Origin: Candidatus Moraniibacteriota bacterium
GTDB taxonomy: Bacteria > Patescibacteriota > Minisyncoccia > Moranbacterales > GWC2-37-73
Length of the DNA: 64,000 nucleotides
Reading direction: 5' to 3'
NCBI GenBank assembly: GCA_003507445.1
Contig: DNVR01000004.1
Coordinates: 28,243 to 92,242 of the forward strand
How positions within the stretch are numbered: the first letter of the stretch is position 1; every line of letters starts with the position of its first letter. Positions 1 to 64,000 of the stretch are shown here, piece after piece. The notes beneath the pieces were generated by a model that worked only from the letters and a program-made list of their open reading frames with translations, was not told the DNA's origin and searched no databases. Made by a program: the position numbers and the translations under genes.

Positions 1-24
1 ATAAAAGAATTTAAAACCGACAAA

Positions 25-1467
25 ATGTCTGTGCCGGCACTTTTTTTTATGAATCAAAATCTTTTGCCAGAAGAAGAAACATTCTCTCAAGTGGAAGACA
101 TTGCTTCAAATAAAGACACTTTTTTTAGAAGCACCGTCGCTATGCCAGATGTTTGTTCCAAACCAGGAAGAAAAAATGCTGCTGGCACAACAATCGCCAG
201 TGAAAAATATATTCTCCCTCAAGTTAACGACTCTGATCCCAATTGTGGAATGCGACTTGTCAAAACAAATCTCAGCGATGAAAACATTTCGCCGGAAGAA
301 ATTCACACACTATTTCAAAAATTGGTAGAGGTTGTTCCCACCAAAAAATTTGTCGGCACAAAAGTTCCTTTCAATGTCGTGGTGGACATCTGCCGCCAAG
401 GCACAAAGGCCATCATCAAACATCTTGGAATTACCACCAAAAATGAATTGGAAAACACCCAAAGTGGAGGAAATTTTTTTGAAAAAGAAATGACCCCGCA
501 AGATATTTTTGATGTCATCCCGAAACTATATTTAAACTTTGCAAAATATCGACTGGGTGTTCTTGGCGCAGCCGGCAATCACTTTCTTGACTTGATGAAA
601 GTTGGAGACATTGTTGATGCTGAGATGGCAGAGAAATTTGGAATTAAAAAGGGCCAATATCTTTTTATGATTCACACCGGAAGTGGCATTCTTGGTCAAT
701 ACACAATGTATACTCACACAGCCAAAAAAGCTGAACATCTTTCACAAGCCATTATGGTTGCGCTTGGTCGCCTTACATTCAGTTCTCGCAAAAAAAATGT
801 TTACAAAAAAATGCAGGAAAAAATAAAATTGCATATGACCAAGGATGATTCACTTTTGAAATATGATGCCAATGGAGAAGACGGCGAAATGTATATGAAC
901 GCCCGCGCTGCTGCAAGCAATTTCGGGACAGCCAACCGAGCCGTCATCACGCACAACATTTCGCAGGCTATCAAAAAAATATTGGGTCGCGACCCTGAAA
1001 TGGATTTAATTTATGACCTGCCGCACATTTCCATTACCAAAGAAGAGCACTTCGGAAAAGATGTGATGATTCATCGTTCCAACACTTCGCGCGCCTTTGG
1101 TCCTGCAAAAATGTCGCACCATCCGACTTACAAAGAAACAGGAGAACCAGCATTCATCCCATCTTCAATGAGTACTGATGCATACATCTGCGTCGGCACC
1201 GACAGAAACGACCAGAGTTTTTATTCTGCACCGCACGGAACTGGCAAAGGAAAAAACAACAATGAAAAAAGCATCTCGAACAAAGAAGAACTTTTTGCCA
1301 AAATGGAAGAAAAAGGTGTCCGACTTTACAACGCCCAGTCTTCAATCGTCATCAACCAAGACAGCGCCAGATATAAAAATATCGATGAAGTGATTAAAGG
1401 AGTTGAAGCCAATGGCGTCGCACACATTGTCGCCAAGATGCAACCAGTGGCAGTGATAATGTACTAA
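25..1467 (+). CDS. rtcB: RtcB-family RNA ligase (divergent)
   Basis: 480-aa ORF starting at ATG 25. Motifs occur in RtcB order: DSDPNCGMRL (D..CG metal site), AAGNHFLDL (GNHF), HTGSGILG (HSGSRG-like), THN, and PHGTGK near the C-terminus (HGAGR-like His site). Confidence 0.6.
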   Translation: MSVPALFFMNQNLLPEEETFSQVEDIASNKDTFFRSTVAMPDVCSKPGRKNAAGTTIASEKYILPQVNDSDPNCGMRLVKTNLSDENISPEEIHTLFQKLVEVVPTKKFVGTKVPFNVVVDICRQGTKAIIKHLGITTKNELENTQSGGNFFEKEMTPQDIFDVIPKLYLNFAKYRLGVLGAAGNHFLDLMKVGDIVDAEMAEKFGIKKGQYLFMIHTGSGILGQYTMYTHTAKKAEHLSQAIMVALGRLTFSSRKKNVYKKMQEKIKLHMTKDDSLLKYDANGEDGEMYMNARAAASNFGTANRAVITHNISQAIKKILGRDPEMDLIYDLPHISITKEEHFGKDVMIHRSNTSRAFGPAKMSHHPTYKETGEPAFIPSSMSTDAYICVGTDRNDQSFYSAPHGTGKGKNNNEKSISNKEELFAKMEEKGVRLYNAQSSIVINQDSARYKNIDEVIKGVEANGVAHIVAKMQPVAVIMY

Positions 1468-1559
1468 ATAGTAAAAAGTTATAAAGTTTATAAAGTTTAT
1501 AAAGTAAATACAAAAACACTTTATGAACCTTAAGAACTTTATGAACCTTATAAACTTTT
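1468..1559. repeat. AT-rich imperfect palindrome of TTTATAAAG / CTTTATGAAC units upstream of tmk
   Basis: The sequence is aagttataaagtttataaagtttataaagtaaatac ... actttatgaaccttaagaactttatgaaccttataaactttt. The same motif in gene-sense orientation lies upstream of wzm (60455-60503). Related arrays are at 24181-24236 and 61461-61579. Confidence 0.5.
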
Positions 1560-2153
1560 GTGAAAATAATTTCAATCTCAGGCTTGGATGGTTCGGGAAA
1601 ATCAACTCAAATAGAATTGCTGAAAAATTATCTTGAAAAACAAGGTAAAAAAGTTTTTTATTTTCACGCTGTCCAGTTTTCAATCGCCAATAAATATAAC
1701 CGACAACTCACAACAAACAACTCACAACAAACAAAGTCTGTGACCGAGGCTGGTTGGCTGCAAATCCAACTTCGCAAAGTTGCGCTGCGCATTGATTTGC
1801 TGCGTTTTGTTTTGCTACGTAACAAGCTACGTAACTCCGGCTACGACTACATTCTTTCCGACCGCTATTTCTACGACAATATAATTAATATTGCATATTT
1901 AGAATCCAAACTTTCAACTTTCAACTTTCAACTTTCAACTGAATTCATACCTGCTCCCGATTTCGCTTTTTACCTCAACACCGACCCGAACGAAATCATC
2001 AAGCGTGACCGCGTGCCAGATCAAGGAATGGAATATTTAAACAAGAAAAAAGCGCTTCTCGACCAAGCAGCAACTGTCTGGAATTTAAAAATAATTGATG
2101 GCAATAGAAACAAGGAAGAAATATTTAGCATTATAAAATCCCAGATAGCATAA
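1560..2153 (+). CDS. tmk: thymidylate kinase-like P-loop kinase with in-frame low-complexity inserts
   Basis: GTG start. P-loop ISGLDGSGKSTQ and LSDRYFYDNIINIAYL (DRY...AYQ-like) resemble dTMP kinase. The region between them carries tandem nucleotide repeats (caactcacaacaaa x2, ttgctgcg repeats, and (ctttcaa)x4 at 1911-1938). Confidence 0.5.
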   Translation: MKIISISGLDGSGKSTQIELLKNYLEKQGKKVFYFHAVQFSIANKYNRQLTTNNSQQTKSVTEAGWLQIQLRKVALRIDLLRFVLLRNKLRNSGYDYILSDRYFYDNIINIAYLESKLSTFNFQLSTEFIPAPDFAFYLNTDPNEIIKRDRVPDQGMEYLNKKKALLDQAATVWNLKIIDGNRNKEEIFSIIKSQIA

Positions 2154-2287
2154 ATAATTTCAAATTAAAAATTACAAATATCAAATAAATTTCAAATTTC
2201 TTAATGATAAAAATATTTTTTAATAAATTAAATATTTAGTCATTTATTTGAAATTTTAATTTTGACATTTGAAATTTTTCATCTTCG

Positions 2288-3817
2288 ATGACCTCAAAAA
2301 ATCTCGCCAAATCAACCCTCTGGCTGATTGCCAGTGAAATAATCTTCAACCTTTCTGGATACGTCATCCACTCTTTTGTGGGGCGCATTTTGGGACCAGC
2401 GGATTATGGTCGCTATGGATTGGTTGTGACAATGACCACGATGATTATAATTTTGATCGGCAACGGCATCCCAACCGCGATGGCAAAATATATCAGCGAG
2501 ATTTTTGAAACCAACCCGCGCCTCGTGCTTGTTATTAAGAGAAAGGCACTAATCTTGCAAACCATTCTTATTGGCTCAATCACTGTTGTCTTCTTTTTCT
2601 GCGCGCCACTAATTGCTTGGGCACTGGGTGATCCAACACTGACACCACTATTCCGCATCTCAACCCTTATAATCCCAGCTTTTGCTGCCGCATCCTTCTA
2701 TTTTTCCTTCTATACAGCCCTGCATAAGTTCAATGTCCAATCAATTCTTAAAACCCTGCGCTCTATCTTAAAGGTAGTGGCCATTGTGGGCCTAGCATAC
2801 GCTTTTGGAGTGCCAGGATCGATTGTGGGATATGCCCTAGCCGCATTAAGCGTCTTTATAATCGCCTTTTCTCTTGACCAGCTCAAATATACCAAAGAGA
2901 TTAAAAAGGCCGCCAAGATGCAAAATTTGAGCCTACAGACTGAATTTGAGACCAAAAAACTGCTTAACTACGCTTGGCAAGTCATATTGTTCTTTTTGGC
3001 TTATGAACTCCTCATCAGCATCGATTTATACCTCGTAAAAGGCATCCTGCATAATGATCATCTAACTGGAATTTATAACGCTGCCCTAACCGTTGGACGC
3101 ATCCCATATTACATTTTTTATGCGCTCACGATAATGCTTTTGCCAGTGGTTTCAAAAAGCACTTCTCAAAATGACAGCGTCAAAACCAATCAAATTATTC
3201 AACACTCCCTGCGTCTGATGTTAATCTTTTTGATTCCAGCTGTAATTTTGATGGCGCAATTTTCTGCTCCAATAATCAAACTTTTTTATTCCGCCAAATA
3301 TCTTGATGCAGCATATCCAATGTCGATCTTGGCATATGGCGTGGGATTTCTCACTATTTTTTATGTAATGAGCTTTGTGGCTAACGGCGCCGGCAAAACA
3401 AAGATTCCAATGTGGATTTCAATCTTCGGTGTCATTCTCAACACCATTCTTAATGTGATTTTGATCAAAAAATATGCCCTTGCTGGAAGCGCCATCGCAA
3501 CATCCATCACTTCTTTCGTGGTAATGCTCGCAATTTTATATTACATTCAAAAAGATTTCGGAACATTGATTAAAATTAAAAGCTTGCTCAAAATGATTTT
3601 TGCCGGAATTATTATGTACCTTGCTTCCCTGTTTTTCTCACAAGGCACATTTATTTTCTTGCTTTGGTCTGTCGCACTTCTCTCACTTTATCTTTTCATT
3701 TTAATTTTACTAAAAGAAATCACACTAACAGATTTTGAATATTTAAAAAGTATCATCTCCAAGAAAAAGAAAACCGAAATTCAAGAAGAACTTTCCGGCA
3801 ACGAACCAAGCGCATAG
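2288..3817 (+). CDS. MOP-superfamily polysaccharide flippase (Wzx / Polysacc_synt-like)
   Basis: 509 aa with about 12-14 predicted TM helices. The N-terminus WLIASEIIFNLSGYVIHSFVGRILGPADYGRYGLVVTM is typical of Wzx-type O-unit flippases. Confidence 0.6.
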   Translation: MTSKNLAKSTLWLIASEIIFNLSGYVIHSFVGRILGPADYGRYGLVVTMTTMIIILIGNGIPTAMAKYISEIFETNPRLVLVIKRKALILQTILIGSITVVFFFCAPLIAWALGDPTLTPLFRISTLIIPAFAAASFYFSFYTALHKFNVQSILKTLRSILKVVAIVGLAYAFGVPGSIVGYALAALSVFIIAFSLDQLKYTKEIKKAAKMQNLSLQTEFETKKLLNYAWQVILFFLAYELLISIDLYLVKGILHNDHLTGIYNAALTVGRIPYYIFYALTIMLLPVVSKSTSQNDSVKTNQIIQHSLRLMLIFLIPAVILMAQFSAPIIKLFYSAKYLDAAYPMSILAYGVGFLTIFYVMSFVANGAGKTKIPMWISIFGVILNTILNVILIKKYALAGSAIATSITSFVVMLAILYYIQKDFGTLIKIKSLLKMIFAGIIMYLASLFFSQGTFIFLLWSVALLSLYLFILILLKEITLTDFEYLKSIISKKKKTEIQEELSGNEPSA

Positions 3818-3862
3818 GCCATAAAACATATAACATATAGCATATAACAAAAAATGCATTCC

Positions 3863-3892
3863 AAAAAAGACTCGTGGGTGAGTCTTTTTTGT
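3863..3892. terminator. bidirectional rho-independent terminator
   Basis: An A-run is followed by stem AAAGACTC / GAGTCTTT (loop GTGGGT) and then TTTTTT. It lies between convergent genes 2288..3817(+) and 3910..4581(-). Confidence 0.6.
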
Positions 3893-3909
3893 TATCATCA
3901 AAATGCAAA

Positions 3910-4581
3910 TTAAAATCCGAAAGGTTTTGAGTCAGAAAGAAATGGTAACATTAGAACTGGATCATTTTTTGGAAAAACAGGAACCACTTCAGTCACTTCT
4001 GCTTTTATTTCTTCTTTAACATCAGGAGTAACAACAACCGAAGGCGGAACTATTTCTTTTGGCTCTTCGATAGGTGCAGAAATTGGTGCGGATTGTTCAA
4101 CTGGCTGAATCTTTTTCTCGACAACTGGCGGAGCAGCTTTTTTTGCAGCAATAACTTTCCTGTCTGAAACAACGGTAACTTTATTGCTAAAATCATTCAA
4201 AGTCACAATGATAGTTTCTCCAGGATGCGCAACTATTGGGCCACTGCTCAAAATCTTTTTTCCTCCCTTAGTAGTTTTGTTTTGTTCGTCTATTCCTCCC
4301 TTAAAAGCTTTTACCACATATGTAGCATCCTTTGGATCATCAAACATTCCAGTTTTTCCATTTTCCCATTCAACAACTTTCCCATCTTTATACAAAACAG
4401 CTTTATATCTGTCTTTTGAGCCATTTGCTATTATTGAATATCTGATAATTGTTCCACCGTGAGACAAAACCCACTGCTTGCTTTTGGCACCATCGCCCCA
4501 CCAAGAATCAGCCGTAGCATTTGGAATTGAAGAAAAAAAGAATGCGAACACGAAAGTTAATATTATATAGCTGTTTTTCAT
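3910..4581 (-). CDS. secreted hypothetical protein (signal peptide; Pro/Val/Glu-rich C-terminal linker)
   Basis: 223 aa. The N-terminal hydrophobic signal is MKNSYIILTFVFAFFFSSIPNATA. The C-terminus is low-complexity PPVVEKKIQPVEQSAPISAPIEEPKEIVPP. I recognised no catalytic motif. Confidence 0.5.
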   Translation of the reverse strand: MKNSYIILTFVFAFFFSSIPNATADSWWGDGAKSKQWVLSHGGTIIRYSIIANGSKDRYKAVLYKDGKVVEWENGKTGMFDDPKDATYVVKAFKGGIDEQNKTTKGGKKILSSGPIVAHPGETIIVTLNDFSNKVTVVSDRKVIAAKKAAPPVVEKKIQPVEQSAPISAPIEEPKEIVPPSVVVTPDVKEEIKAEVTEVVPVFPKNDPVLMLPFLSDSKPFGF

Positions 4582-4658
4582 AATAGTGTATTCATCCTAA
4601 TTACATAGAAATATACACTACAACTAACAAAAACTTTCAAAAAACAACTTGGGGGGGT

Positions 4659-6842
4659 TTATTTCTCTGTTTTGTTTTTGATTGATATCTCCTTGACCAA
4701 GGCGCCACCCTTTGCTTTTTCATTAAGCATAATTTCCTTGCCAGATGAATCAAAAAGTTCAAACTTAATTTTGTTTATTCCTGCTGCCAAAACAAACGAC
4801 ACATTTTCAGTTTTAAAATCAGCTGCGAGATTAATCTCTTTTCTTTTTCCATCCGGCAAAACAATTACCATTTTATAATTTTCTGGAGATTTGGCTTCAA
4901 TATCAAGTGACGCGCTAATTTGATCTTTTCCCATATTGAAAATTTCCAATTCAGCTCCACTGCCGAGCTTTCTTGCAAAATATTCTTCCCCCCTAGGTTC
5001 AGTAGCCAATGAAAGTTGTCCGTTGTCGGTGTTTAATTTAACATAATATCCCGAAGGTTGTTTGACTGAAACATTATACGCCACCAGATATTCGTCTTCA
5101 TACACACCATCAAGTTCAATATATTTTCTTATAAACTCATCGGTATTTTTGCGCATCTTGTCATCAGTATATTTTTTGCTGATTGTTATATATTTAACGT
5201 TGTAATAATTTAAGATGTCAGTAGCATTTGCAAAATTATCAGTTCGCAAAATATCTTCCGCCTCTTTTGTTTCCGGATTATTGCCCTTGGGCAGCGTATA
5301 CAACAATTGCTTTAGAATCGGAGTAGTTTGTTGAAAATCAAACTGTCCTTCATTTTTTCTTGCCAAAGGCATCCCATCCAGCGACTGTTTGTTGTGAGCA
5401 TTATTTGTAAGCATTTTATAACTGGCAAAGTCATAATCAGTGCTACCGGGAATTTCCAAAATTTTAAAGGAGCCTTGCTCACTGGCAAGACGATCATAAA
5501 AAGGAGAATGATCAAGTGACATTGTCTTAAGCGGTCCTACCCAAAACTCCAACATAACAACAAAAACGATCACACCGACAAAATTTTTCTTCCAAAAATT
5601 TTCTTTCATTTTTGGTTGCAAATATTTAATTGCAAAGGAAGTTACAATTGCCAAAGCCAACATTGCAAACATAAAAAGTCTGCCAGTCACGCGAATATTT
5701 TCATAAAAAGGCAAAAATTTATACACCAAATAATACGGCAAAGGAAAATCGAAATTGAAAAGTTTGAACCCAGGACCCCATGCAAAAATATACATTACCA
5801 AAAAAGTTATCAACCATAATTTTAAACCTTGCTCTTCTGCTTTTTCCAAAACCAGCTTATTCTTCCTGCGCAATTTTTGCCAAGCGAAAACAGCCAACAA
5901 AATTAACGTTGAAAGTCCAACAAAATATGAATCTCTCCAATCAGCAGAAATTTTCACGGTTTTTCTAAGCCATTCATTTATTTCAGGCCAAATTGAATGG
6001 AAAGCTGGTAGCAAAAGTGGCTCCCAAGCATTCATAGCATATTTTTTTGCCGCGCCCATCCCCGGATCCAAAAAATTATTTTCCGATGTTGCCACTTTGA
6101 GCAAGTCGCCAAAAACAAAGAAAACAACGAGGGCAAAGAAAAACAATGAGCTTCCCAAATATATCCATAATTTTTTATTTTTAAGCAATTCTTTGTCTTG
6201 CCAAATTCGCACGAATATCAAAGTCAAGAAAAACAGTAGCGAAAAAGCAAGCATTTGATGTTCCGAGATGGCCAACATAAAAAGAAAAAACAAAAACAAG
6301 AGATAATCTTTAAATTTAAATTTATCCAAAAATTTAAGCAGGAACAAAGCAGCAAATGGAATCCATTGCTGCTGCATTGAGCCAAGATGCACGGCCACTG
6401 TTTGATAATAATGAAAAGGAGCAAAAGCAAAAAGCACTCCAGCCACCAAGGAAGCACCTCTTCTTTTGGTAAAATAATATGCCAAAAGATATGCACCCAA
6501 CCCACTCAAAACATAGCTCAGAAAAAACATCGTATTATAAACCGCATACTTATTCAAAAACAAACTCAAAAAAGCATACGGAGAATACGTTCCAAGATCG
6601 CTCAAAAGCAATTTTCCTTGCGCAAAAAAATCCAAACCGACAAGAGCTTTTGAATGAAGTTCGATGTTAGAAAATGCCTGATATGCATCTCCATCGCCAT
6701 TGGGAACCTGAGAAGAAAAATGAATTCCCAGCGGAAAAGTAAACAAAAAAGTAAGCATCAAAAAAAACACAGTCGCAACAATAGTCGGATGTTGCTCCAT
6801 CAGATTTCTAATCCTGCTGAAATATTTTTCTAATTTAATCAT
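4659..6842 (-). CDS. large polytopic membrane protein, putative GT-C-fold glycosyltransferase (YfhO-like) with C-terminal extracytoplasmic domain
   Basis: 727 aa. The N-terminal 450 aa carry many TM helices and a conserved-looking first loop (PNGDGDAYQAF). The C-terminal 250 aa is a soluble beta-rich domain. This architecture is shared with neighbouring GT-C genes. Confidence 0.4.
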   Translation of the reverse strand: MIKLEKYFSRIRNLMEQHPTIVATVFFLMLTFLFTFPLGIHFSSQVPNGDGDAYQAFSNIELHSKALVGLDFFAQGKLLLSDLGTYSPYAFLSLFLNKYAVYNTMFFLSYVLSGLGAYLLAYYFTKRRGASLVAGVLFAFAPFHYYQTVAVHLGSMQQQWIPFAALFLLKFLDKFKFKDYLLFLFFLFMLAISEHQMLAFSLLFFLTLIFVRIWQDKELLKNKKLWIYLGSSLFFFALVVFFVFGDLLKVATSENNFLDPGMGAAKKYAMNAWEPLLLPAFHSIWPEINEWLRKTVKISADWRDSYFVGLSTLILLAVFAWQKLRRKNKLVLEKAEEQGLKLWLITFLVMYIFAWGPGFKLFNFDFPLPYYLVYKFLPFYENIRVTGRLFMFAMLALAIVTSFAIKYLQPKMKENFWKKNFVGVIVFVVMLEFWVGPLKTMSLDHSPFYDRLASEQGSFKILEIPGSTDYDFASYKMLTNNAHNKQSLDGMPLARKNEGQFDFQQTTPILKQLLYTLPKGNNPETKEAEDILRTDNFANATDILNYYNVKYITISKKYTDDKMRKNTDEFIRKYIELDGVYEDEYLVAYNVSVKQPSGYYVKLNTDNGQLSLATEPRGEEYFARKLGSGAELEIFNMGKDQISASLDIEAKSPENYKMVIVLPDGKRKEINLAADFKTENVSFVLAAGINKIKFELFDSSGKEIMLNEKAKGGALVKEISIKNKTEK

Positions 6843-6882
6843 TATTGTGAATTGTGAATTGTAAGTTATTAGTTGTCAGTTG

Positions 6883-8631
6883 TTAGTTATTAGTTTTCTT
6901 GAAAACATCCTTCCAATATAAACGCTGGTGTGTTTGTATTGAAATGTCATCTTCATCCTCCAAGATTGGCTCATTCTTTTTTTCAACAACAACCGCCTCT
7001 TCAGTCTTCTCTCTTTTCATTTTATAAATCGCAATGTCCCCAGCGTTTCCAGTTTTTTCAAAATCTCCCAAGATCATCAACTTATCCATTTCATATGTTT
7101 GCTTACTAATCGCAAAATAGCAACCTTTTTTTTCAAAATCTATTTTTTTGGCGAAACTATACGGTCGTTGTTTTCCGTTCAATTTAAAAGCCCATTCAAA
7201 AACATCTTGAAATTCCTGACTTTGCTTTGGTAAATAATAATAGATCGCTCCCCCTTGGCATTCCTTGGACATAATTTTCGCTGTTTTTTCAATCATACCC
7301 CAAGTCCACCAAGCGTCATCTTTTTTAACTTTCAAAATAACAGTGTTTTTAGCATTAAGTGCTCCGCGCTGAGCTCTAGCAAATTCATTAAGCCACAAAA
7401 GAGAGGCTGTCAAATTTCCTGCCAGCATCAAAAGCGCCAAAATAACCACGCTTATTTTTTTTGTTTTTTCAAAAGAACTCTTCCAACGCCACAATAATCC
7501 CAGATGCAAAAACGGCAAAAACATCAGCGGCAAGAAAAATCTTGGCTTGTCTATTTCATAGGCCAAGGGAAAATAAAGCAGAAAAAAAGTTGCCGTCCAA
7601 ACTAAAATAACAAACAGGAAATCTTTCTTTTGCTTTTCTTTTTCTTGGCGCAAAAGCAAAACATTAAGCACTGTTCCGCCAAATAATAATAGGGTGCCAA
7701 GATAATGCAAAATCTTCAAAGACCCCATATAACCAAAAGCTATTCTGAAATAATATTCTCCGAAATAATAAAATTCCCTGCCAATATTCTGCCAAGCAGT
7801 GTGGTCTGAAGTTTTACTGCCAATTGACTTGAAAAACAAATCGAGATTGTCCCCCTTACTCAAAACGTCGCTTACGATTACAGGTATATAAAAAAACAAA
7901 ACTGTCGCAAGAAAGACAACCAAATTTATCCAGCCAACTTTTTGCCAAAAATTTTTATACCTGAAAATCAAAAAAACTGCTGCAAAAATTCCCAGTGCCA
8001 CCATGCTGGTAAAATGCAATTGTGAAGCTATTGCAAAAGCAGTTCCCAATAGCAAAAACCATTGCCATTTTTTTCTTTCGCTATCAGAAAAAATACGCAG
8101 CCAAGCATACAAAAAGAGCAAGACAAAAAACGGGATTGAATTTGGATTCCAAGCAAAACGCGAATATTCAAAAGCCAAAAAACAAAAAGAAAACAATGTT
8201 GTTGAAATCAAACTAACTTTCTCAGAAAAATACAAACGCATCAAAAAGAAAAATAGTGGAATTGCCAGCAATGAAAAAAGCAGATTAGGCAAGGCCAAGA
8301 CTGCCGGCTCAATGGAACCAAAAATTGCCGCACTAGCCGATTGAAAATAATAAAAAAGCGGACCGAGCCTTAGCATTGTTCCACCCGCTCGCGGTCCAAG
8401 CAGTGGCAATTCTCCAAAACCATTTTCAAAAGATCTCGCTGACATCACCGCATCTCTGATTTGATCACCTTTAAGTAGCATTCCACCTGAAAAATCCCAA
8501 ACACGAAGTCCAATCGCAAAGAAAATTGCAACACAAAAAAACCAATACTTGTACTTATTTAAAAATGAAAATATTTTTTGCATATTAATTATTTTCTTCG
8601 GTTTCGGTTTCAATAATTTCCACCACTTCAT
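6883..8631 (-). CDS. GT-C fold glycosyltransferase, ArnT/PMT-like (GT39/GT83 family)
   Basis: 582 aa. The first extracytoplasmic loop GDQIRDA...LPLLGPRAGGT, the multi-TM core and the C-terminal soluble domain match polyprenyl-phosphate-sugar dependent transferases. A plausible alternative start is the internal ATG at 8583 (MQKIFSF), which would remove the 47-nt overlap with the upstream paralog. Confidence 0.65.
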   Translation of the reverse strand: MKWWKLLKPKPKKIINMQKIFSFLNKYKYWFFCVAIFFAIGLRVWDFSGGMLLKGDQIRDAVMSARSFENGFGELPLLGPRAGGTMLRLGPLFYYFQSASAAIFGSIEPAVLALPNLLFSLLAIPLFFFLMRLYFSEKVSLISTTLFSFCFLAFEYSRFAWNPNSIPFFVLLFLYAWLRIFSDSERKKWQWFLLLGTAFAIASQLHFTSMVALGIFAAVFLIFRYKNFWQKVGWINLVVFLATVLFFYIPVIVSDVLSKGDNLDLFFKSIGSKTSDHTAWQNIGREFYYFGEYYFRIAFGYMGSLKILHYLGTLLLFGGTVLNVLLLRQEKEKQKKDFLFVILVWTATFFLLYFPLAYEIDKPRFFLPLMFLPFLHLGLLWRWKSSFEKTKKISVVILALLMLAGNLTASLLWLNEFARAQRGALNAKNTVILKVKKDDAWWTWGMIEKTAKIMSKECQGGAIYYYLPKQSQEFQDVFEWAFKLNGKQRPYSFAKKIDFEKKGCYFAISKQTYEMDKLMILGDFEKTGNAGDIAIYKMKREKTEEAVVVEKKNEPILEDEDDISIQTHQRLYWKDVFKKTNN

Positions 8632-10414
8632 CCTTTTCTCCTAAGTCAAAAACATCTCTCCAAAAAACTCTGTCACTCTTGCTTTTGGTTTTATTTTGAA
8701 CCAAGAGCTCCTCTGTTTTTTTAATTTTCATATCAAGCATTTGAACCTCAAAAATAGTAATCTGTCCTATTTTTTCAACTTCCAAAACATTATATTTAAC
8801 ACCGAATTTCATTGAAAAATCATTATACCCCGATTCTGGATCAGTGCCAGTAGGAATGATTGCAAAAAATTGCGCTCCAACTACAGCCTCCTTACCAATA
8901 ACGCTGAATCGCAAATCTTCTCCACCCTTTTGACCCAAAAGAAATTTTATTGGAGAAACGTGCTCTGGTTTCACATAATAATAAATCTTTGCACCTTGCT
9001 TATGTCTTTCAAGCATAAAATCAACAGCTTTTTGCAATTGCCCTAATGTTACTCCGTCTTTAGTTTTCAAAATCAAAGTTCTCTTGATTTTGGTGTCCCC
9101 TTGCTGCGAAAGTTGTTGTTCTTTGAACCACGCCAATGTTCCCTTCATATTCCAAAAAACAATTACCACAGCAAACAGCAAGCTTAACAAAAGACCCTTT
9201 TTGCCGAATTTTTGTTGCAACAGTTTTAACAAAAAACCAAACAGCACAAATGGAACAGCAAATACAACAATAAAGAAACGCGGACGAATTTGAAATGAAA
9301 CAGGTATTGATAAAACAAAAAATACTGCCATCCAAGCAATAATAAGAAATAGAAAATCTTTTTTATTCTTATCCTTATCCTTCAAATTTAGCAATTCAAA
9401 AACAGCAAATCCCAGTCCAACTAGCATTAAAAATATTACCAACGTTGCTGGAATTACATTTTCTTCATCAAAACCGTCCCCACTGACGCACTGCGAAGTT
9501 GAAAGCAAACAATAATATTTAAAACTCTCGCTGACATTTTTATTAACCTTGCTCAAAAGAGGTTTCTTCTCAGGCTTGCTACCAAGCGCCTGCACAAAAT
9601 TTCTGGAATTTTCTCCGTCGCGGTATATGTCACTGATAATCATCGGCGCAGACACAAAAAGAAAAACGCTCAAAGCCAACCCTCCAAAAATTGCAAATGA
9701 CTTCAGTTTTGTTTTTGAAAAATATTTTTTCCAATTTTCTTTTTTCCAAACTTCCCAATACCAAAGAATCATCAAGCCGGAAATACCGAGCAAACTGAAG
9801 AATCCAAAAAAATGTAGCTGTGCGCCAACCCCAAGCGCAAATGACCAAAGTGCAATCCACCATAAACTTTTTTTGAAATCATCCTCTTTGAAAAATCGGA
9901 GCAGTCCGTAAAAAGCTAGGATAAAAAAGAACGGCAAGGGATTTGGATTCCAAGAAAAACGTGAGTATTGAATAACAAGAAACGAAAAAGCATACATTGC
10001 AGTGATTAAAAAGGAATTAAACCTGCTGAAATATAAACGCAAAAAAACAAAGAGTAGCGGGATCACAGCAATTGCAAAAAAAAGATCAGGATATGCATTT
10101 GACATAGGCAAATTTCCACCAGACAAAACTCCTGCAACATATTGCATATAATAATAAGCTGGACCCAAACGCAAATAACCATCAACCTCAGTTGCTCCTG
10201 CGCGTGGCCCCAAAAGTGGCAAATATCCTGCCCCATTTTCCAAGGCGCTACTAATCAAAAGAGCATCGCGCGATTGATCCATTTTGAAATAAAGCCAATC
10301 TTCGAATTTATACGTTCTAAGTGCAAATGACACAGACATTAGCAAAAACAAACCCAGCATTATCCAAAGAGTTTTCTTTTTAAGTTTTCTAAAATTAAAT
10401 TTATTTTTTATCAT
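8585..10414 (-). CDS. GT-C fold glycosyltransferase, ArnT/PMT-like (tandem paralog)
   Basis: 609 aa. It shares MDQSRDALL...LPLLGPRAGAT, YSRFSWNPNP and LHFF motifs with 6883..8631, and has the same TM core plus C-terminal domain architecture. Confidence 0.65.
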   Translation of the reverse strand: MIKNKFNFRKLKKKTLWIMLGLFLLMSVSFALRTYKFEDWLYFKMDQSRDALLISSALENGAGYLPLLGPRAGATEVDGYLRLGPAYYYMQYVAGVLSGGNLPMSNAYPDLFFAIAVIPLLFVFLRLYFSRFNSFLITAMYAFSFLVIQYSRFSWNPNPLPFFFILAFYGLLRFFKEDDFKKSLWWIALWSFALGVGAQLHFFGFFSLLGISGLMILWYWEVWKKENWKKYFSKTKLKSFAIFGGLALSVFLFVSAPMIISDIYRDGENSRNFVQALGSKPEKKPLLSKVNKNVSESFKYYCLLSTSQCVSGDGFDEENVIPATLVIFLMLVGLGFAVFELLNLKDKDKNKKDFLFLIIAWMAVFFVLSIPVSFQIRPRFFIVVFAVPFVLFGFLLKLLQQKFGKKGLLLSLLFAVVIVFWNMKGTLAWFKEQQLSQQGDTKIKRTLILKTKDGVTLGQLQKAVDFMLERHKQGAKIYYYVKPEHVSPIKFLLGQKGGEDLRFSVIGKEAVVGAQFFAIIPTGTDPESGYNDFSMKFGVKYNVLEVEKIGQITIFEVQMLDMKIKKTEELLVQNKTKSKSDRVFWRDVFDLGEKDEVVEIIETETEENN

Positions 10415-11193
10415 TTTTGTATATTTATAATCTTAAAATTTGGCACATCCTTTTCAAGCGTTAGAGATTTTATTATTTGATATTCAATACCATTTACTGT
10501 TTTTGAAAAATCAACAGTATGATAATGACCGGAAAAAACATACTTCACGTTTCCTGCTTCTTCAATGATTTTTTGAAATTCGTCGTACACAGGATGCCTT
10601 TTTTCCAAATCAGACTCACTATAAATAGGATGATGCATTGCTATTATGATATCCTTTTCAGTTTTAAGTGTTTCTTTTAGCCATAATGTTTGCTCCGAGG
10701 AAATTCCCCCAGTATTAGTAGGGTCTATTTCCGAACTATCTAAAACAATTATTCGCCAAGAACCTTTATCCACAAAATAATAATATTTGCCTTTCAAACC
10801 AAAATTTCGCATTACATTAGTTTTTTCTCTATCATGATTTCCCTTAACCCAAATAACCTCAACTTTATTTTCATTGGCAATTTTAACCAAGGTATCGGCA
10901 TATTGATTTTTCCCATTATTAGTATTGTCGCCAATCGCTAGTACGAAATCAACCTTTTCTTTTTTCATTTCAAGCAATGTTTTCAGGAAAAGCTTTTTGT
11001 ATTCCCGCGGAAAACCATAATCCACACCATCAATATTAAATCTGGTTTTTTCATTGCCAGCATGAATATCCGTAACCAGCCCTATCTTATAATCAGATTT
11101 TTCTGTTCTTTTATTGTTCAAAAAAACTATCAATGCTATCAAAAAAAAGCCCAGTAAAAGCCAAATTATTGTCCTTTTGAATTGTTTTGGCAT
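10411..11193 (-). CDS. membrane-anchored metallophosphoesterase (calcineurin-like)
   Basis: 260 aa with an N-terminal TM anchor. Motifs present are GLVTDIHAG, GDNTNNG, VKGNHD and GHYH. Confidence 0.7.
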   Translation of the reverse strand: MPKQFKRTIIWLLLGFFLIALIVFLNNKRTEKSDYKIGLVTDIHAGNEKTRFNIDGVDYGFPREYKKLFLKTLLEMKKEKVDFVLAIGDNTNNGKNQYADTLVKIANENKVEVIWVKGNHDREKTNVMRNFGLKGKYYYFVDKGSWRIIVLDSSEIDPTNTGGISSEQTLWLKETLKTEKDIIIAMHHPIYSESDLEKRHPVYDEFQKIIEEAGNVKYVFSGHYHTVDFSKTVNGIEYQIIKSLTLEKDVPNFKIINIQK

Positions 11194-11538
11194 TACATTT
11201 ACTATTAAACAAATATGATGTAATTATATCTCCTAATTAGCAAAAAAACAACCCTCGAAAGAGCTTTCAAAAAACAAAGTTTTGTGCTAGGCTTGGACTA
11301 GTTAAAATATATCATACGCAATATACGGTTTTAAAAAAATAGCTTTGAAATTTTTGTTTGCCTGTTTTCTTTTTGGCCAATTATTGCGACAGCAATTCTT
11401 TGAGTTGGCGGCCATAGTCTTGGGTCAAAAACGTGCTCAAAAAGGAAATAGGCAAACAAAAATTAAGGGCTGCATTTAAAGCCATACAATGAACACAACC
11501 CCTTAAAATATAATAAAAATACTTTCAATACTATTTAT

Positions 11539-13347
11539 ATGTACAAAAAAATATTCGTACCAGCTATCATTTTATTGGTCTTAGGAACAAATCTCTTTTT
11601 AGGACTAACCAGGCTTGAAAATTATTCAGCGGTAGATGAACCCTATTGGACTTATGGCAGAACTTCCAAGTTTTGGGAATCAGTCAAAGATGCAAATTGG
11701 AGCAAAACTGACGTCAACGATAAACCAGGAATCACAGTGGCAATCCTGTCTGGCTTTGGACTGTTAAAATATGACCCAATATTATACAAAAATCTTCGCG
11801 AAAAACCAAAGACAGACGAGCAACTAATGATCATAAACGACATTAATTTTTATTTCCGTCTGCCAATCTTTCTTTTTACTTTAGCAATGCTCCCACTCTT
11901 TTACTTTTTTCTAAAAAAACTTTTTGGCAAAACAATTGCACTGATCTCATTTGTTCTGATCGGTTTTTCTCCAGTTTTATTAGGCGTTTCCCTTATAATA
12001 AACCCCGATTCCCTGCTTTGGATTTTTATGCCACTTTCACTTTTGGCTTATTTTATTTTCCTGAAAGAAAAAAATCTGAATTATCTTTTAGTAAGTGGTG
12101 TTTTTCTGGGCTTTTCCCTGCTTACTAAATATGTTTCAAACCTTCTGATTATTTTTTATCTGCTATTGCCATTTTCTGAATATATTTTTTCCAATGAAAA
12201 TAAGGAACCGCTCAGGGCATATTTCAAACGTGCGATTATTGATTATCTGACTTTGATTTTCTTTGCAACTTTCATTTATTTTATTTTCTTTCCAGCTACT
12301 TGGATTAACTTAGAAAAATTATTAGAAGGAACTTTTCTTAGTAAAGCCTTTGAATCAACTTGGCCAATCTTTGCAGCTTTCTTTATTTTTCTTGGTCTAG
12401 ATTGGCTCGTATTAAAAAGCAAAGTTACCGGATGGATTCTGGAAAAAATATCACGTTTCAAGAACATATTATTTATTGGTCTTTCTGTTTTCTTTGTTTT
12501 GATTATTATTTTTACCCTTTTTGATACTTATCTTGGAATGCGTCCATTTGATTTTCCAACAATTGCCGCTTCACCAAAAAATTCACAGAGTAACCCATTG
12601 CTTGCAATGAAATCTGTTGGTAACATTGTGACCGATTTTTATGGATTGATTTTTAGCATTTCCCCACTAGCTCTTTTTGGTCTTCTTTTTGGAGTTGCTT
12701 CCATTGTTATAAAGAAGAAATTTTCTTATTCCCGAATTAACCTAACTGTTTTTTATTTAGCATCTCTTATTGTTTTTTATTATCTCGCCTCAACTGTCAA
12801 TCACGTTGTTGCCACTGTCCGTTATCAAATTGCTCTATATCCTTTGGCTTTTATTATCGCCGCTATCGGTATTTATAAATTTTTAGAATTTTTAAAATTA
12901 ACAGAGCCGAAACACAAAGCAATCGCCATTGGAGCAACTGCTGTTTTTTCATTAATTGGAATTTTTGCCAGTAACCCACATTTCCTAACCTACTCATCCT
13001 CACTGCTTCCTGATGCTTATATTGCCAATTACAAAGGAATGGGTGACGGGAGTTATGAAGCCGGACAATATTTAAATACCCTGCCCAATGCTCGTGAAAT
13101 AAATGTTTGGTCAGACAAAGGAGCTGTGTGCGCAGTTTTTGTCGGCAAATGCTACACGGGATACAACGCCAAAGAATTAAAGACTGTTGACTTCAAATAT
13201 TATGTTGTTTCGACTGACAGAGAATCTAAATTTTCAGCGCGTCTAGATTTCAGAAAAGCTTATGATTCTGAAAGTTTTGAGCACATTACTATTTTAGACA
13301 ACAGACCAAACAACTTCGTGAAAGTAGTAGCCGCAGACAAGTTATAA
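11539..13347 (+). CDS. GT-C fold glycosyltransferase (GT39/PMT-like)
   Basis: 602 aa. An early loop AVDEPYWTYG carries the DE motif. The protein is polytopic with a C-terminal soluble domain. Confidence 0.6.
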   Translation: MYKKIFVPAIILLVLGTNLFLGLTRLENYSAVDEPYWTYGRTSKFWESVKDANWSKTDVNDKPGITVAILSGFGLLKYDPILYKNLREKPKTDEQLMIINDINFYFRLPIFLFTLAMLPLFYFFLKKLFGKTIALISFVLIGFSPVLLGVSLIINPDSLLWIFMPLSLLAYFIFLKEKNLNYLLVSGVFLGFSLLTKYVSNLLIIFYLLLPFSEYIFSNENKEPLRAYFKRAIIDYLTLIFFATFIYFIFFPATWINLEKLLEGTFLSKAFESTWPIFAAFFIFLGLDWLVLKSKVTGWILEKISRFKNILFIGLSVFFVLIIIFTLFDTYLGMRPFDFPTIAASPKNSQSNPLLAMKSVGNIVTDFYGLIFSISPLALFGLLFGVASIVIKKKFSYSRINLTVFYLASLIVFYYLASTVNHVVATVRYQIALYPLAFIIAAIGIYKFLEFLKLTEPKHKAIAIGATAVFSLIGIFASNPHFLTYSSSLLPDAYIANYKGMGDGSYEAGQYLNTLPNAREINVWSDKGAVCAVFVGKCYTGYNAKELKTVDFKYYVVSTDRESKFSARLDFRKAYDSESFEHITILDNRPNNFVKVVAADKL

Positions 13348-13377
13348 AACAAGTTTCCGCACTTAATTACTTCCACT

Positions 13378-13496
13378 ATGTCATTCTGAGCGTAGAGAAT
13401 CTGACTGAAAGGAAGATGAACGAAGTCGAAGAATCTGGGCCCAGATCTTTCGACTTCATTTCGACCTATTGGTCTCAATTCCGCTCAAGATGACAT
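13378..13496. repeat. 119-nt nested palindromic element (MITE/REP-like)
   Basis: Outer inverted repeats atgtcattctgagcg / cgctcaagatgacat. The inner near-perfect 36-bp palindrome gaagtcgaagaatctGGGCCCagatctttcgacttc is GC-rich relative to its flanks. Confidence 0.5.
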
Positions 13497-13524
13497 TTAC
13501 TAAGTTAACTTAGTATAATAAATA

Positions 13525-13560
13525 AAAAATTACCTCGATTACATATCGAGGTAATTTTTA
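13525..13560. terminator. bidirectional rho-independent terminator
   Basis: Stem AATTACCTCGAT / ATCGAGGTAATT with loop TACAT, flanked by an A-run and a T-run. It lies between convergent genes 11539..13347(+) and 13571..14632(-). Confidence 0.6.
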
Positions 13561-13570
13561 TTATTTCTTT

Positions 13571-14632
13571 TTATTTTACCACCGTATAATAAGATTTTTT
13601 TGATTTCTTGTTAGTTTTAGTGTCCAAGGCGTACCAATTATATTTACCGGGAGACTTGCCAACAATTTTATTTTTTACAGAAAATTTCCCATTTTTATCA
13701 GTTACAGTCTTTTTTGCTAATTCATAGCTACCATCTGCTTTGGAAAAAAACAATTGTACCTCACTTTTCTTTGAGAAATTACTTCCGCTTTGTTTCAAGA
13801 CAACTCCATTTTTTGCCTTAGCTCTTGAAATCTTGACCGTTCTTGGGTCCCCAGAATTATATGAAATGGATTTTGCTTTGGTATAATTAACAGAATAATT
13901 GTCCAAATCAACAATGCCATACGATCTGTTTTCATTTTTTTTGTTCAGTGGCTGAAGTATTTTATATTTCACACCATTAAATTCTGTTTCATAATTTTCA
14001 TGAAAATGACCAAACAAAACCAGCTTAACATTCCCACTTGTGCTTACAATGTTTTCAAATTCCTTATACCTGTCGAGCAAAAGACGCCCCTCACTGCTTC
14101 TTGAGAAAATTGGAATGTGCATAGAAATCACAACATCATTCGAAGTCAAAAGAGCTTGCTTTAACCAATCAATTTGTTCCTGCGGCAAATCGCCATAAAA
14201 ATCATTATAGATGGAAGTATTATCCAGAACAATTATCCTTGTGTTTTCATAGTCTTTGTAAAAATAAGTGCTGCCAAATTTTTTCATTGCATCCTTTTTA
14301 TCATGATTTCCCTTGACCCAAATCATATTCATTTTATATTTTTTTGCGATCTTCTTCATCTCATCGACATATTTTTTTTCGCCAAGATTAAGCATATCCC
14401 CACTGACTATAACCGTATTGATTGACTTCTTTTTCATTTCACTCAAAACACTATTGAGTGATTCTGCATATTTTTTTGGTTCTTGAATGTTCCCAACCTT
14501 ACTGTCCTCATTTCTGACACTCGCACTTCCCGCGTGAATATCAGAAATCCAACCTACACTTTTTGCATAGCTAAATTGCGGAAACAAAAGAAAAACCAAG
14601 GATAATAACAGAAATAATTTTACTTTTTTCAT
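13571..14632 (-). CDS. secreted metallophosphoesterase with C-terminal beta-rich extension
   Basis: 353 aa with a signal peptide. Motifs GWISDIHAG, GDMLNLG, VKGNHD and GHFH are present. It is a paralog of 10411..11193. Confidence 0.7.
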   Translation of the reverse strand: MKKVKLFLLLSLVFLLFPQFSYAKSVGWISDIHAGSASVRNEDSKVGNIQEPKKYAESLNSVLSEMKKKSINTVIVSGDMLNLGEKKYVDEMKKIAKKYKMNMIWVKGNHDKKDAMKKFGSTYFYKDYENTRIIVLDNTSIYNDFYGDLPQEQIDWLKQALLTSNDVVISMHIPIFSRSSEGRLLLDRYKEFENIVSTSGNVKLVLFGHFHENYETEFNGVKYKILQPLNKKNENRSYGIVDLDNYSVNYTKAKSISYNSGDPRTVKISRAKAKNGVVLKQSGSNFSKKSEVQLFFSKADGSYELAKKTVTDKNGKFSVKNKIVGKSPGKYNWYALDTKTNKKSKKSYYTVVK

Positions 14633-14722
14633 TGATTATTAATTTAAAAAATAATGATTAATTAAGTTTTTTTATTATATCACCCTTTAACGCAAAAGCA
14701 TACTGTACCATTTAGTATTGCT

Positions 14723-15658
14723 TTAATTCTTTTTGCTTCTCAAATACGCTGGTAGCGCAGCAAAACTGACAATCATCTGCAAAACTCTACTAAGAAGTGC
14801 TACGGTAACAACTGCTGATGCAGAAACCCCGAAAAAACCAAAAAATGTTACATATCCCCACTCCTTAAGACCAATATTATTTATACTGATTGGCAAAGCA
14901 GAAATTATGCTTATAAGAAAAATGACTGAAAGATATTGCATTATTCCAACCGTTATTCCAAGTCCGGAAAAAAGAACCCAATTAACCAACGCCAACCCAA
15001 CAAAACTAAACAAAACAGAAATTCCAATCGCTTTGAGATACACATTGTCCTGTCTATAATGTACGAGTTCCTGAGCAAAATCTTGAATAATTTTTGGAAA
15101 TTTAACCGCAATTTTTTTCCAGAATGAAAATCTAGTCAACACCCCAAAAAGAATAATTCCATGCATTGCAATAAGCACACCAATAATTGCCAATCGAAGT
15201 TCCGGATATTTCGAAATCTCGCTCCATTGAAAAATCGCAACCACTCCCGTAAGCAACATTACCGCAAAAAGCCCCGTTATACGATCAAAAACCACGCTTG
15301 AGCTAACTGCAGAATATTTCTGAGTTTCTTTACCAACCTGATACGCACGATAAGTATCCCCTCCGATTGTGGAAGGCATAAAATTATTAATAAAAGCTCC
15401 CGTCAGATAAAGTTGGAAACTTTTTTTCAAACTAATGGAAATATCTTTGTGTGCAAGTAGCATCTTCCATTTCCAAGCTGAAATCATCATTCCCAAGAGA
15501 AGCACAGCGACATACAAAACAATATAGCCCAAAGAAATTTTTGAAGCATACACAAAAACTTCCTGCCACTCAATTTTAAAAACAAGCCAAATAACAAAGG
15601 CCGAGCTAACGATTAACTTCAAAACAAACTTTAATATTTTTTTATAATCAACTTTCAT
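14723..15658 (-). CDS. flippase-like domain membrane protein (UPF0104 / LPG-synthase TM family)
   Basis: 311 aa with about 8 TM helices and the motif FMPSTIGGDTYRAYQ. Such proteins commonly sit next to glycosyltransferases. Confidence 0.5.
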   Translation of the reverse strand: MKVDYKKILKFVLKLIVSSAFVIWLVFKIEWQEVFVYASKISLGYIVLYVAVLLLGMMISAWKWKMLLAHKDISISLKKSFQLYLTGAFINNFMPSTIGGDTYRAYQVGKETQKYSAVSSSVVFDRITGLFAVMLLTGVVAIFQWSEISKYPELRLAIIGVLIAMHGIILFGVLTRFSFWKKIAVKFPKIIQDFAQELVHYRQDNVYLKAIGISVLFSFVGLALVNWVLFSGLGITVGIMQYLSVIFLISIISALPISINNIGLKEWGYVTFFGFFGVSASAVVTVALLSRVLQMIVSFAALPAYLRSKKN

Positions 15659-16806
15659 TTATTTGATGTCTTTTTATAAAGTTCAACGTACTCGTCAGCC
15701 ACTTTTCCCCAACTCAAAGTTTGAGCTAGTTTTCGACTTTCTAAACTCATTGCTTTTTCCAATTCAGGATTTAAAATTAATTTTTCAATTTTTTCAGCCA
15801 AATCATTTGAATCCTTCATCCTAACAACCAACCCATTTACATTATTAGTAAGAAGTTCTTTGGTGCCACCTGTGTCAGTTGCAACCACAGGCAAGCCAAC
15901 AGCCAACGCTTCAAGCATCACATTACTCATTCCTTCATTAAGAGAAGGAAGCACAAAGATATTGGCTCGCTGATAATATGCAAGCACATTTTCATGAGCG
16001 ATTGCCCCTGCAAACTCAACTTTATCTTCAATACCAAGACTCCAAACCAAATCTTCGAGTGATTTTTTTTCATTACCATCACCCACGATTAATAATCTTA
16101 ATTGGTCATACCTTCCGGAAAGAGTTTCAAAAGCTTGAATCAAAAAACGAATACCTTTTCTCGGTGTAACACGTGAAACGCAAATAATTGTAAAGTGTTC
16201 AGGATTACGCATGCTTAAGTCAGCAACAAATTCCTCGATATCAACACCATTATAAATAACACCTATTTCTTTTTTTGTTTCAGATTTTAAAGCTAATTCT
16301 TTAAGTCCCTGACTATTAGCAACAACAAAAGTGGCGCCTTTCCATATTCTCAAAATAGTTGGCGTGATCCACCTATAAAGTCCAACAAAACGTTCGCTAT
16401 AGCCGGGAACATCGCTGCCACGAAGTGAAATAATGTATGGCAATTTAAATTCCCATTTTAAAAGCATTGAGATTGCTCCACATGGCACCGAAAAAAATGA
16501 ATGTGTAAGGTTATAATTATTTTTCTTGGCAAGTTTACGTGCAAACCAATAAGCATTCCATGTGTATAAAATTAAATCTTTTTTTGTTTGATAATGAATG
16601 TTGTCAGCATTCTTGCCGATCGGGAGTCGATGAATATTAATATTTTCTCCCATTTTTAAAAGATGATATTTTTCATCGACTGAAGCCGTCACAAAATCAA
16701 CCTGAACTTCCGGATTTTTAGCATATTCGCGCAACAAATAAAAAGAAGCATTTCCCGCTCCCCCACCCAACGGTGGAAATTCATAATTGAAAAAAAGTAT
16801 CTTCAT
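15655..16806 (-). CDS. GT4-family glycosyltransferase
   Basis: 383 aa. N-terminal FPPLGGGAGNASFYL and C-terminal EGMSNVMLEALAVGLPVVATDTGG (the E-x7-E region) are present. Confidence 0.75.
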   Translation of the reverse strand: MKILFFNYEFPPLGGGAGNASFYLLREYAKNPEVQVDFVTASVDEKYHLLKMGENINIHRLPIGKNADNIHYQTKKDLILYTWNAYWFARKLAKKNNYNLTHSFFSVPCGAISMLLKWEFKLPYIISLRGSDVPGYSERFVGLYRWITPTILRIWKGATFVVANSQGLKELALKSETKKEIGVIYNGVDIEEFVADLSMRNPEHFTIICVSRVTPRKGIRFLIQAFETLSGRYDQLRLLIVGDGNEKKSLEDLVWSLGIEDKVEFAGAIAHENVLAYYQRANIFVLPSLNEGMSNVMLEALAVGLPVVATDTGGTKELLTNNVNGLVVRMKDSNDLAEKIEKLILNPELEKAMSLESRKLAQTLSWGKVADEYVELYKKTSNK

Positions 16807-16813
16807 TTATCAT

Positions 16814-16900
16814 GTAGCATATAACATGTAACAGAAATACAAATGCAAGCGAACCTGCAAAAAATCTTTTGTTATATGCTATATGTTTTATGTTATATGA
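16814..16900. repeat. AT-rich inverted-repeat element (CATATAACATATAGCATATAACA family)
   Basis: 12-bp perfect arms tagcatataaca (16816-16827) and tgttatatgcta (16871-16882), separated by 43 nt. The same core motif occurs at 3825-3850 and 22720-22797. Confidence 0.5.
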
Positions 16901-16952
16901 GTTTATTCTACCACCTTTTCTCCGCTTTCTCAAGGCCAAAATGGCGCCCATA

Positions 16953-16981
16953 TTGACACGTTGCCCGTTTAGGTGTATAAT
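16953..16981 (+). promoter_or_regulatory. sigma70-type promoter, perfect consensus TTGACA-17-TATAAT
   Basis: TTGACA at 16953-16958, a 17-nt spacer, then TATAAT at 16976-16981. It lies 55 nt upstream of ATG 17036, which has a GGGGG Shine-Dalgarno at 17023-17028. Confidence 0.6.
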
Positions 16982-17035
16982 AGCTGAAATACCAAAAAGT
17001 GCCCACAGCACTTTAAAAATCTAGGGGGTAGAACA

Positions 17036-17392
17036 ATGCCACAGTCGCTTAGCAATGCAAGGATGACCAGAATTAATACAAGATCAGTTTTAATGTTGGT
17101 ATCTGCAGTTATTGGTAAATTTTTGGAAGACAATCCTGATTTTAATTTAGGAATCAGTCTCCATATTTTATCAAACAATCCCAATATAAAAGCCAGGGAC
17201 AACGACCACGCACAGCGACTTATGTTGGAAATGCTTCAAGTGGAGGCACTTTTGGATGAGAATGTTCAAAAGAAAGTAGAGAAATTTATACTTAAAACCT
17301 ACCCAAGAGTAAGAGAAATCACCATTCAAGCATCAGAAACACACATAAACGCTGTGTGCTTAATTACTGCAACTCCAAAATTACAGTATTGA
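17036..17392 (+). CDS. hypothetical protein (118 aa)
   Basis: Strong SD, a consensus promoter upstream, and visibly higher GC than its neighbours. No recognisable motif. Confidence 0.45.
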   Translation: MPQSLSNARMTRINTRSVLMLVSAVIGKFLEDNPDFNLGISLHILSNNPNIKARDNDHAQRLMLEMLQVEALLDENVQKKVEKFILKTYPRVREITIQASETHINAVCLITATPKLQY

Positions 17393-17405
17393 AAGGAGTA
17401 ACACC

Positions 17406-17693
17406 ATGTCTTTAAGGACAACAGATTTATTTTTTCAAAACGAGGATCTGTTCGATGCAGTCACGCTTCTCGGCCACATTGAAACCGAGCTAAAAAAAAC
17501 CTTCAACAAAAAAACATTGCGGGCCAAGATCGAACTCAGAACCTTTCCAAATGGCCCCGTAAAACTGTATGTAAAACGCGAACTTGAAAGGTTTGGCTGG
17601 GCCGCGGTTCACTTTTCAGTTGAAAACGACAAGGAGTTCGTGAACATGACCGCGGACTTCACAATCGAGGAGCAAAAACTCTATCTCTCATAA
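17406..17693 (+). CDS. hypothetical protein (95 aa)
   Basis: AAAGGAG SD at 17391-17397. It is translationally coupled to 17036..17392, has higher GC than its neighbours, and is followed by a strong terminator. Confidence 0.45.
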   Translation: MSLRTTDLFFQNEDLFDAVTLLGHIETELKKTFNKKTLRAKIELRTFPNGPVKLYVKRELERFGWAAVHFSVENDKEFVNMTADFTIEEQKLYLS

Positions 17694-17718
17694 AGACGGC
17701 TTCAACGTTCCAAAAAAA

Positions 17719-17754
17719 CAAAGACTTAGCAGAAACATGCTAAGTCTTTTTTAT
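17719..17754. terminator. bidirectional rho-independent terminator
   Basis: Stem AAGACTTAGCA / TGCTAAGTCTT with loop GAAACA, an A-run upstream and TTTTTT downstream. It lies between 17406..17693(+) and 17794..19119(-). Confidence 0.65.
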
Positions 17755-17793
17755 TTGCATTTTTCTAAGAAGCTAACGCCTAAAAAGCTAGCT

Positions 17794-19119
17794 TCAACGT
17801 CCTATCGATTTATAATCAAACCCCATCTCTTTCATTTTCTTGGGTTCATACAAGAGTCTGCCATCAAAAATCATTGGAGTTTTCAAAAGTTTTTTAATCT
17901 CATCAAAATCTGGTGTGCGGAATTCTTTCCATTCAGTAATAATAAGCATCGCATCAGCATCTTTAATCGCATCATATTTGTTTTCAAAATATGTAATGCT
18001 TGGATTTTCTCCAAAATATTCCTCACGCTGCGCCATTTTCATTGCTTCTGGATCATGTGCTTGAATTTTTGCTCCCCTTTTGATGAGTTCATTGATAATA
18101 GTAAGCGCTGAAGATTCGCGCATGTCATCAGTGCCGGCCTTAAAAGCCAATCCCCAAACACCAAAAACTTTTCCGATTAAATCTTCGCCCAAAGCATCAA
18201 CAACTATCTGTGACAAAACGAATTTCTGTTTGTCATTTGTTTTTAATGTTTGCATAAGCATCTCAGCATCATATCCAAAATCCTTGGCTGTTTTTACAAG
18301 CGCTTTTACATCTTTTGGAAAACAAGATCCACCAAACCCAGGACCAGCATACATAAACGGTTCGCCGATGCGCGGATCAGCGCCCATTGCCTTTCTAACG
18401 TGATCAAAATCAGCGCCAGCTTTTGAGCAGATGTTTGCTAATTCATTGTTCACAGAAATTTTGGCGGCCAAAAAACAATTTGAAGCATATTTTACAATCT
18501 CGGCTGTTTTTGGATCCATTGAAAAGAAACGTCCTTCACGTCTCATGAACGGTTCATATAGTTCGCGCATTGTTTCAATAACTTCTGCCGAGTCTGCTCC
18601 AATAACAATACGACTAGGCTCTAAGAAATCCTTGACCGCAGTTCCTTGCGCCAAAAATTCAGGATTACTAACAACAGAAAAAGGAATTTCAACCCCTCTT
18701 TTTTTAAGCTCTTGGGAAATATTTTTAGAAACTTTTTCAGCAGTTCCAACCGGCACAGTTGATTTGTCCACAATAATGAGCTCGTGATCCATCATTTGTC
18801 CAATTGAAGTTGCCACGCCAAGCACGTGAGAAAGGTCGGCGCTGCCATCTTCATTAGGAGGCGTTCCTACGGCGATAAAAAGAATGTCACATTTTTTAAG
18901 AGTGTCTTGCAGATCAGTCGTGAATGAAAGGGTTTTATTTTTCAAATTTCGCTCCACTAACTCATCCAAACCTTTCTCGTGAAGTGGAACTTTGCCAGAA
19001 GAAAACTGATCAACTTTTTTTTGATCATTGTCCACGCAAATCACCGTGTTTCCCATCTCTGCAAAACAAGCTCCCGTCACACTCCCAACATATCCCGTCC
19101 CAATAACTCCAATTTTCAT
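17794..19119 (-). CDS. ugd: UDP-glucose 6-dehydrogenase family nucleotide-sugar dehydrogenase
   Basis: 441 aa. N-terminal Rossmann motif MKIGVIGTGYVGSV, and GFGGSCFPKDV carrying the catalytic Cys, are present. Confidence 0.85.
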   Translation of the reverse strand: MKIGVIGTGYVGSVTGACFAEMGNTVICVDNDQKKVDQFSSGKVPLHEKGLDELVERNLKNKTLSFTTDLQDTLKKCDILFIAVGTPPNEDGSADLSHVLGVATSIGQMMDHELIIVDKSTVPVGTAEKVSKNISQELKKRGVEIPFSVVSNPEFLAQGTAVKDFLEPSRIVIGADSAEVIETMRELYEPFMRREGRFFSMDPKTAEIVKYASNCFLAAKISVNNELANICSKAGADFDHVRKAMGADPRIGEPFMYAGPGFGGSCFPKDVKALVKTAKDFGYDAEMLMQTLKTNDKQKFVLSQIVVDALGEDLIGKVFGVWGLAFKAGTDDMRESSALTIINELIKRGAKIQAHDPEAMKMAQREEYFGENPSITYFENKYDAIKDADAMLIITEWKEFRTPDFDEIKKLLKTPMIFDGRLLYEPKKMKEMGFDYKSIGR

Positions 19120-19159
19120 AATTTAAAATATTATACTAATTATATAAATTGCATACTCG

Positions 19160-19480
19160 CATTTTGCATTCCGCATTCCCTTTGCACCATATGAAGTACG
19201 TAGGCAAAAAACGAGTGATGAGCCATTCAAAGTCTCTTTCCTTATTCCTCCTCTCCTTAGATAAGGAGAGGATTGAGGTGAGGTTTGAGCAAAGCCTCGC
19301 TCCACCTCTCTGTCCCGATTCCGTATCGGGACATCTCTCCTGTCCAGGAGAGAATGATATGGAGGAAAACTTTTCTTTGAAGAACGAAGTTTTTGCCACA
19401 GTATCTTCATCAGGTGCGAGTTTTCTTTGCTCCACGTTTCTTTTGCGGAAAAAGAAATGTGGAAATGAGTTTGAATCCGT
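19160..19480. ncRNA. candidate structured noncoding element (unassigned)
   Basis: A 380-nt gap between the GT2 stop (19507) and the ugd start (19119). It is GC-richer than its flanks and packed with perfect hairpins: CCTCTCCTTA/TAAGGAGAGG, GTCCCGAT/ATCGGGAC, CTCTCCTG/CAGGAGAG and CACGTTTCTT/AAGAAATGTG. The overlapping ORFs are low-complexity with no SD. Confidence 0.2.
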
Positions 19481-19506
19481 TGATATTGCTAATGAATTCA
19501 AAGAAA

Positions 19507-20448
19507 TTAGCTTTGACTAATTTCTTTGATATTGTAATTCATCCTCTTTTGTCCTTTGTAATAATTCTTGAGCATAATATCGGCCAAAAGTCCGAACACA
19601 AAAAGTTGGATTCCGACAAGCACTAAGAAAATTCCCACCAATGGCCAGATTTTTTCTGAAAGTGATGCACCAAAGAAAATTTTCTCAACTACCATCCACA
19701 AAAGAACCACCGTTCCTACAAATGAAACAACGATTCCCGTTCCACCAAAAAGATGCAGCGGCCTGTTGGAATATTTGCGCCAAAACCAAATTGAAATCAT
19801 ATCCACAAAGCCCTTCATCCCACGCTTCCAGTTATATTTGGTCACGCCGTGCACGCGAGGATAATGATTTACCTTCACTTCGCCAATCTTATATCCCTGA
19901 AGCTCCAACAATGCTGGCATAAAACGATGCATTTCTCCAAAAAGATCCACATCTTCAAAACAATTTCTTTTGTATGCCTTCAAAGAGCAACCACTATCGT
20001 GAATTGTATCTTGAATTAAAATTTTTCGCAGCAAGTTAGCAGTACGCGAAAATATTTTTTTGCTTAAAGAATCTTTTCTCTTAAAACGCCAACCAGAAAC
20101 AACATCAAATCCTTCTTTCATTTTTTCCAAGAGAAGCCCGATGTCAGCAGGATCATTTTGCAAATCTCCATCCATTGTGATCACAACTTCTCCTTGTGCC
20201 TGTTTTATTCCAGCATCAAAAGCTGCGGTTTGTCCAAAATTTTTACGAAACTTGATTAAAGTAAGAGGAGTCAAGCCTTGGGCATTTTTAATTGTCTCAT
20301 CCTTAGAACCATCATCAATAAAAATAATTTCAAATGGCTTCCCCAGCTTTTCACAGGCATCCAAAATACGCTTGTGTAATTCTCTCACATTTCCTTCTTC
20401 ATTATAAAGTGGCACGACAACTGAGATAAACGGTTTTTGACCTTCCAT
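19507..20448 (-). CDS. GT2 polyprenyl-phosphate glycosyltransferase (DPM1/ArnC/GtrB-like) with C-terminal TM helices
   Basis: 313 aa. N-terminal GT-A signature ISVVVPLYNEEGN, IFIDDGSKD and TMDGDLQ (DXD) are present. Two C-terminal TM helices are typical of ArnC/GtrB-type lipid-phosphate sugar synthases. Confidence 0.75.
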   Translation of the reverse strand: MEGQKPFISVVVPLYNEEGNVRELHKRILDACEKLGKPFEIIFIDDGSKDETIKNAQGLTPLTLIKFRKNFGQTAAFDAGIKQAQGEVVITMDGDLQNDPADIGLLLEKMKEGFDVVSGWRFKRKDSLSKKIFSRTANLLRKILIQDTIHDSGCSLKAYKRNCFEDVDLFGEMHRFMPALLELQGYKIGEVKVNHYPRVHGVTKYNWKRGMKGFVDMISIWFWRKYSNRPLHLFGGTGIVVSFVGTVVLLWMVVEKIFFGASLSEKIWPLVGIFLVLVGIQLFVFGLLADIMLKNYYKGQKRMNYNIKEISQS

Positions 20449-20596
20449 AATTGTTTGATTTATTCAATATTTACCTATCCAGTATAACGTATTTTAGTTT
20501 TATGAGCAATATCCGCAGTTGTTGCTTTTCTTGAAAAAGGGTATAATAACAATGTTGAAATTTCTTTCAGCATTAAACATTAAAAAAATAAAAACA

Positions 20597-21022
20597 ATGA
20601 AGAAAAAACTCGTGGCAATTGCCCTTATGGTTGCATTTGCTTTCCCAGTGACGTTTGTTAGTGCAAACGAAACGACAACAACAACCGAAACAACCACGCA
20701 AGCAAAAAAACAACAACGACTCGCAGCAAACAAAGCTCGTCAGGCAGAAAGATTGGCAGCAATCAAAGCCAAACAAGAAGCAAAAAGATTAGCGCAAATT
20801 GCAAAAAAAGCCGCTCTTTTGAAAAAGCAGGAAGAAAAAAGATTAGCACAGCAAATCAAAAAAGCTGAGCGATTGAAAAAACAAGAAGCAAAAAGACTAG
20901 CAAAGGAAGCTAAAATTGCAGAAAGACAAAAAATCAAAGCAGAAAAACTTGCAGCAAAGGAAGCTAAAAAAGCAGCAAGATTAGCAGCGAAAGCATTGAG
21001 ATTATCTCAAAAAGTACAATAG
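20597..21022 (+). CDS. secreted Lys/Ala-rich repeat (coiled-coil) protein
   Basis: Signal peptide MKKKLVAIALMVAFAFPVTFVSA, followed by repeats of the K(K/Q)QE(A/E)KRLA type. The track start 20519 is probably upstream of the true start; I chose ATG 20597. Confidence 0.5.
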   Translation: MKKKLVAIALMVAFAFPVTFVSANETTTTTETTTQAKKQQRLAANKARQAERLAAIKAKQEAKRLAQIAKKAALLKKQEEKRLAQQIKKAERLKKQEAKRLAKEAKIAERQKIKAEKLAAKEAKKAARLAAKALRLSQKVQ

Positions 21023-21052
21023 TAACAACGCAAAAAATAACATAGCAAAAAC

Positions 21053-21092
21053 TTCAAAAAACTGCTACACTTACTCTGTAGCAGTTTTTATA
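21053..21092 (+). terminator. rho-independent terminator
   Basis: Stem ACTGCTACA / TGTAGCAGT with loop CTTACTC, followed by a T-run, downstream of the 21022 stop. Confidence 0.6.
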
Positions 21093-21101
21093 ATCCGTGT
21101 T

Positions 21102-21175
21102 GTGTCATTCCCTTGAAAAAGGGAATCTAGGTCCGCATTTAAACCTGGATTCCCGCCTCCGCGGGAATGACAAAG
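21102..21175. repeat. GC-rich nested-hairpin element (gtcattccc...gggaatgac family)
   Basis: tgtcattcccttgaaaaagggaat ... attcccgcctccgcgggaatgaca. The outer termini pair and two internal hairpins are present. Related copies are at 24138-24178, 32893-32985 and 62792-62882. Confidence 0.55.
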
Positions 21176-21180
21176 TGGAA

Positions 21181-22677
21181 ATGATTAAATTGATTCAGTA
21201 TAAAAAAATGATATCAAAAACAAAAATAATCACACTAATAATTTTTTTCTCATTCCTGATAACGCCACTAACCGAGGTGCGCGCTTCTCTTTCTGATGAC
21301 GCCAATGCTTATGAAAAATATCCGCTATACAGCAAATATGAAAAAAAACAAAAATACGACAAATACAAAAAATTCCTGAAAGCCAAAGAGCAATCAGGTC
21401 TCGACACTGAAGCCAAAAGAGTTCAAGCCAAGGATGGCTATGCCAAATATAAACTTTATTTAAAAGACAAAGCAAAAAACAGAGCCTACGCAGTCTATCT
21501 TTCCCAATATAATGCCTACAAAAAATATAAAAAATATTCTGATTACAAGAAATATAAAAAATACAAGAAATACAACAAGAAAGAATACGACAAATACAAA
21601 AAATACGGTTCCCAAAGTTATAAGGACGGATACAATCGATACAAAGTTTTTATGGCTGACATTGATAATGTTACTACCAACCGAGGCCCAGAAATTAAAG
21701 TAGGGCTTTGGAGTTCAAATACGACCGATCTTGCTGCCAATCCGTTCAAAATAACAGCCAACAAAGCTTTCCGCGTAACAAATTGCGCAGGAACCGTTGT
21801 TGCTCCTTCAATTGCAATCGGACAAAATGTCAGAGTTTCATATGCAGGAGATGGAATCTTAAATGCATACAATTCAGATCCTTTGATTTTGGCCAACGCT
21901 AATGTTGGGGATAAAATTTGTTTTGATGCAGTTGACGGAAACAATTTGGATATGATTTTTGATGTTAACAGACCGCTTCTTTATGATGGCGATTCAGGAT
22001 CAGGATATGATCAATATAGAGGCAAGATTAAAATTCAGCACAGTCTTGATCCTAATCTTCCAAATGATGGAAATGCAAATTGCAGTTTGTATCAAGATGC
22101 AACTTTCCCAGCTTGGGATCCGGAAAATGCTTGCCGACGAGTTTGGGTAATCAACGAATTGCCACTGGAATTGTATTTATGGGGTTATGGAGAAATGAGC
22201 ACCGGTGGAATTGAGCATTTGGCAAAAACAATGATGGTCGCCGCTCGCTCATATGCTCGTTGGTGGGTTGAATATGCCACCAAGTGGGATATGGCTGGTT
22301 TCGATTTGATTGCCAGCCCTGTTAATCAAATTTACAACGGATATGACTATGAACTGACACATTCATTCATTCCAGATGCAGCGCAAAAAACCAATGGAAT
22401 TATAATGAAATATGGCAGCGACATTGTTTTGGGTGCATATTGCAGCAACACCGACGGTCGAACCAAAAGCGCGCTAGAAGCTTGGGGACTTTCAAATCAT
22501 CCATATTTGCAATCAGTAGCAGATCCATATGGCGCAATTTCCAACCCTAGCGCTGGCAATCATATGGTTGGACTTTCAGCCAACGGAGCAAGAGTTCTTG
22601 CCAGCGATCATTCTTGGCAATGGACCCGCATCCTCAGCTACTACTATTCCGGTATAAACATCGTCAAAGAATACTAA
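21181..22677 (+). CDS. SpoIID/LytB-domain protein with Lys/Tyr-rich N-terminal low-complexity region
   Basis: Signal peptide, then KY-rich repeats (YKKYKKYSDYKKYKKYKKYNKKEYDKYKKY). The C-terminal domain carries LELYLWGYGEMSTGGIEHLAKTMMVAARSYA and GNHMVGLSANGARVLAS...ILSYYYSG, matching SpoIID signatures. The track start 21097 translates the upstream repeat element; I chose ATG 21181, with 21208 as an alternative. Confidence 0.7.
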   Translation: MIKLIQYKKMISKTKIITLIIFFSFLITPLTEVRASLSDDANAYEKYPLYSKYEKKQKYDKYKKFLKAKEQSGLDTEAKRVQAKDGYAKYKLYLKDKAKNRAYAVYLSQYNAYKKYKKYSDYKKYKKYKKYNKKEYDKYKKYGSQSYKDGYNRYKVFMADIDNVTTNRGPEIKVGLWSSNTTDLAANPFKITANKAFRVTNCAGTVVAPSIAIGQNVRVSYAGDGILNAYNSDPLILANANVGDKICFDAVDGNNLDMIFDVNRPLLYDGDSGSGYDQYRGKIKIQHSLDPNLPNDGNANCSLYQDATFPAWDPENACRRVWVINELPLELYLWGYGEMSTGGIEHLAKTMMVAARSYARWWVEYATKWDMAGFDLIASPVNQIYNGYDYELTHSFIPDAAQKTNGIIMKYGSDIVLGAYCSNTDGRTKSALEAWGLSNHPYLQSVADPYGAISNPSAGNHMVGLSANGARVLASDHSWQWTRILSYYYSGINIVKEY

Positions 22678-22719
22678 TTTCATATAATTCGCAACATACA
22701 ACCAACAACTCACAACATA

Positions 22720-22797
22720 CAACATATAACATATAGCATATAACATACAAAAAAACGAGATTGTTTTTAGTTGGTATTTCTGTTATATGCTATATGC
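22720..22797. repeat. AT-rich inverted-repeat element (same family as 16814-16900)
   Basis: 16-bp perfect arms catatagcatataaca (22730-22745) and tgttatatgctatatg (22781-22796), with a 35-nt spacer. It is preceded by an acaacatacaac-type simple repeat. Confidence 0.5.
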
Positions 22798-22800
22798 TCC

Positions 22801-23403
22801 ATGAAAATTATGTCTCTTCCCCCTAAAGCCCCTCTTATCATCTTCGGTCTGGCTATTGTCATTCTTTCTGTTTTGGCGTTTCCTGTTTTGAAATCTCGCT
22901 ATTTTTCTGCTGAGCAAAAAAATGAGGCCAATGAAATTATCTCAGAAGAAACAACGACTCCTGAATCTCTTGACGAAACAAGCGAAGCTGAATTTGAAGA
23001 TGATGAAACAATTGATCTTGAAGAAGAAGACGAAACTGACGATATTTCAGATGATCTTGAAGACGAAGATATTGACGAAGAAGACTTGGATGACACACTC
23101 ATCATTGAAGATAACAGTTTTTTGGAAATTTTATCCTCCGATTGCAAAAATGGTTGCAAGGATTTTGAAGAAGCCGAAGACATTCAATATTGCAAACAAT
23201 ATTGTGGTCTTGTCAGCACGCCGAAAACATCCGACGGCTGCAACAAATTTGAAGACTTGGAAAGAGACTATTGTTTCAAAGAAGAAGCGATTGAAAAAAG
23301 AGACGGTAAAATCTGCAACGAAATCCAGGATGATGGCATCAAAAAATCCTGCTTCAATCGCATTACCGAAGACATCCTAGACGCACCACAATCAGCAGAG
23401 TAA
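22801..23403 (+). CDS. membrane-anchored acidic protein with Cys-rich C-terminal domain (hypothetical)
   Basis: One TM helix (LIIFGLAIVILSVLAF), a D/E-rich linker, and a C-terminus with 8 Cys. The start was moved to ATG 22801 because 22771-22800 is the repeat arm. Confidence 0.45.
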   Translation: MKIMSLPPKAPLIIFGLAIVILSVLAFPVLKSRYFSAEQKNEANEIISEETTTPESLDETSEAEFEDDETIDLEEEDETDDISDDLEDEDIDEEDLDDTLIIEDNSFLEILSSDCKNGCKDFEEAEDIQYCKQYCGLVSTPKTSDGCNKFEDLERDYCFKEEAIEKRDGKICNEIQDDGIKKSCFNRITEDILDAPQSAE

Positions 23404-23451
23404 GGCATACAAAATCTTGCTTTTCTTTTATCTGTAAGTTAAAGTTAATCA

Positions 23452-24135
23452 ATGGAAACAATTTCAAAAAAAATTTTCGTCCTTATCCCCGCTTTCAATG
23501 AAGAAACGGTTATTCGCGAAGTGATAACTGAAATCAGAAAGGCTGGATATGAAAATATTATTGTTGTTGACGATGGCAGCGCAGACAACACGCAAATTGC
23601 AGCCCAAAAAGAAATTGGCGTGATTTCACTGCGCCATTCCATCAATCGAGGCAAAGGAGCTGCAGTCAAAACAGGCATCGAGGCTGCCAAAATGCTTGGG
23701 GCTGACATTGTGGTTACTATTGACGGCGACGGACAACATAATCCTGATGATATTGCAAAAATGCTAGAGCTCATTGAGCAAGGAAACGATGTGGTGCTCG
23801 GATCGCGACTCAAAAATCCAAAAGGAATGCCTCTTTGGAAAATCGCTGCCAATCATTTCGGTAATTTTTGCACTTGGGCTATTTATGGACTCTGGGTCAC
23901 AGATAGTCAATCCGGTTTTCGCGCTTATTCCAAAAAAGCACTTGAATTAATAGATACCAAAACTGATCGCTACGAATATGACAGCGAAGTCATTAGAGAA
24001 ATTTATAGAAACAAGCTAAAGTTTATTGAAACACCTATTGAGGTTCGATACACAGAATATTCAATGAATAAAGTTCATAAAATGAATCTGAAAAACGGAT
24101 TCAAAACCTTGATCAAGATGATGATATCCGGATAA
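23452..24135 (+). CDS. GT2 glycosyltransferase, DPM1-like (soluble form)
   Basis: 227 aa with IFVLIPAFNEE, VVDDGSAD and TIDGDGQH (DXD). It has no C-terminal TM helices. Confidence 0.75.
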   Translation: METISKKIFVLIPAFNEETVIREVITEIRKAGYENIIVVDDGSADNTQIAAQKEIGVISLRHSINRGKGAAVKTGIEAAKMLGADIVVTIDGDGQHNPDDIAKMLELIEQGNDVVLGSRLKNPKGMPLWKIAANHFGNFCTWAIYGLWVTDSQSGFRAYSKKALELIDTKTDRYEYDSEVIREIYRNKLKFIETPIEVRYTEYSMNKVHKMNLKNGFKTLIKMMISG

Positions 24136-24137
24136 AT

Positions 24138-24178
24138 CCCCCACTTGTCATTCCCGCGGAGGCGGGAATCCAGACCTG
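24138..24178. repeat. truncated copy of GC-rich element (reverse orientation of 21102-21175 right half)
   Basis: tgtcattcccgcggaggcgggaatccag is identical to the reverse complement of 21147-21174. Confidence 0.5.
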
Positions 24179-24236
24179 TATTAAATTTAATAAACTTTAT
24201 AACTTTACAACTTTAAACTTTATAACTTCTACCTAT

Positions 24237-24593
24237 ATGGAACTAGTTTTTTTCTTCAGAATTGCAATGACCGCTGTGGCTTGCGGCTTTTTGTTTAACG
24301 CTTGGTTAAAATTTATCCGCCGCGAAAATTCTCAGACCATTTTCAAGCTTTTTGCCAACAATTTAATTTGGATCGGAATTATTGTTTTTTCACTTTTTCC
24401 ACAAGCAACTCATAACATCTCTCAAAAACTCGGTTTCGGGGAGAGCCTCAACACATTTATATTTATCGGTTTTGTTGTTGTTTTTATGATTATTTTTAAA
24501 ATAATCACAATGATTGAACGCATTGAAAAAAACATCTCAGAAATGGTTCGGAACGAAAGTTTAAACCCAATCAAAAACAATCAACCAAAATGA
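24237..24593 (+). CDS. DUF2304-like small membrane protein
   Basis: 118 aa with 3-4 TM helices, located immediately downstream of a DPM1-like GT2. This is the characteristic context for DUF2304. Confidence 0.5.
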   Translation: MELVFFFRIAMTAVACGFLFNAWLKFIRRENSQTIFKLFANNLIWIGIIVFSLFPQATHNISQKLGFGESLNTFIFIGFVVVFMIIFKIITMIERIEKNISEMVRNESLNPIKNNQPK

Positions 24594-25645
24594 CTAGCGA
24601 AAACAACCAGCGAATTGCGGTTTTGATTTTGGGATATAATGATGAAAACAATCTTATTGAAGCTATTGATTCATCCCTAAATCAAACTTACGAAAATTTC
24701 AATGTTATATACATCGACAACGCATCCACCGATGCGTCTTTGTCTATTGTGAAAAAAAATTATCCCAATCTTGAAACAATTGCGTACGAAAAAAATCTGG
24801 GCTATGCCGGCGCTTATGCGAAAGTTTTAAAAGAAACGTTTAAAAAAAATTATGACGCCGCCGTGCTCCTTAACTCAGATGTTATTGTGGACAAAAATTG
24901 GCTCAAGGAGCTTGTCGCCTCGGCCTATGTCAGCGAAGAAATTGCCATCGCTCAACCAAAAATATTTTTGGCCGGCGAAAACAAAGACTTGGCCAACACT
25001 TTTGGAAATAAGATAAATTATCTCGGTTTTGGTTTTTGCGGACACTACAAAAAAACAGACAGCGATGAATTTAACAACGACCAAGAAATTGTTTCTGCCA
25101 GCGGTGCCAGTTTGCTTGTCAAAAAAGAAGCGTATGAAAAAATCGGGGGCTTGGATGAAAAATTCTTTGCATATCTTGAAGATCAAGATCTTTCTTGGCG
25201 CGCGCAAATGTTGGGATATAAAATTATGCTTTCTGCCAAATCAAAAATGTGGCACAAATATGTCTTTGCCAAAAACGCCCGCAATAATTGGAAATTTTTC
25301 ACTTTAGAGCGAAATCGACTCTATTTTCTGTTCAAAAATTATTCCGCCAAAACTCTGTTTTTGCTTGCCCCAATGTTTTTCGTGATGGAAATCGGGATTT
25401 TGGCTGATTCCCTCTCCAAGGGCTATTTCTTTGATAAAATTCGGTCCTACAAGGCTTTTTTATCCAATTTTGGTCAAATATACCGGTCTCGCCAAATCGT
25501 TCAGCAATGCCGCCAATTGCCCGACAGTGAGCTTTTCAAGAAGCTTAATCCAACAGTAGAATTTGAAGAAATAAACTCCCCCGCCCTTCGTCTAGCAAAC
25601 ATATTATTAAAAACATATTACAATTTAATCAAACCATTTATTTAA
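24590..25645 (+). CDS. GT2 glycosyltransferase (rhamnosyl/galactofuranosyl-transferase-like)
   Basis: 351 aa with IAVLILGYNDENN, YIDNASTD and LEDQDL (DXD-like). A 4-nt ATGA overlap with the upstream gene indicates translational coupling. Confidence 0.7.
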   Translation: MTSENNQRIAVLILGYNDENNLIEAIDSSLNQTYENFNVIYIDNASTDASLSIVKKNYPNLETIAYEKNLGYAGAYAKVLKETFKKNYDAAVLLNSDVIVDKNWLKELVASAYVSEEIAIAQPKIFLAGENKDLANTFGNKINYLGFGFCGHYKKTDSDEFNNDQEIVSASGASLLVKKEAYEKIGGLDEKFFAYLEDQDLSWRAQMLGYKIMLSAKSKMWHKYVFAKNARNNWKFFTLERNRLYFLFKNYSAKTLFLLAPMFFVMEIGILADSLSKGYFFDKIRSYKAFLSNFGQIYRSRQIVQQCRQLPDSELFKKLNPTVEFEEINSPALRLANILLKTYYNLIKPFI

Positions 25646-25712
25646 TAAATTATTCATTAAATCATTAGGATTTGATTAAAAATTTAAAATTTAAAATTTA
25701 AAATTACCTATT

Positions 25713-26090
25713 ATGTTCTACGTCATCCTCTACACCATCTTATTTTCACTTGTCACGGTCATTTCAATTTTACTGACCGGTTCACGCTCTTTCATCAGCG
25801 GTTCCAATTTAACTCCAATGGCAATTATCAAAATGCTTTTTGATTGGCATTTTCTTTTGGGAGCCACTTTCGCTTTTGCAGCAAGATTATTTTTTATTAT
25901 GATCAACAACAGCCTACTCAAAATTCCAGACCTTGCAGGCAGTTCAACCACAGTCACAACCTTCATCACATCAATTGCAATGGTTTTTGTTATAATCGCC
26001 AATTATTACTTTTTAGGCGAAAAAATAAACACTACCCAAGGCGTGGGAGTGTTTGTAATTTTGTTTGGAATTTTTCTAATAACTCGCTAA
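25713..26090 (+). CDS. small 4-TM SMR/EamA-like membrane protein (ArnE/GtrA-type flippase candidate)
   Basis: 125 aa with four hydrophobic segments. Its size and context match lipid-linked sugar flippase subunits. Confidence 0.45.
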   Translation: MFYVILYTILFSLVTVISILLTGSRSFISGSNLTPMAIIKMLFDWHFLLGATFAFAARLFFIMINNSLLKIPDLAGSSTTVTTFITSIAMVFVIIANYYFLGEKINTTQGVGVFVILFGIFLITR

Positions 26091-27415
26091 TATCGAATTA
26101 TAAAATTTTTACTCCAGTCAAGAAACAAAATAATCATACTTATAATTGGAAACACACTGTAAACCAACAGGTGTTTTTTTATTTCAATTCCACTGTCCAA
26201 TCTTATTTTGTTTATCAAAATAACCAAAAATACCGAGCAAACAAAAAGCACTCTGTTGGCTGAAGCATACATCGTTGGAGACACCCACATTAAAAGCATA
26301 GTAGAAATTCCTGCTGAAAAAATCAAAGCATTCATAATCTTTTTTTCATCGATTTTTATCAGAGAATAAATCAGCACTATCAAATACAAGCTCCAAAAAA
26401 CATACAGTGCAGGATTGTCTATGGTTTTACTTTTGCCAAAATCAAAAAGCAAATCATCAAAATTTTTCAAACCCTTAATCAAAACCAACCCGATTGGAAA
26501 AGCAACTAGCAATTCTAGAACATAATTTCTTTTCCCAAATTTTTTGAAATAAGCGTAGCAAGTTGAAATTCCAAGCAAAGCAAGCAAATACCATTGCTGC
26601 GAAAATAATTTTGTGAAAAGCCAAACCACATTTCTTTCCAAACGCGTCATCATTGATATTTCATTAAAATCAGGATACCATCTTCCAATTTCAGCGTGAT
26701 AACGAATTGAATTTCCCGGTGCCAAAAAAACTACCAAAAGCAATGCGACCACAAGAGACAGAAAGATGTAGACTTCCTTGGGAACATTTACTTTTTTTAT
26801 TTTTGCCCAAACAATAAACAAAACGGAGAATGCCAACAAAATCAAACCTATTTGCTCATTTGCTAAAACTGCAAAAACAACAGCTCCGCCATATATATAG
26901 TGCATATACAATCTTTTTTCTCTTTCTTGTCTAAAGAATATATCTGCCAAAGGAATCAAAGCAAAAAGTCCGGTAGCCGCAGGCCACAAATAATTAGGTG
27001 CTCCGTGAAAAGCAAAAGTTGAACTCGTAAGGACGCGATGACCAATAAGACCAAGCGTCGCAAGCACAAACAAAAAATCAACAATGCCAACCTTCTTTTT
27101 AAAAATCCTATTTATCGAATATGCAAGCAAAAAAATCATCAGGACATTCAAAAATTTCCAGATGTTAAGATTCATCTTAACCAAAAAATATATCGCCGAT
27201 TCTGCCCCAATCCTGCTACTCCAAGTATTATATCTTTCAATAATAAATCCGGTATAACTCATGCTCTGAGCTTTTTCAAGAAAAATTGTATCATCAGAAT
27301 TAGGAACTAAAATTATCGGTTTTTGAAAAAGAAAAATAGCAATGCCTAAGAAAACCAAAACCAAAAAATTAACGGTTACTATTTTTTTAAACATTCCAAA
27401 ATTTAATTTCGACAT
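26087..27415 (-). CDS. polytopic membrane protein, unknown (Wzy/EpsG-like polymerase or GT-C candidate)
   Basis: 442 aa with at least 10 TM helices and no soluble domain. I recognised no specific motif. Confidence 0.35.
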   Translation of the reverse strand: MSKLNFGMFKKIVTVNFLVLVFLGIAIFLFQKPIILVPNSDDTIFLEKAQSMSYTGFIIERYNTWSSRIGAESAIYFLVKMNLNIWKFLNVLMIFLLAYSINRIFKKKVGIVDFLFVLATLGLIGHRVLTSSTFAFHGAPNYLWPAATGLFALIPLADIFFRQEREKRLYMHYIYGGAVVFAVLANEQIGLILLAFSVLFIVWAKIKKVNVPKEVYIFLSLVVALLLVVFLAPGNSIRYHAEIGRWYPDFNEISMMTRLERNVVWLFTKLFSQQWYLLALLGISTCYAYFKKFGKRNYVLELLVAFPIGLVLIKGLKNFDDLLFDFGKSKTIDNPALYVFWSLYLIVLIYSLIKIDEKKIMNALIFSAGISTMLLMWVSPTMYASANRVLFVCSVFLVILINKIRLDSGIEIKKHLLVYSVFPIISMIILFLDWSKNFIIRY

Positions 27416-27443
27416 GATTATTTCAAATTAATTAAATAAAACA

Positions 27444-29759
27444 CTAGTTAATAATTGTTGATGAATATTCATAGATTGGTTGAGCGTCAAAACTTCCGTT
27501 TGAAAATTTTCCAACACCGACAGTTTTTGCAGTTTTTTCATCACCGGCATTTAATTGAACACAAAAATTTTTATCCTTTGCATCGAGAGCTTTTTCGAAA
27601 TATGCTTTTGCCGTTCTTTTTTCTCCTTTTTTATTAACAATATCTTCTTTTTTAATAATAACCGATGCTACTTTTTCTGTTGATTTTTCCAAACAATCCC
27701 CTTTAAACATTTCCAGTAAAACATCACTACTAACATCTTTTTTTGCATTCACCTGCAACTTTAAAGAAATTCCTGCCAAGAAATCATCTTTTGAATAAAA
27801 TGAAAAACTCACAGGCAAAACAATTCTTTCTGTCTTTTCTTTGCTTTCTTCTTTTTCATATTCATAAACAGGATTTGCTTCTTTTTTTAATTTAAGCAAA
27901 TAATTATCCCCCACCGTTTCTAATTTTTCATAATCATCGATAGTAAACATATTGCAATCAGTGCATTGAGCACTTTCATTAGCATTGAAATATATTAAGG
28001 TATGATTTTGATCCTGCTTAAGCCAAATAGGATAATCATCAACGCTGCTATAAGAAAAGTTAAGTTCAGAATATTTTCCCGAATGCTTAGTGACAAGAGA
28101 ATCAGTTCGAGGCCAAATACCACTATAAGCAAAAGCCCACAAAACATTTTTGTTTGGTCCCATTATAAAAATTTTTCCATCTTGCAAAAGATTGCTATGT
28201 TTATTTTTTATCACATCGAGCAATTTCATTTGCTCAGCCGATAGTTCCGGTGCTTTTTCATTATTTAAAATTATCTGAACATTTTTTTCCATTAACGGAA
28301 AAAAGTTAAAACCGACTTCGAAAATTTTACCAATACCAAACGCTAACAAAAACAAAAATGCAATCACGGTCAACTGTTTTTTAAAAATCCTAAAAACACT
28401 CCAATCTTTTTTGATAATTTTCCCTAAAAACATTTTTAAAAAATTATATTTTTCTTCAAAAAACATCAGTGCCAAAACCCAGACTGACGGCACAACTAAA
28501 TATAAAACTTTCATTGCTGTGTAATGCGAAACAAGCACACCGTTTTTATATAAAACTGCCAGTATCAAAGCAAATATTGCTACGCCACCAAAAAATGCGG
28601 TAACAAATTTTTTATCATCAGAATTTTTATTCCAATCACGCAACAATGAAAAAAATTGCCAAACTGCAAAAGGTGCTATCAAAAGAGCATCTGACAAAAG
28701 CTGACCCTGAAATGCGACTCCTCCATCGGAACTTGAGTATTGAAACATATTAAACTTGAACAAAATCAAAATATAACCAGCACAAAAAATAAATCCAACT
28801 ACCAAGGGCGATACTGCTTTCAAAAATTTTTGCAAAAAATTATTAGCTTCCAAGTTCGACAATAAAAATCTAATCCCCACGAAAGCCAAAGCTACAGGCA
28901 GCCAATAAAAATAAGTTGTAATCATTGCTCCAAAAATAATCGCGGGCACAAAAAAAGATTCTTTCTTTTGCAAATACGCTTCATAGGTATCAGCAAACGC
29001 CACCAAAAACAAAAGTCCCAACAATTGCGTTGAATGCGAAGTGGCAACCAAGTTAAAAAAAGAACCCAACAATATTATTATGCCCAAAGCTGCTAAAGTA
29101 ACCTTTTCTTTTATTATCTTTCTGGTATAAATCATCAGAATAAAATAACCCGACAATATCGCATAACAAAAAGCATTAAAAACCTGCAGAGTCATTGCTG
29201 AATTTTTAGGATCAAGCAATGTTTCCAAAAAAGCAAATGCAGCCGTAGCCCCAGGAAAATATGTTTCATTATGTTTTGGTGCAATCGTTGCATCGCCCGA
29301 AGCTTCTTCGACCAAATTTTTTCCAAAAACAACCATTCTGCCATTTTTGGCGGTGTCACTCATATACAAAAAATGCGTCCCACTGTCAGGCGTAGAATAT
29401 CGCGGAACATTCAAATCCCAATGAAAATATGAGCTTGCGAAAAGAAACGATATAAAAACAATGACAATCGAAAATGCATATGCACTTTTGTTTTTCCAAT
29501 AAGCCAACTTGGCTTTTTCAACAATATTTTCTTTTCGAAAAAAGGCTGCCAACAAAAATATTGCTGCAAACAAAGCAATCCAATGCCAACGTCCAATCGA
29601 AAAATCAAACAGCCAATTCAAATTGAACATTCCAATCACTGCAATTGCAAAAACCAAAACGGACATTTTGAAAATTAGCAGTGCATCACGCTCACGCAAA
29701 ATCGCAAAAGCTGCCAAAAAAGCAACAAAAAACAGCAGCAGAGAAATAATTACATTCAT
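27444..29759 (-). CDS. large polytopic membrane protein with C-terminal extracytoplasmic domain (GT-C candidate)
   Basis: 771 aa. The first 470 aa are multi-TM and the C-terminal 300 aa are soluble. This architecture parallels 4659..6842 and 39148..41148. Confidence 0.4.
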   Translation of the reverse strand: MNVIISLLLFFVAFLAAFAILRERDALLIFKMSVLVFAIAVIGMFNLNWLFDFSIGRWHWIALFAAIFLLAAFFRKENIVEKAKLAYWKNKSAYAFSIVIVFISFLFASSYFHWDLNVPRYSTPDSGTHFLYMSDTAKNGRMVVFGKNLVEEASGDATIAPKHNETYFPGATAAFAFLETLLDPKNSAMTLQVFNAFCYAILSGYFILMIYTRKIIKEKVTLAALGIIILLGSFFNLVATSHSTQLLGLLFLVAFADTYEAYLQKKESFFVPAIIFGAMITTYFYWLPVALAFVGIRFLLSNLEANNFLQKFLKAVSPLVVGFIFCAGYILILFKFNMFQYSSSDGGVAFQGQLLSDALLIAPFAVWQFFSLLRDWNKNSDDKKFVTAFFGGVAIFALILAVLYKNGVLVSHYTAMKVLYLVVPSVWVLALMFFEEKYNFLKMFLGKIIKKDWSVFRIFKKQLTVIAFLFLLAFGIGKIFEVGFNFFPLMEKNVQIILNNEKAPELSAEQMKLLDVIKNKHSNLLQDGKIFIMGPNKNVLWAFAYSGIWPRTDSLVTKHSGKYSELNFSYSSVDDYPIWLKQDQNHTLIYFNANESAQCTDCNMFTIDDYEKLETVGDNYLLKLKKEANPVYEYEKEESKEKTERIVLPVSFSFYSKDDFLAGISLKLQVNAKKDVSSDVLLEMFKGDCLEKSTEKVASVIIKKEDIVNKKGEKRTAKAYFEKALDAKDKNFCVQLNAGDEKTAKTVGVGKFSNGSFDAQPIYEYSSTIIN

Positions 29760-29779
29760 AATGATTTATTAATACCCTT

Positions 29780-31198
29780 TTATTTTTGACTGTTAATATA
29801 TTGTTCGTAAACAGGGTTGCCAGGATGTTTTACTTTGTCATATTGATTAAGATATATCGCTTTGAACACAAAAAAGAAAATAACAACCACAAAAGTCACA
29901 AACAACAAATTGAGATTTTTCTTGACCCATTGAAATTTGAAACTAAATTTGGCCTTATAAAACGTAAAGATTAAAAGAGGCACAATTGCCAAGAAATATC
30001 TTCCTTGCACACCGGAAACTTTTTCTGCTCCGATCTTACTCCATCCCAAGTAAAGAGCCAGATAAATGAGCGTGAAATTCATCAAAAATACCGTCAGCAT
30101 AATTGCTCGTTGACGAAAAGACAATCCAACTTCTTCATCGGTATTTTTAATAAAAATAAGACCGCCAAAAAAAGTCAGCACATACAGCCAACTTTCAAAT
30201 GACGCTCCATTTCCAACCTTGAAAATCATTCCTTCCAGATGAGGAACAAACCCGCTTGCGCCATAATATGAGTCAAACACTGCATACAAAAAATGAAACG
30301 GTGCAAAAATAACAAACTTCATTTGCTCGGCAGGATTTGTCCAATCGGGCGGTGCAATATCCTTAAAAATAGAACGAATAACCAAAAGAAAAGCCGCATT
30401 GATTGCAACGAAGCCCAAGGTGGTCAGCCAATAATTTCTTTTATTTTTGAATTTACTCATTGGCAAAATGAAAATCAAAAAGGACAAAGCAAAATATCCC
30501 AATTTAACATTCAATCCGAAAAGAGACAGAGCCAAAAGCAAAACAAGATTTTTTTTGGTCAAAAAATTTTCCCTTTCCATCGCCAATTTCAAAATATATG
30601 CCAAAAATACTGCCGCAAAAGCAATTGCAACACCATCATAGCTCAGCGACGCAAACTGACGAATTGTCATTGGCAAAAGTCCCACAATCAAGAAAATTAT
30701 TTTTCCAAACGGAACAATCTTAATCGCCCAATAAAACAAAGCTATCGATAAAAGCAATGTTAGGACACGCGCCAAATAAAACGAAGCCAGCGCCGAAAGC
30801 CCAGCTCCCTGTCCCAATTTCAAACCTGCTGCTTGAGAAATATATCCAAACGGAGTTGATGGACAATTAGCTCCACCAATGACACCTTTTTCAGCATTAT
30901 CACTTTCAAACAATTTTTCTTTCAGCTTTGCCACTACAATCTTTTTTTCTTTAATACCATCGTATTTAATTGGCTTAATCTGATCAGGCAAAACTGTTGC
31001 AGTCAAGGGAATTTCGTCTTTTCCAGTGCAATACAAATATCCCTCCGCGATTGACCAAGCTTTCCAATAATGTGCGTGTTCATCTGGCACCCCAGCAAAA
31101 GGTGGATTAACAAAGGCCATCAACAAGCCAAAAGACAACGCCAAAGACAAATACAAGTTTTCCTTTTTCGCCAAAAAGTTTCGTAATTTCAATTTCAT
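29780..31198 (-). CDS. DUF2142-like GT-C membrane protein
   Basis: 472 aa. An N-terminal loop AGVPDEHAHYWKAW carries the DE motif. The protein is polytopic. Confidence 0.45.
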   Translation of the reverse strand: MKLKLRNFLAKKENLYLSLALSFGLLMAFVNPPFAGVPDEHAHYWKAWSIAEGYLYCTGKDEIPLTATVLPDQIKPIKYDGIKEKKIVVAKLKEKLFESDNAEKGVIGGANCPSTPFGYISQAAGLKLGQGAGLSALASFYLARVLTLLLSIALFYWAIKIVPFGKIIFLIVGLLPMTIRQFASLSYDGVAIAFAAVFLAYILKLAMERENFLTKKNLVLLLALSLFGLNVKLGYFALSFLIFILPMSKFKNKRNYWLTTLGFVAINAAFLLVIRSIFKDIAPPDWTNPAEQMKFVIFAPFHFLYAVFDSYYGASGFVPHLEGMIFKVGNGASFESWLYVLTFFGGLIFIKNTDEEVGLSFRQRAIMLTVFLMNFTLIYLALYLGWSKIGAEKVSGVQGRYFLAIVPLLIFTFYKAKFSFKFQWVKKNLNLLFVTFVVVIFFFVFKAIYLNQYDKVKHPGNPVYEQYINSQK

Positions 31199-31330
31199 TT
31201 TGTTGTTTAAATGATATTATTTTTTAATAATATCACATTAAAACCCCTTTTACTAGCCAACAAAACAACTAAAATATGGCTGCATAAAACTATCACTAGA
31301 CATCTAAAATATGGGTGCTATACTTTTTAT

Positions 31331-31522
31331 ATGAGAATAACTAAATGTGACATTTGCAAAAAAACAATCAAACGAGGAACTGAACGCCTCGATTTAAGTT
31401 ATAGCAATATTAAGACTTTTGCTTCTTTTGAACTTTGCACTATTTGCAGTGTTCCGATAATAAAATTTTTGCAGGATAAAAAGCTAATCAAAATTGAAGA
31501 AAACAAAAAAGATGAAAAATAA
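31331..31522 (+). CDS. small zinc-ribbon protein (CxxC...CxxC), hypothetical
   Basis: 63 aa, MRITKCDICKK...ELCTICSV. I chose the internal ATG of track ORF 31211..31522. Confidence 0.35.
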   Translation: MRITKCDICKKTIKRGTERLDLSYSNIKTFASFELCTICSVPIIKFLQDKKLIKIEENKKDEK

Positions 31523-31907
31523 CAATCAACTTAATAAAGAAATTACACTTAGCGCTATAGCTGAACTTATTGAAGCTAGTGCAAAGAAAACCTCTGCGGC
31601 ATTGGAAGCTAAGATTGAAGCTAGTGCAAAGAAAACCATAGAAACACTAGAAGCAAAAATTGAACAGTCTGCTGAAAATTTAGCAACGATGACCCAAAAT
31701 CAATTTCTGGAAATAGATGCACGATTTGATAGTGTAGACAAAAGATTTGATAGTGTAGACAAAAGATTAGATAACGTTGAAATAAGATTAGCAGGTGTTG
31801 AAATGAAAGTTGACCGTATTGAAGGTGAAATTATCAAGAAAGTTGACACGGTTAAATATAACACAACCAAATATCGCGTAAAAAAACTGGAAGAAAAATT
31901 CGCATAA
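31512..31907 (+). CDS. coiled-coil protein with RFDSVDKR repeats (hypothetical)
   Basis: The track start 31494 is TTG; the first ATG is at 31512. Heptad-rich sequence includes tandem RFDSVDKRFDSVDKRLDNVEIRLAGVE. It is a paralog of 32223..32645. Confidence 0.5.
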   Translation: MKNNNQLNKEITLSAIAELIEASAKKTSAALEAKIEASAKKTIETLEAKIEQSAENLATMTQNQFLEIDARFDSVDKRFDSVDKRLDNVEIRLAGVEMKVDRIEGEIIKKVDTVKYNTTKYRVKKLEEKFA

Positions 31908-31934
31908 AAAACATCCATACACAACGAAACTAAC

Positions 31935-31962
31935 AAAAAACTGGCATAGTACCAGTTTTTTG
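31935..31962 (+). terminator. weak rho-independent terminator
   Basis: AAAAAACTGG catagta CCAGTTTTTT, a 5-bp stem flanked by A6/T6. Confidence 0.4.
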
Positions 31963-32070
31963 ATGCTCAAATTCCCTTCCACATCCACTGGTGAGTATTA
32001 ACCAGTCAATACTCACCCCATATCTAATATATTAGCCTTATTTAAGCCATATATAGACGCTTTTTGGTAT

Positions 32071-32166
32071 ACTCAAATTCCCGTCCCCATCCATATATTA
32101 ATTAAAGGATGTGATAATGTTTTAACTCAAAAGAGACATTCCTGCCGAGAACGGTCCTCGGCAAGT
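32071..32166. repeat. composite repeat copy A (AT palindrome catccatatattaattaaaggatg + GC hairpin ccgagaacggtcctcgg)
   Basis: It shares both modules, and the linker ttttaactcaaaagRgacattcct, with copies at 32691-32856 and 33204-33293. Confidence 0.5.
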
Positions 32167-32173
32167 TTACCCA

Positions 32174-32207
32174 TCAAAAAAATCAGAACTTAGTTCTGAT
32201 TTTTTCC
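32174..32207. terminator. bidirectional rho-independent terminator
   Basis: AAAAAA ATCAGAAC tta GTTCTGAT TTTTT, located 15 nt beyond the stop of the minus-strand gene 32223..32645. Confidence 0.6.
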
Positions 32208-32222
32208 TTCCATGTATTGATT

Positions 32223-32645
32223 TTATTGAGTTGCGAAAGTTGCTTTTTCCAATTTAAATATCCGCTTTTCATGTTTATCTATAACCTCTTTCTCAGCTTT
32301 ATTATCAAGTTTTTCTTTTATTTCCTTAACATCACTCTGTGTATCTTTTATGTCGATTTTCATTTCAACGATATTTGCTTTAACATAATCCATATCTTCA
32401 ATCAAAAAATTAACATTCTCTTCAACACCACCAAGTCTAATATCAAATCTTTCAAATTTTTCTTTCAAATCAGAAACTTCCGATTTAACTTCATTCAATC
32501 CTCTTTTTACATCATCCAACCCCTCGCCAAAAACCTTAAAATCTCCTCGAATTTCTTCAAGAATTGCAACGACTTGATCCTTTGGCATTGAATCTTTTTT
32601 TGTTTCTTGTTTTTTTCCCATAAATTTATTATAACATCGAGCCAA
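32223..32645 (-). CDS. coiled-coil protein (paralog of 31512..31907), hypothetical
   Basis: The track start 32645 is TTG. ATG at 32621 (MGKKQETKK) is favoured because a TTGACG-16-TATAAT promoter ends 6 nt upstream, giving a leaderless mRNA. It shares the RFD..RL.GVE motif with its paralog. Confidence 0.5.
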   Translation of the reverse strand: MARCYNKFMGKKQETKKDSMPKDQVVAILEEIRGDFKVFGEGLDDVKRGLNEVKSEVSDLKEKFERFDIRLGGVEENVNFLIEDMDYVKANIVEMKIDIKDTQSDVKEIKEKLDNKAEKEVIDKHEKRIFKLEKATFATQ

Positions 32646-32655
32646 CTTTCGTCAA
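32628..32655 (-). promoter_or_regulatory. sigma70-like promoter (TTGACG-16-TATAAT), leaderless start
   Basis: Minus-strand reading is ttgacg aaagttggctcgatgt tataat aaattt ATG. Confidence 0.45.
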
Positions 32656-32690
32656 ATACTTCCACCTACGCTCTACCTACAATAAAACCA

Positions 32691-32856
32691 CGTCCATATA
32701 TTAATTAATTGATGTGAGGTATTTTTAATTAACCATTCCTGCCGAGTACGGTCCTTGGTGAGAATCCACATATGCGGCGCCACTAGCTGACGACCGCACA
32801 GAAGTGGCGCCAAATAGATTATGTGTGCCTAGACTGCCGAGGACCGTCCTCGGTGG
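32691..32856. repeat. composite repeat copy B (AT palindrome + two GC hairpins + extra GGCGCCACT...AGTGGCGCC hairpin)
   Basis: cgtccatatattaattaattgatgtg; ccattcctgccgagtacggtccttgg; gactgccgaggaccgtcctcgg. Confidence 0.5.
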
Positions 32857-32892
32857 ATTAATCTTATCGAATTAACTGAAATAGCAGTACAT

Positions 32893-32985
32893 TGTCATCC
32901 TCAGCTTGCCGTGCCCGCCTATGGAGGGACTGGGGATCCAGAGTGATGCCTGGCCATGGATTCCCTTTTTCAAGGGAATGACAAA
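32893..32985. repeat. GC-rich nested-hairpin element (gtcat...gggaatgac family)
   Basis: tgtcatcctcagcttgccgtgcccgcctatggagggactggggatccagagtgatgcctggccatggattccctttttcaagggaatgacaaa. It is about 90% identical to 62792-62882, and its 3' hairpin equals the reverse complement of 21104-21126. Confidence 0.55.
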
Positions 32986-33203
32986 CTACTATAGATTCAG
33001 TTATTTTGGTATTATTAAAATCATTTAGTGTCAACTTCGCTGTACATCATTATTGTATTCAGTGTCAAGTATAATTTACACTGATTTTTATTTGCAGTAT
33101 ATTACCCTGTCTTAGCTCTTTTTTCATCTTTTTTATTGTTTTCCATTTTTATTATTTATGATGATATTATATCACTTCTTTATTTTATTAACAAGATAAA
33201 CAA

Positions 33204-33293
33204 AACACATCCATATATTAATTAATGGATGTGTTTTGTTTTAATTCATTTTAACTCAAAAGGGACATTCCTACCGAGGACCGTCCTCGGTGG
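33204..33293. repeat. composite repeat copy C (11-bp-arm palindrome aacacatccat...atggatgtgtt + GC hairpin ccgaggaccgtcctcgg)
   Basis: The hairpin ends 4 nt before the stop of minus-strand gene 33295..34449. Confidence 0.5.
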
Positions 33294-33294
33294 T

Positions 33295-34449
33295 TTACTC
33301 CTTATTAATAACTTTTTCCAAAAGATTGATTGAATGATTCCAAGTCCAATTTTTTACTGTCTTATAGCCACCTTCAATTAATTTATTCTTCAATTCCCTA
33401 TCATTTATCAACTGCTGGATGGCTTTTTTTGCACCCTCCACATCCCCCTGTTCAACAACGAGTGCATTTTCACCGTCAACAATATATTCGTCATAGCCAG
33501 TCACTTTTCCAACCACCACAGCACAGCCACAAGCCATTGCTTCCATAGGTGGACCAAAAAATCCTTCAATTCTACTCATCTTAAGAAAAATATCGCAAGA
33601 TGAATAAATTTCATTCATTTTATCAAATGGTACGTTTTCAAAAAACTTATCGTATTTCCAATTACTTTTAGGTTTTCCATTGTTACTCACAATCCAAAGT
33701 TCGCAGTCCAAATCCTTTACTGCATTATATGCATCTTCCATACCCTTGTATGGAACATCTATTGAGCCTTCAAGTAAAATTCTAGGCTTTTCTGTTTTAA
33801 CTATTAATGGCTTTGTTTTATAAAACAAATTTTCATCCAATCCATTGGGAACATAATAAGATTCTTTACCACAATCATTTTTTAACCATTTCTGAATCCA
33901 AAGTGCTTCAGTCATATACTCCAAGGGAAGTGAATATGTTTTCTTTATAATACTGCAAAGATCTTCATTATCTGAAAAAAATCTGCTCTCATCTGATTGC
34001 ACAAAATATATTTTTCTTCTTGTTTGAGCCATATCAACAGTAAATGCAGTGCTATATGCAGTTGCAATCAAAATATCAATCTCGCCACTTTTTAATATTT
34101 CTTTTGTTTTATTAAATGGCAAAATTTCAATTTCTTGATCAGGAAACCAACTTGCATCATTTTTATTTGTGAGAGAAAGAATTTTTACATCATATCCCCT
34201 CTTTTTTAATCTATTTGCGTGTTGAAAAATTACCGCAATACCTCCAGAAATTTTTACACCAGGAACAAGATAATAAATTTTCTGCTCTTTACCAGTTTTA
34301 TTTTTAACAGTATTAATAATGGATTTTCTGTTCTCATTAAATTTTTTCCATCTAGAATATTCTCCATCAAAAAAGAAACGGGTTTTAATTGTTTTGCTAT
34401 TTATATATAAATAGCACTTTTTAAAAAATAATATTGAAAATGAATCCAT
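33295..34449 (-). CDS. GT4-family glycosyltransferase
   Basis: 384 aa. The C-terminal domain IEGFFGPPMEAMACGCAVVVG is the GT4 E-x7-E region. Confidence 0.65.
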   Translation of the reverse strand: MDSFSILFFKKCYLYINSKTIKTRFFFDGEYSRWKKFNENRKSIINTVKNKTGKEQKIYYLVPGVKISGGIAVIFQHANRLKKRGYDVKILSLTNKNDASWFPDQEIEILPFNKTKEILKSGEIDILIATAYSTAFTVDMAQTRRKIYFVQSDESRFFSDNEDLCSIIKKTYSLPLEYMTEALWIQKWLKNDCGKESYYVPNGLDENLFYKTKPLIVKTEKPRILLEGSIDVPYKGMEDAYNAVKDLDCELWIVSNNGKPKSNWKYDKFFENVPFDKMNEIYSSCDIFLKMSRIEGFFGPPMEAMACGCAVVVGKVTGYDEYIVDGENALVVEQGDVEGAKKAIQQLINDRELKNKLIEGGYKTVKNWTWNHSINLLEKVINKE

Positions 34450-34634
34450 ACGCTACATATTAGCAAATTGAATAATTAGCACCCTATTAAAAGTATAAAT
34501 TGTATTAAAGATAAACACAACACATGTTAATGCTAGCAATATTGCCAGCAATTGCTTTTTTAATCAAAATATTTTATTATTATATATGTTTCAAACAAAC
34601 TAAGCTACTTTTTTATATATAATATCACTACAAT

Positions 34635-35558
34635 ATGACTGTTATTATTCACGGATCCAATTCAACAAAGAACGCGAAAAAAGCTGCGAAAAAAAATAGT
34701 TTACCAATATTTAAAGCAAAAATGATTTCATTTTCAAATTCAGAATTTAAAATAACCATTGATGGAAAAGTAAAGAACAAAAAATGTATAATAATCCAGT
34801 CTCTTTGCAATCCTACTAATGATAGCATTATTGAGCTTTTTTTTATTATTAATGCGTTAAAAAAAGAAGGTGCCACCTTAGTTAATCTGATAATTCCTTA
34901 TTTTGGATATGCTCGTCAACACAAACAATATCTAAGAGGAGAATGTGTATCATTTGAGGTTTTAGCTACCTGTTTTTTAAGCTTAGGTGTAAAAAAAATA
35001 ACAACCTTTGATGTTCACGATAACAATTCAATTAAAAATTTTTCATTGCCAATAAAAAATATCTCACTACTTCCCTATTTATCAAAAAAAATAAAACCAT
35101 TACTTTTTAAAAAATTCCCCAATTTTAACATTGTAGTTGCCTCACCAGACAAAGGAGGCTTAGCACGAGCCACTCTTTTCAATAAGGCACTAACAAAAAA
35201 TAATACCAGAGTTGTATTTGTAGAAAAAAAACGAAATTACAAAAAAGCTCATGACTCAAGGGCTGTGCTTATCAATGGTGAAGTTTTAAATAAAAATGTA
35301 CTTTTAGTTGATGATATATCTACTAGTGGTGGGACAATAATAAATGCAGCTAACATATGCTTACAAAACGGAGCAAAAAGCGTTTCTGCATTAATAATAC
35401 ATGCCGATTTAGCCATTGGCACAGCTAAAAAACTTCAAGAATCAACGCTTAAGTATATTTTTATTTCAGATACAATCGAAAAACCAATCGAGAATTTAAA
35501 AGGATTTAACAAGTTTACCACAATCCCTATTGGTAATTTTTTTGAGCATATGTTATAA
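34635..35558 (+). CDS. prs: ribose-phosphate pyrophosphokinase (PRPP synthetase), divergent cluster-embedded paralog
   Basis: 307 aa with IIPYFGYARQHKQ (PYfgYARQDR), FDVHDNN (DLHA), VVASPDKGGLARA and LLVDDISTSGGT (PRPP-binding loop), all in canonical order. Confidence 0.75.
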   Translation: MTVIIHGSNSTKNAKKAAKKNSLPIFKAKMISFSNSEFKITIDGKVKNKKCIIIQSLCNPTNDSIIELFFIINALKKEGATLVNLIIPYFGYARQHKQYLRGECVSFEVLATCFLSLGVKKITTFDVHDNNSIKNFSLPIKNISLLPYLSKKIKPLLFKKFPNFNIVVASPDKGGLARATLFNKALTKNNTRVVFVEKKRNYKKAHDSRAVLINGEVLNKNVLLVDDISTSGGTIINAANICLQNGAKSVSALIIHADLAIGTAKKLQESTLKYIFISDTIEKPIENLKGFNKFTTIPIGNFFEHML

Positions 35559-35579
35559 TCTATCAGTATTAATGCAATA

Positions 35580-36467
35580 ATGTGCTCAATCACTATGAAG
35601 AAATTACAATCTTACCTATCACTTATGAGACCAAAACAATGGGTAAAGAATTTATTAATATTTTTACCACTTTTTTTTGGTTTAAAACTTGGGAATATTG
35701 AATATCTCAGCGAAACAACAATCGCATTTGTACTTTTTTCAATGGTGGCCAGTAGCATCTATATTTTTAATGATATTAAAGACGTTGAAGAAGATAGGAG
35801 GCATTATGCAAAGAAAAAAAGGCCAATCGCTTCCTGTCTAATTAGTATACCTCAGGCATATGTCACAATGGCTATATTACTGATAGTGGGATGTTTTTTT
35901 GCGTTACTGGTTGATATTAGAATAGCCCAGTTTATGATTGCATATTTCATATTAAATATATTATATACGATCAAATTAAAAAGAATATCAATTATAGACA
36001 CATTTGTGATTGCTATTGGTTTTGTTATAAGGCTCTATATAGGATCAATTACAGCCCATGTAACATTATCTATGTGGATAGTACTTATGACATTTCTGCT
36101 TGCAATTTTCCTGGCCTTATCAAAAAGAAAAGATGACATTATTATCTTTGAAAATACCGGCAAAGAAACTAGAAAAAATATCCACGGCTATACTGTTGAA
36201 TTTCTAAATCTTTCAATGGTTATAATGGCTTCGATTGTTATGGTTTCATATATAATGTACACAACATCAGCAAGCACCATATTGATGAGACATGGTGATA
36301 AATTATATTTAACTGCCATATTCGTATTATTAGGGATAATGCGCTACATGCAAATAAATATAGTGACCGACGAAAGCAAAACTCCCACGGAAATTCTATA
36401 CGCAGATAAAACTATCCAATTTTCCATAATTGGCTGGATTATGGCTTTATTTTTTATAATGTATTAA
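35580..36467 (+). CDS. UbiA-superfamily polyprenyl-phosphate 5-phosphoribosyltransferase-like (DPPR synthase-like)
   Basis: 295 aa with about 8 TM helices. N-terminal RPKQWVKN and the Asp-rich motif NDIKDVEEDRRHYAKKKRPIASC match the NDxxDxxxDR...K.RP(I/L)A signature of the decaprenyl-phosphate phosphoribosyltransferase (Rv3806c/UbiA) clade. It lies directly after prs. Confidence 0.65.
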   Translation: MCSITMKKLQSYLSLMRPKQWVKNLLIFLPLFFGLKLGNIEYLSETTIAFVLFSMVASSIYIFNDIKDVEEDRRHYAKKKRPIASCLISIPQAYVTMAILLIVGCFFALLVDIRIAQFMIAYFILNILYTIKLKRISIIDTFVIAIGFVIRLYIGSITAHVTLSMWIVLMTFLLAIFLALSKRKDDIIIFENTGKETRKNIHGYTVEFLNLSMVIMASIVMVSYIMYTTSASTILMRHGDKLYLTAIFVLLGIMRYMQINIVTDESKTPTEILYADKTIQFSIIGWIMALFFIMY

Positions 36468-36469
36468 AG

Positions 36470-36919
36470 ATGTTAGCAACAAATAAACAAATACTAGAAA
36501 TATCCAATTCAATTATTATATTAGATATTGACGGAACAATTGTTTCTGATAGCGAATATCACATTGAAGAAGATATACTAGAATTAATAAGCGATTTAAA
36601 AAAAGAAAATACACTTTACCTGTGCTCGAATTCCAAAGATAGCAAAAGAAATACAAAAATAGCGGAAATACTTAATGTCCCACTCATCAATTCACCTCAC
36701 AAAAAACCCAACAAGGCTATTATAGACTACATTAACAACGAAGAAAAAAAGAATATCATTGTCATCGGAGATAAATTCTTAACTGATGGAATTTTTAGTA
36801 AAAACATAAACGCTAAATTCATAAAGGTCAGGAGAATTTCTAATCAAAAAGAAAGATTCATAATAAAGCTGATAAATATAATTGATGATATTGCCTACGC
36901 TATATGGAAAATGATGTAA
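36470..36919 (+). CDS. HAD-superfamily phosphatase (small, DxDxT)
   Basis: 149 aa with ILDIDGTIV (motif I) and VIGDKFLTDG (motif IV-like). Its position suggests dephosphorylation of the 5-phosphoribosyl-polyprenyl phosphate. Confidence 0.5.
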   Translation: MLATNKQILEISNSIIILDIDGTIVSDSEYHIEEDILELISDLKKENTLYLCSNSKDSKRNTKIAEILNVPLINSPHKKPNKAIIDYINNEEKKNIIVIGDKFLTDGIFSKNINAKFIKVRRISNQKERFIIKLINIIDDIAYAIWKMM

Positions 36920-38061
36920 AAAAAATATTAATAGCGCTTTATTACTACCATCCATATGTTAGTGGGGTTTCTGTTTATGCAAAAAGACTAGCTGAGGGTC
37001 TTGCGGCTAATGGATTCGATGTAACTATACTAACAACTCAGTTTAAAAAAAGATTACCAGCTCAAGAAACAATAAACGGTGTAAATATTGTTCGATGTCC
37101 AGTTTTATTTAAATTAGGAAAAGGAGTTATATCTCCATTTTTTTTACTTAAAATAATCTCGTTTTCAAAAAATTATAACATAGTAAACATGCATCTGCCA
37201 TTAGCAGAATCTGGTATTGCATCATTATTTATTCCTAAACAAAAAATGATTACAACATACCATTGTGATATTAATTTAGGTAAAAAAATTATTTCCAAAT
37301 TTATTGAAAAACTTTCTTTTATTTCGATGCATATAGCATTGAAAAGATCACGAGCTATTATTACACAAAATATCGATTATTTTTTACACTCCAAAATGGC
37401 TACTTACACAGAAAAAGCAGTAGAAATAATACCTCCTATTTTCACAGAAGAATACACTAGGGATGATAATATTGAATTCTTAAAAAATAAGTTTGATTTA
37501 AAAAATGAATTTATTATTGGCTTTGTTGGCAGAATAGTTTATGAAAAAGGAATAAAATACCTCCTTGAGTCAATTGAGTATTTAATACCACATATATCAA
37601 AATTCAAGATTGTACTCGCAGGAGATTATAAAAATGTTGCAGGAGGAAGTGTTAAAAATGAACTTGATAGTTTCATAAAAAAATATCCTAACAAAGTTAT
37701 TTTTACTGGATTTCTTTCGGATGAGGAGATGATTCCATTCTATTCATTAATTAATGTCTTAGTTCTCCCAAGTATCGATCCCCTTGAAGCCTTTGGTATG
37801 GTGCAAGTTGAAGCAATGTCATGTGGAACGCCCGTTATCGCAAGTAATCTCCCTGGCGTTAATTCTATCATAAAAAAAACAGGTTTCGGATTTATTAGCG
37901 AACCCGGTAACCCTAAAGATATTGCAGAAAAAATTATAAAAGTATATAAAAAAGAATACACATCAATTGGGTTCAAAAAAGAAGAATGGGATGCAAAAAA
38001 TGTAATAAAAAAATATTCTACAATTTTTATTCAAGGTACCCTAAAAGAAAAAAATAAATAA
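36904..38061 (+). CDS. GT4-family glycosyltransferase
   Basis: 385 aa with PSIDPLEAFGMVQVEAMSCGTPVIASNLPG (E-x7-E). A 16-nt overlap with the upstream gene. Confidence 0.7.
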   Translation: MENDVKKILIALYYYHPYVSGVSVYAKRLAEGLAANGFDVTILTTQFKKRLPAQETINGVNIVRCPVLFKLGKGVISPFFLLKIISFSKNYNIVNMHLPLAESGIASLFIPKQKMITTYHCDINLGKKIISKFIEKLSFISMHIALKRSRAIITQNIDYFLHSKMATYTEKAVEIIPPIFTEEYTRDDNIEFLKNKFDLKNEFIIGFVGRIVYEKGIKYLLESIEYLIPHISKFKIVLAGDYKNVAGGSVKNELDSFIKKYPNKVIFTGFLSDEEMIPFYSLINVLVLPSIDPLEAFGMVQVEAMSCGTPVIASNLPGVNSIIKKTGFGFISEPGNPKDIAEKIIKVYKKEYTSIGFKKEEWDAKNVIKKYSTIFIQGTLKEKNK

Positions 38062-38086
38062 TCTATTTATAGTTATTAATAAAAAA

Positions 38087-38779
38087 ATGAATAACAAAAA
38101 ATACGACAGCGATTACTTCAAAAAAAATAGCCAGAGCGATGACCGACTTGCTCTTTATTTTTTTTCAGACATTTTAAAAAAATATTTTAAAAGTGGTAAA
38201 ATTCTTGAATATGGTTGTGGGACAGGATTTTTTATTAAAAAATTTACAGCTAAAAAATACGAAAAAAGTGCTTTTGATATCTCAGAATATGCCATGAATC
38301 AAACAAGAGAAAATAATTCTGATGTTTTAATATTAAAAGATCCATGGAAACAGACACTGGATAATTCATTAGATTGTATTGCTTCTTTACATGTTTTAGA
38401 ACATATTAGCAATCCAAGTGAAACTCTCAGTAATTTCAATACTAAATTAAAAAGCGGTGGCATACTTTTTTTTATTGTTCCAAATACAAGCTCTATGGGC
38501 AGGAAATTAAAAAGAAAAATATGGTTTGGATATAGGGATGAAACACATATTTCTCTTTTAAATCCAACTGAGTGGCGAAGAAAAACAACTGAAGCTAATT
38601 TTGAAATTATAAAAATTGGAACGGATGGACTTTGGGATATTCCTTATTTCAAAACAATACCAATATTTATTCAAAAGCTCATATTTTATCCTACGGCAGC
38701 AATACAGATATGGACAAAGAGTATTTTTCTGCCCCTGTTTTTAGGTGAAAATTTAATAATTATTGCTAAAAAATTATGA
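38087..38779 (+). CDS. class I SAM-dependent methyltransferase
   Basis: 230 aa. ILEYGCGTGFF is the GxGxG SAM motif I. Confidence 0.65.
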   Translation: MNNKKYDSDYFKKNSQSDDRLALYFFSDILKKYFKSGKILEYGCGTGFFIKKFTAKKYEKSAFDISEYAMNQTRENNSDVLILKDPWKQTLDNSLDCIASLHVLEHISNPSETLSNFNTKLKSGGILFFIVPNTSSMGRKLKRKIWFGYRDETHISLLNPTEWRRKTTEANFEIIKIGTDGLWDIPYFKTIPIFIQKLIFYPTAAIQIWTKSIFLPLFLGENLIIIAKKL

Positions 38780-39135
38780 ACACATTTCTGCTCTTTGCAA
38801 CTGGTATAATCCTTGGTTCTTTTGGCGGTGTTTTATTGAAAGCTGGATCAAAAAATATCCTCTTTTCTGGAACTATAACAAAAGAATTACTCCTAAGCTT
38901 ATTACTTAATTGGAAAATATTTCTTGGTCTTATTTGCTACTTTATACCAGCAATTATATGGATATTTCTCCTAAGAAAATATCCACTGAGTTTTGTACAA
39001 CCAATCCTGGCATTAACCTACGTTATAACACCAATTCTCGCAATTTTAATACTTAAAGAAGGAATACCACCAGCAAGATGGCTTGGAATAATTATAATTA
39101 TTATTGGTGTTTTTATTATATCAAAAACACAATAA
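38776..39135 (+). CDS. SMR/EamA-like 4-TM small membrane protein (ArnE/ArnF-like lipid-linked sugar flippase candidate)
   Basis: 119 aa with four TM helices. Motifs GGVLLKAGSK and FVQPILALTYVITPILAILILKE resemble ArnE/ArnF. A 4-nt ATGA overlap with the methyltransferase gene. Confidence 0.55.
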   Translation: MNTFLLFATGIILGSFGGVLLKAGSKNILFSGTITKELLLSLLLNWKIFLGLICYFIPAIIWIFLLRKYPLSFVQPILALTYVITPILAILILKEGIPPARWLGIIIIIIGVFIISKTQ

Positions 39136-39147
39136 AATGATCGACTA

Positions 39148-41148
39148 TTAACGATGTTTAAATAAAATCATTGAGTATTTACTATTAATAGAGTTTTCAC
39201 TTTCAAATACAATCTCATATTCTCCGCTCATATTTTCCAATAAAAATTTAGAATAAACAGAGTTCTTATAAACGAGTATGTTTTTTGGAGACATACTTTT
39301 TACTTTGTTTATCCACTCTCGCTGCTCTTCTATTGATAATGTACTAAGTTGAGCTGGACCACCTGGCCATCTATCATTTTTTGTTCCCGGAAGAAATTCC
39401 ACTACATTACTATATTTCCTATTCCATAATAATCCATGATAAGTGTTAACATTCCATACTAAAACATCATTTTTACCACTATTATCACGAATAAATTTAA
39501 TAATGTCTGGCATGGGATAACTATCATATCCCATTGTATTTTTTTCAAGTGCAAGAGATGACCTTGTCTTCCAAGATATCCCAGCACTGTCCAACGACCC
39601 TATCCATCCCAAACTTTTTTTCATATAAGAAAAAGGCACTAGCAACGTCATCATACATACCAACATGATAAAAAATCTAATTTTTTTTATATTTGAACCG
39701 ACTACAAATTGTTGAAAAAACGCCACGGCTATAATTATAGCAAGAGCAAACATTGGAATACCATATCGTGGCAAGAAGAAACCTGGGATGAGAAAGGAAG
39801 CAAAAAAAGCTACCGACAATATTTTAAACCATTTTTTTTTAGTAAAAAAAACATACACTGAATAAAAAAATGCAAAGAAAACAGCTACCACAATAAACAC
39901 CAGCCCTGTAGAACCAAATGAATCAGCATTTAAAGGATTAAGTATGTCAATCCAGGAAGCATAATATCTTTGAAAATATCCCATTTTAGAAACGACTCCC
40001 ATGGTACTATTTCCACCAATTCCAAAATCTCCTGAATCAACAATTCCATTAAAAAAATTAACATTAAATATCTTCAACCCTAGTGGATATATAGGATTAT
40101 CATATAAAAACCAATTTTTTATATACTGCAAATTAGCTAAAAATACGATTAGAAGGAAAAGAAAACCTTTTTTTGTATATATAATTGTTATTATTTTCCT
40201 TAAAAAATTATTGCGATTATTAACATAAATAAGCTTTGCAAAAAATAAAACGCCTAGATATAAAAACACCGTAATGGGAATTTTTATTATTGATGCCAAA
40301 GCTATTGCCAAAGCTACAAATATTAAATTTCTCTGAATATTTTCTTTTTTAAGAGGGGTTAAAAAAGCAATCATAGCTATAATTGAAGCAGCATAGTCAA
40401 TGTCAATATATCCTGTAGTTGAAAGTAAAAAAAAGATAGGCATTGAAATAAATATGCCAATTGCATACAAAGACCAAGCCTGAGAGATACCACTTCTCCT
40501 TGCTAATACGTATATTGCAGTTAATAACTGTAGACCAAATATAAACTGAACTCCATTAAATAACAGGTCTGAATTTGTAAGCTGCAATGTCCAATACCAT
40601 ATTATTTCCGCACCTTTTGGATAAAGATAAGTCCAAGGTAAATCACTATCAATTTTACCCAAAACACCATCTTGATATGGTTGGACTGCCATAGGAATAT
40701 GATACGAAAGAACATCAGAACCACCATTTGGATTTAAAAAAATTGCAAATAAAAAATAGCATACTAACACAAGCGCCATAAGCAACACAAAAATCCTTGT
40801 TACTAAATCCATTTTTTTAAATATTATAACGACTGCTTTACTGACTTCAAAAAAGGATTCTCTCCATGCAACCACCTTATTTTTTATTGGTGAAGCAAAA
40901 ACAAAAAGACTAACCGCAACGACATGAAAAAGCCATAGATAATGTAATGGTTTTATAATTGGAAATTGAGACAAAATAAATACTTCTGATATTATAAAAA
41001 GAAAACTAAACAAAAATGCTGCTAAAAATCTTTCCGATAATAAAAATTCCCTATTTTTTCCCATAACAACAACGACATTCCAAAAAACAACAAACGCGGA
41101 TGCAAGTGTCAAGAAAAATAAAACGATATTTATAAATTCTATGGTCAT
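39148..41148 (-). CDS. large GT-C-fold polytopic membrane glycosyltransferase candidate with C-terminal soluble domain
   Basis: 666 aa. The first 500 aa are multi-TM and the C-terminal 160 aa are soluble. It converges on the prs-ubiA-HAD-GT4-MTase-SMR operon. Confidence 0.45.
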   Translation of the reverse strand: MTIEFINIVLFFLTLASAFVVFWNVVVVMGKNREFLLSERFLAAFLFSFLFIISEVFILSQFPIIKPLHYLWLFHVVAVSLFVFASPIKNKVVAWRESFFEVSKAVVIIFKKMDLVTRIFVLLMALVLVCYFLFAIFLNPNGGSDVLSYHIPMAVQPYQDGVLGKIDSDLPWTYLYPKGAEIIWYWTLQLTNSDLLFNGVQFIFGLQLLTAIYVLARRSGISQAWSLYAIGIFISMPIFFLLSTTGYIDIDYAASIIAMIAFLTPLKKENIQRNLIFVALAIALASIIKIPITVFLYLGVLFFAKLIYVNNRNNFLRKIITIIYTKKGFLFLLIVFLANLQYIKNWFLYDNPIYPLGLKIFNVNFFNGIVDSGDFGIGGNSTMGVVSKMGYFQRYYASWIDILNPLNADSFGSTGLVFIVVAVFFAFFYSVYVFFTKKKWFKILSVAFFASFLIPGFFLPRYGIPMFALAIIIAVAFFQQFVVGSNIKKIRFFIMLVCMMTLLVPFSYMKKSLGWIGSLDSAGISWKTRSSLALEKNTMGYDSYPMPDIIKFIRDNSGKNDVLVWNVNTYHGLLWNRKYSNVVEFLPGTKNDRWPGGPAQLSTLSIEEQREWINKVKSMSPKNILVYKNSVYSKFLLENMSGEYEIVFESENSINSKYSMILFKHR

Positions 41149-41169
41149 TTTATTATTAATTATAATTTA

Positions 41170-42579
41170 TTATTTTTTCAATGATGGAAATATTTTAATA
41201 AAACGACTTCTTAATTCATCTTGATTTGCATTTGATTCTAGCAATATTTTCAAGTCAGCGACCACCTCATTTATATCCATCGGACATTCTTCATGATTTT
41301 TTAGTTGAAAAACATTATCAATTTCAGTTTTAACTAAGTTTCCCATTTCTTTTTCTGTAAATAGCTCCTCGATCATTTTTTCACCATCCTTAAGACCTAT
41401 AATATTAATTTCAACATCCTCATCTGGAATTAAATTCTTTGTTCTGATTAAACAAAGTGCTGCTTCATATATATTAATTAATTCTCCCATATCAAGGATG
41501 TAAATTTCACCATGATTATCACGTGCAATACTAGTTACAACAAGTTGTGCAGCTTCACGAATTGACATAAAAAAACGTCGTACATCTTTATGAGTCACTG
41601 TTATTAATCGATTCTCTCTAATCTGGCGTTCAAACAAAGGCAATACTGAGCCATTTGAATTAATGACATTTCCAAAGCGTACAATATTAAATTTTGTCTT
41701 TGAATCTCCAATACATTTAATGTAATATTCTGCTAACTTCTTTGTTGATCCCATAATGCTGGTTGGATTAACAACTTTGTCAGTTGAAATAAAAATAAAA
41801 TTCTTTATCTCATTTTCAATTGCAGCATCAACCACATTTTTTGTGCCTATCACATTGTTCATTATGGCTTCATCAATATTATCCTCCATCAAATATACAT
41901 GTTTATACGCTGCTGCATGAAAAATAAAATCTGGCTGTTCTTCTTTGATAATGCTACTCATTTTCTCACGATTTAAAATACTGCCAATCACGAGTCTATA
42001 TTTCTCTTTCGGAATATTTTTTTCTTTTAAATTTTGATCGATATTAAAAATAAGATATTCCGAATTATCATAAACAACAACTTTTTTGACACCAAGGTCA
42101 ATAAGTTGTCGAACAATTTCACTTCCAATTGAACCAGCTCCTCCAGTTATAAAAACTATTTTATTATTATAAAATTCTTTAAGCTTTTCAACATTTTGTT
42201 TCAAAAATGGCCTTCCAAGAAAATCTTCTAGAGCGAAATCTTTCACGTCAGCATACTTAACATCATTTTGCCCTATGACATGTTGTGAGCGTGGAACCAA
42301 TCTAATTTTAGTCCTGTTCTTAAGACTATTTAAGAGAATTTTCCTCATCAATTCTCCATCAGCTGAAGGAATTGCAATAATTATCTCATCAATTTTGTAG
42401 ATTTTACTTATTTTTGATAATTCCTCTATTTTTCCAATAACATTCAAACCAATCTCCACTAACTCTTGATCATCAACAAAGCCAATAATCTTAGCATCAT
42501 TAACATTTTTTTCTATATCTTCTTTTAACAACTTGCCGGCTATCCCAGCACCCACAATAAGAATATTTCTATAGTCCAT
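41170..42579 (-). CDS. UDP-N-acetylhexosamine 4,6-dehydratase, CapD/PglF/WbpM-like (soluble form)
   Basis: 469 aa. An N-terminal Rossmann-like linker domain (ILIVGAGIAG) is followed by the SDR catalytic domain IVFITGGAGSIGSEI with HAAAYKHV (YxxxK). Confidence 0.75.
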   Translation of the reverse strand: MDYRNILIVGAGIAGKLLKEDIEKNVNDAKIIGFVDDQELVEIGLNVIGKIEELSKISKIYKIDEIIIAIPSADGELMRKILLNSLKNRTKIRLVPRSQHVIGQNDVKYADVKDFALEDFLGRPFLKQNVEKLKEFYNNKIVFITGGAGSIGSEIVRQLIDLGVKKVVVYDNSEYLIFNIDQNLKEKNIPKEKYRLVIGSILNREKMSSIIKEEQPDFIFHAAAYKHVYLMEDNIDEAIMNNVIGTKNVVDAAIENEIKNFIFISTDKVVNPTSIMGSTKKLAEYYIKCIGDSKTKFNIVRFGNVINSNGSVLPLFERQIRENRLITVTHKDVRRFFMSIREAAQLVVTSIARDNHGEIYILDMGELINIYEAALCLIRTKNLIPDEDVEINIIGLKDGEKMIEELFTEKEMGNLVKTEIDNVFQLKNHEECPMDINEVVADLKILLESNANQDELRSRFIKIFPSLKK

Positions 42580-42584
42580 ATAAG

Positions 42585-43433
42585 TTATATATTTAAATAT
42601 TTTTTAATTACATCCGAATTTTTTTCATAAAAAAATGCAGTCTTTTTTAAGCCCTCTTCCATAGAAATCAGTTTAACTTTTTCAAGCAAAACATTATTTC
42701 CCAATGGGCATAGATTATTTTCCGTATTTTTCTTATCAATAATTTCAATCTCTTTTATAAAAACTTTTTTCTTACAAATTTCAAGCAAATCACCAATTGA
42801 AATAAGTTTTCCAGTTGCCAAATCTGTTTTACCATAAAAATCATTTTCAATAACCGAGCGCACAAACTTTGCCATATCTTCTGCGTATATAAAATCTCTT
42901 TTAGCACTCATATCATTTATTTCAATTGGTATATTATTTTGGTAATTAAACAAAATATTTGCAATTAGACTTCCTTGTTTATATGGAATCTGAAATTTTC
43001 CATAAATGTTAAATAATCTTAAAATCGTTAGATTGATATTATTTTTTTCACAATAATCCTCATAAAACTTTTCTAATATAATTTTTCTTTTAGCATACGG
43101 TGATTCTGAATTTGCATAAATGACCGCGGAAGAAAATAGGATGAGATGACTGTTTTTTAAAAATCCAATATTTTCAATTAGTTTTAATTCTTCTTTCTCA
43201 AATTCATCATCTAAAACTTGATTATCGATGAGATGAACATAGGCATCAAATTTTTTAAGATTTTTATCTTTATATGCATTTCCCTCAATAAAAACATCTT
43301 TTCTACCTGAACCGAAGACGGATTCTTCTATGCCTAAAGAATAGCAAGAAAAAACATCAGATAATTCAGCTGCGATATTTCTACCAATGAAACCCTCCCC
43401 ACCCAGGATTAAAATTTTCTTTTTATTATTCAT
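42585..43433 (-). CDS. NAD(P)-dependent epimerase/reductase, SDR family (short)
   Basis: 282 aa with ILILGGEGFIGRNI (Rossmann) and SPYAKRK (YxxxK). Confidence 0.55.
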   Translation of the reverse strand: MNNKKKILILGGEGFIGRNIAAELSDVFSCYSLGIEESVFGSGRKDVFIEGNAYKDKNLKKFDAYVHLIDNQVLDDEFEKEELKLIENIGFLKNSHLILFSSAVIYANSESPYAKRKIILEKFYEDYCEKNNINLTILRLFNIYGKFQIPYKQGSLIANILFNYQNNIPIEINDMSAKRDFIYAEDMAKFVRSVIENDFYGKTDLATGKLISIGDLLEICKKKVFIKEIEIIDKKNTENNLCPLGNNVLLEKVKLISMEEGLKKTAFFYEKNSDVIKKYLNI

Positions 43434-46400
43434 TTATATTTTCATACAAATTTTTATATTTATCAGCAAGAATTTCAATAGAGAAGTTTTCCTCCACTGA
43501 TTTTCTGGCATTTTTAGAAATTTTCTCTAAAATTTCCTTTTGTGATAAAACATACTCAATTTTTTCAACAAGTTCACTTGGGGAATTAGGTTGCATTAAA
43601 AATCCAGTCTCTGCATCTTTTATTGCATCACTAACACCACCAACATCAGAAGCAATAACACAAACACCCATAGCCATAGCCTCCACATTTGAAAGAGGAA
43701 AACCTTCAGCTTTAGATGGTAACACAAAAATATCGGCGGTGCTCAAATAACAAGGTATATCAGCTTGATAACCCAAATAACTTAGGTTTTTGTCTCCAAA
43801 TTCATTAATTGTTTTTTCAATTTCCATTCGCATTGGGCCATCTCCAATGACAAAGAATTTTATATTAACACCATTGTCCAAGACTTTCTTTGCAGCTTCA
43901 ACAAAAATATCTGGATTTTTTTCTGGCGAAAGCCTGCCCATAAAATATACAGCTATGTCATCCTTATTGATGTTTAGTTTTTCACGCTCAGCTAATCGAT
44001 CATACAAAACTGGATTGAATTTCCCATTACAATCAATGCCATTATAAATAACTATTTTTTCCTTACTACTTATTGCTGATTGTTCATCATAAGCCTTCAA
44101 GACTTTCGTATTATCAGTTGTATATATATCAATAAAATCAGCATATTTAATTGAATTATTAAAGTGATCAGCAACAACGTTAAATACCGTACTTATAACT
44201 TTCAATCTTGGAAATCTCTTTCTCAGATCTGGAAGCATTTCATAAAAACTGCTGTTATGAACAATATGGAGCACATCGATTTTCCTGCTTTCAATATAAT
44301 TAGCAACAAAGTTAAAATATTCTTCTTCTCTTAGAAATAAATTTGGCAAATGATAAATATTATTAGTAACTTCTTTGAATTTATATTCCCATTCATTTTC
44401 ACTTTTAAGTCCAGTTATGATTGAGATATTGAAATCATTTTTTATTTTTGAACAATAGTTATATACAAGAGTTTCAGCCCCACCAAAAGTAAGCCAGGGC
44501 ATCAAAATAAGAACGTTTTTCTTTTCTTTTTTCCCTTGAAGATACTCCTTTGAATTTTTAAGATTAACAAACTGACTATTATCCTCGAAAATATTTCTCT
44601 GCATAATCCAATTTTCCTTAAGCTCTTTAATCCTCTTTAAGTATCTAGGATGTAATTTTTTTATTTTTTCAATATTTTCATCTCTTTTTTTCTTATCATC
44701 AATATAGCGAGATTCTACAGCTCTACGATAATTGAATACTGGCTCAGGGAAAAGTCTTGCTTTCGATCCATTTTCCACAAGATTAATCCAAAACTCCCAA
44801 TCTTCAAAACCAATACCGCGCTTGTACCCACCACTCTTCTCCCATACACTTTTCCTGAATACAGAGGCAGTTGTTATGATATTTGAAGAATACAAAAGCT
44901 GTGGATCAAATTCTGGCTCTTCGAAAATTCTTTCTTCAATGCCAAAAAAATTCATGTGTGAATATACAATATCAATATCAGGATTAGATTCCAACACAAC
45001 AAGCATTTTTTCCAAATAAGTAGGAGCGATAATATCATCAGAATCTAAGCATAGGATGTATTTTCCTTTTGCCTTAATGATTCCATTGTTTCTGCCCGCA
45101 GCCACACCCTGATTTTCCTGCGTAATCTTAATAATTTTTGGATGATTTATTTTTTCAAATACAATATTACTCTCAGCATCGGTTGAACCATCATTAACAA
45201 TGATGTATTCAAAGTTTTGAAACGTTTGGCCAAGCACACTCTCCACTGTTTCACCAAGGGTTTTTCCATGATTAAAAAATGGTGTAACAACTGAAATAAG
45301 TATCCCTTCCCATTTTTCATTTTTTACTTTTTTAGCCAAAACGCGATATCTTCTTGGTAAATATGGTCTAATAACTGAACGAATTTCCTCGCTTAAATAT
45401 TTTTTTGCTAAACAAACAATGCGTCCCTCTATTTTATTTCTTAATGATCTAAAACTATACACCACATTCCTTAGTATATATCTCAATTTAATTGCTGGTG
45501 TTACAACTCTTGAATGATACAGGTCATGAAGCTCATCTGACTGTTTCTGTATAATGAGTTCATTTTTTTGAATAACAATATCTTTTTTAACAATATCTTT
45601 TTTAAATTCATTATTGTCAATTAAACATTCGCTCAAAATTTCCGACATATTATTTGGAAATTTTAACAATATTTCATTTATCATCCCTGATTTTTCTTTT
45701 TTGTCTATTTCAATAATAACATTTAACAGATAATTCACGTGATAAGAAATTATCTGCCTATATTCCAAGTTTTTTCCAAAAAGTTTCAACAACTCAAAAT
45801 ACATAGCAATGAAAGAAACACCGTGTTTTTTAAACAACCCCTCTTTATTGCCATGAGAATCCCACCATATTCCGCCAGAATGTCTTCTATAAGCAGACAT
45901 AGTCTTATCTATAAATCCAATTTTTCCAAATTTTGCATGATAGAGATGTAAGTACCAGTCACCAGGAACAATATTGATTTTTGGTAAATCTTTATAATTC
46001 TGCCTTCGATACATCACCGACATCGTTGGTATAAAATTATTTTTTAACAAAGACAATGTTGTTAATTCTGGAAGATCAACGGCTCTTGGGTATATAGATT
46101 TCGCACCTTCTTTATTTTCAAAAAAAATCTTTACCGAATGAAAGCACACGGCATAATCCAGATTTTTATCCAAAAAATCAACTTGCAATTGCAATTTATT
46201 TTCATCAATAAAAAAATCATCCCCATCGCAAATTACTATGTATTTCCCATTAGCACAACGGAGCGTATCAAAAAAGTTTTCCGTTGTTCCAATATTTTTT
46301 TCTCTAAATATTGGCTTAATTACATTTGGATATTTTTTTTCAAATTCTTTTATAATTTCTCTTGTTTTATCAGTAGAACAATCTTCACCAATAATTATTT

Positions 46401-46509
46401 CGAAATCAAAATTTGCTTTTTGCATTATAAAACTTTCCAGTGTTTGCTGGATAAATTTTTCATGATTATACGCCACACAAACTATGGAAACTATTGGCTT
46501 ATTACTCAT
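43426..46509 (-). CDS. tri-domain GT2-GT2-GT4 fusion glycosyltransferase
   Basis: 1027 aa. Domain 1 has IVSIVCVAYNHEKF...IIGEDCSTD...CDGDD. Domain 2 has ISVVTPFFNHGKT...IIVNDGSTD...LDSDD. Domain 3 has NVLILMPWLTFGGAE ... KAEGFPLSNVEAMAMGVCVIASDVGG (GT4). Confidence 0.7.
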   Translation of the reverse strand: MSNKPIVSIVCVAYNHEKFIQQTLESFIMQKANFDFEIIIGEDCSTDKTREIIKEFEKKYPNVIKPIFREKNIGTTENFFDTLRCANGKYIVICDGDDFFIDENKLQLQVDFLDKNLDYAVCFHSVKIFFENKEGAKSIYPRAVDLPELTTLSLLKNNFIPTMSVMYRRQNYKDLPKINIVPGDWYLHLYHAKFGKIGFIDKTMSAYRRHSGGIWWDSHGNKEGLFKKHGVSFIAMYFELLKLFGKNLEYRQIISYHVNYLLNVIIEIDKKEKSGMINEILLKFPNNMSEILSECLIDNNEFKKDIVKKDIVIQKNELIIQKQSDELHDLYHSRVVTPAIKLRYILRNVVYSFRSLRNKIEGRIVCLAKKYLSEEIRSVIRPYLPRRYRVLAKKVKNEKWEGILISVVTPFFNHGKTLGETVESVLGQTFQNFEYIIVNDGSTDAESNIVFEKINHPKIIKITQENQGVAAGRNNGIIKAKGKYILCLDSDDIIAPTYLEKMLVVLESNPDIDIVYSHMNFFGIEERIFEEPEFDPQLLYSSNIITTASVFRKSVWEKSGGYKRGIGFEDWEFWINLVENGSKARLFPEPVFNYRRAVESRYIDDKKKRDENIEKIKKLHPRYLKRIKELKENWIMQRNIFEDNSQFVNLKNSKEYLQGKKEKKNVLILMPWLTFGGAETLVYNYCSKIKNDFNISIITGLKSENEWEYKFKEVTNNIYHLPNLFLREEEYFNFVANYIESRKIDVLHIVHNSSFYEMLPDLRKRFPRLKVISTVFNVVADHFNNSIKYADFIDIYTTDNTKVLKAYDEQSAISSKEKIVIYNGIDCNGKFNPVLYDRLAEREKLNINKDDIAVYFMGRLSPEKNPDIFVEAAKKVLDNGVNIKFFVIGDGPMRMEIEKTINEFGDKNLSYLGYQADIPCYLSTADIFVLPSKAEGFPLSNVEAMAMGVCVIASDVGGVSDAIKDAETGFLMQPNSPSELVEKIEYVLSQKEILEKISKNARKSVEENFSIEILADKYKNLYENINE

Positions 46510-46519
46510 ATTTTTTTAA

Positions 46520-47779
46520 TTATAAACATTCCATGCCATCTAGATCAAACACGGGAATTTTTAAATTTTTAAAGACAATATTTCTTTCAGAAAATGAATC
46601 ATCTATAAATATTGACTCGGGTTTAATAAACCCAAATTTATGTTCATCATTTTCAATATGAATAATTTCAGCAAATAACTCTTTGGATATCTTACAATAT
46701 TCTAAGCTTTTATATATATCTCCCGAGTGTTTTGTTATTAGAAATACTGATTTATTTTTATTTAAACATCTATATATAAAAGCAATAACACTTACATTAA
46801 CATTTCCATTTTTTAATACCAATGTATCATCAAAATCAATATACACATTTTTATAAGATATATCCATCTTATATTTAGCACTTAAAGACCTATCAATCTC
46901 AATATTAAAATCATTTAACAATATAGAAACATTAACATCCATGAGATCATACAAGCTTAATAATGGTAGATTTACACCTCGCACCCTGGACAGAGACATT
47001 GTCCCAGCAACACGTGGAGAAATTTCCAGCAATACCAATTTACCATCTGCACGCTCTTTGAGTTGAAAAAACCAAACACCCCTAAACACCAACGTACTAT
47101 TTATCTTATTTGCTATTTCTAAAAATATCTCATTATTCTCTAATCGAGAATTTACACTAATACCATTTGATACGCGAACCCTCTCCCTACCTTGAGCAAA
47201 AAGTAAAACGCCTTCTTTGTTTGTAAAGCAATCAATGGTATATTCTTTGCCTGGTAAATATTCCAACAGCATTAGTGATGCATCTCTCCTTATTGAAAAC
47301 CTAACTTCTTCAATATTATTAGCTTTAAAAGTGCCCTTTGACCCCTGTCCGATATTGGGTTTCAAAAATATTGGGAATTTTAAATTATCTTCAATATTGA
47401 AAACGATGGGCGTGTCTATTATATTTTTAAATAATTCGTATGTATCTTTTTTTGATCTACAAATTTTACATGTCTTAAATGGAGAAGTTACTACAATTGC
47501 ACCTATTCTTTCTTGATTTTGTGAAAGATTCAAAACAACACTATCATGAGCAGGAAAAATAAAGTCAATTTTATACTTTTTTACAACTTCACAAATAGCA
47601 TCGATAAAATTATCATCCTCTACAAATGGAATTTTTGATATATAATTTTCATAAACAAAAAGACCATGGTCATCCACTGAGGATGCACCATACAAATTAA
47701 AGTCTTTTGAAAATTCCAACGACCTTCCTATTTCTAGCCCAATTTCACTTCCACATGGGAAAACTAATACATTTTTCAT
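46520..47779 (-). CDS. ATP-grasp domain protein with C-terminal HAD-like domain
   Basis: 419 aa with FPIFLKPNIGQGSKGTFKA (ATP-grasp central domain) and LLEISPRVAGT. The C-terminal VYIDFDDTLVLKNG is DxDxT. Confidence 0.55.
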   Translation of the reverse strand: MKNVLVFPCGSEIGLEIGRSLEFSKDFNLYGASSVDDHGLFVYENYISKIPFVEDDNFIDAICEVVKKYKIDFIFPAHDSVVLNLSQNQERIGAIVVTSPFKTCKICRSKKDTYELFKNIIDTPIVFNIEDNLKFPIFLKPNIGQGSKGTFKANNIEEVRFSIRRDASLMLLEYLPGKEYTIDCFTNKEGVLLFAQGRERVRVSNGISVNSRLENNEIFLEIANKINSTLVFRGVWFFQLKERADGKLVLLEISPRVAGTMSLSRVRGVNLPLLSLYDLMDVNVSILLNDFNIEIDRSLSAKYKMDISYKNVYIDFDDTLVLKNGNVNVSVIAFIYRCLNKNKSVFLITKHSGDIYKSLEYCKISKELFAEIIHIENDEHKFGFIKPESIFIDDSFSERNIVFKNLKIPVFDLDGMECL

Positions 47780-47788
47780 TAATTTGTT

Positions 47789-49327
47789 TTATTTTTTAAA
47801 TAAATCGCCAAGATTATTTACAACAATAGCAGGAAATGCATCTTGAGATATTTTTTCTAAATCTATCCTATTGGTTTCTCCTGATAAAACACAAACAAAA
47901 TCTATCCCAGCATTATCAGCAAGCCTTTTATCAGTATGCAGCCTGTCACCTACAATTGCCAACTTTTCTTTACCGTATTTTTTTATTTGTTTTTCAATTA
48001 ACGAAACCGATGGCTTCCCTAATATCATTTGAGGATAAAATCCGTTTGTTTTTTCTATAAGTGCCATTATTGAACCAATATCTGGAATTGGACCATTTTC
48101 ACTTGGGCAAAAGGAGTCTGAGTGAGTAGCAATATAATCTACTCCTTTTTTATTTAACAAAATAACCGCTTTTTTCAATTTATCATAAGTAATTTCATCA
48201 TCATAAGTTAAAATAACTGCTTGATTTCTATTTAAATCATATTCGATTGATACCCCAGGTAATTCTTTTTTAATGAATGATTTTACTTGTTTATTTGCAA
48301 TTAAATATAAAGATGTATACCGCATTGTCTTAATATAATCAATCAACGAAAAAAGTGGTGTGGTAATCTGATTTTCACTAACAGAAATACCAAACTTAGA
48401 TAATTTTTTAATGTAATCATTAGGAACTTTTGAAGTATTATTAGTTAAATAATAGAAATCAAAAATGTTGTCATTCTCTCTTACAAAATTTACAGCACCT
48501 TCTATCGAAGTATTTCCTATACAAAGAGTGCCATCTATATCGCAAATAAAAGCTTTTTTAGCTCCATAATTAAATCTGGAAAAAATTTTATCCGCTACTG
48601 ATAAATCATCTAGATTATCAATTTCAACCCAATTATATTTCCTTACATCAAAAGGCAGAACATTAACAATTCTAAATAAAACAGGGAATGAAACTTCTGT
48701 CCACTGATTTAAGTCCTTCTTGATCTCAATAAATTCACCAATTATTTTTAACAATAACTTTGCAGATTGGTAGCTATATTTATATAAATCTACTGAAACA
48801 CCTGCCGACTTAGAAGGTGAAATATTTTTAGAAATATCTACTATGTTTCCAGATTCAGAAAGTTCAATTTTCATTGATTCCTCTATATATACTCCCCTTT
48901 TTATAGCAATTGCATTATCTAGACCACAGTTTACGAATTCGTATATTAATTTTTCATCATAAACACAATCAGCGTTATTTATAAATAATGTATCGAATTT
49001 AGATTTACCTTCATTTATATATTTTAACGCAATGTATAGAGAATACATATTATTAGTAGTTCTATAATTACTATTTTCCAAAATCTTAACTTTTGGATAT
49101 TTAAAATTAATATATTCATTTATCTTATCAGAAAAATATCCTGCAACAATTACAATATCTTCTTCTCTTAGCCCAGCTTTTAGGTATCCATCTATTTGAT
49201 ATTCTATTATTGATTTTCCACCCACGCACACTAAAGACTTTGGCTTAATATCCGTAATTGGTGCAAGCCTACTTCCAATACCCGCAGCAAGAATTATCAC
49301 TTTTTTATAATCTTTCATCTTTGACAT
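47789..49327 (-). CDS. bifunctional sugar/alcohol-phosphate nucleotidyltransferase (LicC/GCD1-like) + HAD-IIA phosphatase
   Basis: 512 aa. The N-terminus VIILAAGIGSRLAPIT is a nucleotidyltransferase G-loop. The C-terminal half carries FICDIDGTLC ... GKPS ... VGDRLHTDKRLADNAG, which are HAD-IIA motifs. Confidence 0.65.
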   Translation of the reverse strand: MSKMKDYKKVIILAAGIGSRLAPITDIKPKSLVCVGGKSIIEYQIDGYLKAGLREEDIVIVAGYFSDKINEYINFKYPKVKILENSNYRTTNNMYSLYIALKYINEGKSKFDTLFINNADCVYDEKLIYEFVNCGLDNAIAIKRGVYIEESMKIELSESGNIVDISKNISPSKSAGVSVDLYKYSYQSAKLLLKIIGEFIEIKKDLNQWTEVSFPVLFRIVNVLPFDVRKYNWVEIDNLDDLSVADKIFSRFNYGAKKAFICDIDGTLCIGNTSIEGAVNFVRENDNIFDFYYLTNNTSKVPNDYIKKLSKFGISVSENQITTPLFSLIDYIKTMRYTSLYLIANKQVKSFIKKELPGVSIEYDLNRNQAVILTYDDEITYDKLKKAVILLNKKGVDYIATHSDSFCPSENGPIPDIGSIMALIEKTNGFYPQMILGKPSVSLIEKQIKKYGKEKLAIVGDRLHTDKRLADNAGIDFVCVLSGETNRIDLEKISQDAFPAIVVNNLGDLFKK

Positions 49328-50589
49328 ATATTTGTATGATATCTTATTAACTCCACAACTCTCTCACTATTATCGCCATCAATATGCTCATAAAATAGCT
49401 GCCTAGCGAGCTTATATTGAACTGTGTTTATTTGAATATTTTTTTTAAGCTCATCTTCAACTGAATTCAAAATATCCTCAAATTTCGATAAAATTGGACC
49501 AGGAAACACCGTGCCCATATCATAAAGTAACCCGCGTTGCTTTTCTTCGTAATGTTTTTTATCGTATGCAAAGCTAAAAACTGGTTTATTTACATACAAG
49601 GCATCCAAAAAAAGCGAAGAATAGTCCGTAATAAAAATATCAGAAAATCTAACAACTAAACCAGCTTCATCAATAACTGATTGTCCTAAATCAAAAATAT
49701 ACTCGTTATCAATAAATTTTTCAATATTACACAATTCGGAACTATTTCTATAATAATGAAGACGTACTCCCAAAACAGCATTGTTTCTTTTTAAAAAATT
49801 TACCATTTTTTTTATCTCATCGTCTGAAAATTGATAGTAGACAGATCCAGAGACTGCAACCTCTTTATACGTTGGAGCATAAATGATTAATTTTTTATCG
49901 CCTTTTATTTGTAAAATTTTATCACTTTGAGTTTTGTAATTTTGAGAAAGGAGCTCCAACGCCTTAACTAAATAGTCGTTTCTAGGAAGTCCTGTTATCC
50001 AAATATTCTGGGGCTTAATCGGATAAAAACAAGCACCCATAGCATAGCTGTCGATTGAAGAAGACGCGATCAATCCAGTATAAAAACTTCTCTCTTTTTT
50101 TATTTCTGATACATTTTCCCCAATTTCAGAAGGAGAAAGATGCTGAATTTTTTTCAATGGTATACCATGCCAAAGGTTAACAATGATTCTTTTCTTAAGA
50201 TTCATTTTTATCACGTTATGATTCCATCTTTCTGAAAAATTCATAAACACAGTATGGTCGCACAAAACAACACCTGACTGCAAAAGAAGCATCAAACCTT
50301 TAGCAGAAAACATATTAACTATTTCAGTGTTTTCATAGTTATCAATATTTAAATCTATTTCATCTGAAATAGTAAAGATAATTTTTTTAATACTAATATT
50401 ATTCTTAACAAATTCAAAAACACCCCTCGTGTTCCCCATGAATTTACCTCTTTCTATGAGATGACAAGGAAAGGCCCAGTAATTATTTTTTTTAGGCCAA
50501 AAATAATCAAGTATTCTAAATACTAAGAGTAAAAAGGGGATTTTAATTTCATTTTTTATTATCATGCTATATCCAGATTTAACAAACAT
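49315..50589 (-). CDS. CDP-glycerol/polyol-phosphate transferase, TagF/TagB family
   Basis: 424 aa with NLWHGIPLKKI and LIIYAPTYKE (YAPTFR motif), characteristic of teichoic-acid-type glycerophosphotransferases. Confidence 0.65.
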   Translation of the reverse strand: MFVKSGYSMIIKNEIKIPFLLLVFRILDYFWPKKNNYWAFPCHLIERGKFMGNTRGVFEFVKNNISIKKIIFTISDEIDLNIDNYENTEIVNMFSAKGLMLLLQSGVVLCDHTVFMNFSERWNHNVIKMNLKKRIIVNLWHGIPLKKIQHLSPSEIGENVSEIKKERSFYTGLIASSSIDSYAMGACFYPIKPQNIWITGLPRNDYLVKALELLSQNYKTQSDKILQIKGDKKLIIYAPTYKEVAVSGSVYYQFSDDEIKKMVNFLKRNNAVLGVRLHYYRNSSELCNIEKFIDNEYIFDLGQSVIDEAGLVVRFSDIFITDYSSLFLDALYVNKPVFSFAYDKKHYEEKQRGLLYDMGTVFPGPILSKFEDILNSVEDELKKNIQINTVQYKLARQLFYEHIDGDNSERVVELIRYHTNICQR

Positions 50590-51683
50590 TCATTTATTGT
50601 CGCACATATTATTTCAATATTTTTCATCTCCAGTCCATAATACAGCGGTAAACATAAAATCCTTAACGAGATATCCTCTGAAACTGGACAATGTTGTTGA
50701 TTCTTGAGATATGTAAGAGTGTTTAAAGATGGATAAAAATATCGCCTAGGATAGATATTTTTATCATTTAATTTTTTCATTAAATGCAATGTTTCAACTT
50801 CATCTTTCAAAACGATAGGATAATAGGAATAATTATATTCCACCTCACATGGAATCATCATTTTGTTAACCACGTCGGATAATAAGTAATCGTAAGTCTC
50901 GGCGATTTCTTTTCTTGATTTTATTATTTTTTCAACATATTTCAAATTGCACAATCCCATTGCCGCTTGAAATTCCGATGCTTTTGCGTTTATTCCCAAA
51001 CAAATGTATTTGTCGTCATGATGCCCAAATCTTCTTGTAAGCTCAATTTTTTCACTAATTTTTTTTTCTTTTGCTATAATACAGCCACCCTCAATCGTGT
51101 GAAACAATTTTGTTGCATGAAAACTACACGTTGAAATATCTCCATAACTCAACAATGATTTACCTTTATAATTAACACCAAAAGCATGTGCACCATCATA
51201 AATAACCTTCAAATTATACCTCTTCGCAATTGATTCAATTTTTTCAATATCACAAGGGATTCCAAAAACATGAACTGCCAGAATTGCTTTGGTATTTTTC
51301 GTTATCGCTTTTTCTATTTTTTCAGCATCAATGCAAAAATTATCAGAATTAATGTCAACGAAAACTGGAGTACATCTCTCCCATAATATCGCTGAAGTTG
51401 TGGCAACATATGAAAATGGCGTAGTAATGATCTCTCCCTCAACTATATCTAGAGCATTTAGCGCCAATTGAATAGCAATTGTTCCATTTGAAACAATATG
51501 CATATCCTTTACCTTTAAATATTTTTTCACCTTTTCTTCAAGCTCATTCAGTAGCATTCCTTGATTAGTTAGGTGGCAAGAATCCCAAATACTATCTAAA
51601 TATTTCTGATATTTAGACATTGGGGGAAGAAAAGATTTGGTTACATAAATATTTTTCATTTTATTACAATATTTTTCATCCAT
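50562..51683 (-). CDS. DegT/DnrJ/EryC1-family PLP-dependent sugar aminotransferase
   Basis: 373 aa with SNGTIAIQLAL and SFHATKLFHTIEGG, which carries the PLP Lys. It follows the ABC ATPase gene directly. An alternative start is 51659. Confidence 0.8.
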   Translation of the reverse strand: MDEKYCNKMKNIYVTKSFLPPMSKYQKYLDSIWDSCHLTNQGMLLNELEEKVKKYLKVKDMHIVSNGTIAIQLALNALDIVEGEIITTPFSYVATTSAILWERCTPVFVDINSDNFCIDAEKIEKAITKNTKAILAVHVFGIPCDIEKIESIAKRYNLKVIYDGAHAFGVNYKGKSLLSYGDISTCSFHATKLFHTIEGGCIIAKEKKISEKIELTRRFGHHDDKYICLGINAKASEFQAAMGLCNLKYVEKIIKSRKEIAETYDYLLSDVVNKMMIPCEVEYNYSYYPIVLKDEVETLHLMKKLNDKNIYPRRYFYPSLNTLTYLKNQQHCPVSEDISLRILCLPLYYGLEMKNIEIICATINECLLNLDIA

Positions 51684-52919
51684 TTAACTGTTCCATGAGT
51701 GTTTAATATCACAAAAACCTCTGTAGCTATTTTTTATTCCACTTGAATATATCTTTAATACCTTGTAACTCAATTTAAGATCATAAGGGTTTATTTCAAT
51801 ATCCTTCCAGCATCCAACATTGATAATGTATTCCCCTTTCAAAATTGGCAAATCATTAAAGTGTAGCACGATACTATTTTTAGTTTTATCTACATCTATA
51901 TTATCCATTTGTGTATTATACCCAAAAATTTGACCTCCAGATACCGCATGTAAACCTATTCCAAAATTAAGCTCTTTAATTTCACCATGAATCTCAAAGT
52001 CAATTTTAATATCCAATTCATCACCAGTTTCGAAAACACTTTTATCTTTACCATTTTTATCTAAAAATTCCACTCCCGTAATTTCAACAATTTTATTAGA
52101 ATTAGATTTATCAACTTTACCAAAAACAACAACTTTCTTTTCTTTTTCTGCTTGTTCATCGCTAATTCTTTTTTCTTCATCTGACATATTTTCATAAACA
52201 TATTCATTAGCCACATCAATAGCTTTCCCTATTTTCAATATTTTTCCGTTTCGAAGAAGCATCGCTCGATCGCAATATTTTTCAACAACCAGGGTATCAT
52301 GTGTCACCAAGATCACAGTTTTGCCTTGATTTTTGTATTTTGTAAATTCTCTAATACATTTTGACTGGAAATTATTATCGCCCACTGCCAGCACTTCATC
52401 CATCAGCAGAATCTCGCGGTTGGCGTGAATGGAAACGGAAAAAGCCAGGCGGACTTGCATACCGGAGGAATAATTTTTGAGTTTTTGATCAATAAAACGT
52501 TCCAGTTCAGAAAATTTCACAATTGAATCAAATTTCTTGTCAATTTCTTTTTTGGTCAGACCCAAAACCGTGGCATTAAGATACACATTGTCGCGACCAC
52601 TTAGTTCTGGATTAAAACCAATTCCCAATTCCAAAAACGGCGAAATCCGCCCATCAATTTCCACACTCCCCTTGTCAGTCTGATAAATCCCAGCCAGAAT
52701 TTTCAATAGCGTGCTTTTCCCACTCCCATTTCGCCCAATAATCCCAAAAAATTCCCCCTTCTTCACCTCAAAGCTAACGTCATCCAACGCCTTAAATTCC
52801 TCATAGCCCTTATTGCGGCTAAATGCGCTCACGGCTGCGCCACGCAAAGAAGACACCTTCTCATGAGGAATTTTGAAGGTCTTTGAGACGTTTTTGACGC
52901 TGATTGCTATATCATTCAT
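51684..52919 (-). CDS. wzt: ABC transporter ATP-binding protein, Wzt/TagH-like with C-terminal extra domain
   Basis: 411 aa with Walker A GRNGSGKST, signature YSSGMQVRLAF and Walker B LLMDEVLAVGD. A beta-rich C-terminal domain of about 150 aa resembles the Wzt carbohydrate-binding domain. Confidence 0.8.
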   Translation of the reverse strand: MNDIAISVKNVSKTFKIPHEKVSSLRGAAVSAFSRNKGYEEFKALDDVSFEVKKGEFFGIIGRNGSGKSTLLKILAGIYQTDKGSVEIDGRISPFLELGIGFNPELSGRDNVYLNATVLGLTKKEIDKKFDSIVKFSELERFIDQKLKNYSSGMQVRLAFSVSIHANREILLMDEVLAVGDNNFQSKCIREFTKYKNQGKTVILVTHDTLVVEKYCDRAMLLRNGKILKIGKAIDVANEYVYENMSDEEKRISDEQAEKEKKVVVFGKVDKSNSNKIVEITGVEFLDKNGKDKSVFETGDELDIKIDFEIHGEIKELNFGIGLHAVSGGQIFGYNTQMDNIDVDKTKNSIVLHFNDLPILKGEYIINVGCWKDIEINPYDLKLSYKVLKIYSSGIKNSYRGFCDIKHSWNS

Positions 52920-52987
52920 TGAAGTTGTTCGGTTAATGAGTTAACGCGTTAACGAGTTTGCTAGACTCATCTTACGAGTTAAAGGGT

Positions 52988-53377
52988 TTATTTTTTGATA
53001 AATTCTTTGTTTTGCTTTTTCTCAACTAAATATGCTATAAATTTTCCAATCTGAGCTGACAATATTTCCAACTCTTTATTTGTTTTTTCGAATTCAAACT
53101 CAGTAATATATTTTATTGCAAATGCTATGTGAAGTTGATTTCTAACCTCTCCTGCAGAACCTTTCGCGATTCTTAAAAAACGCGCGAACTCATTATTGTT
53201 GTTTTTCTCAAATCCTTCTACTATGTTAGAACTAACGGAAACAATAGCTCTCCTTATTTGATCGCGCAATCCAAAATCTCTAGCAAAATCTTTTTCTGAC
53301 GTATAATCGTAAATTACTTTTGTTATTCTTAAACTATCCTTCCAAATATTCAATTCTTCAAATTTTTGTATTTTCAT
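52988..53377 (-). CDS. four-helix-bundle protein (TIGR02436 / Avd-like, so-called 23S rRNA intervening-sequence protein)
   Basis: 129 aa. KIQKFEELNIWKDSLRITKVIY ... ARFLRIAKGSAGEV is typical of this family. It is flanked by 11-bp perfect inverted repeats gttaacgagtt (52948-52958) and aactcgttaac (53378-53388), plus GTTAACGCGTTAAC palindromes. Confidence 0.7.
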   Translation of the reverse strand: MKIQKFEELNIWKDSLRITKVIYDYTSEKDFARDFGLRDQIRRAIVSVSSNIVEGFEKNNNNEFARFLRIAKGSAGEVRNQLHIAFAIKYITEFEFEKTNKELEILSAQIGKFIAYLVEKKQNKEFIKK

Positions 53378-53544
53378 AACTCGTTAACCCGTCAACACGT
53401 TAACTAAATAATAAATAAACTTTGGACTTCCTTAGTCATTGGAAATTTAGATTTAGGATTTTATGGTTATTCTTGACGCTAATGGCAATATTATCTTCCA
53501 TCTAAATATTGTAGCTTATTTTTTAATTCCATTCCAGCTTTTTC

Positions 53545-54585
53545 CTATTTTTCAATATTTTTAAATTTATAGTAAGTCGCTTTTCCATTTCCCTGTTTTT
53601 CAATAATATTCAAAGCTATCAGCTTTCTAAAATCAAGATTTCTTGTTGGCTTTGCCCTATCAATCAATTTTGCATAGTCACGATCACTGATAAAGCCATG
53701 TTTTTCAATATATGCGATAATTTTTTTATGATAAGACTTCAACTCATTTTCTGGAGATGCAGTTTCTTGGTTCAGTTGCTTTTCAACCCTAAGCAGCTCA
53801 TCAATGATTCCATCCGTAAAATATTCAAGCCAAGAAGTGAAGTCTATGTCATTTTTAATGTCATAATAGTTGCCAAGTAAACCAACTTCTTGAAAATATT
53901 TGCTCACATTTTGATTGTAATAATTTTCAAAACTGAAAAGATTGAACGTGTTGAGACCCATCTTGGCAAGCAACACCTTTGTTGCCAAGCGGGCAGTTCG
54001 TCCATTTCCATCAATGAAGGGATGAATGATGACAAATTGTTTATGAAAAATACCCGCCAAAATCAATGGATCGATTTTATTTTCATTTTTAATCACATAT
54101 TCAAAAATTTCATTCATCAATTTTGGCACTTCCAAATGTTCAGGCGGAAGATAGACCGTTTGACGAGTTTTTGGATTGTTGACAAAAACTGGCTCCTGCC
54201 TCAATTTCCCTGACCTATTTTTTTCAATCAAATCCTGAGTGACAGTTTTTTGAATTTTCAAAATCAAAGACAAGTCGAAAATCTGCTTTTCATCGGCAAT
54301 CAATTCATTCAATTCAATCAATGCCTTATTGTAGTTCAAAACTTCTTTTTCACTGTCGCGAATATGTTCGGGCTTATTTTTCAAAATCCTCTTTACGTCA
54401 GTGAGCGGCAATGGATTACCCTCAATACTCGTGGAAGAAAAAGCTGATATTTCTCTTGCTCTTTTTTCCAGTTCAGCCAGAATTACGCCAGAAAAACTCC
54501 GACTGTTCAGGCCAGTGACTATTTCCGTTATTCTTTTAATATTGGCCAATAACTGACCAGAAATGATATATTTTGGATGAAACAT
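53545..54585 (-). CDS. Fic/DOC-family protein (AMPylator-type, class II with N-terminal inhibitory motif)
   Basis: The core motif HPFIDGNGRTARL (HPFx[DE]GNGR) is present. The N-terminal STSIEGN matches the (S/T)xxxE(G/N) inhibitory helix, and a C-terminal winged-helix-like domain follows. The track start 54591 is TTG; the first ATG is at 54585. Confidence 0.85.
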   Translation of the reverse strand: MFHPKYIISGQLLANIKRITEIVTGLNSRSFSGVILAELEKRAREISAFSSTSIEGNPLPLTDVKRILKNKPEHIRDSEKEVLNYNKALIELNELIADEKQIFDLSLILKIQKTVTQDLIEKNRSGKLRQEPVFVNNPKTRQTVYLPPEHLEVPKLMNEIFEYVIKNENKIDPLILAGIFHKQFVIIHPFIDGNGRTARLATKVLLAKMGLNTFNLFSFENYYNQNVSKYFQEVGLLGNYYDIKNDIDFTSWLEYFTDGIIDELLRVEKQLNQETASPENELKSYHKKIIAYIEKHGFISDRDYAKLIDRAKPTRNLDFRKLIALNIIEKQGNGKATYYKFKNIEK

Positions 54586-54599
54586 TAGCAATTTTTAAA

Positions 54600-54790
54600 T
54601 CATGTTATATAGACTTATTATAGACGATTGATAGACGATTGTCAACCCCACATATCCCCGCCAGAATTTTCAAAAGGGTTGATTTTCCACTCCCTTTTCG
54701 CCCAATAATCCCCTGCCTACCAAACAAGCAGACAAAAAATTCCCCTTCTTTATACTGTTAAATCCTCGCCATAGCTTGTTCTGGAAATTT
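54600..54790 (-). pseudogene. relic fragment of a second wzt-like ABC ATPase gene (Walker A region only)
   Basis: The minus strand encodes GIIGRKGSGKSTLLKILAGI, about 85% nt-identical to wzt 52690-52760. A 21-nt insertion and a frameshift follow, with a stop shortly after. The fic promoter is embedded in it. Confidence 0.5.
54617..54645 (-). promoter_or_regulatory. sigma70 promoter, perfect consensus TTGACA-17-TATAAT driving fic
   Basis: Minus strand reads ttgaca atcgtctatcaatcgtc tataat. The -35 is at 54640-54645 and the -10 at 54617-54622, about 31 nt upstream of ATG 54585. Confidence 0.55.
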
Positions 54791-54828
54791 TGCTTGATTT
54801 TGTTTGATATGGCATCATATTAACCTTA

Positions 54829-55422
54829 TCATATAACAAAAAACAGCACTTTGCAATCCGAGGCAAAGAAAAAAGGAAGAACGAAAATTCGTTCTCCCTT
54901 GTATTTACTCTCCAAAAATACCCTGCTTACTACCTTCGCGGCACCTCCTCGATGATGATTTTTTTTATGTTTTTTTTGTATTTCTTCGTTGGCATCATCA
55001 CGAACAGAAATGGCTTCAAGAATTCGAGATCTGCCAGAAGAACTCATGCTCCACAAAGAAATTCGAAGTGCATTCAGTTCAACTTTTTTACCGTCCTTGA
55101 AAATCTCCTTGAGTAGTAGTATGAACTCCTCCAGTGATTCTTTCAATATCTCCATATCGATTTTTGGATCTGATATGGAAATTTTCTCAACAAGTAGTTG
55201 AAGCAGCTCTTTGAGATTTTGAATCTTTGGCGAATCCTGTACCCTATTGATCTTATTTTGATCTGTCAGGGATGAAGGAAATGCATCGGGGTTGAATTTG
55301 TACGAATTAACATCGCCTGTTTGCGGTGCAAACCCTTTTTCTCCCGGCACTAAACCCTGAGCACTACGAAGCGTTAAATCCTCTCTTGTTGACAAGTGAA
55401 CGTTCTGATTTGGCACTGACAT
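54829..55422 (-). CDS. hypothetical protein (GC-richer than window average)
   Basis: 197 aa with no recognisable domain. It is about 40% GC by eye versus about 31% for its surroundings. Confidence 0.35.
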   Translation of the reverse strand: MSVPNQNVHLSTREDLTLRSAQGLVPGEKGFAPQTGDVNSYKFNPDAFPSSLTDQNKINRVQDSPKIQNLKELLQLLVEKISISDPKIDMEILKESLEEFILLLKEIFKDGKKVELNALRISLWSMSSSGRSRILEAISVRDDANEEIQKKHKKNHHRGGAAKVVSRVFLESKYKGERIFVLPFFFASDCKVLFFVI

Positions 55423-55590
55423 TGCTTTTCTCCTTTTTTCAGTTTATTTTTCTGCAATTCTGCAGAGTTCTTGGCAGATTTCTTGTTGTTAAAACTACCA
55501 ACTTACCATCCCTTTTTATACAGCATTTTCAAGAACCTGTCAATAGCAAAAAAGGCAGGTTGAATAATTCAAACAAAAACAATTCTTGTC

Positions 55591-55989
55591 TTATTTGTTT
55601 TTCTTCAATTTTCGGGAAGTCAAAATTATTTGAACAAGGCTAATGATGACGAAGAGTGCTGAAGAGAAAAATGCTACGGTTCCCTTTTCAATTGGGAAAA
55701 TGAAATTATGCGAATATGAAGGTGATATCAAAATTACCAGCATTGAAAGCGGAACCCAGATGCGAGCAAAACGCCACCAGGATTGGAAAATTTTATCCTG
55801 CATTGGGTATGTGATGAGAGAGAAGATAAAAAGAGTAATTGTTGGGAAAAAAACAAATGCCACTGAATCGTCATGCGATCTGCTGCAGATTAAATTTATC
55901 AAACAAAGACCTTTCACTGAAATAGTTATCGCAACACTAAAAATTATTGCCCCGCAAACACTAAGAAATAATACTCTTTTTTTTGTCAT
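55591..55989 (-). CDS. small membrane protein (3-4 TM), hypothetical
   Basis: 132 aa and hydrophobic, located immediately downstream of the giant secreted protein gene. Confidence 0.4.
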   Translation of the reverse strand: MTKKRVLFLSVCGAIIFSVAITISVKGLCLINLICSRSHDDSVAFVFFPTITLFIFSLITYPMQDKIFQSWWRFARIWVPLSMLVILISPSYSHNFIFPIEKGTVAFFSSALFVIISLVQIILTSRKLKKNK

Positions 55990-56014
55990 ATATTTATATC
56001 AATATTTATTAAAG

Positions 56015-59000
56015 TTAATAATTTATTTTAATAATACCTTTTTCTGTTAGTATACTCGGAATTATCATTCCTGTCATTTTTTTCCAAACTGGACGACGGT
56101 CGGCATTGTCATCCCTATCATCATCACCAATTTCATTTGGTTTTTCCATAAACCAAGTTTGATTTTTGTTTGGAAAATAATGAGATTCCAATGACATTGA
56201 CTCGGTGCTCAAATGTGAAGCAAAGAGCAAAAACTTTTTTCTTCTCCAATCTTGCAACCACTTGTATTGCAAATTTCCATTAGAAATTTCTGTCTTGTTT
56301 CCATCGTATGAAATTGAAGAAAGTGACAAATCAATTCTCCTGCTTTTGTCCTTTTTCTTTTCCCAAACAATTTCAGTCTTGTGCCCTGCCTCATCTGTCA
56401 AAGTTGCAGTGTCAATGATTTTCTTTTCTTTTTTCTTTTGAAGCCATCCCCAATTCCAAAATTTGTTTTTCTTGCTACTTTGCTTATTATCAATAAAAAC
56501 AATCTGCTCTTTTATTTCAACTGAAACATTTTGAGAAAGATTGTCGCTTCCAATAACATCAAGTTCTTGAGTTTTTGCATTGAAAATAAGTTTGGCTTCG
56601 GGTGCAGTTTTATCTATCTTAACTGCAACTTTTTGAGCTTCTTCAGTATTTCCTTGTTTATCAGTAGAAAAATATTGAATTTCAAAAACACCTTCTGCAG
56701 TTAAAGTGATAGAATCCGAATATACCTTCCAAGTTTTGCCATCATCCAATGAAAATTCCGTTTTTTCAAGACCACTACCTTCATCATTGTCTTTTGCAGA
56801 CAGTGAAATTTTGACATCACTTATATACCAATCATTGTTTCCATGTGTGCCTTCAATGGAACTTGTAGTAACAGGAGGAGATTGATCAAGAGTCACAATC
56901 TCTCCAATTTTCGGTTTCAAATCAAAATCAATAGTACCATTTCCATCTTCATCAATTTCAAGATTTGAAGCGCTTTGCAGATCATCTGCAACATTAAAGG
57001 TTACTTTTGTTTCAGGAGTTACTGGCATATCTTTAAATGTCACTTTACCCAGACTCTCATCACCCCTAAATTCTTCAACCGCAAATGTGAAAGTTCCCGT
57101 GTCATAACCTTTCATTTTTATTTTGCTTGAAATATTTTCGTTTGTGAAAATATATTTTACATCCCCAAATTGTTTGAAATATGTTCCGGGGATTTGCTCT
57201 TTAATTTCTCCATCAGGATTTATGCCAGTGCAATTTTCTTCATTATCATTATCACACAATTCGAATGATAGCGGCGAATGGAGAGAATATTGAAGACGTT
57301 TCTCATCTGACGCTGATGGAACTTCTGACGAAAAATATTCATAATCAGAAATTGGCTTGGCTTTGTTACCAATATTATCTGCGATAAAAGAATTGAGTTC
57401 TGGAATTTCAAGAATATTGGCATGTTCAGCATTTCTTAATAAAAAAATATTATAAGAATCGAGATCAAACCAATATTTCTCCACACCACTCATCCACAAT
57501 GCACTTGGCGTGACCACTGTTCCATCGCCATCAATTGTAAATTTGAAATCAGGATCCAAAACATCAGCCCCGCTGAAACAAGAGCCAGCATCACAATATC
57601 GTGTTTTCTCGACACTATAATCAATGCCACTAAGCGTAGCTGGCACGCCCCAACCTGCAATCTGAATAACCTTCACTCCTTCAGGAACATTCCAAGAATC
57701 CAAACTATTATGCGTATTTTTCGAATTTTCCAACAAATTAACATTTGATCTGGCAGGAATATCAACATCAGAATTTACTGCAAGAACTTTACGAAAATCA
57801 TCTCTTAAAAAGTCCATCAACCCTTCATTGGAATTAATTTCGCCACTATAATTATCTTTCAAATCAGAAAGCAAACCGGTATTAAATTTAACGACTGGCG
57901 TTTGAACTTTTGAAAAATATTCATTTGAAGGCAACAGATTGTACGCCCCTGGCATATTTTCTCCCAAACTTCTTGCTGTTTTGGTGCTTAATACTGGAAA
58001 CAAATTTTGTTTCTCCCCGTGAAGAAGAGCGGCAATTGCTGCTGGCGTGCCGACCTGAGGCACTGCCACGAAAATTATTTTGTCCACAAGATTTTTTGCT
58101 TCCTCACTTCCCAGTTTTTGCATCAGGGCTTTTGCAACCAATCCCCCATTTGAATGCGCCACAATGGTCACTTTTCCTGTTTTGGATGATGACGCCAAGC
58201 GTCTGAGTTCAGAAATTGTATACGGGGAATCAGTTTCCTTATTATATGAAATATTATCGCCATCTTTTTTACCGCTTGTCAAAACATCATTAAGCGAAAG
58301 TCGCCAATCATACGGAGCAGCAATCCAATCATTAATCATCTTGTCTTTGTTTTTCAAATCATTCATTTTTGCAATAAAAGATTTGTAATAATTTATTTGT
58401 CCCACAGGAAGAATATTAGTTTCGTCCAATACATCGCGTGTGTAGATGTCATATTCGTCAGTACTTTCTCCTTCCTTGTTCAAAAAAAGTTTTTCGACAT
58501 CAGCATTGCGATTTGGCTCCCACAATTGATTCTCACAATTTACCAGCAAACAACTTGGATCATCTTTGGCATAAAGTCGGCTCGCCTTAAGACCCGGCAA
58601 AAACAAAACGTTGGATGCATAATCAACGCCGAATTTGGATGGGCTAAATCCATTCAAAACATAATCCCCTTTAATAATTTCTCCACCTATATCATAATTA
58701 GGTTTTTGTCTTGGTCCAACGGAATTGCCATACCAATTATTTTCCAATTTGGCTATATTTTTATTATGAATATATTCTTTCGTATTTATATCATATCTAC
58801 TTGATGAAGAAATCAAAGCAGTATTTTGAAGATTACCCTCAAAATTGGAGCTCACAATTTCAATCAAATCTCCACGATTATTCTCGTAATAATAATTACC
58901 AACAACCACGTCAGCATATTTGTTATTCAAAAAATCGGAATTTTCTATCCGCACTTTTCCACTTCCAAACTCCACTGCAGGATTTTCTCTTATTATTCGT

Positions 59001-59563
59001 GGTGCTTCCTGTGCTTTGGCAGTTTGAACAAAAGATTTAAAAATATTGAAAGATGTTACACTGGAACAAATTTCAATATCCTCATAATCATACGACCCCA
59101 TATTCTCAATTTTCACATAATTAAAAATTGAGGATTCATTACCTTCATAAAATGACTCGTCGTAAAAACCCACCACTCCACGTGGAGCTGAGGTACAAAA
59201 TTCATAATACATTTTTTCATTTTCAGAATATTGGGAATAATCAGGATTAGCTTTCGTAAATATAATCGGCTCATCTTTGGTTCCTTGAGCCACAATTCTT
59301 CCATACAAGACTTCCAAATCCAAAATCTCCACGCGTGTACCTTTTTCAATCGTAACAGTAGCGCCATCAACAATCACAACTGGTTTCCATATATCATTAT
59401 ATGTAACAGTTCCTCGCCAAGTCACATCTTCATTAATAACAATATAGTTGTCATAATCATCCCAAATATTATCCTCCGAAATTGGAAAATTAGCACTAGC
59501 ACATCTTGGGAAAAAAGCTGAAACAACCAGCACAACAAAAACATACTGTAATATTTTTATCAT
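56015..59563 (-). CDS. giant secreted protein with alpha/beta-hydrolase (lipase/LCAT/PGAP1-like GxSxG) domain and beta-rich flanking domains
   Basis: 1182 aa with a signal peptide MIKILQYVFVVLVVSAFFPRCASA. The central VTIVAHSNGGLVAKAL is a nucleophile elbow (AHSxGG). Long beta-rich N-terminal and C-terminal regions flank it. Confidence 0.6.
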   Translation of the reverse strand: MIKILQYVFVVLVVSAFFPRCASANFPISEDNIWDDYDNYIVINEDVTWRGTVTYNDIWKPVVIVDGATVTIEKGTRVEILDLEVLYGRIVAQGTKDEPIIFTKANPDYSQYSENEKMYYEFCTSAPRGVVGFYDESFYEGNESSIFNYVKIENMGSYDYEDIEICSSVTSFNIFKSFVQTAKAQEAPRIIRENPAVEFGSGKVRIENSDFLNNKYADVVVGNYYYENNRGDLIEIVSSNFEGNLQNTALISSSSRYDINTKEYIHNKNIAKLENNWYGNSVGPRQKPNYDIGGEIIKGDYVLNGFSPSKFGVDYASNVLFLPGLKASRLYAKDDPSCLLVNCENQLWEPNRNADVEKLFLNKEGESTDEYDIYTRDVLDETNILPVGQINYYKSFIAKMNDLKNKDKMINDWIAAPYDWRLSLNDVLTSGKKDGDNISYNKETDSPYTISELRRLASSSKTGKVTIVAHSNGGLVAKALMQKLGSEEAKNLVDKIIFVAVPQVGTPAAIAALLHGEKQNLFPVLSTKTARSLGENMPGAYNLLPSNEYFSKVQTPVVKFNTGLLSDLKDNYSGEINSNEGLMDFLRDDFRKVLAVNSDVDIPARSNVNLLENSKNTHNSLDSWNVPEGVKVIQIAGWGVPATLSGIDYSVEKTRYCDAGSCFSGADVLDPDFKFTIDGDGTVVTPSALWMSGVEKYWFDLDSYNIFLLRNAEHANILEIPELNSFIADNIGNKAKPISDYEYFSSEVPSASDEKRLQYSLHSPLSFELCDNDNEENCTGINPDGEIKEQIPGTYFKQFGDVKYIFTNENISSKIKMKGYDTGTFTFAVEEFRGDESLGKVTFKDMPVTPETKVTFNVADDLQSASNLEIDEDGNGTIDFDLKPKIGEIVTLDQSPPVTTSSIEGTHGNNDWYISDVKISLSAKDNDEGSGLEKTEFSLDDGKTWKVYSDSITLTAEGVFEIQYFSTDKQGNTEEAQKVAVKIDKTAPEAKLIFNAKTQELDVIGSDNLSQNVSVEIKEQIVFIDNKQSSKKNKFWNWGWLQKKKEKKIIDTATLTDEAGHKTEIVWEKKKDKSRRIDLSLSSISYDGNKTEISNGNLQYKWLQDWRRKKFLLFASHLSTESMSLESHYFPNKNQTWFMEKPNEIGDDDRDDNADRRPVWKKMTGMIIPSILTEKGIIKINY

Positions 59564-59608
59564 ATTTGTTTATTTAAATATATTATTATTAATTTTATTG
59601 ATATTATA

Positions 59609-59652
59609 CCAACAAACAAAAAGTTCGTAAAGTTATAAACCTTACGAACTTT
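59609..59652 (-). terminator. rho-independent terminator for wzm
   Basis: Plus strand reads aagttcgtaaag ttataaac cttacgaactt (12/11-bp stem). On the minus strand it is followed by TTTTTGTTTGTT, 25 nt after the wzm stop. Confidence 0.6.
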
Positions 59653-59675
59653 TTAACTTTCGACTTTTGACTGTT

Positions 59676-60452
59676 TTAGATTTCTTCCGCAACCTTGGGA
59701 ATAAATTTTCGATATGAAAATATGCTTAGGGCGAAAGCGCCAAAAACGATGGCGATGAACACGGTGTATTGCGAAAGGCTGGCGAAATGATTGTTGATGA
59801 GTGATTCCTTGGTAAAGTGAATAATAAATGCCAAGGGATTAAGTAGAATAAATTTATGATATGCTGCCGGCAAAGTTACTAAGGGATAAATAATCGGCGA
59901 CGCGTACAAAATTATCATCAATAAAACTTCCCAAATCATCGCCAGGTCGCGAAATTTAACATACAGCGGTGCAGTGATGAGTGAAAAAGAAAGAACGATA
60001 ATATATATGAAAACAGAAAACATTAAAAACAAAAGAACTGCTGGAATGCTCGGCATGAAACCTTTAAGCGCAAAGAAAAAAACAATCACAACAAGGTTCA
60101 TCAAAAATATCAAAGTTGCATTAATTGTAGAAGCAATAATAATCGTCCAACGTGGCACATAAATTTTGGTCACAAGTTGAGCTTTTGATAAAAGTGAACT
60201 CATTCCTGCTGTCGTTCCTTCAGAGAAAAAATAAAACATCATAAGCGCAACCAACAACTGCAACGAATATGTGCTCATTCCGGTTCCACGAGGATTAAAC
60301 ATTGAAGAAAAAACAAAATTCATCACCGCAAAAGTAAGCAATGGCTTGAGCAGCGCCCACAAATATCCCAAAACACTTCCGTGATAACGAAGTTTAAAAT
60401 CAGTTTTCGCTAAAGCCCAAATCAGCTCCTTATAATTTTCGTGTTGTTTCAT
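59676..60452 (-). CDS. wzm: ABC-2 type polysaccharide/teichoic-acid export permease (Wzm/TagG-like)
   Basis: 258 aa with 6 TM helices. The N-terminus ELIWALAKTDFKLRYHGSVLGYLWALLKPLL is the canonical ABC-2 permease start. Confidence 0.8.
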   Translation of the reverse strand: MKQHENYKELIWALAKTDFKLRYHGSVLGYLWALLKPLLTFAVMNFVFSSMFNPRGTGMSTYSLQLLVALMMFYFFSEGTTAGMSSLLSKAQLVTKIYVPRWTIIIASTINATLIFLMNLVVIVFFFALKGFMPSIPAVLLFLMFSVFIYIIVLSFSLITAPLYVKFRDLAMIWEVLLMIILYASPIIYPLVTLPAAYHKFILLNPLAFIIHFTKESLINNHFASLSQYTVFIAIVFGAFALSIFSYRKFIPKVAEEI

Positions 60453-60503
60453 ATGATGTATGTATTTTACTTTATAAACTTTATGAACTTGTAACTTTAT
60501 AAC

Positions 60504-61460
60504 TTAATAAAGATTTTTGTTTTCTTGATACCAAGCGATAAATCGCTCCATCCCTTCTTCAATTTTTACTTTTGGATCATAGCCGAGAAGTTTTCGGGAT
60601 TTTGTGAGGTCAGCGTTGGTAATTAAAACATCTCCTGGTTGCATTGGATATTCCTTAATGTTAGCCTTTTTGCCAAGAATTTTTTCTACTGTGGAGATAA
60701 AATAACTAAGATCAACGGTGTTAGAATTTCCAAGGTTAAAAATTTCATATCCAAAAATCTTATCGACTGCAGCCACTACCCCATCAACCAAATCATCAAT
60801 AAAAGTATAATCTCTTCGAGTTGAACCATCCCCAAAACGCTTAACCTCAAAGCCTTCGTCAATCAATTTTGTGGCTAAAAATGGAAACATATCAGGCCGT
60901 CCACCGGGCCCGTAGACCGTAAAGGGACGTACGACATTTACGTTGAGGTCATATAAATGGTGGTATGTGTACCCTAGAAGCTCTGTGGCCTTCTTGGTGG
61001 CTGCATAGGGTGAAATGGGACAATCTACCACCTCATTTTCGGAAAATGGCACTTTTGAAGAGTTTCCATACACCGAAGACGAACTGAATAACACAAAATT
61101 TTCAATCTTAAATTCCTTAGCTAAATGCAAAAGATTAAGCGTGCCTTTCACATTTGTGTCTTCATATATGAAAGGATTTTCAATGCTTGGACGCACTCCA
61201 GCTCTGGCTGCTGCATGCACGACTCGCTGGATATTTTCTTTTTCAAAAACAGATTTTAAAAATTCATAGTCCGTGATACTTCCACGATATAATGAATAAT
61301 TTGGATTATCTGCAAATTGAGCAACATTAAGCTCTTTTATTTTTGGAGAATAATAATCATTAAATTCATCGACGCAGACAACAGAGTCTCCGCGCTCTAA
61401 TAATTTTTTTGTAACATTGCTGCCAATAAAGCCAGCGCCACCAGTAACTAGAATTCGCAT
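60504..61460 (-). CDS. UDP-glucuronate 4-epimerase-like NAD-dependent epimerase (extended SDR)
   Basis: 318 aa with MRILVTGGAGFIGSN and SPYAATKKATE (YxxxK). Overall it resembles Cap1J/WbpP/GalE-type epimerases, and ugd is in the same window. Confidence 0.7.
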   Translation of the reverse strand: MRILVTGGAGFIGSNVTKKLLERGDSVVCVDEFNDYYSPKIKELNVAQFADNPNYSLYRGSITDYEFLKSVFEKENIQRVVHAAARAGVRPSIENPFIYEDTNVKGTLNLLHLAKEFKIENFVLFSSSSVYGNSSKVPFSENEVVDCPISPYAATKKATELLGYTYHHLYDLNVNVVRPFTVYGPGGRPDMFPFLATKLIDEGFEVKRFGDGSTRRDYTFIDDLVDGVVAAVDKIFGYEIFNLGNSNTVDLSYFISTVEKILGKKANIKEYPMQPGDVLITNADLTKSRKLLGYDPKVKIEEGMERFIAWYQENKNLY

Positions 61461-61579
61461 ACTGCAATTTTAAATTTTAAATTTGAAATTTTAAATCAAT
61501 TTTTAAATTCTAAATAAATAATTTTTAAACATTTTTTATTCAGATTTCATTTCAAATTTTAAATTTAGCCTTTAAAATT

Positions 61580-62776
61580 TTAATCCTTCTTTTGTAACTT
61601 GGATCTTAAATAATCATAATATTCCTCACTATGACTATTTTTTGTTGTGTAATCACACAAGGCTTTTTCGCGGGCTTTTTCCCCCATTGATTTTCGCAGC
61701 TCTGAATTTTCAATTAACGTGGAAAGTTTTTCTATCCACTCTTCTTTGTGATCAGCTAGAAAACCATTCTCTCCATCATTAATTGCTCCAGAAAAAGTTT
61801 GGTTACGTAAGGCAACCACTGGAACTTCCAAGAGTCCCGCTTCAGAGAATTTCAATTCTGATTTTCCAACACTAAATTCATCTTTCTCTAGAGGCGCCAA
61901 AATAATATCGCAATAAAAAATATTTTCAAAATGTTTTTTTCGAGGAACAAAGGTGCAACGAATAATTCTTCTGGCAAATTTTGCAAATTTTTCTTCCAAT
62001 TCCAGGGGTCCAGCTAAAAATATTTCAACTTGTGGATATTTTTCCAAAATTTCAACCAAAGCATCGGAAATCGTGGCAAAATCTTTATTATGTCCAATAG
62101 TGCCGCTAAAATATCCAATACGAATTTTACTTCTTTGGTTTTTTTCCTGTCTGTTATTTTGCAAAAGATGATCTGCGATATCTAGCCACTGATTGGAAAG
62201 CTTATTAGTTGTAACAAAAACTTTTTTTCCATATTCTTCCAGCTTTGAAGCTATAAATTTTGTGCTAGTTGTACAAACCTTCACATACGAGTCCATCAAA
62301 ATTTCTTCTCCAATGCCTTTTTTATATTGTTTCTTTTCAAAAAAAGACATGTTTTTATAATGATCAGTTTGATGTACATATTTTATATCAAAAACCATAT
62401 CATCGGTATCAAAAATAATTTCCTTCTGCTGCTTTTTTATATTTTTGATTAATTTAGCAATTGCCGATGTATGCAGCGTACGGCTAAAAATAAAAATTTT
62501 AAATTTTTTGTAAAAACTTGGAAGAAACGGATTGTCCTGCATAGTGACAGATACATTAAAACCGTGCGTTCGGAGCTCCTCGGCTTGATTGTGCGCACGA
62601 TAAAGAGCGCTATCACCCACCCCAGCAGTAATAAAAAGAATATCACCAGATTTAACACTGAGAATATTTTTTATATATGCCTGAAGAAAATCCAAAATTC
62701 TTTTTCCACCTCTCAATATTCCATCCCGCTGAATTGTTTTAAAAGCTTTTCCAGCTTTAATAAGTAATAATTTCAT
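61580..62776 (-). CDS. GT4-family glycosyltransferase
   Basis: 398 aa. The C-terminal EKDEFSVGKSELKFSEAGLLEVPVVA resembles the GT4 E-x7-E region. Confidence 0.6.
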   Translation of the reverse strand: MKLLLIKAGKAFKTIQRDGILRGGKRILDFLQAYIKNILSVKSGDILFITAGVGDSALYRAHNQAEELRTHGFNVSVTMQDNPFLPSFYKKFKIFIFSRTLHTSAIAKLIKNIKKQQKEIIFDTDDMVFDIKYVHQTDHYKNMSFFEKKQYKKGIGEEILMDSYVKVCTTSTKFIASKLEEYGKKVFVTTNKLSNQWLDIADHLLQNNRQEKNQRSKIRIGYFSGTIGHNKDFATISDALVEILEKYPQVEIFLAGPLELEEKFAKFARRIIRCTFVPRKKHFENIFYCDIILAPLEKDEFSVGKSELKFSEAGLLEVPVVALRNQTFSGAINDGENGFLADHKEEWIEKLSTLIENSELRKSMGEKAREKALCDYTTKNSHSEEYYDYLRSKLQKKD

Positions 62777-62791
62777 ATAACTTTGTATTTT

Positions 62792-62882
62792 ATCATCCTC
62801 AGCTTGCCGTGCCCGCCTCTGGAGGGACTGAGGATCCAGAGTGGTGCCTAGCCCTGGATTCCCGTTTTCACGGGAATGACAT
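62792..62882. repeat. GC-rich nested-hairpin element (near-identical to 32893-32985)
   Basis: atcatcctcagcttgccgtgcccgcctctggagggactgaggatccagagtggtgcctagccctggattcccgttttcacgggaatgacat, located between two GT4 genes. Confidence 0.55.
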
Positions 62883-62915
62883 GCTATGCATATTCTGTTA
62901 ATTTAGCTTAACAAA

Positions 62916-64000
62916 CTATTTCATTAAATCGTTTTTCAAATATATTTCTTCGATTTTTTGTGCTGAAATATCCCAGCTGAATTTTTTTATCTGTTCTCTA
63001 TTTAATTGTCCTTTGAATGCAATCTTTTGTGACTCGCTTGCAAGTGAGAGAATGCTGTCGGCTAAATTTTGAGAAGAAATTTCTTTTGAATATTCTCCGC
63101 CTTCACCCAAGTATGCTCGATTATTTGGACGATCAAAACAAACCACACCAAGACCTGCTGCCATATATTGCAAAATTTTTCCACTAGCTTGAAGCGTCAT
63201 TGAGTCTTTTGGATCTACGCCAATATCACTAGCCATTAACACCTTTGGCAAATCAAAATAGTTGAGCGGGCTTATTATACGCACATCTTCTGATAATCTA
63301 TTTACTTTCACAAATTTTGTCACATCCTCAACTGGAAATCCCGCAATTACAAAATATACATTGCCATTTTTTTCAAGCACTTTTGGAATCGCATCCATCA
63401 AATATTCAATGCCTTTGTTGAAAATCAGTGCTCCGGTATACGTTATGATTGTTTTTTCAGCTGGTAATTCAAATTCGCGCTTAAGCTGCTCTTTATTTGA
63501 AAAATTTTCGTAGCAAGCAAGATTGACGCCATCTAAAACAGTTGCCACGCTGTGATCTGCACGAATTTTTGAAATATCTTTAGTGTTTTCCTCGCTGCTT
63601 GAAAATGCAGCGTCTCCCAAATTATCAATCCATTTTTCAATTTCAAAAAATATTTTTTTGAGAATTCCACCTTTCAGATAACTATGCGATGCCATTTCTT
63701 TGGTAAGACTTCCGTGAAAATCTGCGACCAATTTCATTTTTCTCCAAAAAAGAGCTTTTTTCACAATCCAACCAATCAAAACTCCTTCGTGCAAATGCCC
63801 GTGAATAACATCCGGCTTTTGAGTGCGCGCCAAATAAAAGGCTTTTCGAATAAGCATAATATCAAGAAAAATCTTTTGCCAATCAGGTCCTGCTTCCAAT
63901 TTTTTATACCAAAAAAGAAGCCTCCTGATGCGACGAACGTCAATGTTGGTTTCGACATCCGAATGAATATCCCTTCCAATATGATACGTTGCTATCGTAA
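62916..64000 (-). CDS. GT4-family glycosyltransferase (5' end beyond window)
   Basis: The frame stays open upstream of the track start (63899) to the window edge (…TIATYHIGRDIHSDVETN…). DVIHGHLHEG and ASGKILQYMAAGLGVVCFD are present. The gene is partial. Confidence 0.6.
   Translation of the reverse strand, partial: TIATYHIGRDIHSDVETNIDVRRIRRLLFWYKKLEAGPDWQKIFLDIMLIRKAFYLARTQKPDVIHGHLHEGVLIGWIVKKALFWRKMKLVADFHGSLTKEMASHSYLKGGILKKIFFEIEKWIDNLGDAAFSSSEENTKDISKIRADHSVATVLDGVNLACYENFSNKEQLKREFELPAEKTIITYTGALIFNKGIEYLMDAIPKVLEKNGNVYFVIAGFPVEDVTKFVKVNRLSEDVRIISPLNYFDLPKVLMASDIGVDPKDSMTLQASGKILQYMAAGLGVVCFDRPNNRAYLGEGGEYSKEISSQNLADSILSLASESQKIAFKGQLNREQIKKFSWDISAQKIEEIYLKNDLMK

Follow-up and report, generated by a model that had tools for sequence, protein, structure and literature searches.

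A predicted lipid-linked ribose donor pathway within a cell-surface glycopolymer locus of Candidatus Moranbacteria

Which sugar donor is made by a run of genes that joins a predicted PRPP synthetase to a UbiA-like protein and a small HAD phosphatase, and what does that donor decorate? The question is raised by a 64-kb stretch of DNA (the window) from Candidatus Moranbacteria (CPR). The host is an ultra-small groundwater bacterium. The gene set picked out in a first-pass annotation is real, and most likely provides a lipid-linked ribose donor for the decoration of a cell-surface sugar polymer. The route proposed there, from PRPP through polyprenyl-P-5-phosphoribose and polyprenyl-P-ribose to flipping and use by a GT-C enzyme, appears consistent with all the tests of family, fold and synteny that were run, and it is fairly probable that the module is a three-component pentofuranose glycosylation system lodged inside a cell-surface glycopolymer locus. 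The same annotation took such a system to be undescribed. This is wrong, because Kelly et al. (PNAS 2024, PMC11127046) demonstrated it experimentally in Citrobacter youngae, where a PPPRS, working with a HAD phosphatase, is joined by a flippase resembling ArnE/F and a GT-C resembling ArnT, and homologues in CPR MAGs already carry the NCBI label 'decaprenyl-phosphate phosphoribosyltransferase'. The same study predicted the system in Gram-negatives, Gram-positives and a phage. The system type has been known in other bacteria since 2024, and the Moranbacteria locus is a variant thereof. The present reading was made in silico, and predicts enzymatic activities, lipid carrier, acceptor and sugar from family and fold assignments, conserved PRPP contacts, synteny and co-occurrence.

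The central step would be the transfer of 5-phosphoribose from PRPP onto polyprenyl phosphate, yielding polyprenyl-P-beta-D-ribofuranose-5-P. The predicted polyprenyl-phosphate 5-phosphoribosyltransferase (PPPRS/DPPRS, Rv3806c family) is encoded on the plus strand at 35580..36467, with its start at 35595 in public gene calls. The protein scores 227.1 bits with NF008977 (cutoff 234) and 199.4 with NF008978 (cutoff 207), slightly under both curated cutoffs, a shortfall that weighs against the reading, and far above conventional prenyltransferase models, the best of which reaches 57.5 bits. The NCBIfam model for HAD-UbiA fusions gives 186, and PF01040 gives 87.9 bits. A phmmer comparison with Rv3806c (PDB 8j8j) runs end to end (query 13-289, chain 18-294; E 1e-37), pointing to a UbiA-superfamily fold with full-length homology to that enzyme; the next PDB match is a DGGGP synthase (E 1.4e-5). 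The PRPP contacts in the solved Rv3806c structure are R22, K28, Y70, N73, D77, K87, R90, Q135, Y138, K143 and Y157, and nine of these eleven are identical in the Moranbacteria protein (R17, K23, Y61, N64, D68, K78, R81, Y129 and K134). The two substitutions are Q135 to N126 and Y157 to F148, and a Phe at the latter position is also found in some mycobacteria. The PRPP-contact positions are invariant in an alignment of 20 homologues. The rival notion, a conventional prenyltransferase for quinones, haem O, chlorophyll or archaeal lipids in a locus unconnected with PRPP, can appeal to the protein's PF01040 membership and the shared NDxxDxxxD motif, but the profile scores and PDB matches go strongly the other way, and the phosphoribose contacts are kept although, according to the Rv3806c paper, they are not conserved across the wider UbiA superfamily. 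Such an identity is effectively refuted and can be regarded as extremely improbable. The protein thus appears to group with the DPPRS clade rather than with MenA/UbiA/CyoE, as had been claimed from the first look at the sequence.

PRPP would be made locally from ribose-5-P and ATP by the product of prs (34635..35558, plus strand), a divergent class-I-like PRPP synthetase and the proposed local supplier. In the NCBIfam profile search it scores 232.5 bits with TIGR01251 (cutoff 113), whereas every lineage equivalog model remains below cutoff. It aligns full-length with the solved class I enzymes 3dah, 6nfe and 1dkr (E 1e-38 to 1e-40), and retains the ribose-5-P loop (DDISTSGGT), the flexible-loop K/R residues (EKKR) and the SPDxGG motif (SPDKGG). 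Family profile and motifs are those expected of a class I synthetase. After phosphoribosyl transfer, the 5-phosphate would be taken off at the membrane surface by a small capless HAD-IIIA phosphatase (36470..36919, plus strand; PF09419 PGP_phosphatase, TIGR01668 YqeG-type), the proposed polyprenyl-P-ribose-5-P 5-phosphatase, whose gene begins 2 bp downstream of the UbiA-like gene. Its catalytic motifs D19, D21, G22, K79 and G100-D101-K102..D106 are invariant, T23 and S53 are nearly so, and the structure model (pLDDT 92) has a capless core. A predicted phosphatase therefore accompanies the predicted synthase, as in the three-component system.

Polyprenyl-P-ribofuranose would then reach the outer face through an ArnE/ArnF-like small transporter (38776..39135, plus strand), the protein proposed to flip the pentose-bearing lipid. 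This candidate matches ArnF (E 1e-9) and ArnE (4e-9), both under the NCBIfam cutoffs, as well as PF00892 EamA, and its hydropathy profile has four hydrophobic segments. Homologues that are 48-52% identical end the operon in loci L084 and L088, and a weaker homologue ends it in L089. These findings support the earlier suggestion of an ArnE-like 4-TM flippase. The Citrobacter flippase, ORF14, is itself ArnEF-like according to the SI of PMC11127046, and the small-flippase component of such systems, whether ArnE/F-like ('MATE' in PMC11127046) or of SMR/GtrA type, appears to be represented here. Two further genes lie between the phosphatase and the flippase. One encodes a GT4 (GT-B) glycosyltransferase (36904..38061, plus strand; PF00534, PF13439) with a 16-nt overlap with the HAD gene, and has orthologues, 60-61% identical, in the corresponding place in both L084 and L086. 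The other encodes a SAM-dependent methyltransferase (38087..38779, plus strand; PF13489, E 4.9e-23), with a 37% identical homologue at the same position in L088 and an FkbM-type methyltransferase in its place in L084. These conserved genes have no place in a simple donor model, and they count against it.

The pentofuranose would finally be transferred to the polymer by an ArnT-like GT-C. The locus holds such an enzyme, a 666-aa GT-C fold glycosyltransferase of a family without a Pfam model (39148..41148, minus strand), which is the last gene of a converging operon and the proposed pentofuranosyltransferase. Upstream in this operon, all on the minus strand and assigned with Pfam and NCBIfam, lie a CapD/PseB-like 4,6-dehydratase (41170-42579), an SDR reductase (42585-43433) and a 1027-aa GT2-GT2-GT4 polymerase-like enzyme (43426-46509). 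The region 41170..46509 is a backbone-synthesis context outside the donor pathway. The co-transcribed GT2-GT2-GT4 enzyme would build the acceptor polymer, and a Wzm/Wzt-type ABC transporter would export it; the window encodes both a Wzt ABC ATPase that carries Wzt_C (51684-52919) and, at 59676-60452, an ABC-2 permease. L084 and L095 share this order of backbone genes, with the GT-C last, and their giant glycosyltransferase is 54% identical. The wiring of the donor genes to GT-C enzymes, as first proposed, thus holds for the 666-aa protein, which is indeed a GT-C and is syntenically tied to the operon, but not for the other GT-C paralogs. These have plausible donors of their own, because ArnC/PgfS-like and PpgS/AglJ-like GT2 polyprenyl-P-hexose synthases are present in the window, and 23452-27415 is apparently a GT2-based lipid-P-sugar module. 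A member of the same GT-C family in L094 has no UbiA gene within 8 kb and is accompanied by a GT2-type donor synthase; the family is therefore not restricted to pentose donors.

The closest parallel is Citrobacter youngae O1/O2, whose parts are ORF15 (PRP-PPPRS), ORF14 (flippase) and ORF12 (GT136) (PMC11127046). Both loci combine a UbiA-fold PRPP-dependent transferase, a HAD-superfamily 5-phosphatase, an ArnE/F-like flippase, an ArnT-like GT-C and ABC-transporter genes. In Citrobacter, however, the phosphatase is a fused, capped PRP domain, whereas the Moranbacteria enzyme is encoded on its own and comes from a different HAD subfamily (capless HAD-IIIA/YqeG/PF09419), prs stands at the head of the operon, and the GT4 and methyltransferase are conserved within it. 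Comparison of the Moranbacteria HAD with the HAD part of the Rhizobium fusion gave no sequence match. The GT-C, with no detectable CBM match, apparently belongs to a different sequence family, judged by comparison with the candidate GT-C of Rhizobium CCGE531 (Fig. S12, PMC11127046), itself at most a putative GT136 member, to which it shows no similarity (hhalign probability 0.4%); this lack of similarity counts against the reading. The hosts differ as well, and CPR bacteria are not among the candidates in the legend of that figure. The mycobacterial and corynebacterial DPA pathway (Rv3806c UbiA, Rv3807c, DprE1/DprE2, Rv3789, Emb/Aft) shares a homologous first enzyme, 29% identical to Rv3806c with conserved PRPP contacts, and the sequence of lipid-linked 5-phosphoribose, dephosphorylation, flipping and GT-C. 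Pilin arabinosylation in Pseudomonas (para)aeruginosa PA7/Pa5196 (PsPA7_6246-6249, TfpW) likewise pairs a non-actinobacterial DPPRS homologue with a GT-C for extracytoplasmic pentofuranosylation, but it includes DprE1/E2 homologues and adds D-Araf oligomers to pilin, whereas the Moranbacteria context, lacking an epimerase pair in the window, points to a polysaccharide acceptor. The ArnC/ArnE-ArnF/ArnT (Und-P-L-Ara4N) and GtrA/GtrB/GtrC systems share the logic of lipid-P-sugar synthase, small flippase and GT-C, and the Moranbacteria flippase and GT-C are closest to ArnE/F and ArnT. The donors of those systems derive from a nucleotide sugar via a GT2, and not, as predicted here, from PRPP via a UbiA-fold enzyme and a phosphatase.

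Whether prs and the HAD phosphatase belong to this pathway deserves closer scrutiny. CPR genomes are small and their core genes are often single-copy, and prs could be the sole housekeeping PRPP synthetase of the organism, adjoining the glycan operon by chance instead of being a dedicated paralog. This is a serious contender, if somewhat less likely than not: the protein scores above cutoff with the general model of the Prs subfamily and can be aligned full-length with class I enzymes, and UbiA-HAD loci without prs exist (L086, L087, L089, L091 and L012). On the other hand, prs-UbiA adjacency is found in three CPR lineages with differing flanking genes and prs proteins only 26% identical between lineages, but in only 1 of 77 loci elsewhere. 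The Prs is 61.6% identical to that encoded by the syntenic gene of the Moranbacteria MAG locus L084, and prs likewise adjoins UbiA-HAD in L088. The protein also deviates from the canonical motifs, with RQHKQ for RQDR(K/R) and SIKNFS for QIQGFF. An only copy could nonetheless be tied to the operon in function, and a second prs may be encoded beyond these 64 kb, which are part of a contig of at least 252 kb. As for the HAD protein, it is an established arrangement that a glycosyltransferase works together with a HAD phosphatase, for example in the synthesis of sucrose-phosphate or glucosylglycerate. Because a cytoplasmic glycosyltransferase (GT4, GT9-like or GT2) overlaps or abuts this HAD type in every locus examined, the enzyme could serve the overlapping GT4, or act on a phosphorylated lipid-linked glycan, with the 5-phosphate removed by another enzyme or by none. 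The HAD type also occurs with GT2, Bac_transf and Wzy_C in L093, without a UbiA gene within 7 kb, and with the same neighbours in L092, where the contig ends just upstream. Such a role is nevertheless unlikely, given that a UbiA gene lies no more than two genes away in 8 of 10 loci, that in Peregrinibacteria locus L012 a GtrA-HAD fusion (HAD part 42.5% identical) directly follows UbiA, and that L089 has a UbiA-HAD-flippase set with no glycosyltransferase between or after. The pathway moreover requires a phosphatase, and the window ORFs scanned contain no PAP2 (Rv3807c-type) or PF12710 HAD match. The context thus favors the 5-phosphatase role.

The identity of the pentofuranose depends on epimerisation. 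A tblastn search of the 64 kb (E<=0.01), whose queries were DprE1-like and DprE2-like proteins encoded near homologous UbiA genes, found neither, in agreement with the first-pass annotation, which had seen no DprE1-type oxidoreductase; the window thus appears to lack the mycobacterial DPA-type pair. The SDR at 42585-43433, once put forward as a 2'-epimerase, is unlikely to be one, as its pairing with the CapD/PseB-like dehydratase in the backbone operon is conserved and it best matches a UDP-4-keto-6-deoxy-HexNAc reductase. The same pathway could still deliver Araf or Xylf in place of Ribf if lipid-linked ribose were epimerised, whether by a generic extended SDR at 60504-61460 or by enzymes whose genes lie beyond the window. 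Among 77 loci from other phyla, the closest homologues do have DprE1-like (FAD_binding_4) and DprE2-like (adh_short) genes as neighbours in 31-36 cases, the CPR loci L012 and L087 encode an SDR epimerase that shares 34-37% identity with that of the Rhizobium candidate system, and the product of 60504-61460 weakly matches this epimerase (25% identity, E 1e-19). That product, however, is best scored as GalE or dTDP-glucose dehydratase-like and is encoded 21 kb away, and the syntenic Moranbacteria locus also lacks DprE1/E2, its single extra SDR being a GDP-mannose 4,6-dehydratase (TIGR01472, 403.6 bits). Conversion to another pentofuranose is accordingly improbable. With neither a DprE1/DprE2 pair nor a locus-linked SDR epimerase in the window, the sugar transferred is most likely unchanged ribofuranose; the O1 form of Citrobacter youngae, which likewise has no epimerase, adds this sugar.

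Were the genome to encode DprE1/DprE2 or an ORF13-type epimerase in another region, the predicted sugar would change while the mechanism stood. A broader and more speculative reading, which we regard as rather unlikely, is that CPR bacteria possess a self-contained pentofuranose variant. It would combine a non-orthologous third class of polyprenyl-P-ribose-5-P phosphatase (capless HAD-IIIA, sometimes GtrA-fused), a divergent Prs, perhaps deregulated, that supplies PRPP specifically for glycan synthesis, and a conserved GT4 and methyltransferase that perhaps turn lipid-linked ribose into a methylated or disaccharide donor, which would then be flipped and used by a GT-C from a large family still without a name.

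Translation of the open reading frames, together with Pfam and NCBIfam matches for each gene call, reproduced the plus-strand operon of the first-pass annotation, with its coordinates and quoted motifs intact: a prs-like gene (34635-35558), a UbiA-like gene (35580-36467), a HAD phosphatase gene (36470-36919), a GT4 glycosyltransferase gene (36904-38061), a methyltransferase gene (38087-38779) and a gene for a 119-amino acid four-transmembrane (4-TM) protein (38776-39135). The intergenic distances are, in order, 21, 2, −16, 25 and −4 bp. An open reading frame on the minus strand (39148-41148), encoding a 666-amino acid membrane protein of the GT-C type, converges on this operon. An Rfam scan of the window returned zero RNA families, and a promoter and terminator scan gave uninformative counts near the shuffled expectation. 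The feature is real, and the module is a variant, in the candidate phyla radiation (CPR), of a glycosylation system published in 2024.

That system adds α-ribofuranose or xylofuranose side chains in Citrobacter youngae O1/O2 and was established through biochemistry and genetics (Kelly et al., PNAS 2024, PMC11127046). It consists of ORF15, a UbiA-fold polyprenyl-phosphate 5-phosphoribosyltransferase (PPPRS) with a fused HAD phosphoribose phosphatase (PRP) domain; ORF14, a small flippase described as ArnEF-like; and ORF12, an ArnT-like GT-C and the founding member of family GT136. Which sugar is added depends on an optional SDR epimerase (ORF13) or on homologues of the mycobacterial 2'-epimerase pair DprE1/E2 (PMC11127046). 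The authors term the pathway widespread and name candidates from Burkholderia, E. coli, Rhizobium, Xanthomonas, Bacillus and one phage; CPR bacteria are not mentioned in the main text or in the supplementary passages covered (PMC11127046). A literature search for the pathway in CPR/Patescibacteria found nothing relevant, and a phage collection search yielded only one match, to an unannotated 6.6-kb sequence. Because Kelly et al. demonstrated the three-component pathway, the pentofuranose system of the window cannot be called undescribed, as it originally was; the biochemical interpretation was largely right, but its novelty was overstated. Compared with the C. youngae system, the window has a different class of phosphatase, an operon-linked divergent prs, conserved genes for an additional glycosyltransferase and a methyltransferase, and a GT-C whose large family Pfam does not cover.

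The best NCBIfam models for the UbiA-like protein are the equivalogs for decaprenyl-phosphate 5-phosphoribosyltransferase (DPPRS), NF008977 (227.1 bits, cutoff 234) and NF008978 (199.4 bits, cutoff 207), followed by a HAD-UbiA fusion model (186 bits); models of conventional prenyltransferases (UbiA, CyoE/CtaB, DGGGPS, chlorophyll synthase and EboC) all score 57 bits or less. Only one PDB entry matches strongly, M. tuberculosis Rv3806c solved by cryo-EM (8j8j, E = 1e-37), which aligns end-to-end; the next is DGGGP synthase (E = 1.4e-5). Rv3806c contacts PRPP through R22, K28, Y70, N73, D77, K87, R90, Q135, Y138, K143 and Y157, and its phosphoribose-binding residues are not conserved across the wider UbiA superfamily (PMC10994848). 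Nine of these 11 contacts are identical in the UbiA-like protein, the exceptions being Asn at Q135 and Phe at Y157, the latter also present in some mycobacteria; the contact positions are invariant among 20 homologues. Given the DPPRS profile scores, the Rv3806c match and the conserved PRPP contacts, the protein fits the Rv3806c type, as had been proposed, and does not cluster with quinone or haem prenyltransferases; at the level of sequence, its assignment as a DPPRS/PPPRS is well supported. The family is very large (>5,800 matches), and NCBI already applies the name "decaprenyl-phosphate phosphoribosyltransferase" to many of its proteins, among them ones from Moranbacteria, Peregrinibacteria, Dojkabacteria, Nitrospirota and Sulfurovum. 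Proteins identical to the UbiA-like and HAD proteins are present in the Rifle aquifer metagenome, and NCBI records the HAD from a Candidatus Moranbacteria genome, which makes the host a member of the CPR/Patescibacteria.

The prs product clears the cutoff of the general Prs model (232 against 113 bits) and shows full-length alignment to class I enzymes, but it reads RQHKQ for RQDR(K/R) and SIKNFS for QIQGFF (window 34635-35558). Both variants recur in the 61.6% identical Prs of L084 (9036-9959), a syntenic Moranbacteria genome, and the Prs of a further UbiA-HAD locus, L088, reads RRQDHEE. Such altered motifs could change regulation or specificity. In the window, L084 and L088, prs lies immediately 5' of UbiA-HAD; the flanking genes differ, and the Prs proteins of the window and L088 share only 26% identity. 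Elsewhere, in a survey of 77 GTDB loci from other phyla (L004-L083), prs adjoins UbiA just once. The recurrence of this adjacency with differing flanks and divergent prs genes, and its rarity elsewhere, argue for a functional coupling of prs to UbiA-HAD.

The HAD protein, annotated by NCBI as hypothetical, has 149 residues and retains all four catalytic motifs (D19-x-D21-G-T, S53/N54, K79 and G100-D-K-x-L-T-D106), which are conserved across 18 homologues. Its structure model (pLDDT 92) shows a minimal HAD core lacking a cap, for which the top Foldseek matches, all weak, are T4 PNKP, CTDNEP1 and lipin, likewise capless HADs, whose substrates are large or lipids; a PDB profile search gave no informative match (E ≥ 0.005). 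A word-limited search recovered 23 relatives, and all those of named source are from the CPR. A UbiA-family gene lies no more than two genes from the HAD in 8 of 10 loci (window, L084, L086, L012, L087, L088, L089 and L091). In the Peregrinibacteria locus L012, a single 298-amino acid protein (10837-11733) joins a GtrA/DPMS transmembrane domain to a window-type HAD (42.5% identical to that of the window), directly 3' of the UbiA homologue and 5' of a 3-beta-HSD-like SDR epimerase. In the locus L093, the HAD is found beside GT2, Bac_transf and Wzy_C genes with no UbiA within 7 kb, and in L092 it has the same neighbors, the upstream side ending at the contig edge. Among the DPPRS-homologue loci of other phyla, a different HAD (PF12710) adjoins UbiA in 42/77, and no homologue of it was found in the 64-kb window. 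The catalytic motifs, the proximity to UbiA, the L012 fusion and the PF12710 HAD beside UbiA elsewhere thus together make a strong contextual case that the window HAD is the 5-phosphatase of lipid-linked phosphoribose. It appears to be a non-orthologous stand-in for Rv3807c of mycobacteria as well as for the PRP domain of Citrobacter.

The 119-amino acid protein matches the ArnF (E = 1e-9), ArnE (E = 4e-9) and EamA profiles, has four hydrophobic segments, and its homologues (48-52% identical) are likewise the final operon gene in L084 and L088, consistent with its proposed role as an ArnE-like flippase. At E ≤ 1e-3 a full-sensitivity profile search places 4216 cluster representatives in the family of the 666-amino acid GT-C (142 at E ≤ 1e-30), for which neither Pfam nor NCBIfam has a model. 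In the window, L084 and the further locus L095, the GT-C gene terminates a conserved operon that begins with a giant GT2-GT2-GT4 enzyme and also encodes an SDR and a CapD-like dehydratase. A 29% identical member adjoins an ORF15-type HAD-UbiA fusion; in L094 the GT-C is instead paired with a small GT2 donor synthase, with no UbiA nearby, so the family as a whole is not confined to pentose donors. The 666-amino acid protein showed no similarity to the window's other large membrane proteins or to the GT-C of the Rhizobium candidate system (hhalign probability <5%). Cytoplasmic glycosyltransferases abut the window-type HAD in every locus; that of the window is a GT4 whose orthologues in L084 and L086 are 60-61% identical. 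The methyltransferase gene is conserved within the operon, and hydropathy does not support a C-terminal membrane anchor on its product. The published three-component scheme has no step for either enzyme (PMC11127046), and the acceptor polymer may be their substrate, or they may elaborate the lipid-linked sugar.

Further GT-C proteins had been reported from the window, and Pfam does place three PMT_2, a DUF6056/GT_STM0557_N and a DUF2142 protein in this class, but there is no evidence that they use the pentose donor. Two of the PMT_2 genes are in tandem (6883-10414), overlapping by 47 nt and sharing about 31% identity; the third (11539-13347) is barely related to them, and Metallophos genes (10411-11193 and 13571-14632) flank these genes. 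The stretch at 23452-27415 looks like a separate, independent Gtr/Arn-type three-component module of the hexose type, with a PpgS/AglJ-like GT2 (23452-24135), a DUF2304 protein (24237-24593), a second GT2 (24590-25645) and an EamA-half 4-TM protein (25713-26090) adjoining the DUF6056/GT_STM0557_N GT-C (26087-27415). An ArnC/PgfS-like GT2 is encoded at 19507-20448; it and the PpgS/AglJ-like GT2 are of the polyprenyl-P-sugar synthase type.

The usual neighbors of UbiA in other phyla, an adh_short SDR (36/77 loci), a FAD_binding_4 oxidase (31/77) and GtrA (28/77), correspond to a DprE1/E2-type arabinofuranose route. Close UbiA homologues occur in Campylobacterota (Sulfurovum, Sulfurimonas), Nitrospirota, Spirochaetota and gut Prevotella/Segatella (including S. 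copri and S. salivae), usually beside a PF12710 HAD and these three genes, a full DPA-like set outside Actinobacteria. Homologues of DprE1, DprE2 and GtrA were not found in the 64-kb window, in agreement with the reported lack of a DprE1-type FAD oxidoreductase. In the CPR loci L012 and L087, UbiA is accompanied by the 3-beta-HSD-like SDR epimerase, 34-37% identical to the Rhizobium candidate epimerase, of which the window has no close relative. The SDR at 42585-43433, earlier suggested as a 2'-epimerase, is unlikely to be one: it belongs with the CapD-like dehydratase, always accompanying it and the giant glycosyltransferase, and matches a UDP-4-keto-6-deoxy-HexNAc reductase best. An extra "Epimerase" gene inside the L084 operon, considered as an ORF13-like pentose epimerase lost from the window, was dropped because it matches GDP-mannose 4,6-dehydratase (TIGR01472, 403.6 bits). 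With neither DprE1/E2 nor a close epimerase relative in the 64 kb, and with the SDR at 42585-43433 and the extra one of L084 otherwise assigned, the transferred sugar is most likely ribofuranose, unless the genome encodes epimerases elsewhere.

The genes downstream of the giant glycosyltransferase point to a polymer that is teichoic-acid-like or modified with amino acids: they encode an ATP-grasp protein (46520-47779), a nucleotidyltransferase-HAD fusion (47789-49327) and a TagF-like CDP-glycerol glycerophosphotransferase (49315-50589). A Wzt ATPase (51684-52919) and an ABC-2 permease (59676-60452) follow; the genes between them (52988-59563) include a 23S rRNA intervening-sequence protein gene (52988-53377), a Fic gene (53545-54591), a gene for a 1182-amino acid LCAT/PGAP1-like α/β hydrolase (56015-59563) and small open reading frames without matches. 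The window is AT-rich, with a GC minimum of 28-30% across the glycan locus (34001-52000) versus 33-40% in the flanks, in keeping with a surface-glycan island that varies or is exchanged horizontally.

To our knowledge, the surface chemistry of CPR bacteria is almost unknown, and it probably governs their attachment to host cells. Should the model hold, glycosylation with PRPP-derived, lipid-linked pentofuranose would reach the candidate phyla radiation, and the operon suggests that PRPP supply can be built into a glycan operon. It would also point to a new type of phosphatase for the 5-dephosphorylation and provide a functional lead for a GT-C family with thousands of members and no Pfam model. 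The common DprE1/E2-like neighbors in the other phyla, in turn, imply donors of D-arabinofuranose or other pentofuranoses well beyond Actinobacteria.

Follow-up and report, generated by a model that had tools for sequence, protein, structure and literature searches.

Two proposed, separable decoration modules in a cell-surface polysaccharide operon of a Moranbacteria-like bacterium

Do two enzymes that each carry a HAD-type phosphatase domain fused to a second catalytic domain, and whose genes lie next to one for a TagF-like transferase, belong to a single pathway? The question is raised by a locus in a stretch of 64,000 nucleotides (the window) from Candidatus Moraniibacteriota bacterium. A preliminary description had proposed that both fusions and the TagF-like enzyme constitute one new pathway for a CDP-activated alcohol or sugar phosphate, perhaps modified with an amino acid. 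All six gene products that it named are encoded on the minus strand within 41170-51683, and analysis of open reading frames, Pfam and NCBIfam bore out its domain calls. This interval is part of a run of nine tightly packed minus-strand genes (39148-52919), which we assign to one operon because the gaps and overlaps between them extend only from -28 to +21 bases. Listed from the first gene of the operon to the last, and followed by a permease gene located elsewhere in the window, they are:

51684-52919, minus: Wzt, the ATPase of an ABC transporter, with a carbohydrate-binding Wzt_C domain at its C terminus (Pfam ABC_tran, 80 bits; Wzt_C, 70 bits; NCBIfam TagH/Wzt-like)
50562-51683, minus: DegT-family PLP aminotransferase, DesI-like (Pfam DegT, 295 bits)
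49315-50589, minus: TagF-like alditol-phosphate transferase (Pfam Glyphos_transf, PF04464; 178 bits, cut-off 22)
47789-49327, minus: LicC/PntC-like nucleotidyl (cytidylyl) transferase (residues ~1-250) fused to a HAD-IIA phosphatase/phosphotransferase domain (residues ~255-512) (Pfam, NCBIfam)
46520-47779, minus: ATP-grasp ligase (residues ~1-300) fused to a cap-less HAD phosphatase domain (residues ~310-419) (Pfam ATPgrasp_Ter, 78 bits, cut-off 29; NCBIfam PRK12767-type)
43426-46509, minus: three-domain glycosyltransferase GT2-GT2-GT4, 1027 residues (Pfam)
42585-43433, minus: short extended short-chain dehydrogenase/reductase (SDR), 282 residues, Pal/CapF-like (Pfam Epimerase; weak NCBIfam match to a WbcJ-type reductase)
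41170-42579, minus: PglF/CapD-family UDP-GlcNAc 4,6-dehydratase, soluble, with the N-terminal membrane domain absent (Pfam Polysacc_synt_2, 324 bits)
39148-41148, minus: polytopic membrane protein of 666 residues (many hydrophobic segments in the translation)
59676-60452, minus: Wzm, the ABC-2 permease partner of Wzt (Pfam ABC2_membrane, 49.5 bits; tblastn with a Wzm representative)

The operon is an ordinary-looking cell-surface polysaccharide operon of a Moranbacteria-like bacterium (candidate phyla radiation, CPR). The Wzt gene abuts the DegT gene with zero gap and is kept apart from the Wzm gene by inserted unrelated genes; the two components of Wzm/Wzt-type glycan export, an ATPase with Wzt_C and an ABC-2 permease, are both present. 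The product would be a cell-surface glycan that is decorated by both modules described below and exported by this transporter. An epimerase-type SDR (60504-61460) adjoins Wzm, and a UDP-glucose dehydrogenase (Ugd) is encoded at 17794-19119. The membrane protein, whose gene follows that of the dehydratase after 21 bases, has no match in Pfam or NCBIfam and is possibly a GT-C-type glycosyltransferase. This protein, the Wzt ATPase and the 1027-residue glycosyltransferase in the middle of the interval were missing from the preliminary description.

Comparison of neighboring genes across genomes splits the operon into two separable, independent decoration modules. In a co-occurrence survey that covered 80 loci from genomes for one fusion and 80 from metagenomes for the other, the two were found together essentially only in Moranbacteria. 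Outside this group they co-occurred in none of ~78 other ATP-grasp/HAD loci and in ~1 of 78 nucleotidyltransferase/HAD-IIA loci, each fusion residing instead in its own conserved gene group. The adjacency of both fusions and the TagF-like gene, in the window and in a related Moranbacteria contig, speaks for a single pathway. Against it, another Moraniibacteriota genome (L060) retains the ATP-grasp/HAD fusion, a methyltransferase, DegT, the glycosyltransferase, the SDR and PglF with neither a TagF-like gene nor the other fusion, and Brucepastera retains the nucleotidyltransferase/HAD-IIA fusion, directly followed by a TagF-like gene, with no ATP-grasp. A joint pathway is thus disfavored by gene distribution, and we regard it as very improbable. 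Nor are the fusions unusual, as had been supposed: the ATP-grasp/HAD fusion occurs in 536 GTDB species, and 597 relatives of the nucleotidyltransferase/HAD-IIA fusion were found. They are nevertheless non-standard, as the preliminary description held, and we found no characterization of either one. Of the two grounds on which that description was to be refuted, that the fusions be common and that they be characterized, the first thus applies.

Our preferred explanation is that a glycerol-phosphate module (A) and an N-acyl amino-sugar module (B) act side by side, and we assign it as a whole a probability of about 0.5. Beside the observed domain identities, conserved catalytic motifs and gene associations, we infer all substrates and the order of steps in both modules.

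Module A is built around the nucleotidyltransferase/HAD-IIA fusion. Its N-terminal domain (Pfam NTP_transferase/NTP_transf_3) carries the N-terminal nucleotide loop LAAGxGxRL and matches the solved structures of LicC (1jyk, E = 4.5e-16) and PntC (6pd1, 1.6e-14, residues 8-247). Its HAD-IIA domain (Pfam Hydrolase_6 and Hydrolase_like) passes TIGR01460 (104 bits, cut-off 100.15) and matches TM1742 (3e-46) as well as the glycerol-3-phosphate phosphatases 4i9f and 7po7. The protein therefore belongs to both the LicC/PntC-type cytidylyltransferases and the HAD-IIA (NagD-type) family. In an alignment of 13 diverse fusions (A2), HAD motifs I-IV (D263, D265, T295-S299, K438, D461 and D466) and the nucleotidyltransferase G-loop (G16, G18, R20 and K30) were invariant. 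Relatives on plasmids carry the annotation "phosphocholine cytidylyltransferase family", and no relative that we found bears a functional name, matches an NCBIfam equivalog or has had its structure solved. We also considered the fusion as a TagD or TarI/TarJ synthase and rejected this assignment: the protein has no match to PF01467 (CTP_transf_like) or IspD, and no TarJ-like gene is present in the operon. On this point the preliminary description, which had placed the CDP-alcohol donor outside the TagD and TarI/TarJ routes, agrees with the LicC/PntC-like character of the N-terminal domain.

The TagF-like protein contains the motif WHGIPLK, and its nearest solved structures are TarL (2e-17) and TagF (1.5e-16); the NCBIfam models for TarF, TarL and TarB give scores that fall far short of the respective cut-offs. 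Homology of this kind does not separate a glycerol from a ribitol donor; the protein is probably a glycerophosphotransferase. Gene neighborhoods are more specific about the donor. Among 16 loci with usable flanks that encode orthologues of the nucleotidyltransferase/HAD-IIA fusion (at least 41% identity), a TagF-like gene lies within two genes of the fusion in 11, and a Pfam-confirmed GpsA-like glycerol-3-phosphate dehydrogenase does so in nine. Furthermore, locus L078 has the order DegT, ATP-grasp/HAD, TagD, TagF, GT2, with TagD in the slot of the fusion and a TagF that is a 46% identical orthologue of the window's protein. The TagF-like and GpsA-like neighbors and the TagD swap in this one locus argue for a CDP-glycerol-type donor module; the alcohol unit is most likely plain glycerol phosphate rather than a novel polyol.

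How might such a module work? Most likely, the catalytically intact HAD-IIA domain would prepare the glycerol-phosphate substrate by phosphoryl transfer, in the reading we favor as a mutase or phosphotransferase yielding glycerol-2-phosphate. The LicC/PntC-like domain would then combine CTP and glycerol phosphate into a CDP-glycerol-type donor, from which the TagF-like enzyme would move glycerol phosphate onto the glycan. Pneumococcal Gtp3, probably a HAD-IIA enzyme, would be a precedent for glycerol-2-phosphate formation. Counting against module A is the paradox of a phosphatase fused to an enzyme with a phosphorylated substrate, unless the phosphatase domain is a mutase, a pyrophosphatase or active on a bisphosphate.

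An alternative is that the fusion does the work of TagD and makes ordinary CDP-sn-glycerol, with no unusual isomer and with a HAD-IIA domain that is merely accessory, for example an inorganic pyrophosphatase pulling cytidylyl transfer forward or a phosphatase trimming a bisphosphate precursor. This would fit the TagD swap beside an orthologous TagF-like gene, the direct availability of sn-glycerol-3-phosphate from the GpsA-like neighbors, and the presence of LHPP, a pyrophosphate phosphatase (2x4d), among the PDB matches of the HAD-IIA domain. However, the usual glycerol-3-phosphate cytidylyltransferases are not of the LicC/PntC type, in all homologues examined the HAD-IIA catalytic residues are invariant, which points to a required step, and the closest HAD-IIA relatives of known substrate act on small phospho-alcohols, including glycerol-3-phosphate. 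We consider this alternative unlikely.

Compared by gene roles, module A as we favor it resembles the pneumococcal CDP-2-glycerol pathway, in which Gtp1 is a dehydrogenase, Gtp2 a nucleotidyltransferase, Gtp3 a phosphotransferase and WchX a glycerol phosphotransferase (PMC1391919, PMC3493582). Both combine a LicC-like nucleotidyltransferase with a phosphotransferase and a glycerol phosphotransferase, and in many related loci a dehydrogenase gene lies beside the others; that dehydrogenase is GpsA-like and is lacking from the window, and here the nucleotidyltransferase and HAD-IIA domains form one polypeptide. With the TagD/TagF and TarI/TarJ/TarL systems the operon shares a CDP-alditol donor, a TagF-family phosphotransferase and ABC-transporter export, but its donor enzyme is LicC/PntC-like with HAD-IIA and not TagD (CTP_transf_like) or IspD-type.

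Module B centers on the ATP-grasp/HAD fusion. Its C-terminal ~105 residues carry the HAD motifs DFDDT...TKH...K...DDS, of which D315/D317/D318, K381 and D393/D394 are invariant in alignment A1. An AF2 model (pLDDT 90) matched 2pn1, PylC, L-amino-acid ligases and biotin carboxylases with a Foldseek probability of 1.00, and Pfam, AF2 and Foldseek concur on an ATP-grasp fold, one that matches carboxylate-amine ligases. In both sequence (2pn1, E = 9e-11) and fold, the ATP-grasp domain is nearest to 2pn1 and the PRK12767 "carbamoyl-phosphate-synthase-like" proteins; 2pn1, unlike the fusion, has no HAD domain, and it has no known function. Full-length relatives of the fusion number in the thousands (47%-69% identity) across phyla of Bacteria and Archaea. 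As with the other fusion, none of these is named for a function, matches an NCBIfam equivalog or has had its structure solved.

A DegT gene lies within 10 kb of the ATP-grasp/HAD gene in 48 of 52 fully flanked loci and is absent from that distance in the other four. Together with the ligase fold, this association makes ligation onto an amino sugar, as the preliminary description had suggested, plausible. The partner DegTs are mutually orthologous (39%-72% identity). All ten that were tested, and that of the window (221 bits, cut-off 650), score best, although below cut-off, on the NCBIfam model for DesI (PLP_DesI), a dTDP-4-keto-6-deoxyglucose aminotransferase. The window DegT displays the lysine motif SFHATK, and QdtB and DesI are its nearest solved structures (~1e-45). 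Its nucleotide sugar is ambiguous, since no RmlA or RmlB is encoded within the window or 10 kb past its right end, yet it is 57%-63% identical to DegTs of loci with RmlB or without any dehydratase. The dehydratase is closest to C. jejuni PglF/WlaL (5bju, E = 5e-72) and then to Pen/CapD (4e-51), and the SDR to Pal (6bwl, 3e-13) and Cap5F (1e-9). The grouping of PglF-like protein, SDR and DegT recurs in L060, where orthologues of the dehydratase (68%) and the SDR (56%) adjoin each other. The SDR is predicted to act on the 4-keto-6-deoxy-HexNAc intermediate by rearrangement or reduction; alternatively, it could compete with DegT for the 4-keto sugar and reduce it to QuiNAc or FucNAc. Residues 1-360 of the glycosyltransferase are 44%-52% identical to the stand-alone GT2 directly downstream of ATP-grasp/HAD in L003, L029, L032, L039 and L044, which marks the first GT2 domain, by sequence, as the transferase that is conserved alongside DegT and ATP-grasp in this module; the full-length architecture was found again in L060 and L070.

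We predict that module B, which B. pumilus and B. glycinifermentans also carry, produces an N-acylated 4-amino-4,6-dideoxy sugar by way of a phosphorylated intermediate and adds it to the glycan. A 4,6-dehydratase (PglF-like with the Pal-like SDR here, RmlA/RmlB in most other genomes) would supply a 4-keto-6-deoxy nucleotide sugar, which DegT would aminate. The ATP-grasp domain would activate a phosphorylated carboxylic acid, perhaps 3-phosphoglycerate or phosphoserine, as an acyl phosphate and join it to this amine; the fused HAD domain would take off the phosphate, and GT2 would transfer the sugar. A PglF-family dehydratase, a Pal-like SDR and a DegT in one operon are also common to the bacillosamine genes PglF/PglE/PglD and to Pen/Pal/Pam of B. 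thuringiensis. The label "bacillosamine-like" given earlier nevertheless fits imperfectly: DegT scores best on DesI and not on PglE or PseC, and where those systems have a PglD/PseH-type acetyltransferase the operon has the ATP-grasp/HAD ligase. No acetyltransferase domain, of the PglD type or otherwise, was detected in the nine operon proteins with Pfam and NCBIfam, and no conserved LbH-type (hexapeptide-repeat) acetyltransferase was seen among the recurring neighbor clusters.

Ligation of a phosphorylated substrate, followed by removal of the phosphate, has a precedent in the glucuronamide decoration of C. jejuni HS:2, in which a PLP aminotransferase (Cj1437), an ATP-grasp ligase (Cj1438C) and a HAD phosphatase (Cj1435) form an experimentally established route (PMC11800397). 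By analogy, DegT could transaminate a small keto-phosphate (for example, dihydroxyacetone phosphate to serinol phosphate), with ATP-grasp amidating a uronic acid of the glycan and HAD removing the phosphate. Besides resting on an established pathway, such a scheme would account for the phosphatase-ligase fusion and for the many DegT and ATP-grasp/HAD loci without a nearby dehydratase, and uronic acids are probably available, since the window encodes Ugd and an epimerase-type SDR. Ugd lies within six genes in five of 52 loci, a link in its favor but a rare one. The window protein, however, has no detectable similarity to Cj1438C or Cj1435 (BLASTP E = 0.89; hhalign probability, 0.6%); these are two separate proteins, and their Pfam families (ATPgrasp_TupA and PF12710 HAD) differ from those of the fusion. 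In addition, the partner DegTs all resemble the nucleotide-sugar aminotransferase DesI, Bacillaceae loci carry RmlA-RmlB without RmlC/D directly upstream, and the fusion is always followed by a dedicated GT2. We therefore judge the serinol-type scheme to be decidedly unlikely.

Finally, we note that the two phosphatase-fusion enzymes of this operon belong to widespread families for which we found no description. One of them, the nucleotidyltransferase/HAD-IIA fusion, probably activates glycerol phosphate, and the other, the ATP-grasp/HAD fusion, probably acylates an amino sugar.

The interval 41170-51683 sits within a nine-gene operon on the minus strand that runs from 52919 down to 39148, with overlaps of no more than 28 bases and gaps of no more than 21 bases between neighboring genes. 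Eight of the products were assigned by family profiles. Listed as they are transcribed, the genes are:

51684-52919, minus strand, first: Wzt, an ABC ATPase with a Wzt_C domain
50562-51683, minus strand, second: DegT
49315-50589, minus strand, third: TagF-like transferase
47789-49327, minus strand, fourth: NTP_transferase/HAD-IIA fusion
46520-47779, minus strand, fifth: ATP-grasp/HAD fusion
43426-46509, minus strand, sixth: GT2-GT2-GT4 protein of 1027 amino acids
42585-43433, minus strand, seventh: short-chain dehydrogenase/reductase (SDR) of 282 amino acids
41170-42579, minus strand, eighth: PglF/CapD-type dehydratase
39148-41148, minus strand, ninth: membrane protein of 666 amino acids, without a family match

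The profiles confirmed the domain assignments of the preliminary description, and the genes it named are present in the operon, but it had left out Wzt, the 1027-residue glycosyltransferase, and the membrane protein. The locus is one for an ABC-transporter-dependent glycan with a teichoic-acid-like decoration. Its G+C content is 28-30% over the glycan genes (34000-52000), as compared to 33-40% in the remainder of the window; low G+C of this sort is typical of variable surface-polysaccharide islands. The nearest relatives, both in the searches with the two fusions and in the species scan, were Candidatus Moranbacteria.

The two fusions to haloacid dehalogenase-type phosphatase (HAD) domains had been singled out as unusual, but homologue counts and scans of species and metagenomes revealed that both architectures are widespread. 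The ATP-grasp/HAD protein has 5220 relatives at E < 1e-5, the best 120 of which are all 418-452 amino acids long, cover 98-100% of the query and, with the query's own cluster set aside, are 53-69% identical to it. Scanned for by pattern in one genome per GTDB species, this architecture turned up in 536 stretches, from Bacillaceae, Saccharibacteria, Bacteroidota, Akkermansia, Geobacter, Planctomycetota, Methanobrevibacter, and an Asgard archaeon. The nucleotidyltransferase/HAD-IIA protein (512 amino acids) has 597 relatives, with full-length fusions at 41-74% identity in Alphaproteobacteria, Spirochaetes, Calditrichia, Zixibacteria, Fervidobacterium, Arcobacteraceae, and Helicobacter, and the metagenome scan added 315 further matches. 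The names in the source records are all generic ("HAD-IIA family hydrolase," "carbamoylphosphate synthase large subunit short form"), the NCBIfam profile search returned no equivalog at or above cut-off for either fusion, and the PDB search found no solved structure spanning either one whole. Because every catalytic motif is retained in both HAD domains across diverse members of the alignments, the domains appear to be working enzymes rather than relics. The enzymes are indeed non-standard and belong to two large families for which we could not find a characterization, but they do not define one new activated-alcohol pathway, as had been proposed, since the modules to which they belong are separable. 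The pair that looks exotic in a genome of the candidate phyla radiation is two portable modules joined. The boldest reading, to which we assign a probability of roughly 0.3, is that DegT, ATP-grasp/HAD, and GT2 (module B) make up an unrecognized pathway, distributed over Bacteria and Archaea, in which a hydroxy or amino acid is attached as an N-acyl group to a 4-amino-4,6-dideoxy sugar by way of a phospho-acyl intermediate (for example, 3-phosphoglycerate, leading to N-glyceroyl), and that, separately, the nucleotidyltransferase/HAD-IIA fusion (with the TagF-like gene, module A) is bifunctional, acting as glycerol-phosphate mutase and as cytidylyltransferase to generate CDP-2-glycerol.

In the 52 loci where the ATP-grasp/HAD gene has flanks of 6 kb or more on both sides, DegT lay within three genes of it in 44 and, after a recheck with tblastn, within 10 kb in 48. 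These partner DegTs are 39-72% identical to that of the window, and all ten that were tested had as their top model DesI, a dTDP-4-keto-6-deoxyglucose 4-aminotransferase, at 220-311 bits (cut-off, 650); the window's own DegT likewise scored best on DesI, below the cut-off. A recurring order beside tagGH in Bacillaceae is RmlA, RmlB, TagF-like, ATP-grasp/HAD, DegT, and GT2, and the presence of RmlA and RmlB with RmlC and RmlD absent points to dTDP-4-amino-4,6-dideoxyhexose as the probable sugar of module B in that family. Directly after the fusion, in several phyla, is a GT2 gene orthologous to residues 1-360 of the 1027-residue protein (44-52% identity). The set of DegT, ATP-grasp/HAD, and GT2 is present in wall-teichoic-acid loci of Bacillaceae and in Saccharibacteria, Bacteroidota, Akkermansia, and Methanobrevibacter. 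A methyltransferase lay within a few genes of ATP-grasp/HAD in 16 of the 52 loci, and no recurring acetyltransferase able to cap the new amine was seen among the clusters of neighboring genes.

An AF2 model of the ATP-grasp/HAD protein was confident (pLDDT 90.3, pTM 0.88), with a classical ATP-grasp ahead of a HAD core that is minimal, cap-less, and Rossmann-like. Foldseek returned 2pn1 (function unknown) as the best match, together with PylC, L-amino-acid ligases, PurK, and biotin carboxylases, generic relatives that gave no clue to the substrate pocket of the ATP-grasp. The simplest reading is that the ATP-grasp domain would join a phosphorylated acid to the amine made by DegT and that the fused HAD domain would then strip off the phosphate. 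The logic of ligation followed by phosphate removal is established for Cj1438C and Cj1435 of C. jejuni (PMC11800397). The chemical logic is alike but the sequences are unrelated: comparison with the amidoligase and phosphatase sequences from the supplement to that paper detected no similarity, and we retain the parallel as an analogy only. A closer parallel, in which DegT makes serinol phosphate and the ligase amidates a uronic acid in the manner of C. jejuni, is in keeping with the window's genes for UDP-glucose dehydrogenase (Ugd) and an epimerase-type SDR, but the DesI-like DegTs, the RmlAB contexts of module B, and the GT2 dedicated to it make this unlikely. A literature search for ATP-grasp with DegT and TagF found nothing relevant, the S. 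pyogenes qim operon paper was likewise not pertinent, and ATP-grasp acylation of Qui4N is absent from the E. coli O-antigen review.

In 12 Bacillaceae loci (L025, L034, L038, L043, L045, L046, L048, L055, L058, L063, L065, and L081), the ATP-grasp/HAD and DegT pair lies inside the apparent main wall-teichoic-acid region, which carries tagD, several tagF-like genes, and tagG/tagH, with an unusually long TagF-like gene (about 667 codons) immediately upstream of the pair. No published wall-polymer structure known to us explains these genes. In a Muribaculaceae contig (L024), the intact ATP-grasp/HAD gene is preceded, 1.6 kb upstream, by a 61-residue fragment (8240-8422) that is 62% identical to the protein's N-terminus and may be a duplication remnant.

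For the window itself, the earlier proposal of a UDP-4-amino-4,6-dideoxy-HexNAc is plausible. In the PDB search the dehydratase was nearest to C. jejuni PglF (5e-72), followed by B. thuringiensis Pen/CapD, and the SDR was nearest to Pal (3e-13) and Cap5F; no RmlA or RmlB was found in the window or in the 10 kb past its right end. Against the proposal, the DegT is DesI-like and the SDR is possibly a 4-reductase. In its favor, the genes of a second Moraniibacteriota locus (L060) run ATP-grasp/HAD, methyltransferase, DegT, glycosyltransferase (1084 amino acids), SDR, and PglF, the last two being 56% and 68% identical to their counterparts in the window, so the dehydratase and SDR travel with module B in this lineage. 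Because L060 keeps the module B genes and has neither a TagF-like gene nor a nucleotidyltransferase/HAD-IIA fusion, module A is, judging from gene order, an apparently independent insertion.

What does module A make? The N-domain of its fusion is LicC/PntC-like in the PDB sequence search. (On plasmids, stand-alone relatives of this domain carry the label phosphocholine cytidylyltransferase family; a search there for annotated copies of the fusion gave single-domain matches only.) The C-domain is a genuine HAD-IIA: it scores above the TIGR01460 cut-off, matches TM1742 at 3e-46, and has glycerol-3-phosphate phosphatases among its more distant solved relatives. To survey the genes around the fusion, open reading frames were called in 81 loci and clustered. 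Among the 16 loci with orthologues of at least 41% identity and usable flanks, a TagF-like gene lay within two genes of the fusion in 11 and a Pfam-confirmed NAD-dependent glycerol-3-phosphate dehydrogenase in nine. In Brucepastera the TagF-like gene directly follows the fusion, and in a Chitinophagaceae locus (L078; DegT, ATP-grasp/HAD, TagD, TagF-like, GT2), whose TagF-like protein is 46% identical to the window's, TagD takes the slot that the fusion holds in the window. Together, these features tie the fusion to a predicted CDP-glycerol-type donor. Gene context was used here because homology alone cannot separate glycerol from ribitol: TarF, TarL, TagF, and Cps3D are all distant from the TagF-like enzyme, and the TagF proteins of the neighbor survey are only 22-46% identical to it.

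We favor the view that the HAD-IIA domain would carry out a phosphoryl-transfer step that readies the substrate of the cytidylyltransferase, on the model of the pneumococcal Gtp1-3/WchX route to CDP-2-glycerol, in which Gtp3 is presumably HAD-IIA-like. The roles of the genes in that pathway are documented (PMC1391919, PMC3493582). That the domain is instead a pyrophosphatase or another accessory is a serious rival. A subgroup of relatives at 34-37% identity, in loci L104-L148 from peat and other metagenomes, adjoins genes for a cupin-type glucose-6-phosphate isomerase, GT4 and GT2 enzymes, and a membrane protease-like protein, and not GpsA-like genes; it may have a different role, possibly as a sugar-phosphate mutase coupled to a nucleotidyltransferase.

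Elsewhere in the window, Wzm (59676-60452) lies about 6.7 kb from Wzt. Between them (52988-59563, minus strand) are genes for an LCAT-like secreted protein of 1182 amino acids, two small ORFs, a Fic protein, and a 23S-rRNA-IVP protein, and also a 39-residue fragment (54641-54757, minus strand) 64% identical to residues 51-82 of Wzt, suggesting that part of wzt was duplicated by an insertion. An independent ENA contig (L163) shares this arrangement. Adjoining Wzm is the epimerase/dehydratase-type SDR (60504-61460, minus strand), whose N-terminal motif, as we take it, recalls UDP-glucuronate 4-epimerases; given this gene and that for UDP-glucose dehydrogenase (17794-19119, minus strand), the glycan may contain uronic acid. 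A plus-strand set at 34635-39135 (PRPP-synthetase-like, UbiA prenyltransferase, small PGP_phosphatase-like HAD, GT4, methyltransferase, and small EamA-like membrane protein) resembles what we take to be the mycobacterial route to decaprenyl-phospho-ribose/arabinose donors. Around it, at 6883-10414, 26087-31198, and 39148-41148 (minus strand), are several large GT-C-like membrane proteins, with PMT, PMT_2, DUF2142, and DUF6056 as the families represented.

The value of the locus is that it points to two large families that are, as far as we could find, uncharacterized, and to a conserved trio of DegT, ATP-grasp/HAD, and GT2 that is testable in cultivable Bacillus. Were the roles of these proteins fixed, re-annotation would become possible for hundreds to thousands of surface-glycan loci, among them the wall-teichoic-acid regions of cultivable Bacillus and loci of gut Akkermansia and Methanobrevibacter, and new sugar decorations, recognizable by phages, antibodies, and innate immunity, would be predicted.

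Follow-up and report, generated by a model that had tools for sequence, protein, structure and literature searches.

The window analysed here, a stretch of 64,000 nucleotides from a groundwater Moranbacteria genome, contains both genes of a Wzm/Wzt ABC-2 glycan exporter, and the features between and around them are collected in Table 1; all coordinates within the block are given on the minus strand. The permease and the Wzt_C-bearing ATPase are both intact, and the Walker A, signature, Walker B, and H-loop motifs can all be read in the wzt translation. An earlier note on this DNA, made from the letters alone, placed the two genes about 6.8 kb apart; the measured gap is 6756 nucleotides and includes terminator-like hairpins, so that adjacency of wzm and wzt in one operon fails here. 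The same arrangement was found in four of six places among the matches listed (13 contigs with an identical wzm), and the remaining two of the six listed contigs stop within the block. Because independent ENA, NCBI, and JGI assemblies agree, the block is not an assembly artefact. Orthologues of wzm, 59–97% identical, were recovered from 80 Moranbacteria/Parcubacteria loci.

Table 1. Features of the exporter locus, in descending order of window position.
Feature	Position	Strand	Description
ORF-less palindrome	61461..61579	-	Epimerase-GT398 spacer, outside the block; hairpin predicted
wzm	59676..60452	-	Intact ABC-2 permease, 258 aa; PF01061 (ABC2_membrane), E 5e-13
Terminator-like hairpin after wzm	59617..59655	-	18-bp stem, then a T run; consensus scan only
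LCAT-like secreted alpha/beta hydrolase	56015..59563	-	1182 aa; PF02450, E 2e-17
mem132, small membrane protein	55591..55989	-	Cluster c8; conserved partner of the LCAT-like gene
hyp197	54829..55422	-	Hypothetical gene, evolving fast; occupies the position that c58 has in L007
Terminator-like hairpin at hyp197 3' end	54873..54900	-	12-bp stem and T run, overlapping the ORF
c32 stub	54750..54818	-	22 codons and a stop; MMPYQTKSSKISRTSYGEDL against MIPYQAKSKKIAGTSYGEVL in c32
wzt'' stub	54639..54751	-	Walker-A region, about codons 52–80
Fic cassette promoter	54617..54645	-	TTGACA-17-TATAAT, 12/12 consensus (consensus scan)
Fic gene	53545..54585	-	346 aa, class II, SoFic type; PF02661, 72.6 bits (cut-off 24)
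wzt' stub	53469..53538	-	wzt-type upstream region, ATG (53501), and 11 codons, MEDNIAISVKN
IVS-like 4HB element	52922..53422	-	Left arm 53378–53422, ORF 52988–53377, right arm 52922–52958
wzt	51684..52919	-	Intact ABC ATPase, 411 aa; PF00005 (ABC_tran) and PF14524 (Wzt_C)

The LCAT-like gene, mem132, and hyp197 are the older part of the block, common to close relatives. The secreted alpha/beta hydrolase reported earlier was borne out by its LCAT match and hydrophobic N-terminus, and an AHSNGG serine motif was read from the translation. Its homologues adjoin wzm as 34 ORFs across the 80 loci, either upstream or downstream; the closest relatives (L007, L008, L020, L026, L027, and L030) have the gene, together with mem132, between wzm and wzt, and in some others the two are just upstream of wzm. 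The LCAT-like gene is a lineage-wide conserved neighbour and not recent cargo. Cluster c8, to which mem132 belongs, comes after the LCAT-like gene in 15 loci, the L007 copy being 93% identical; that mem132 might be a relic of wzm was ruled out (BLASTP against wzm, E 1.8). L007 shares the 5' flank of hyp197 (55543..55410) and its 3' terminator region (54912..54866), the hairpin itself at 87.5%. At the protein level, hyp197 resembles c58 only weakly (33% over 61 aa, E 2e-4), and no match to Pfam or PADLOC was obtained. This gene is GC-richer, as had been remarked (0.394 against a window mean of 0.339), whereas the LCAT-like (0.35) and Fic (0.34) genes are unremarkable against the mean of 0.34.

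The Fic gene starts at the ATG at 54585, rather than at the TTG at 54591. Its product carries the catalytic motif HxFx(D/E)GNGRxxR as H188PFIDGNGRTAR199, seen both in the translation and in an alignment to FICD, and, N-terminally in the same polypeptide, the inhibitory motif (S/T)xxxE(G/N) as S51-T-S-I-E55-G56, aligned with TVAIEG of FICD; these two motifs place it in class II, as the earlier note had it. The PADLOC SoFic model PDLC03963 matched at E 7.4e-46 (residues 48–343 on model positions 61–353 of 361), and a PDB search returned SoFic and FICD. SoFic of Shewanella oneidensis (PDB 3EQX/3ZEC) is a class II Fic AMP-transferase and a single-gene anti-phage system, and shares motifs and a similar length with the window protein, but matches between the latter and proteins of solved structure are distant (E about 1e-11 to 1e-14). 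To judge by its sequence, the window protein most likely transfers AMP, is autoinhibited, and belongs to the SoFic abortive-infection type, and it is the PADLOC match that makes it a candidate defence gene.

The perfect promoter ascribed to fic was confirmed, and it holds CGTCTAT direct repeats, a putative operator. In eight unrelated contexts, the left edge of the cassette has the conserved sequence TTGACAATCGTCTA..AATCGTCTATAAT and falls exactly at the -35 box, with unrelated DNA upstream. Homology to other Fic loci spans 54645/54647 to 53508–53558, and in five of the eight contexts the cassette extends no further than its own stop codon; in L089, a Walker-A stub stands before it and a wzt fragment after it. 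The Fic cassette is a discrete, self-contained module of ~1.1 kb that moves as promoter plus gene, with the CGTCTAT repeats conserved, always in glycan loci of the CPR. The family is 75–88% identical and invariably found in glycan loci among the contexts examined, so that a housekeeping role there could also be envisaged.

The 4HB element ends 2 nt before the wzt ATG. Its 129-aa ORF matched PF05635 (110.3 bits against a cut-off of 33.8) and PDB 2GSC (E 6e-16), and the inverted repeats described around this four-helix-bundle gene are present; the arms, 34–37 nt, are 73–79% complementary, and six of the seven occurrences of the motif GTTAACGMGTT in the window (1.5 expected) flank the gene. In the minimum-free-energy fold, the terminal stem closes around the ORF. 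The whole-fold z-score of the 516-nt element, -1.42, is not significant; the flank duplex has an energy of -37.9 kcal/mol against a shuffle mean of -22.9. Among the 80 loci, there are 22 such elements, all co-oriented with the downstream gene: 10 before wzm, five to seven before wzt, and three between c10 and c9. In every one of the 22, the duplex of its own arms is more stable than the median for arms paired across elements and more stable than the shuffle mean, and arm sequences differ between subfamilies. The 4HB element is an independent module with its own complementary arms, found in many operon spacers.

Proteins of the same family (S23p/4HB; PF05635, 2GSC-like) are encoded by the 23S rRNA intervening sequences of Coxiella and Leptospira (PMC4990558). 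The architecture is shared, namely an ORF of ~120–130 codons within terminal inverted repeats able to form a long stem, and the window element is likewise sense-oriented inside a transcribed unit. It lies instead in the spacer of a protein-coding operon (fic-wzt), directly before a start codon, and ORF-less palindromes with the same arms exist as well; neither rRNA nor any other Rfam family was matched anywhere in the 64-kb window. The Avd proteins of diversity-generating retroelements are also a homologous four-helix-bundle family (PMC10053308). No reverse transcriptase domain was found in any ORF of the block, and there is no template/variable repeat pair, a wzt stub being the only long direct repeat in 51.6–60.5 kb.

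Stubs of genes are interleaved with these modules, so that the order upstream of the intact wzt is c32 stub, wzt Walker-A stub, Fic cassette, wzt start stub, and 4HB element. The Walker-A relic (54654–54712) matched wzt (52687–52745) at 51 of 59 nt (86%; E 7e-15 against the whole window) and at 81% over 74 nt. This match is significant, and the relic is indeed a mark left by recombination, as the earlier note had suspected. The degenerate copy indeed shows ~86% identity and a 21-nt insertion (54713–54733), but the insertion is in frame (translation KEGEFF[VCLFGRQ]GIIGRKGSGKSTLLKILAGI) and there is no frameshift; nor does the fic promoter lie inside the relic, being at its 3' edge, where the final ~7 nt of homology to wzt are shared with the -35 hexamer and with no other part of the promoter. 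The adjacent c32 stub comes from a gene different from wzt and is in another frame. It is 77% and 74% identical at the nucleotide level to the c32 starts of L028 and L030, and an intact c32 sits just upstream of wzt in these two genomes and in L080. The wzt start stub, between fic and the 4HB element, was absent from the earlier note; its reading frame continues to a stop at 53436, and its upstream motif also occurs downstream of fic in L087 (score 43 against a shuffle maximum of 34).

Both wzm and wzt were visible in 37 of the 80 related Moranbacteria loci surveyed, and the two were scored as adjacent when less than 150 nt apart. The block-free adjacency that the earlier note had suggested looking for was found in 17 of the 37; the other 20 have 0.6–9 kb of differing cargo between the genes, consisting of a 4HB element alone in three, 1.8–3.3 kb in six, and 3.9–9.0 kb in 11. 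Identified from Pfam domains only, the other cargo in relatives includes NTase/HEPN-type pairs, AAA_14-DUF4143, AlbA_2, NYN, DUF3800, DUF1016, IS200-like transposases, PaaX/Cas2-like proteins, and MBOAT with AlgX. The closest relative, L007 (wzm 97%), has wholly different cargo where the window has c32'-wzt''-Fic-wzt'. The slot thus has the conserved flanks and differing content of a variable hotspot, and PADLOC identifies the Fic gene in it as SoFic. Defence islands and integration hotspots likewise combine conserved flanks with variable content that includes defence-type and toxin-antitoxin-type genes; here, in contrast, the slot is part of an exporter operon, where it parts two genes that function together, it is without integrase, tRNA, or evident att site, a duplicated 5' stub of the flanking gene is the sign of an insertion, and its cargo includes glycan-modifying genes. 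No recombinase family matched any ORF of the block, in agreement with the earlier note. The IS200-like transposases in the equivalent slot of other genomes are absent from the window's block.

Fragments of wzt were found in at least 10 related genomes (L007, L008, L020, L030, L043, L044, L050, L080, L086, L088, and L089). Nearly all begin at codon 2–3 and are truncated at the 3' end, and their positions, lengths, and neighbours vary between genomes; the longest, in L020 and L044, reach 167–192 codons. Most are closest to the full-length wzt of their own locus, with identities of 100% over 187 nt in L030, 94% in L086, 92% in L080, 90% in L050, and 81% in L020. The same stub pattern was seen at the epimerase gene of L009. 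At one joint in L007, a window-type left arm and codons 1–6 of the 4HB gene are fused at AAATTTGA to wzt codons ~127–150; this fusion is a microhomology deletion.

We consider it very probable that wzm and wzt of the Candidatus Moranbacteria surface-glycan export locus enclose a variable slot, and that its content is a composite of independent modules assembled in multiple events. Somewhat less firmly, we favour joining this slot with repeated duplicative insertion at the 5' end of wzt. New DNA would enter by recombination at the 5' end of wzt, which is conserved and relatively rich in GC and would supply the homology. If a circle bearing a 5' piece of wzt integrated by a single crossover of the Campbell type, or if some comparable duplicative event took place, the cargo would come to lie between two copies: upstream, one with its 5' end intact and its 3' end cut short, and downstream, a complete wzt. 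Because exporter function is kept, only duplicative insertions would persist. The upstream copy would then decay and be trimmed by microhomology deletions, and repeated rounds would stack layers, the oldest being furthest from wzt. A dedicated recombinase would be unnecessary. The slot geometry of truncated 5' copy, cargo, and full copy is that of a Campbell-type insertion-duplication, and the serial stacking of promoter-proximal modules recalls integron-like cassette arrays, but the repeats are host-gene fragments rather than attC sites, and neither a plasmid nor a circle nor an integrase was observed. The specific Campbell-type mechanism is a tentative proposal, to which we give rather less than even credence; the window's Walker-A stub is without its 5' end, and an extra deletion must therefore be invoked.

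Two stubs are counter-evidence to the Campbell-type step. The window's start stub is nearer to an L044-type wzt (32/34 nt, 94%; E 1e-8) than to the start of its own wzt (20/25 nt, 80%), and the sequence nearest to the L008 stub is the window's wzt, not that of L008; replacement by incoming DNA therefore fits these two better. In such a glycan-type switch, an incoming intact wzt, together with its upstream neighbour (Fic and, later, the 4HB element) and downstream type-specific genes, would have replaced the resident region, with the left junction formed by illegitimate recombination in the resident wzt, now the stub. The fall in GC from 0.401 in wzt codons 1–250 to 0.286 in its C-terminal part and 0.28–0.31 in the downstream genes is typical of a swapped type-specific region, and microhomology joints were found. 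We nevertheless judge locus replacement to be unlikely, if worth retaining: most stubs are nearest to the wzt of their own locus, that of L030 being a perfect 187-nt direct repeat, and intact stub 5' ends are predicted equally by both models. It is compatible with duplicative insertion into a variable slot, and the two may alternate. Gene conversion between repeats could blur signals of stub similarity, as with the perfect repeat of L030, which stands beside decayed cargo.

Decay in place of an ancestral second ABC ATPase paralogue, with no insertion, is very improbable and largely refuted. Polysaccharide loci do sometimes hold two exporters, and the long fragments of L020 and L044 are in keeping with this idea, but an intact second wzt at the relic position, between wzm and wzt, was found in none of the 80 related loci, the stubs differ by genome in position, length, and neighbours and are up to 100% identical to their own wzt, and the 17 loci with adjacent genes also speak against it. 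The earlier note had named an ancestral second ATPase and an insignificant relic match as the outcomes that would argue against insertion, and neither was observed. An apparent second-ATPase locus, L065, was rejected as a clustering artefact, the candidate showing no homology.

We give slightly less credit still to the idea that Fic and 4HB are a functional two-gene unit, a toxin with its antitoxin or regulator, like SoFic with its small downstream partner AS1. The 4HB gene does come after fic in the window and in L087/L088, and a small antitoxin has been reported downstream of an E. coli SoFic (PMC12249575). However, five of the eight Fic contexts are without an adjacent 4HB gene, and such a gene adjoins Fic in only two of the eight genomes examined; in L094, it is 4 kb off, between two sulfate-activation genes. 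The two Fic-adjacent 4HBs belong to different subfamilies with different arms, 4HB elements precede wzm, wzt, c9, and epim in the 80 loci without Fic nearby, no AS1-like small partner is conserved with the window Fic, and Fic already has its own inhibitory helix. "Fic/4HB cassette" is thus a misnomer; each of the two is a module independent of the other, and they do not form a pair.

Insertion of Fic, 4HB, hyp197, membrane protein, and hydrolase at once, as a single 6.8-kb foreign block, would accord with wzm-wzt adjacency in relatives and with the block's own promoter and terminators, but it is exceedingly improbable and contradicted by the synteny data: LCAT-mem132 is common to many relatives, here or upstream of wzm, L007 has LCAT, mem132, the hyp197 flanks, and the 4HB left arm without Fic, three different gene stubs lie inside, and the GC content of the LCAT-like and Fic genes is unremarkable. 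The earlier suggestion of acquisition therefore holds for the Fic and 4HB units, which are acquired modules, and not for the whole block as one unit.

Consensus scans and folding are the basis of what can be said of transcription and processing. The terminator-like hairpin directly after wzm suggests that wzm is no longer co-transcribed with the genes that follow it. The consensus scan found no terminator between the fic promoter and wzt, so that the promoter of the Fic cassette probably drives Fic, 4HB, wzt, and the glycan genes downstream. By analogy with rRNA intervening sequences, RNase III-type processing is likely at the stem of the 4HB arms just ahead of the wzt start. The arms of the ORF-less palindrome, outside the block, match the flanks of the L018 4HB element at 97% over 34 nt and 81% over 67 nt, and they also match the 4HB flanks of L039, L010, and L071.

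The surface-glycan ABC-2 exporter studied here is from a groundwater genome of Candidatus Moranbacteria (CPR/Patescibacteria), and all genes discussed are on the minus strand. Its permease gene wzm and ATPase gene wzt are both intact and, close to the 6.8 kb first estimated, 6756 nt apart. The Wzm protein is identical in 13 contigs on record. Gene order was the same in all four places that span the block (six are shown, from ENA, NCBI, and JGI; the other two contigs end inside the block), and the arrangement is therefore not an assembly artefact. As the earlier note had stated, no recombinase remains among the ORFs of the block. The window also gave zero matches to Rfam families at gathering thresholds.

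Species-representative genomes were scanned, giving 80 loci whose wzm orthologues have 59-97% identity and come almost entirely from Moranbacteria or Parcubacteria; wzt was located in these loci by tblastn and ORF clustering. Both wzm and a full wzt were found in 37 loci. The two genes are adjacent (<150 nt apart, the arrangement originally taken as normal) and lack the block in 17 of the 37; a four-helix-bundle (4HB) element alone (580-656 nt) parts them in three, 1.8-3.3 kb in six, and 3.9-9.0 kb that include a gene like the 1182-aa secreted LCAT-like hydrolase of the window in eleven. Another 34 loci have no full wzt within the 1.5-10 kb available downstream of wzm. By Pfam, the cargo of this slot varies between genomes and comprises NTase/HEPN-type pairs, AAA_14-DUF4143 ATPases, an AlbA_2/HATPase_c_4 protein, NYN, DUF3800, DUF1016/YhcG, and PaaX/Cas2-like proteins, IS200-like Y1 transposases, a secreted DUF5648-SpoIID protein with a cysteine-rich partner, and MBOAT plus AlgX-like O-acylation genes. 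No intact second wzt was present in the slot of any related locus; one candidate, in L065, was a single-linkage clustering artefact with no homology. Because contents vary and neighbours are conserved across relatives, the wzm-wzt space is a lineage-wide variable slot, and the split exporter of the window is one state of it.

The suggestion that the block was acquired into the exporter operon holds for the modules stacked against the wzt 5' end but not for the whole, which combines genes conserved in the lineage with a stack of several layers and is not a single insertion. The LCAT-like gene and the small membrane protein gene mem132 are not recent cargo. In the closest relatives (L007, L008, L020, L026, L027, and L030), both are found in the wzm-wzt interval, and the LCAT-like gene with a small membrane partner is directly upstream of wzm in L012, L017, L046, L048, and L067. 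The position of the hypothetical gene hyp197 is taken in L007, the closest relative (wzm 97% identity), by c58, a weakly similar ORF cluster, and L007 keeps the hyp197 5' flank and terminator. That mem132 might be a decayed wzm C-terminus was rejected, as BLASTP against wzm gave E 1.8 and the gene is a conserved LCAT partner; its match to Pfam ABC2_membrane is weak (E 0.003). When window 56851-59563 was compared with L007 11214-13350, the C-terminal third of the LCAT-like gene had 82% nucleotide identity, whereas the N-terminal two thirds had no nucleotide match and 23% protein identity, which suggests an internal recombination breakpoint or rapid divergence. Composition is not decisive as a sign of foreign origin: the 4HB gene (GC 0.29), hyp197 (0.39, indeed richer than the window mean of 0.339), and wzt (0.40 in its 5' region and 0.29 in the rest of the gene) deviate, but Fic (0.343) and LCAT (0.353) are at the mean.

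Coordinates of exporter genes and stack features in the window
Feature	Position	Strand	Description
wzm	59676..60452	-	ABC2_membrane (Pfam); intact
c32 stub	54750-54818	-	22 codons; unrelated gene family, directly upstream of Walker-A relic
fic promoter	54645..54617	-	12/12 consensus match
Second wzt stub	between fic and 4HB	-	wzt-type upstream region, ATG 53501, and 11 codons (MEDNIAISVKN)
4HB inverted repeats	52922-52958 and 53378-53422	-	built on GTTAACGMGTT motif
4HB gene	52988..53377	-	129 aa; PF05635 (23S rRNA IVS protein / four-helix-bundle), 110 bits
wzt	51684..52919	-	ABC_tran + Wzt_C (Pfam); intact

The stack is marked by gene stubs. A degenerate second copy of the wzt Walker-A region is significant (51/59 nt, E 7e-15, searched against the whole window) and carries the 21-nt insertion described previously; this insertion is in frame, and the frameshift reported with it was not found. 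Nor does the fic promoter lie inside the relic: it is mostly outside, sharing only its -35 hexamer with the final stretch of wzt homology. The c32 family, represented here by a stub, sits just before wzt in relatives. The second wzt stub, which the earlier note did not describe, is identical to the wzt start of L044 at 32/34 nt.

Homology between the window and L007 covers wzm, the C-terminal part of LCAT, mem132, and the hyp197 flanks and then breaks, L007 carrying an NTase/HEPN-type pair in place of the c32 stub, Walker-A relic, Fic, and wzt start stub of the window. It restarts at ~53455-53474 and runs through the 4HB left arm into the first six 4HB codons. In L007, this 4HB remnant is fused at microhomology AAATTTGA to wzt codons ~127-150 and is thus a decayed window-like 4HB-wzt unit, with a newer layer behind it: DUF3800 and other cargo, and then an intact wzt. 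Fragments of wzt recur in L007, L008, L020, L030, L043 (several), L044, L050, L080, L086, L088, and L089. Almost all of them start at codon 2-3 and are truncated on the 3' side, and most resemble the full-length wzt from the same locus more than any other. The stub-cargo-wzt pattern is freshest in L030 (18163-19989), where a direct repeat of 187 nt, identical throughout and reaching from 7 nt before the wzt ATG to ~codon 60, flanks a decayed, frameshifted DUF3800 gene and an IS200-like tnpA (169 aa) bounded by matching hairpins (CCCCGYCAGCTTGCTGCGGGG). The same geometry is found at the epimerase gene of L009 (8081-9195), where a 201-nt 5' stub (87.6% identity to the complete gene) precedes the gene for a 176-aa P-loop protein, after which comes the intact epimerase.

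With its canonical catalytic motif and an inhibitory motif in the N-terminal part, the Fic protein is class II, as had been proposed; its conserved start is the ATG at 54585, and its promoter is as perfect as described. The PADLOC model for SoFic, described as an abortive-infection AMP-transferase (PMC12249575), covers nearly the whole protein (E 7e-46). Relatives number thousands, the best 120 of which have 74-88% identity and are mostly from Moranbacteria or Parcubacteria; no near relative was found in the viral contigs searched. In eight contexts, all in surface-glycan loci, homology begins exactly at the -35 box, with TTGACAATCGTCTA..AATCGTCTATAAT kept at this left edge and unrelated DNA upstream, and in five of them it stops at the stop codon. 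The unit is therefore a compact promoter-plus-gene module of ~1.1 kb. Five of the eight contexts have no adjacent 4HB, and the two 4HBs that do adjoin Fic are from different subfamilies. These results give no support to an obligate Fic-4HB pair, and the single Fic/4HB cassette originally envisaged resolves into independent modules. The order in L088 is Fic, 4HB, wzt fragment, NYN, NTase/HEPN-type pair, and wzt, and in L089 a Walker-A stub precedes the Fic cassette, which is followed by a 4HB-wzt fusion of truncated genes, NYN, and wzt. A wzt start stub may also follow fic in L087: the upstream motif common to the window and L087 is significant (0/300 shuffles), but the coding stub alone is not (219/500). 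Three CGTCTAT/GTCTATA repeats over the fic -35, spacer, and -10 (54617-54645) are kept in all eight cassettes (comparison loci, upstream of fic, include L087, L089, and L091-L095). They are a plausible candidate operator, which may be autoregulatory through the DNA-binding-like C-terminal domain of Fic.

The 4HB gene, whose product has 2GSC as its nearest solved relative, is bracketed by inverted repeats as the earlier note had seen. Their motif is over-represented in the window, six of its seven copies flanking the gene, and the right arm stops 2 nt before the wzt ATG. Across the 80 loci, 23 hmmsearch hits represent 22 elements, two hits being one split gene in L052, and all 22 are co-oriented with the downstream gene: 10 precede wzm, 5-7 precede wzt, three lie between ORF clusters c10 and c9, one precedes epim, and one is between two c80 genes. 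Elsewhere, arm remnants abut wzt or wzm start codons. Other insertions before wzm or wzt lack a duplicated downstream-gene start, so target-site duplication was rejected and the wzt start stub is not a 4HB footprint. The arms of each element are complementary to each other and differ in sequence between subfamilies; own-arm duplexes have -29 to -52 kcal/mol, against cross-element medians of -14 to -33 kcal/mol. In the predicted MFE fold of the window element, a terminal stem closes around the ORF, and the claim of RNA stability is restricted to this stem, as the whole-element z-score (-1.42) is not significant. The architecture is shared with the S23p-encoding intervening sequence (IVS) of 23S rRNA, whose 28-bp terminal stem is cut by RNase III (PMC4990558), but the elements described here are placed in mRNA operons. 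No description of IVS-like 4HB elements outside rRNA was found in the literature searched, which is not proof of novelty.

Nested or replaced elements were also seen. L052 (10800-11390) has a window-type 4HB with an internal stop and then the right arm of an L029-type element (L029 11250-11395), and in L017 (10780-10900), a short relic of a different 4HB N-terminus (MGKIEKFEDI) is upstream of the current 4HB; these sequences are evidence that elements replace one another at one site. An ORF-less palindrome of 119 nt occupies the epimerase-GT398 spacer of the window (61461-61579), its arms, of L018/L039 type, matching the 4HB flanks of L018, L039, L010, and L071, and in L034 the 116-nt spacer between wzm and wzt is taken up by a palindrome of similar kind. 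Such palindromes look like empty or decayed 4HB elements or hairpin-only precursors. Solitary palindromes of the GTTAACNNGTT type, the arm motif of the window element, lie in further intergenic spacers away from any 4HB ORF (L020 494-530 and 6769-6809; L029 3771, 7099, 7583, and 9355).

The modules are thus separable, 5'-intact stubs recur, and microhomology deletions occur. We infer that the conserved, relatively GC-rich 5' region of wzt supplies the homology used for insertion, which would be duplicative, of the Campbell type, and would preserve a full wzt; the upstream copy would then decay, and repeat events would pile up layers. The chief competing explanation is replacement of the locus, with the left junction formed by illegitimate recombination within the resident wzt; it is favored by the GC step inside wzt and by two stubs with foreign affinity (the window start stub and that of L008). 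Both duplicative insertion and replacement may be operating. In a consensus scan, terminator-like hairpins follow wzm and hyp197, but none lies between the fic promoter and wzt, so the cassette promoter probably now drives Fic-4HB-wzt and downstream genes, with transcript processing possible at the predicted 4HB stem.

A wider joint reading, which we regard as rather unlikely, is that Moranbacteria, and perhaps CPR bacteria generally, have a recombinase-free attachment site of the wzt 5'-end type together with mobile 4HB insulators. Promoter-bearing cassettes (defence genes, toxin-antitoxin pairs, and glycan modifiers) would be stacked and exchanged by RecA-type recombination at a conserved 5' end, that of wzt or another essential gene, and decaying stubs would log their order of arrival, so that the whole would resemble an integron array lacking its integrase. 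Under this reading, the 4HB "intervening sequence" elements would be a general class of mobile hairpin-flanked units that colonise the few bases before start codons in mRNA operons as well as in rRNA, where they would serve as transcript-processing insulators. The literature searched contained nothing relevant on a slot-type hotspot in CPR, and here too the absence does not prove novelty.

Genomes of CPR bacteria are tiny and contain few recognisable mobile elements, and to our knowledge the routes by which accessory and defence genes are gained and reshuffled in them are poorly understood. The SoFic-type Fic, the IVS-type 4HB element, and the variable hotspot each belong to a known kind; what is unusual is recombinase-free stacking marked by essential-gene stubs and the presence of IVS-like elements in protein-coding operons. 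The locus and its relatives give a concrete, testable picture of such acquisition, in which the glycan exporter operon is a main variable slot, entry of modules involves no dedicated recombinase, a stratigraphic record survives in microhomology joints and 5' gene stubs, and the SoFic-type cassette is placed consistently in glycan loci. Extending the 23S-rRNA IVS/4HB architecture to protein-coding operons bears on the long-standing question of the role of the element and its protein. In annotation terms, what is called a small "hypothetical" ORF or an "ABC_tran fragment" in loci of this kind is a scar rather than a gene.

Two further intergenic repeats were observed in the window. A 116-nt repeat (62790-62904 and 32892-33007, 86% identical), with several predicted GC-rich hairpins (MFE -40 to -46 kcal/mol), matches no Rfam family and is not repeated in any of the 80 related loci other than those of the source strain; it could be either a REP-like element or a structured RNA. 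The other (33190-33295 and 32080-32170, 81% over 83 nt) contains a GC-rich hairpin of the CCGAGGACGGTCCTCGG type and resembles in style the 35-nt hairpin repeat that flanks the epimerase stub of L009 (7211, 8090, and 8361).
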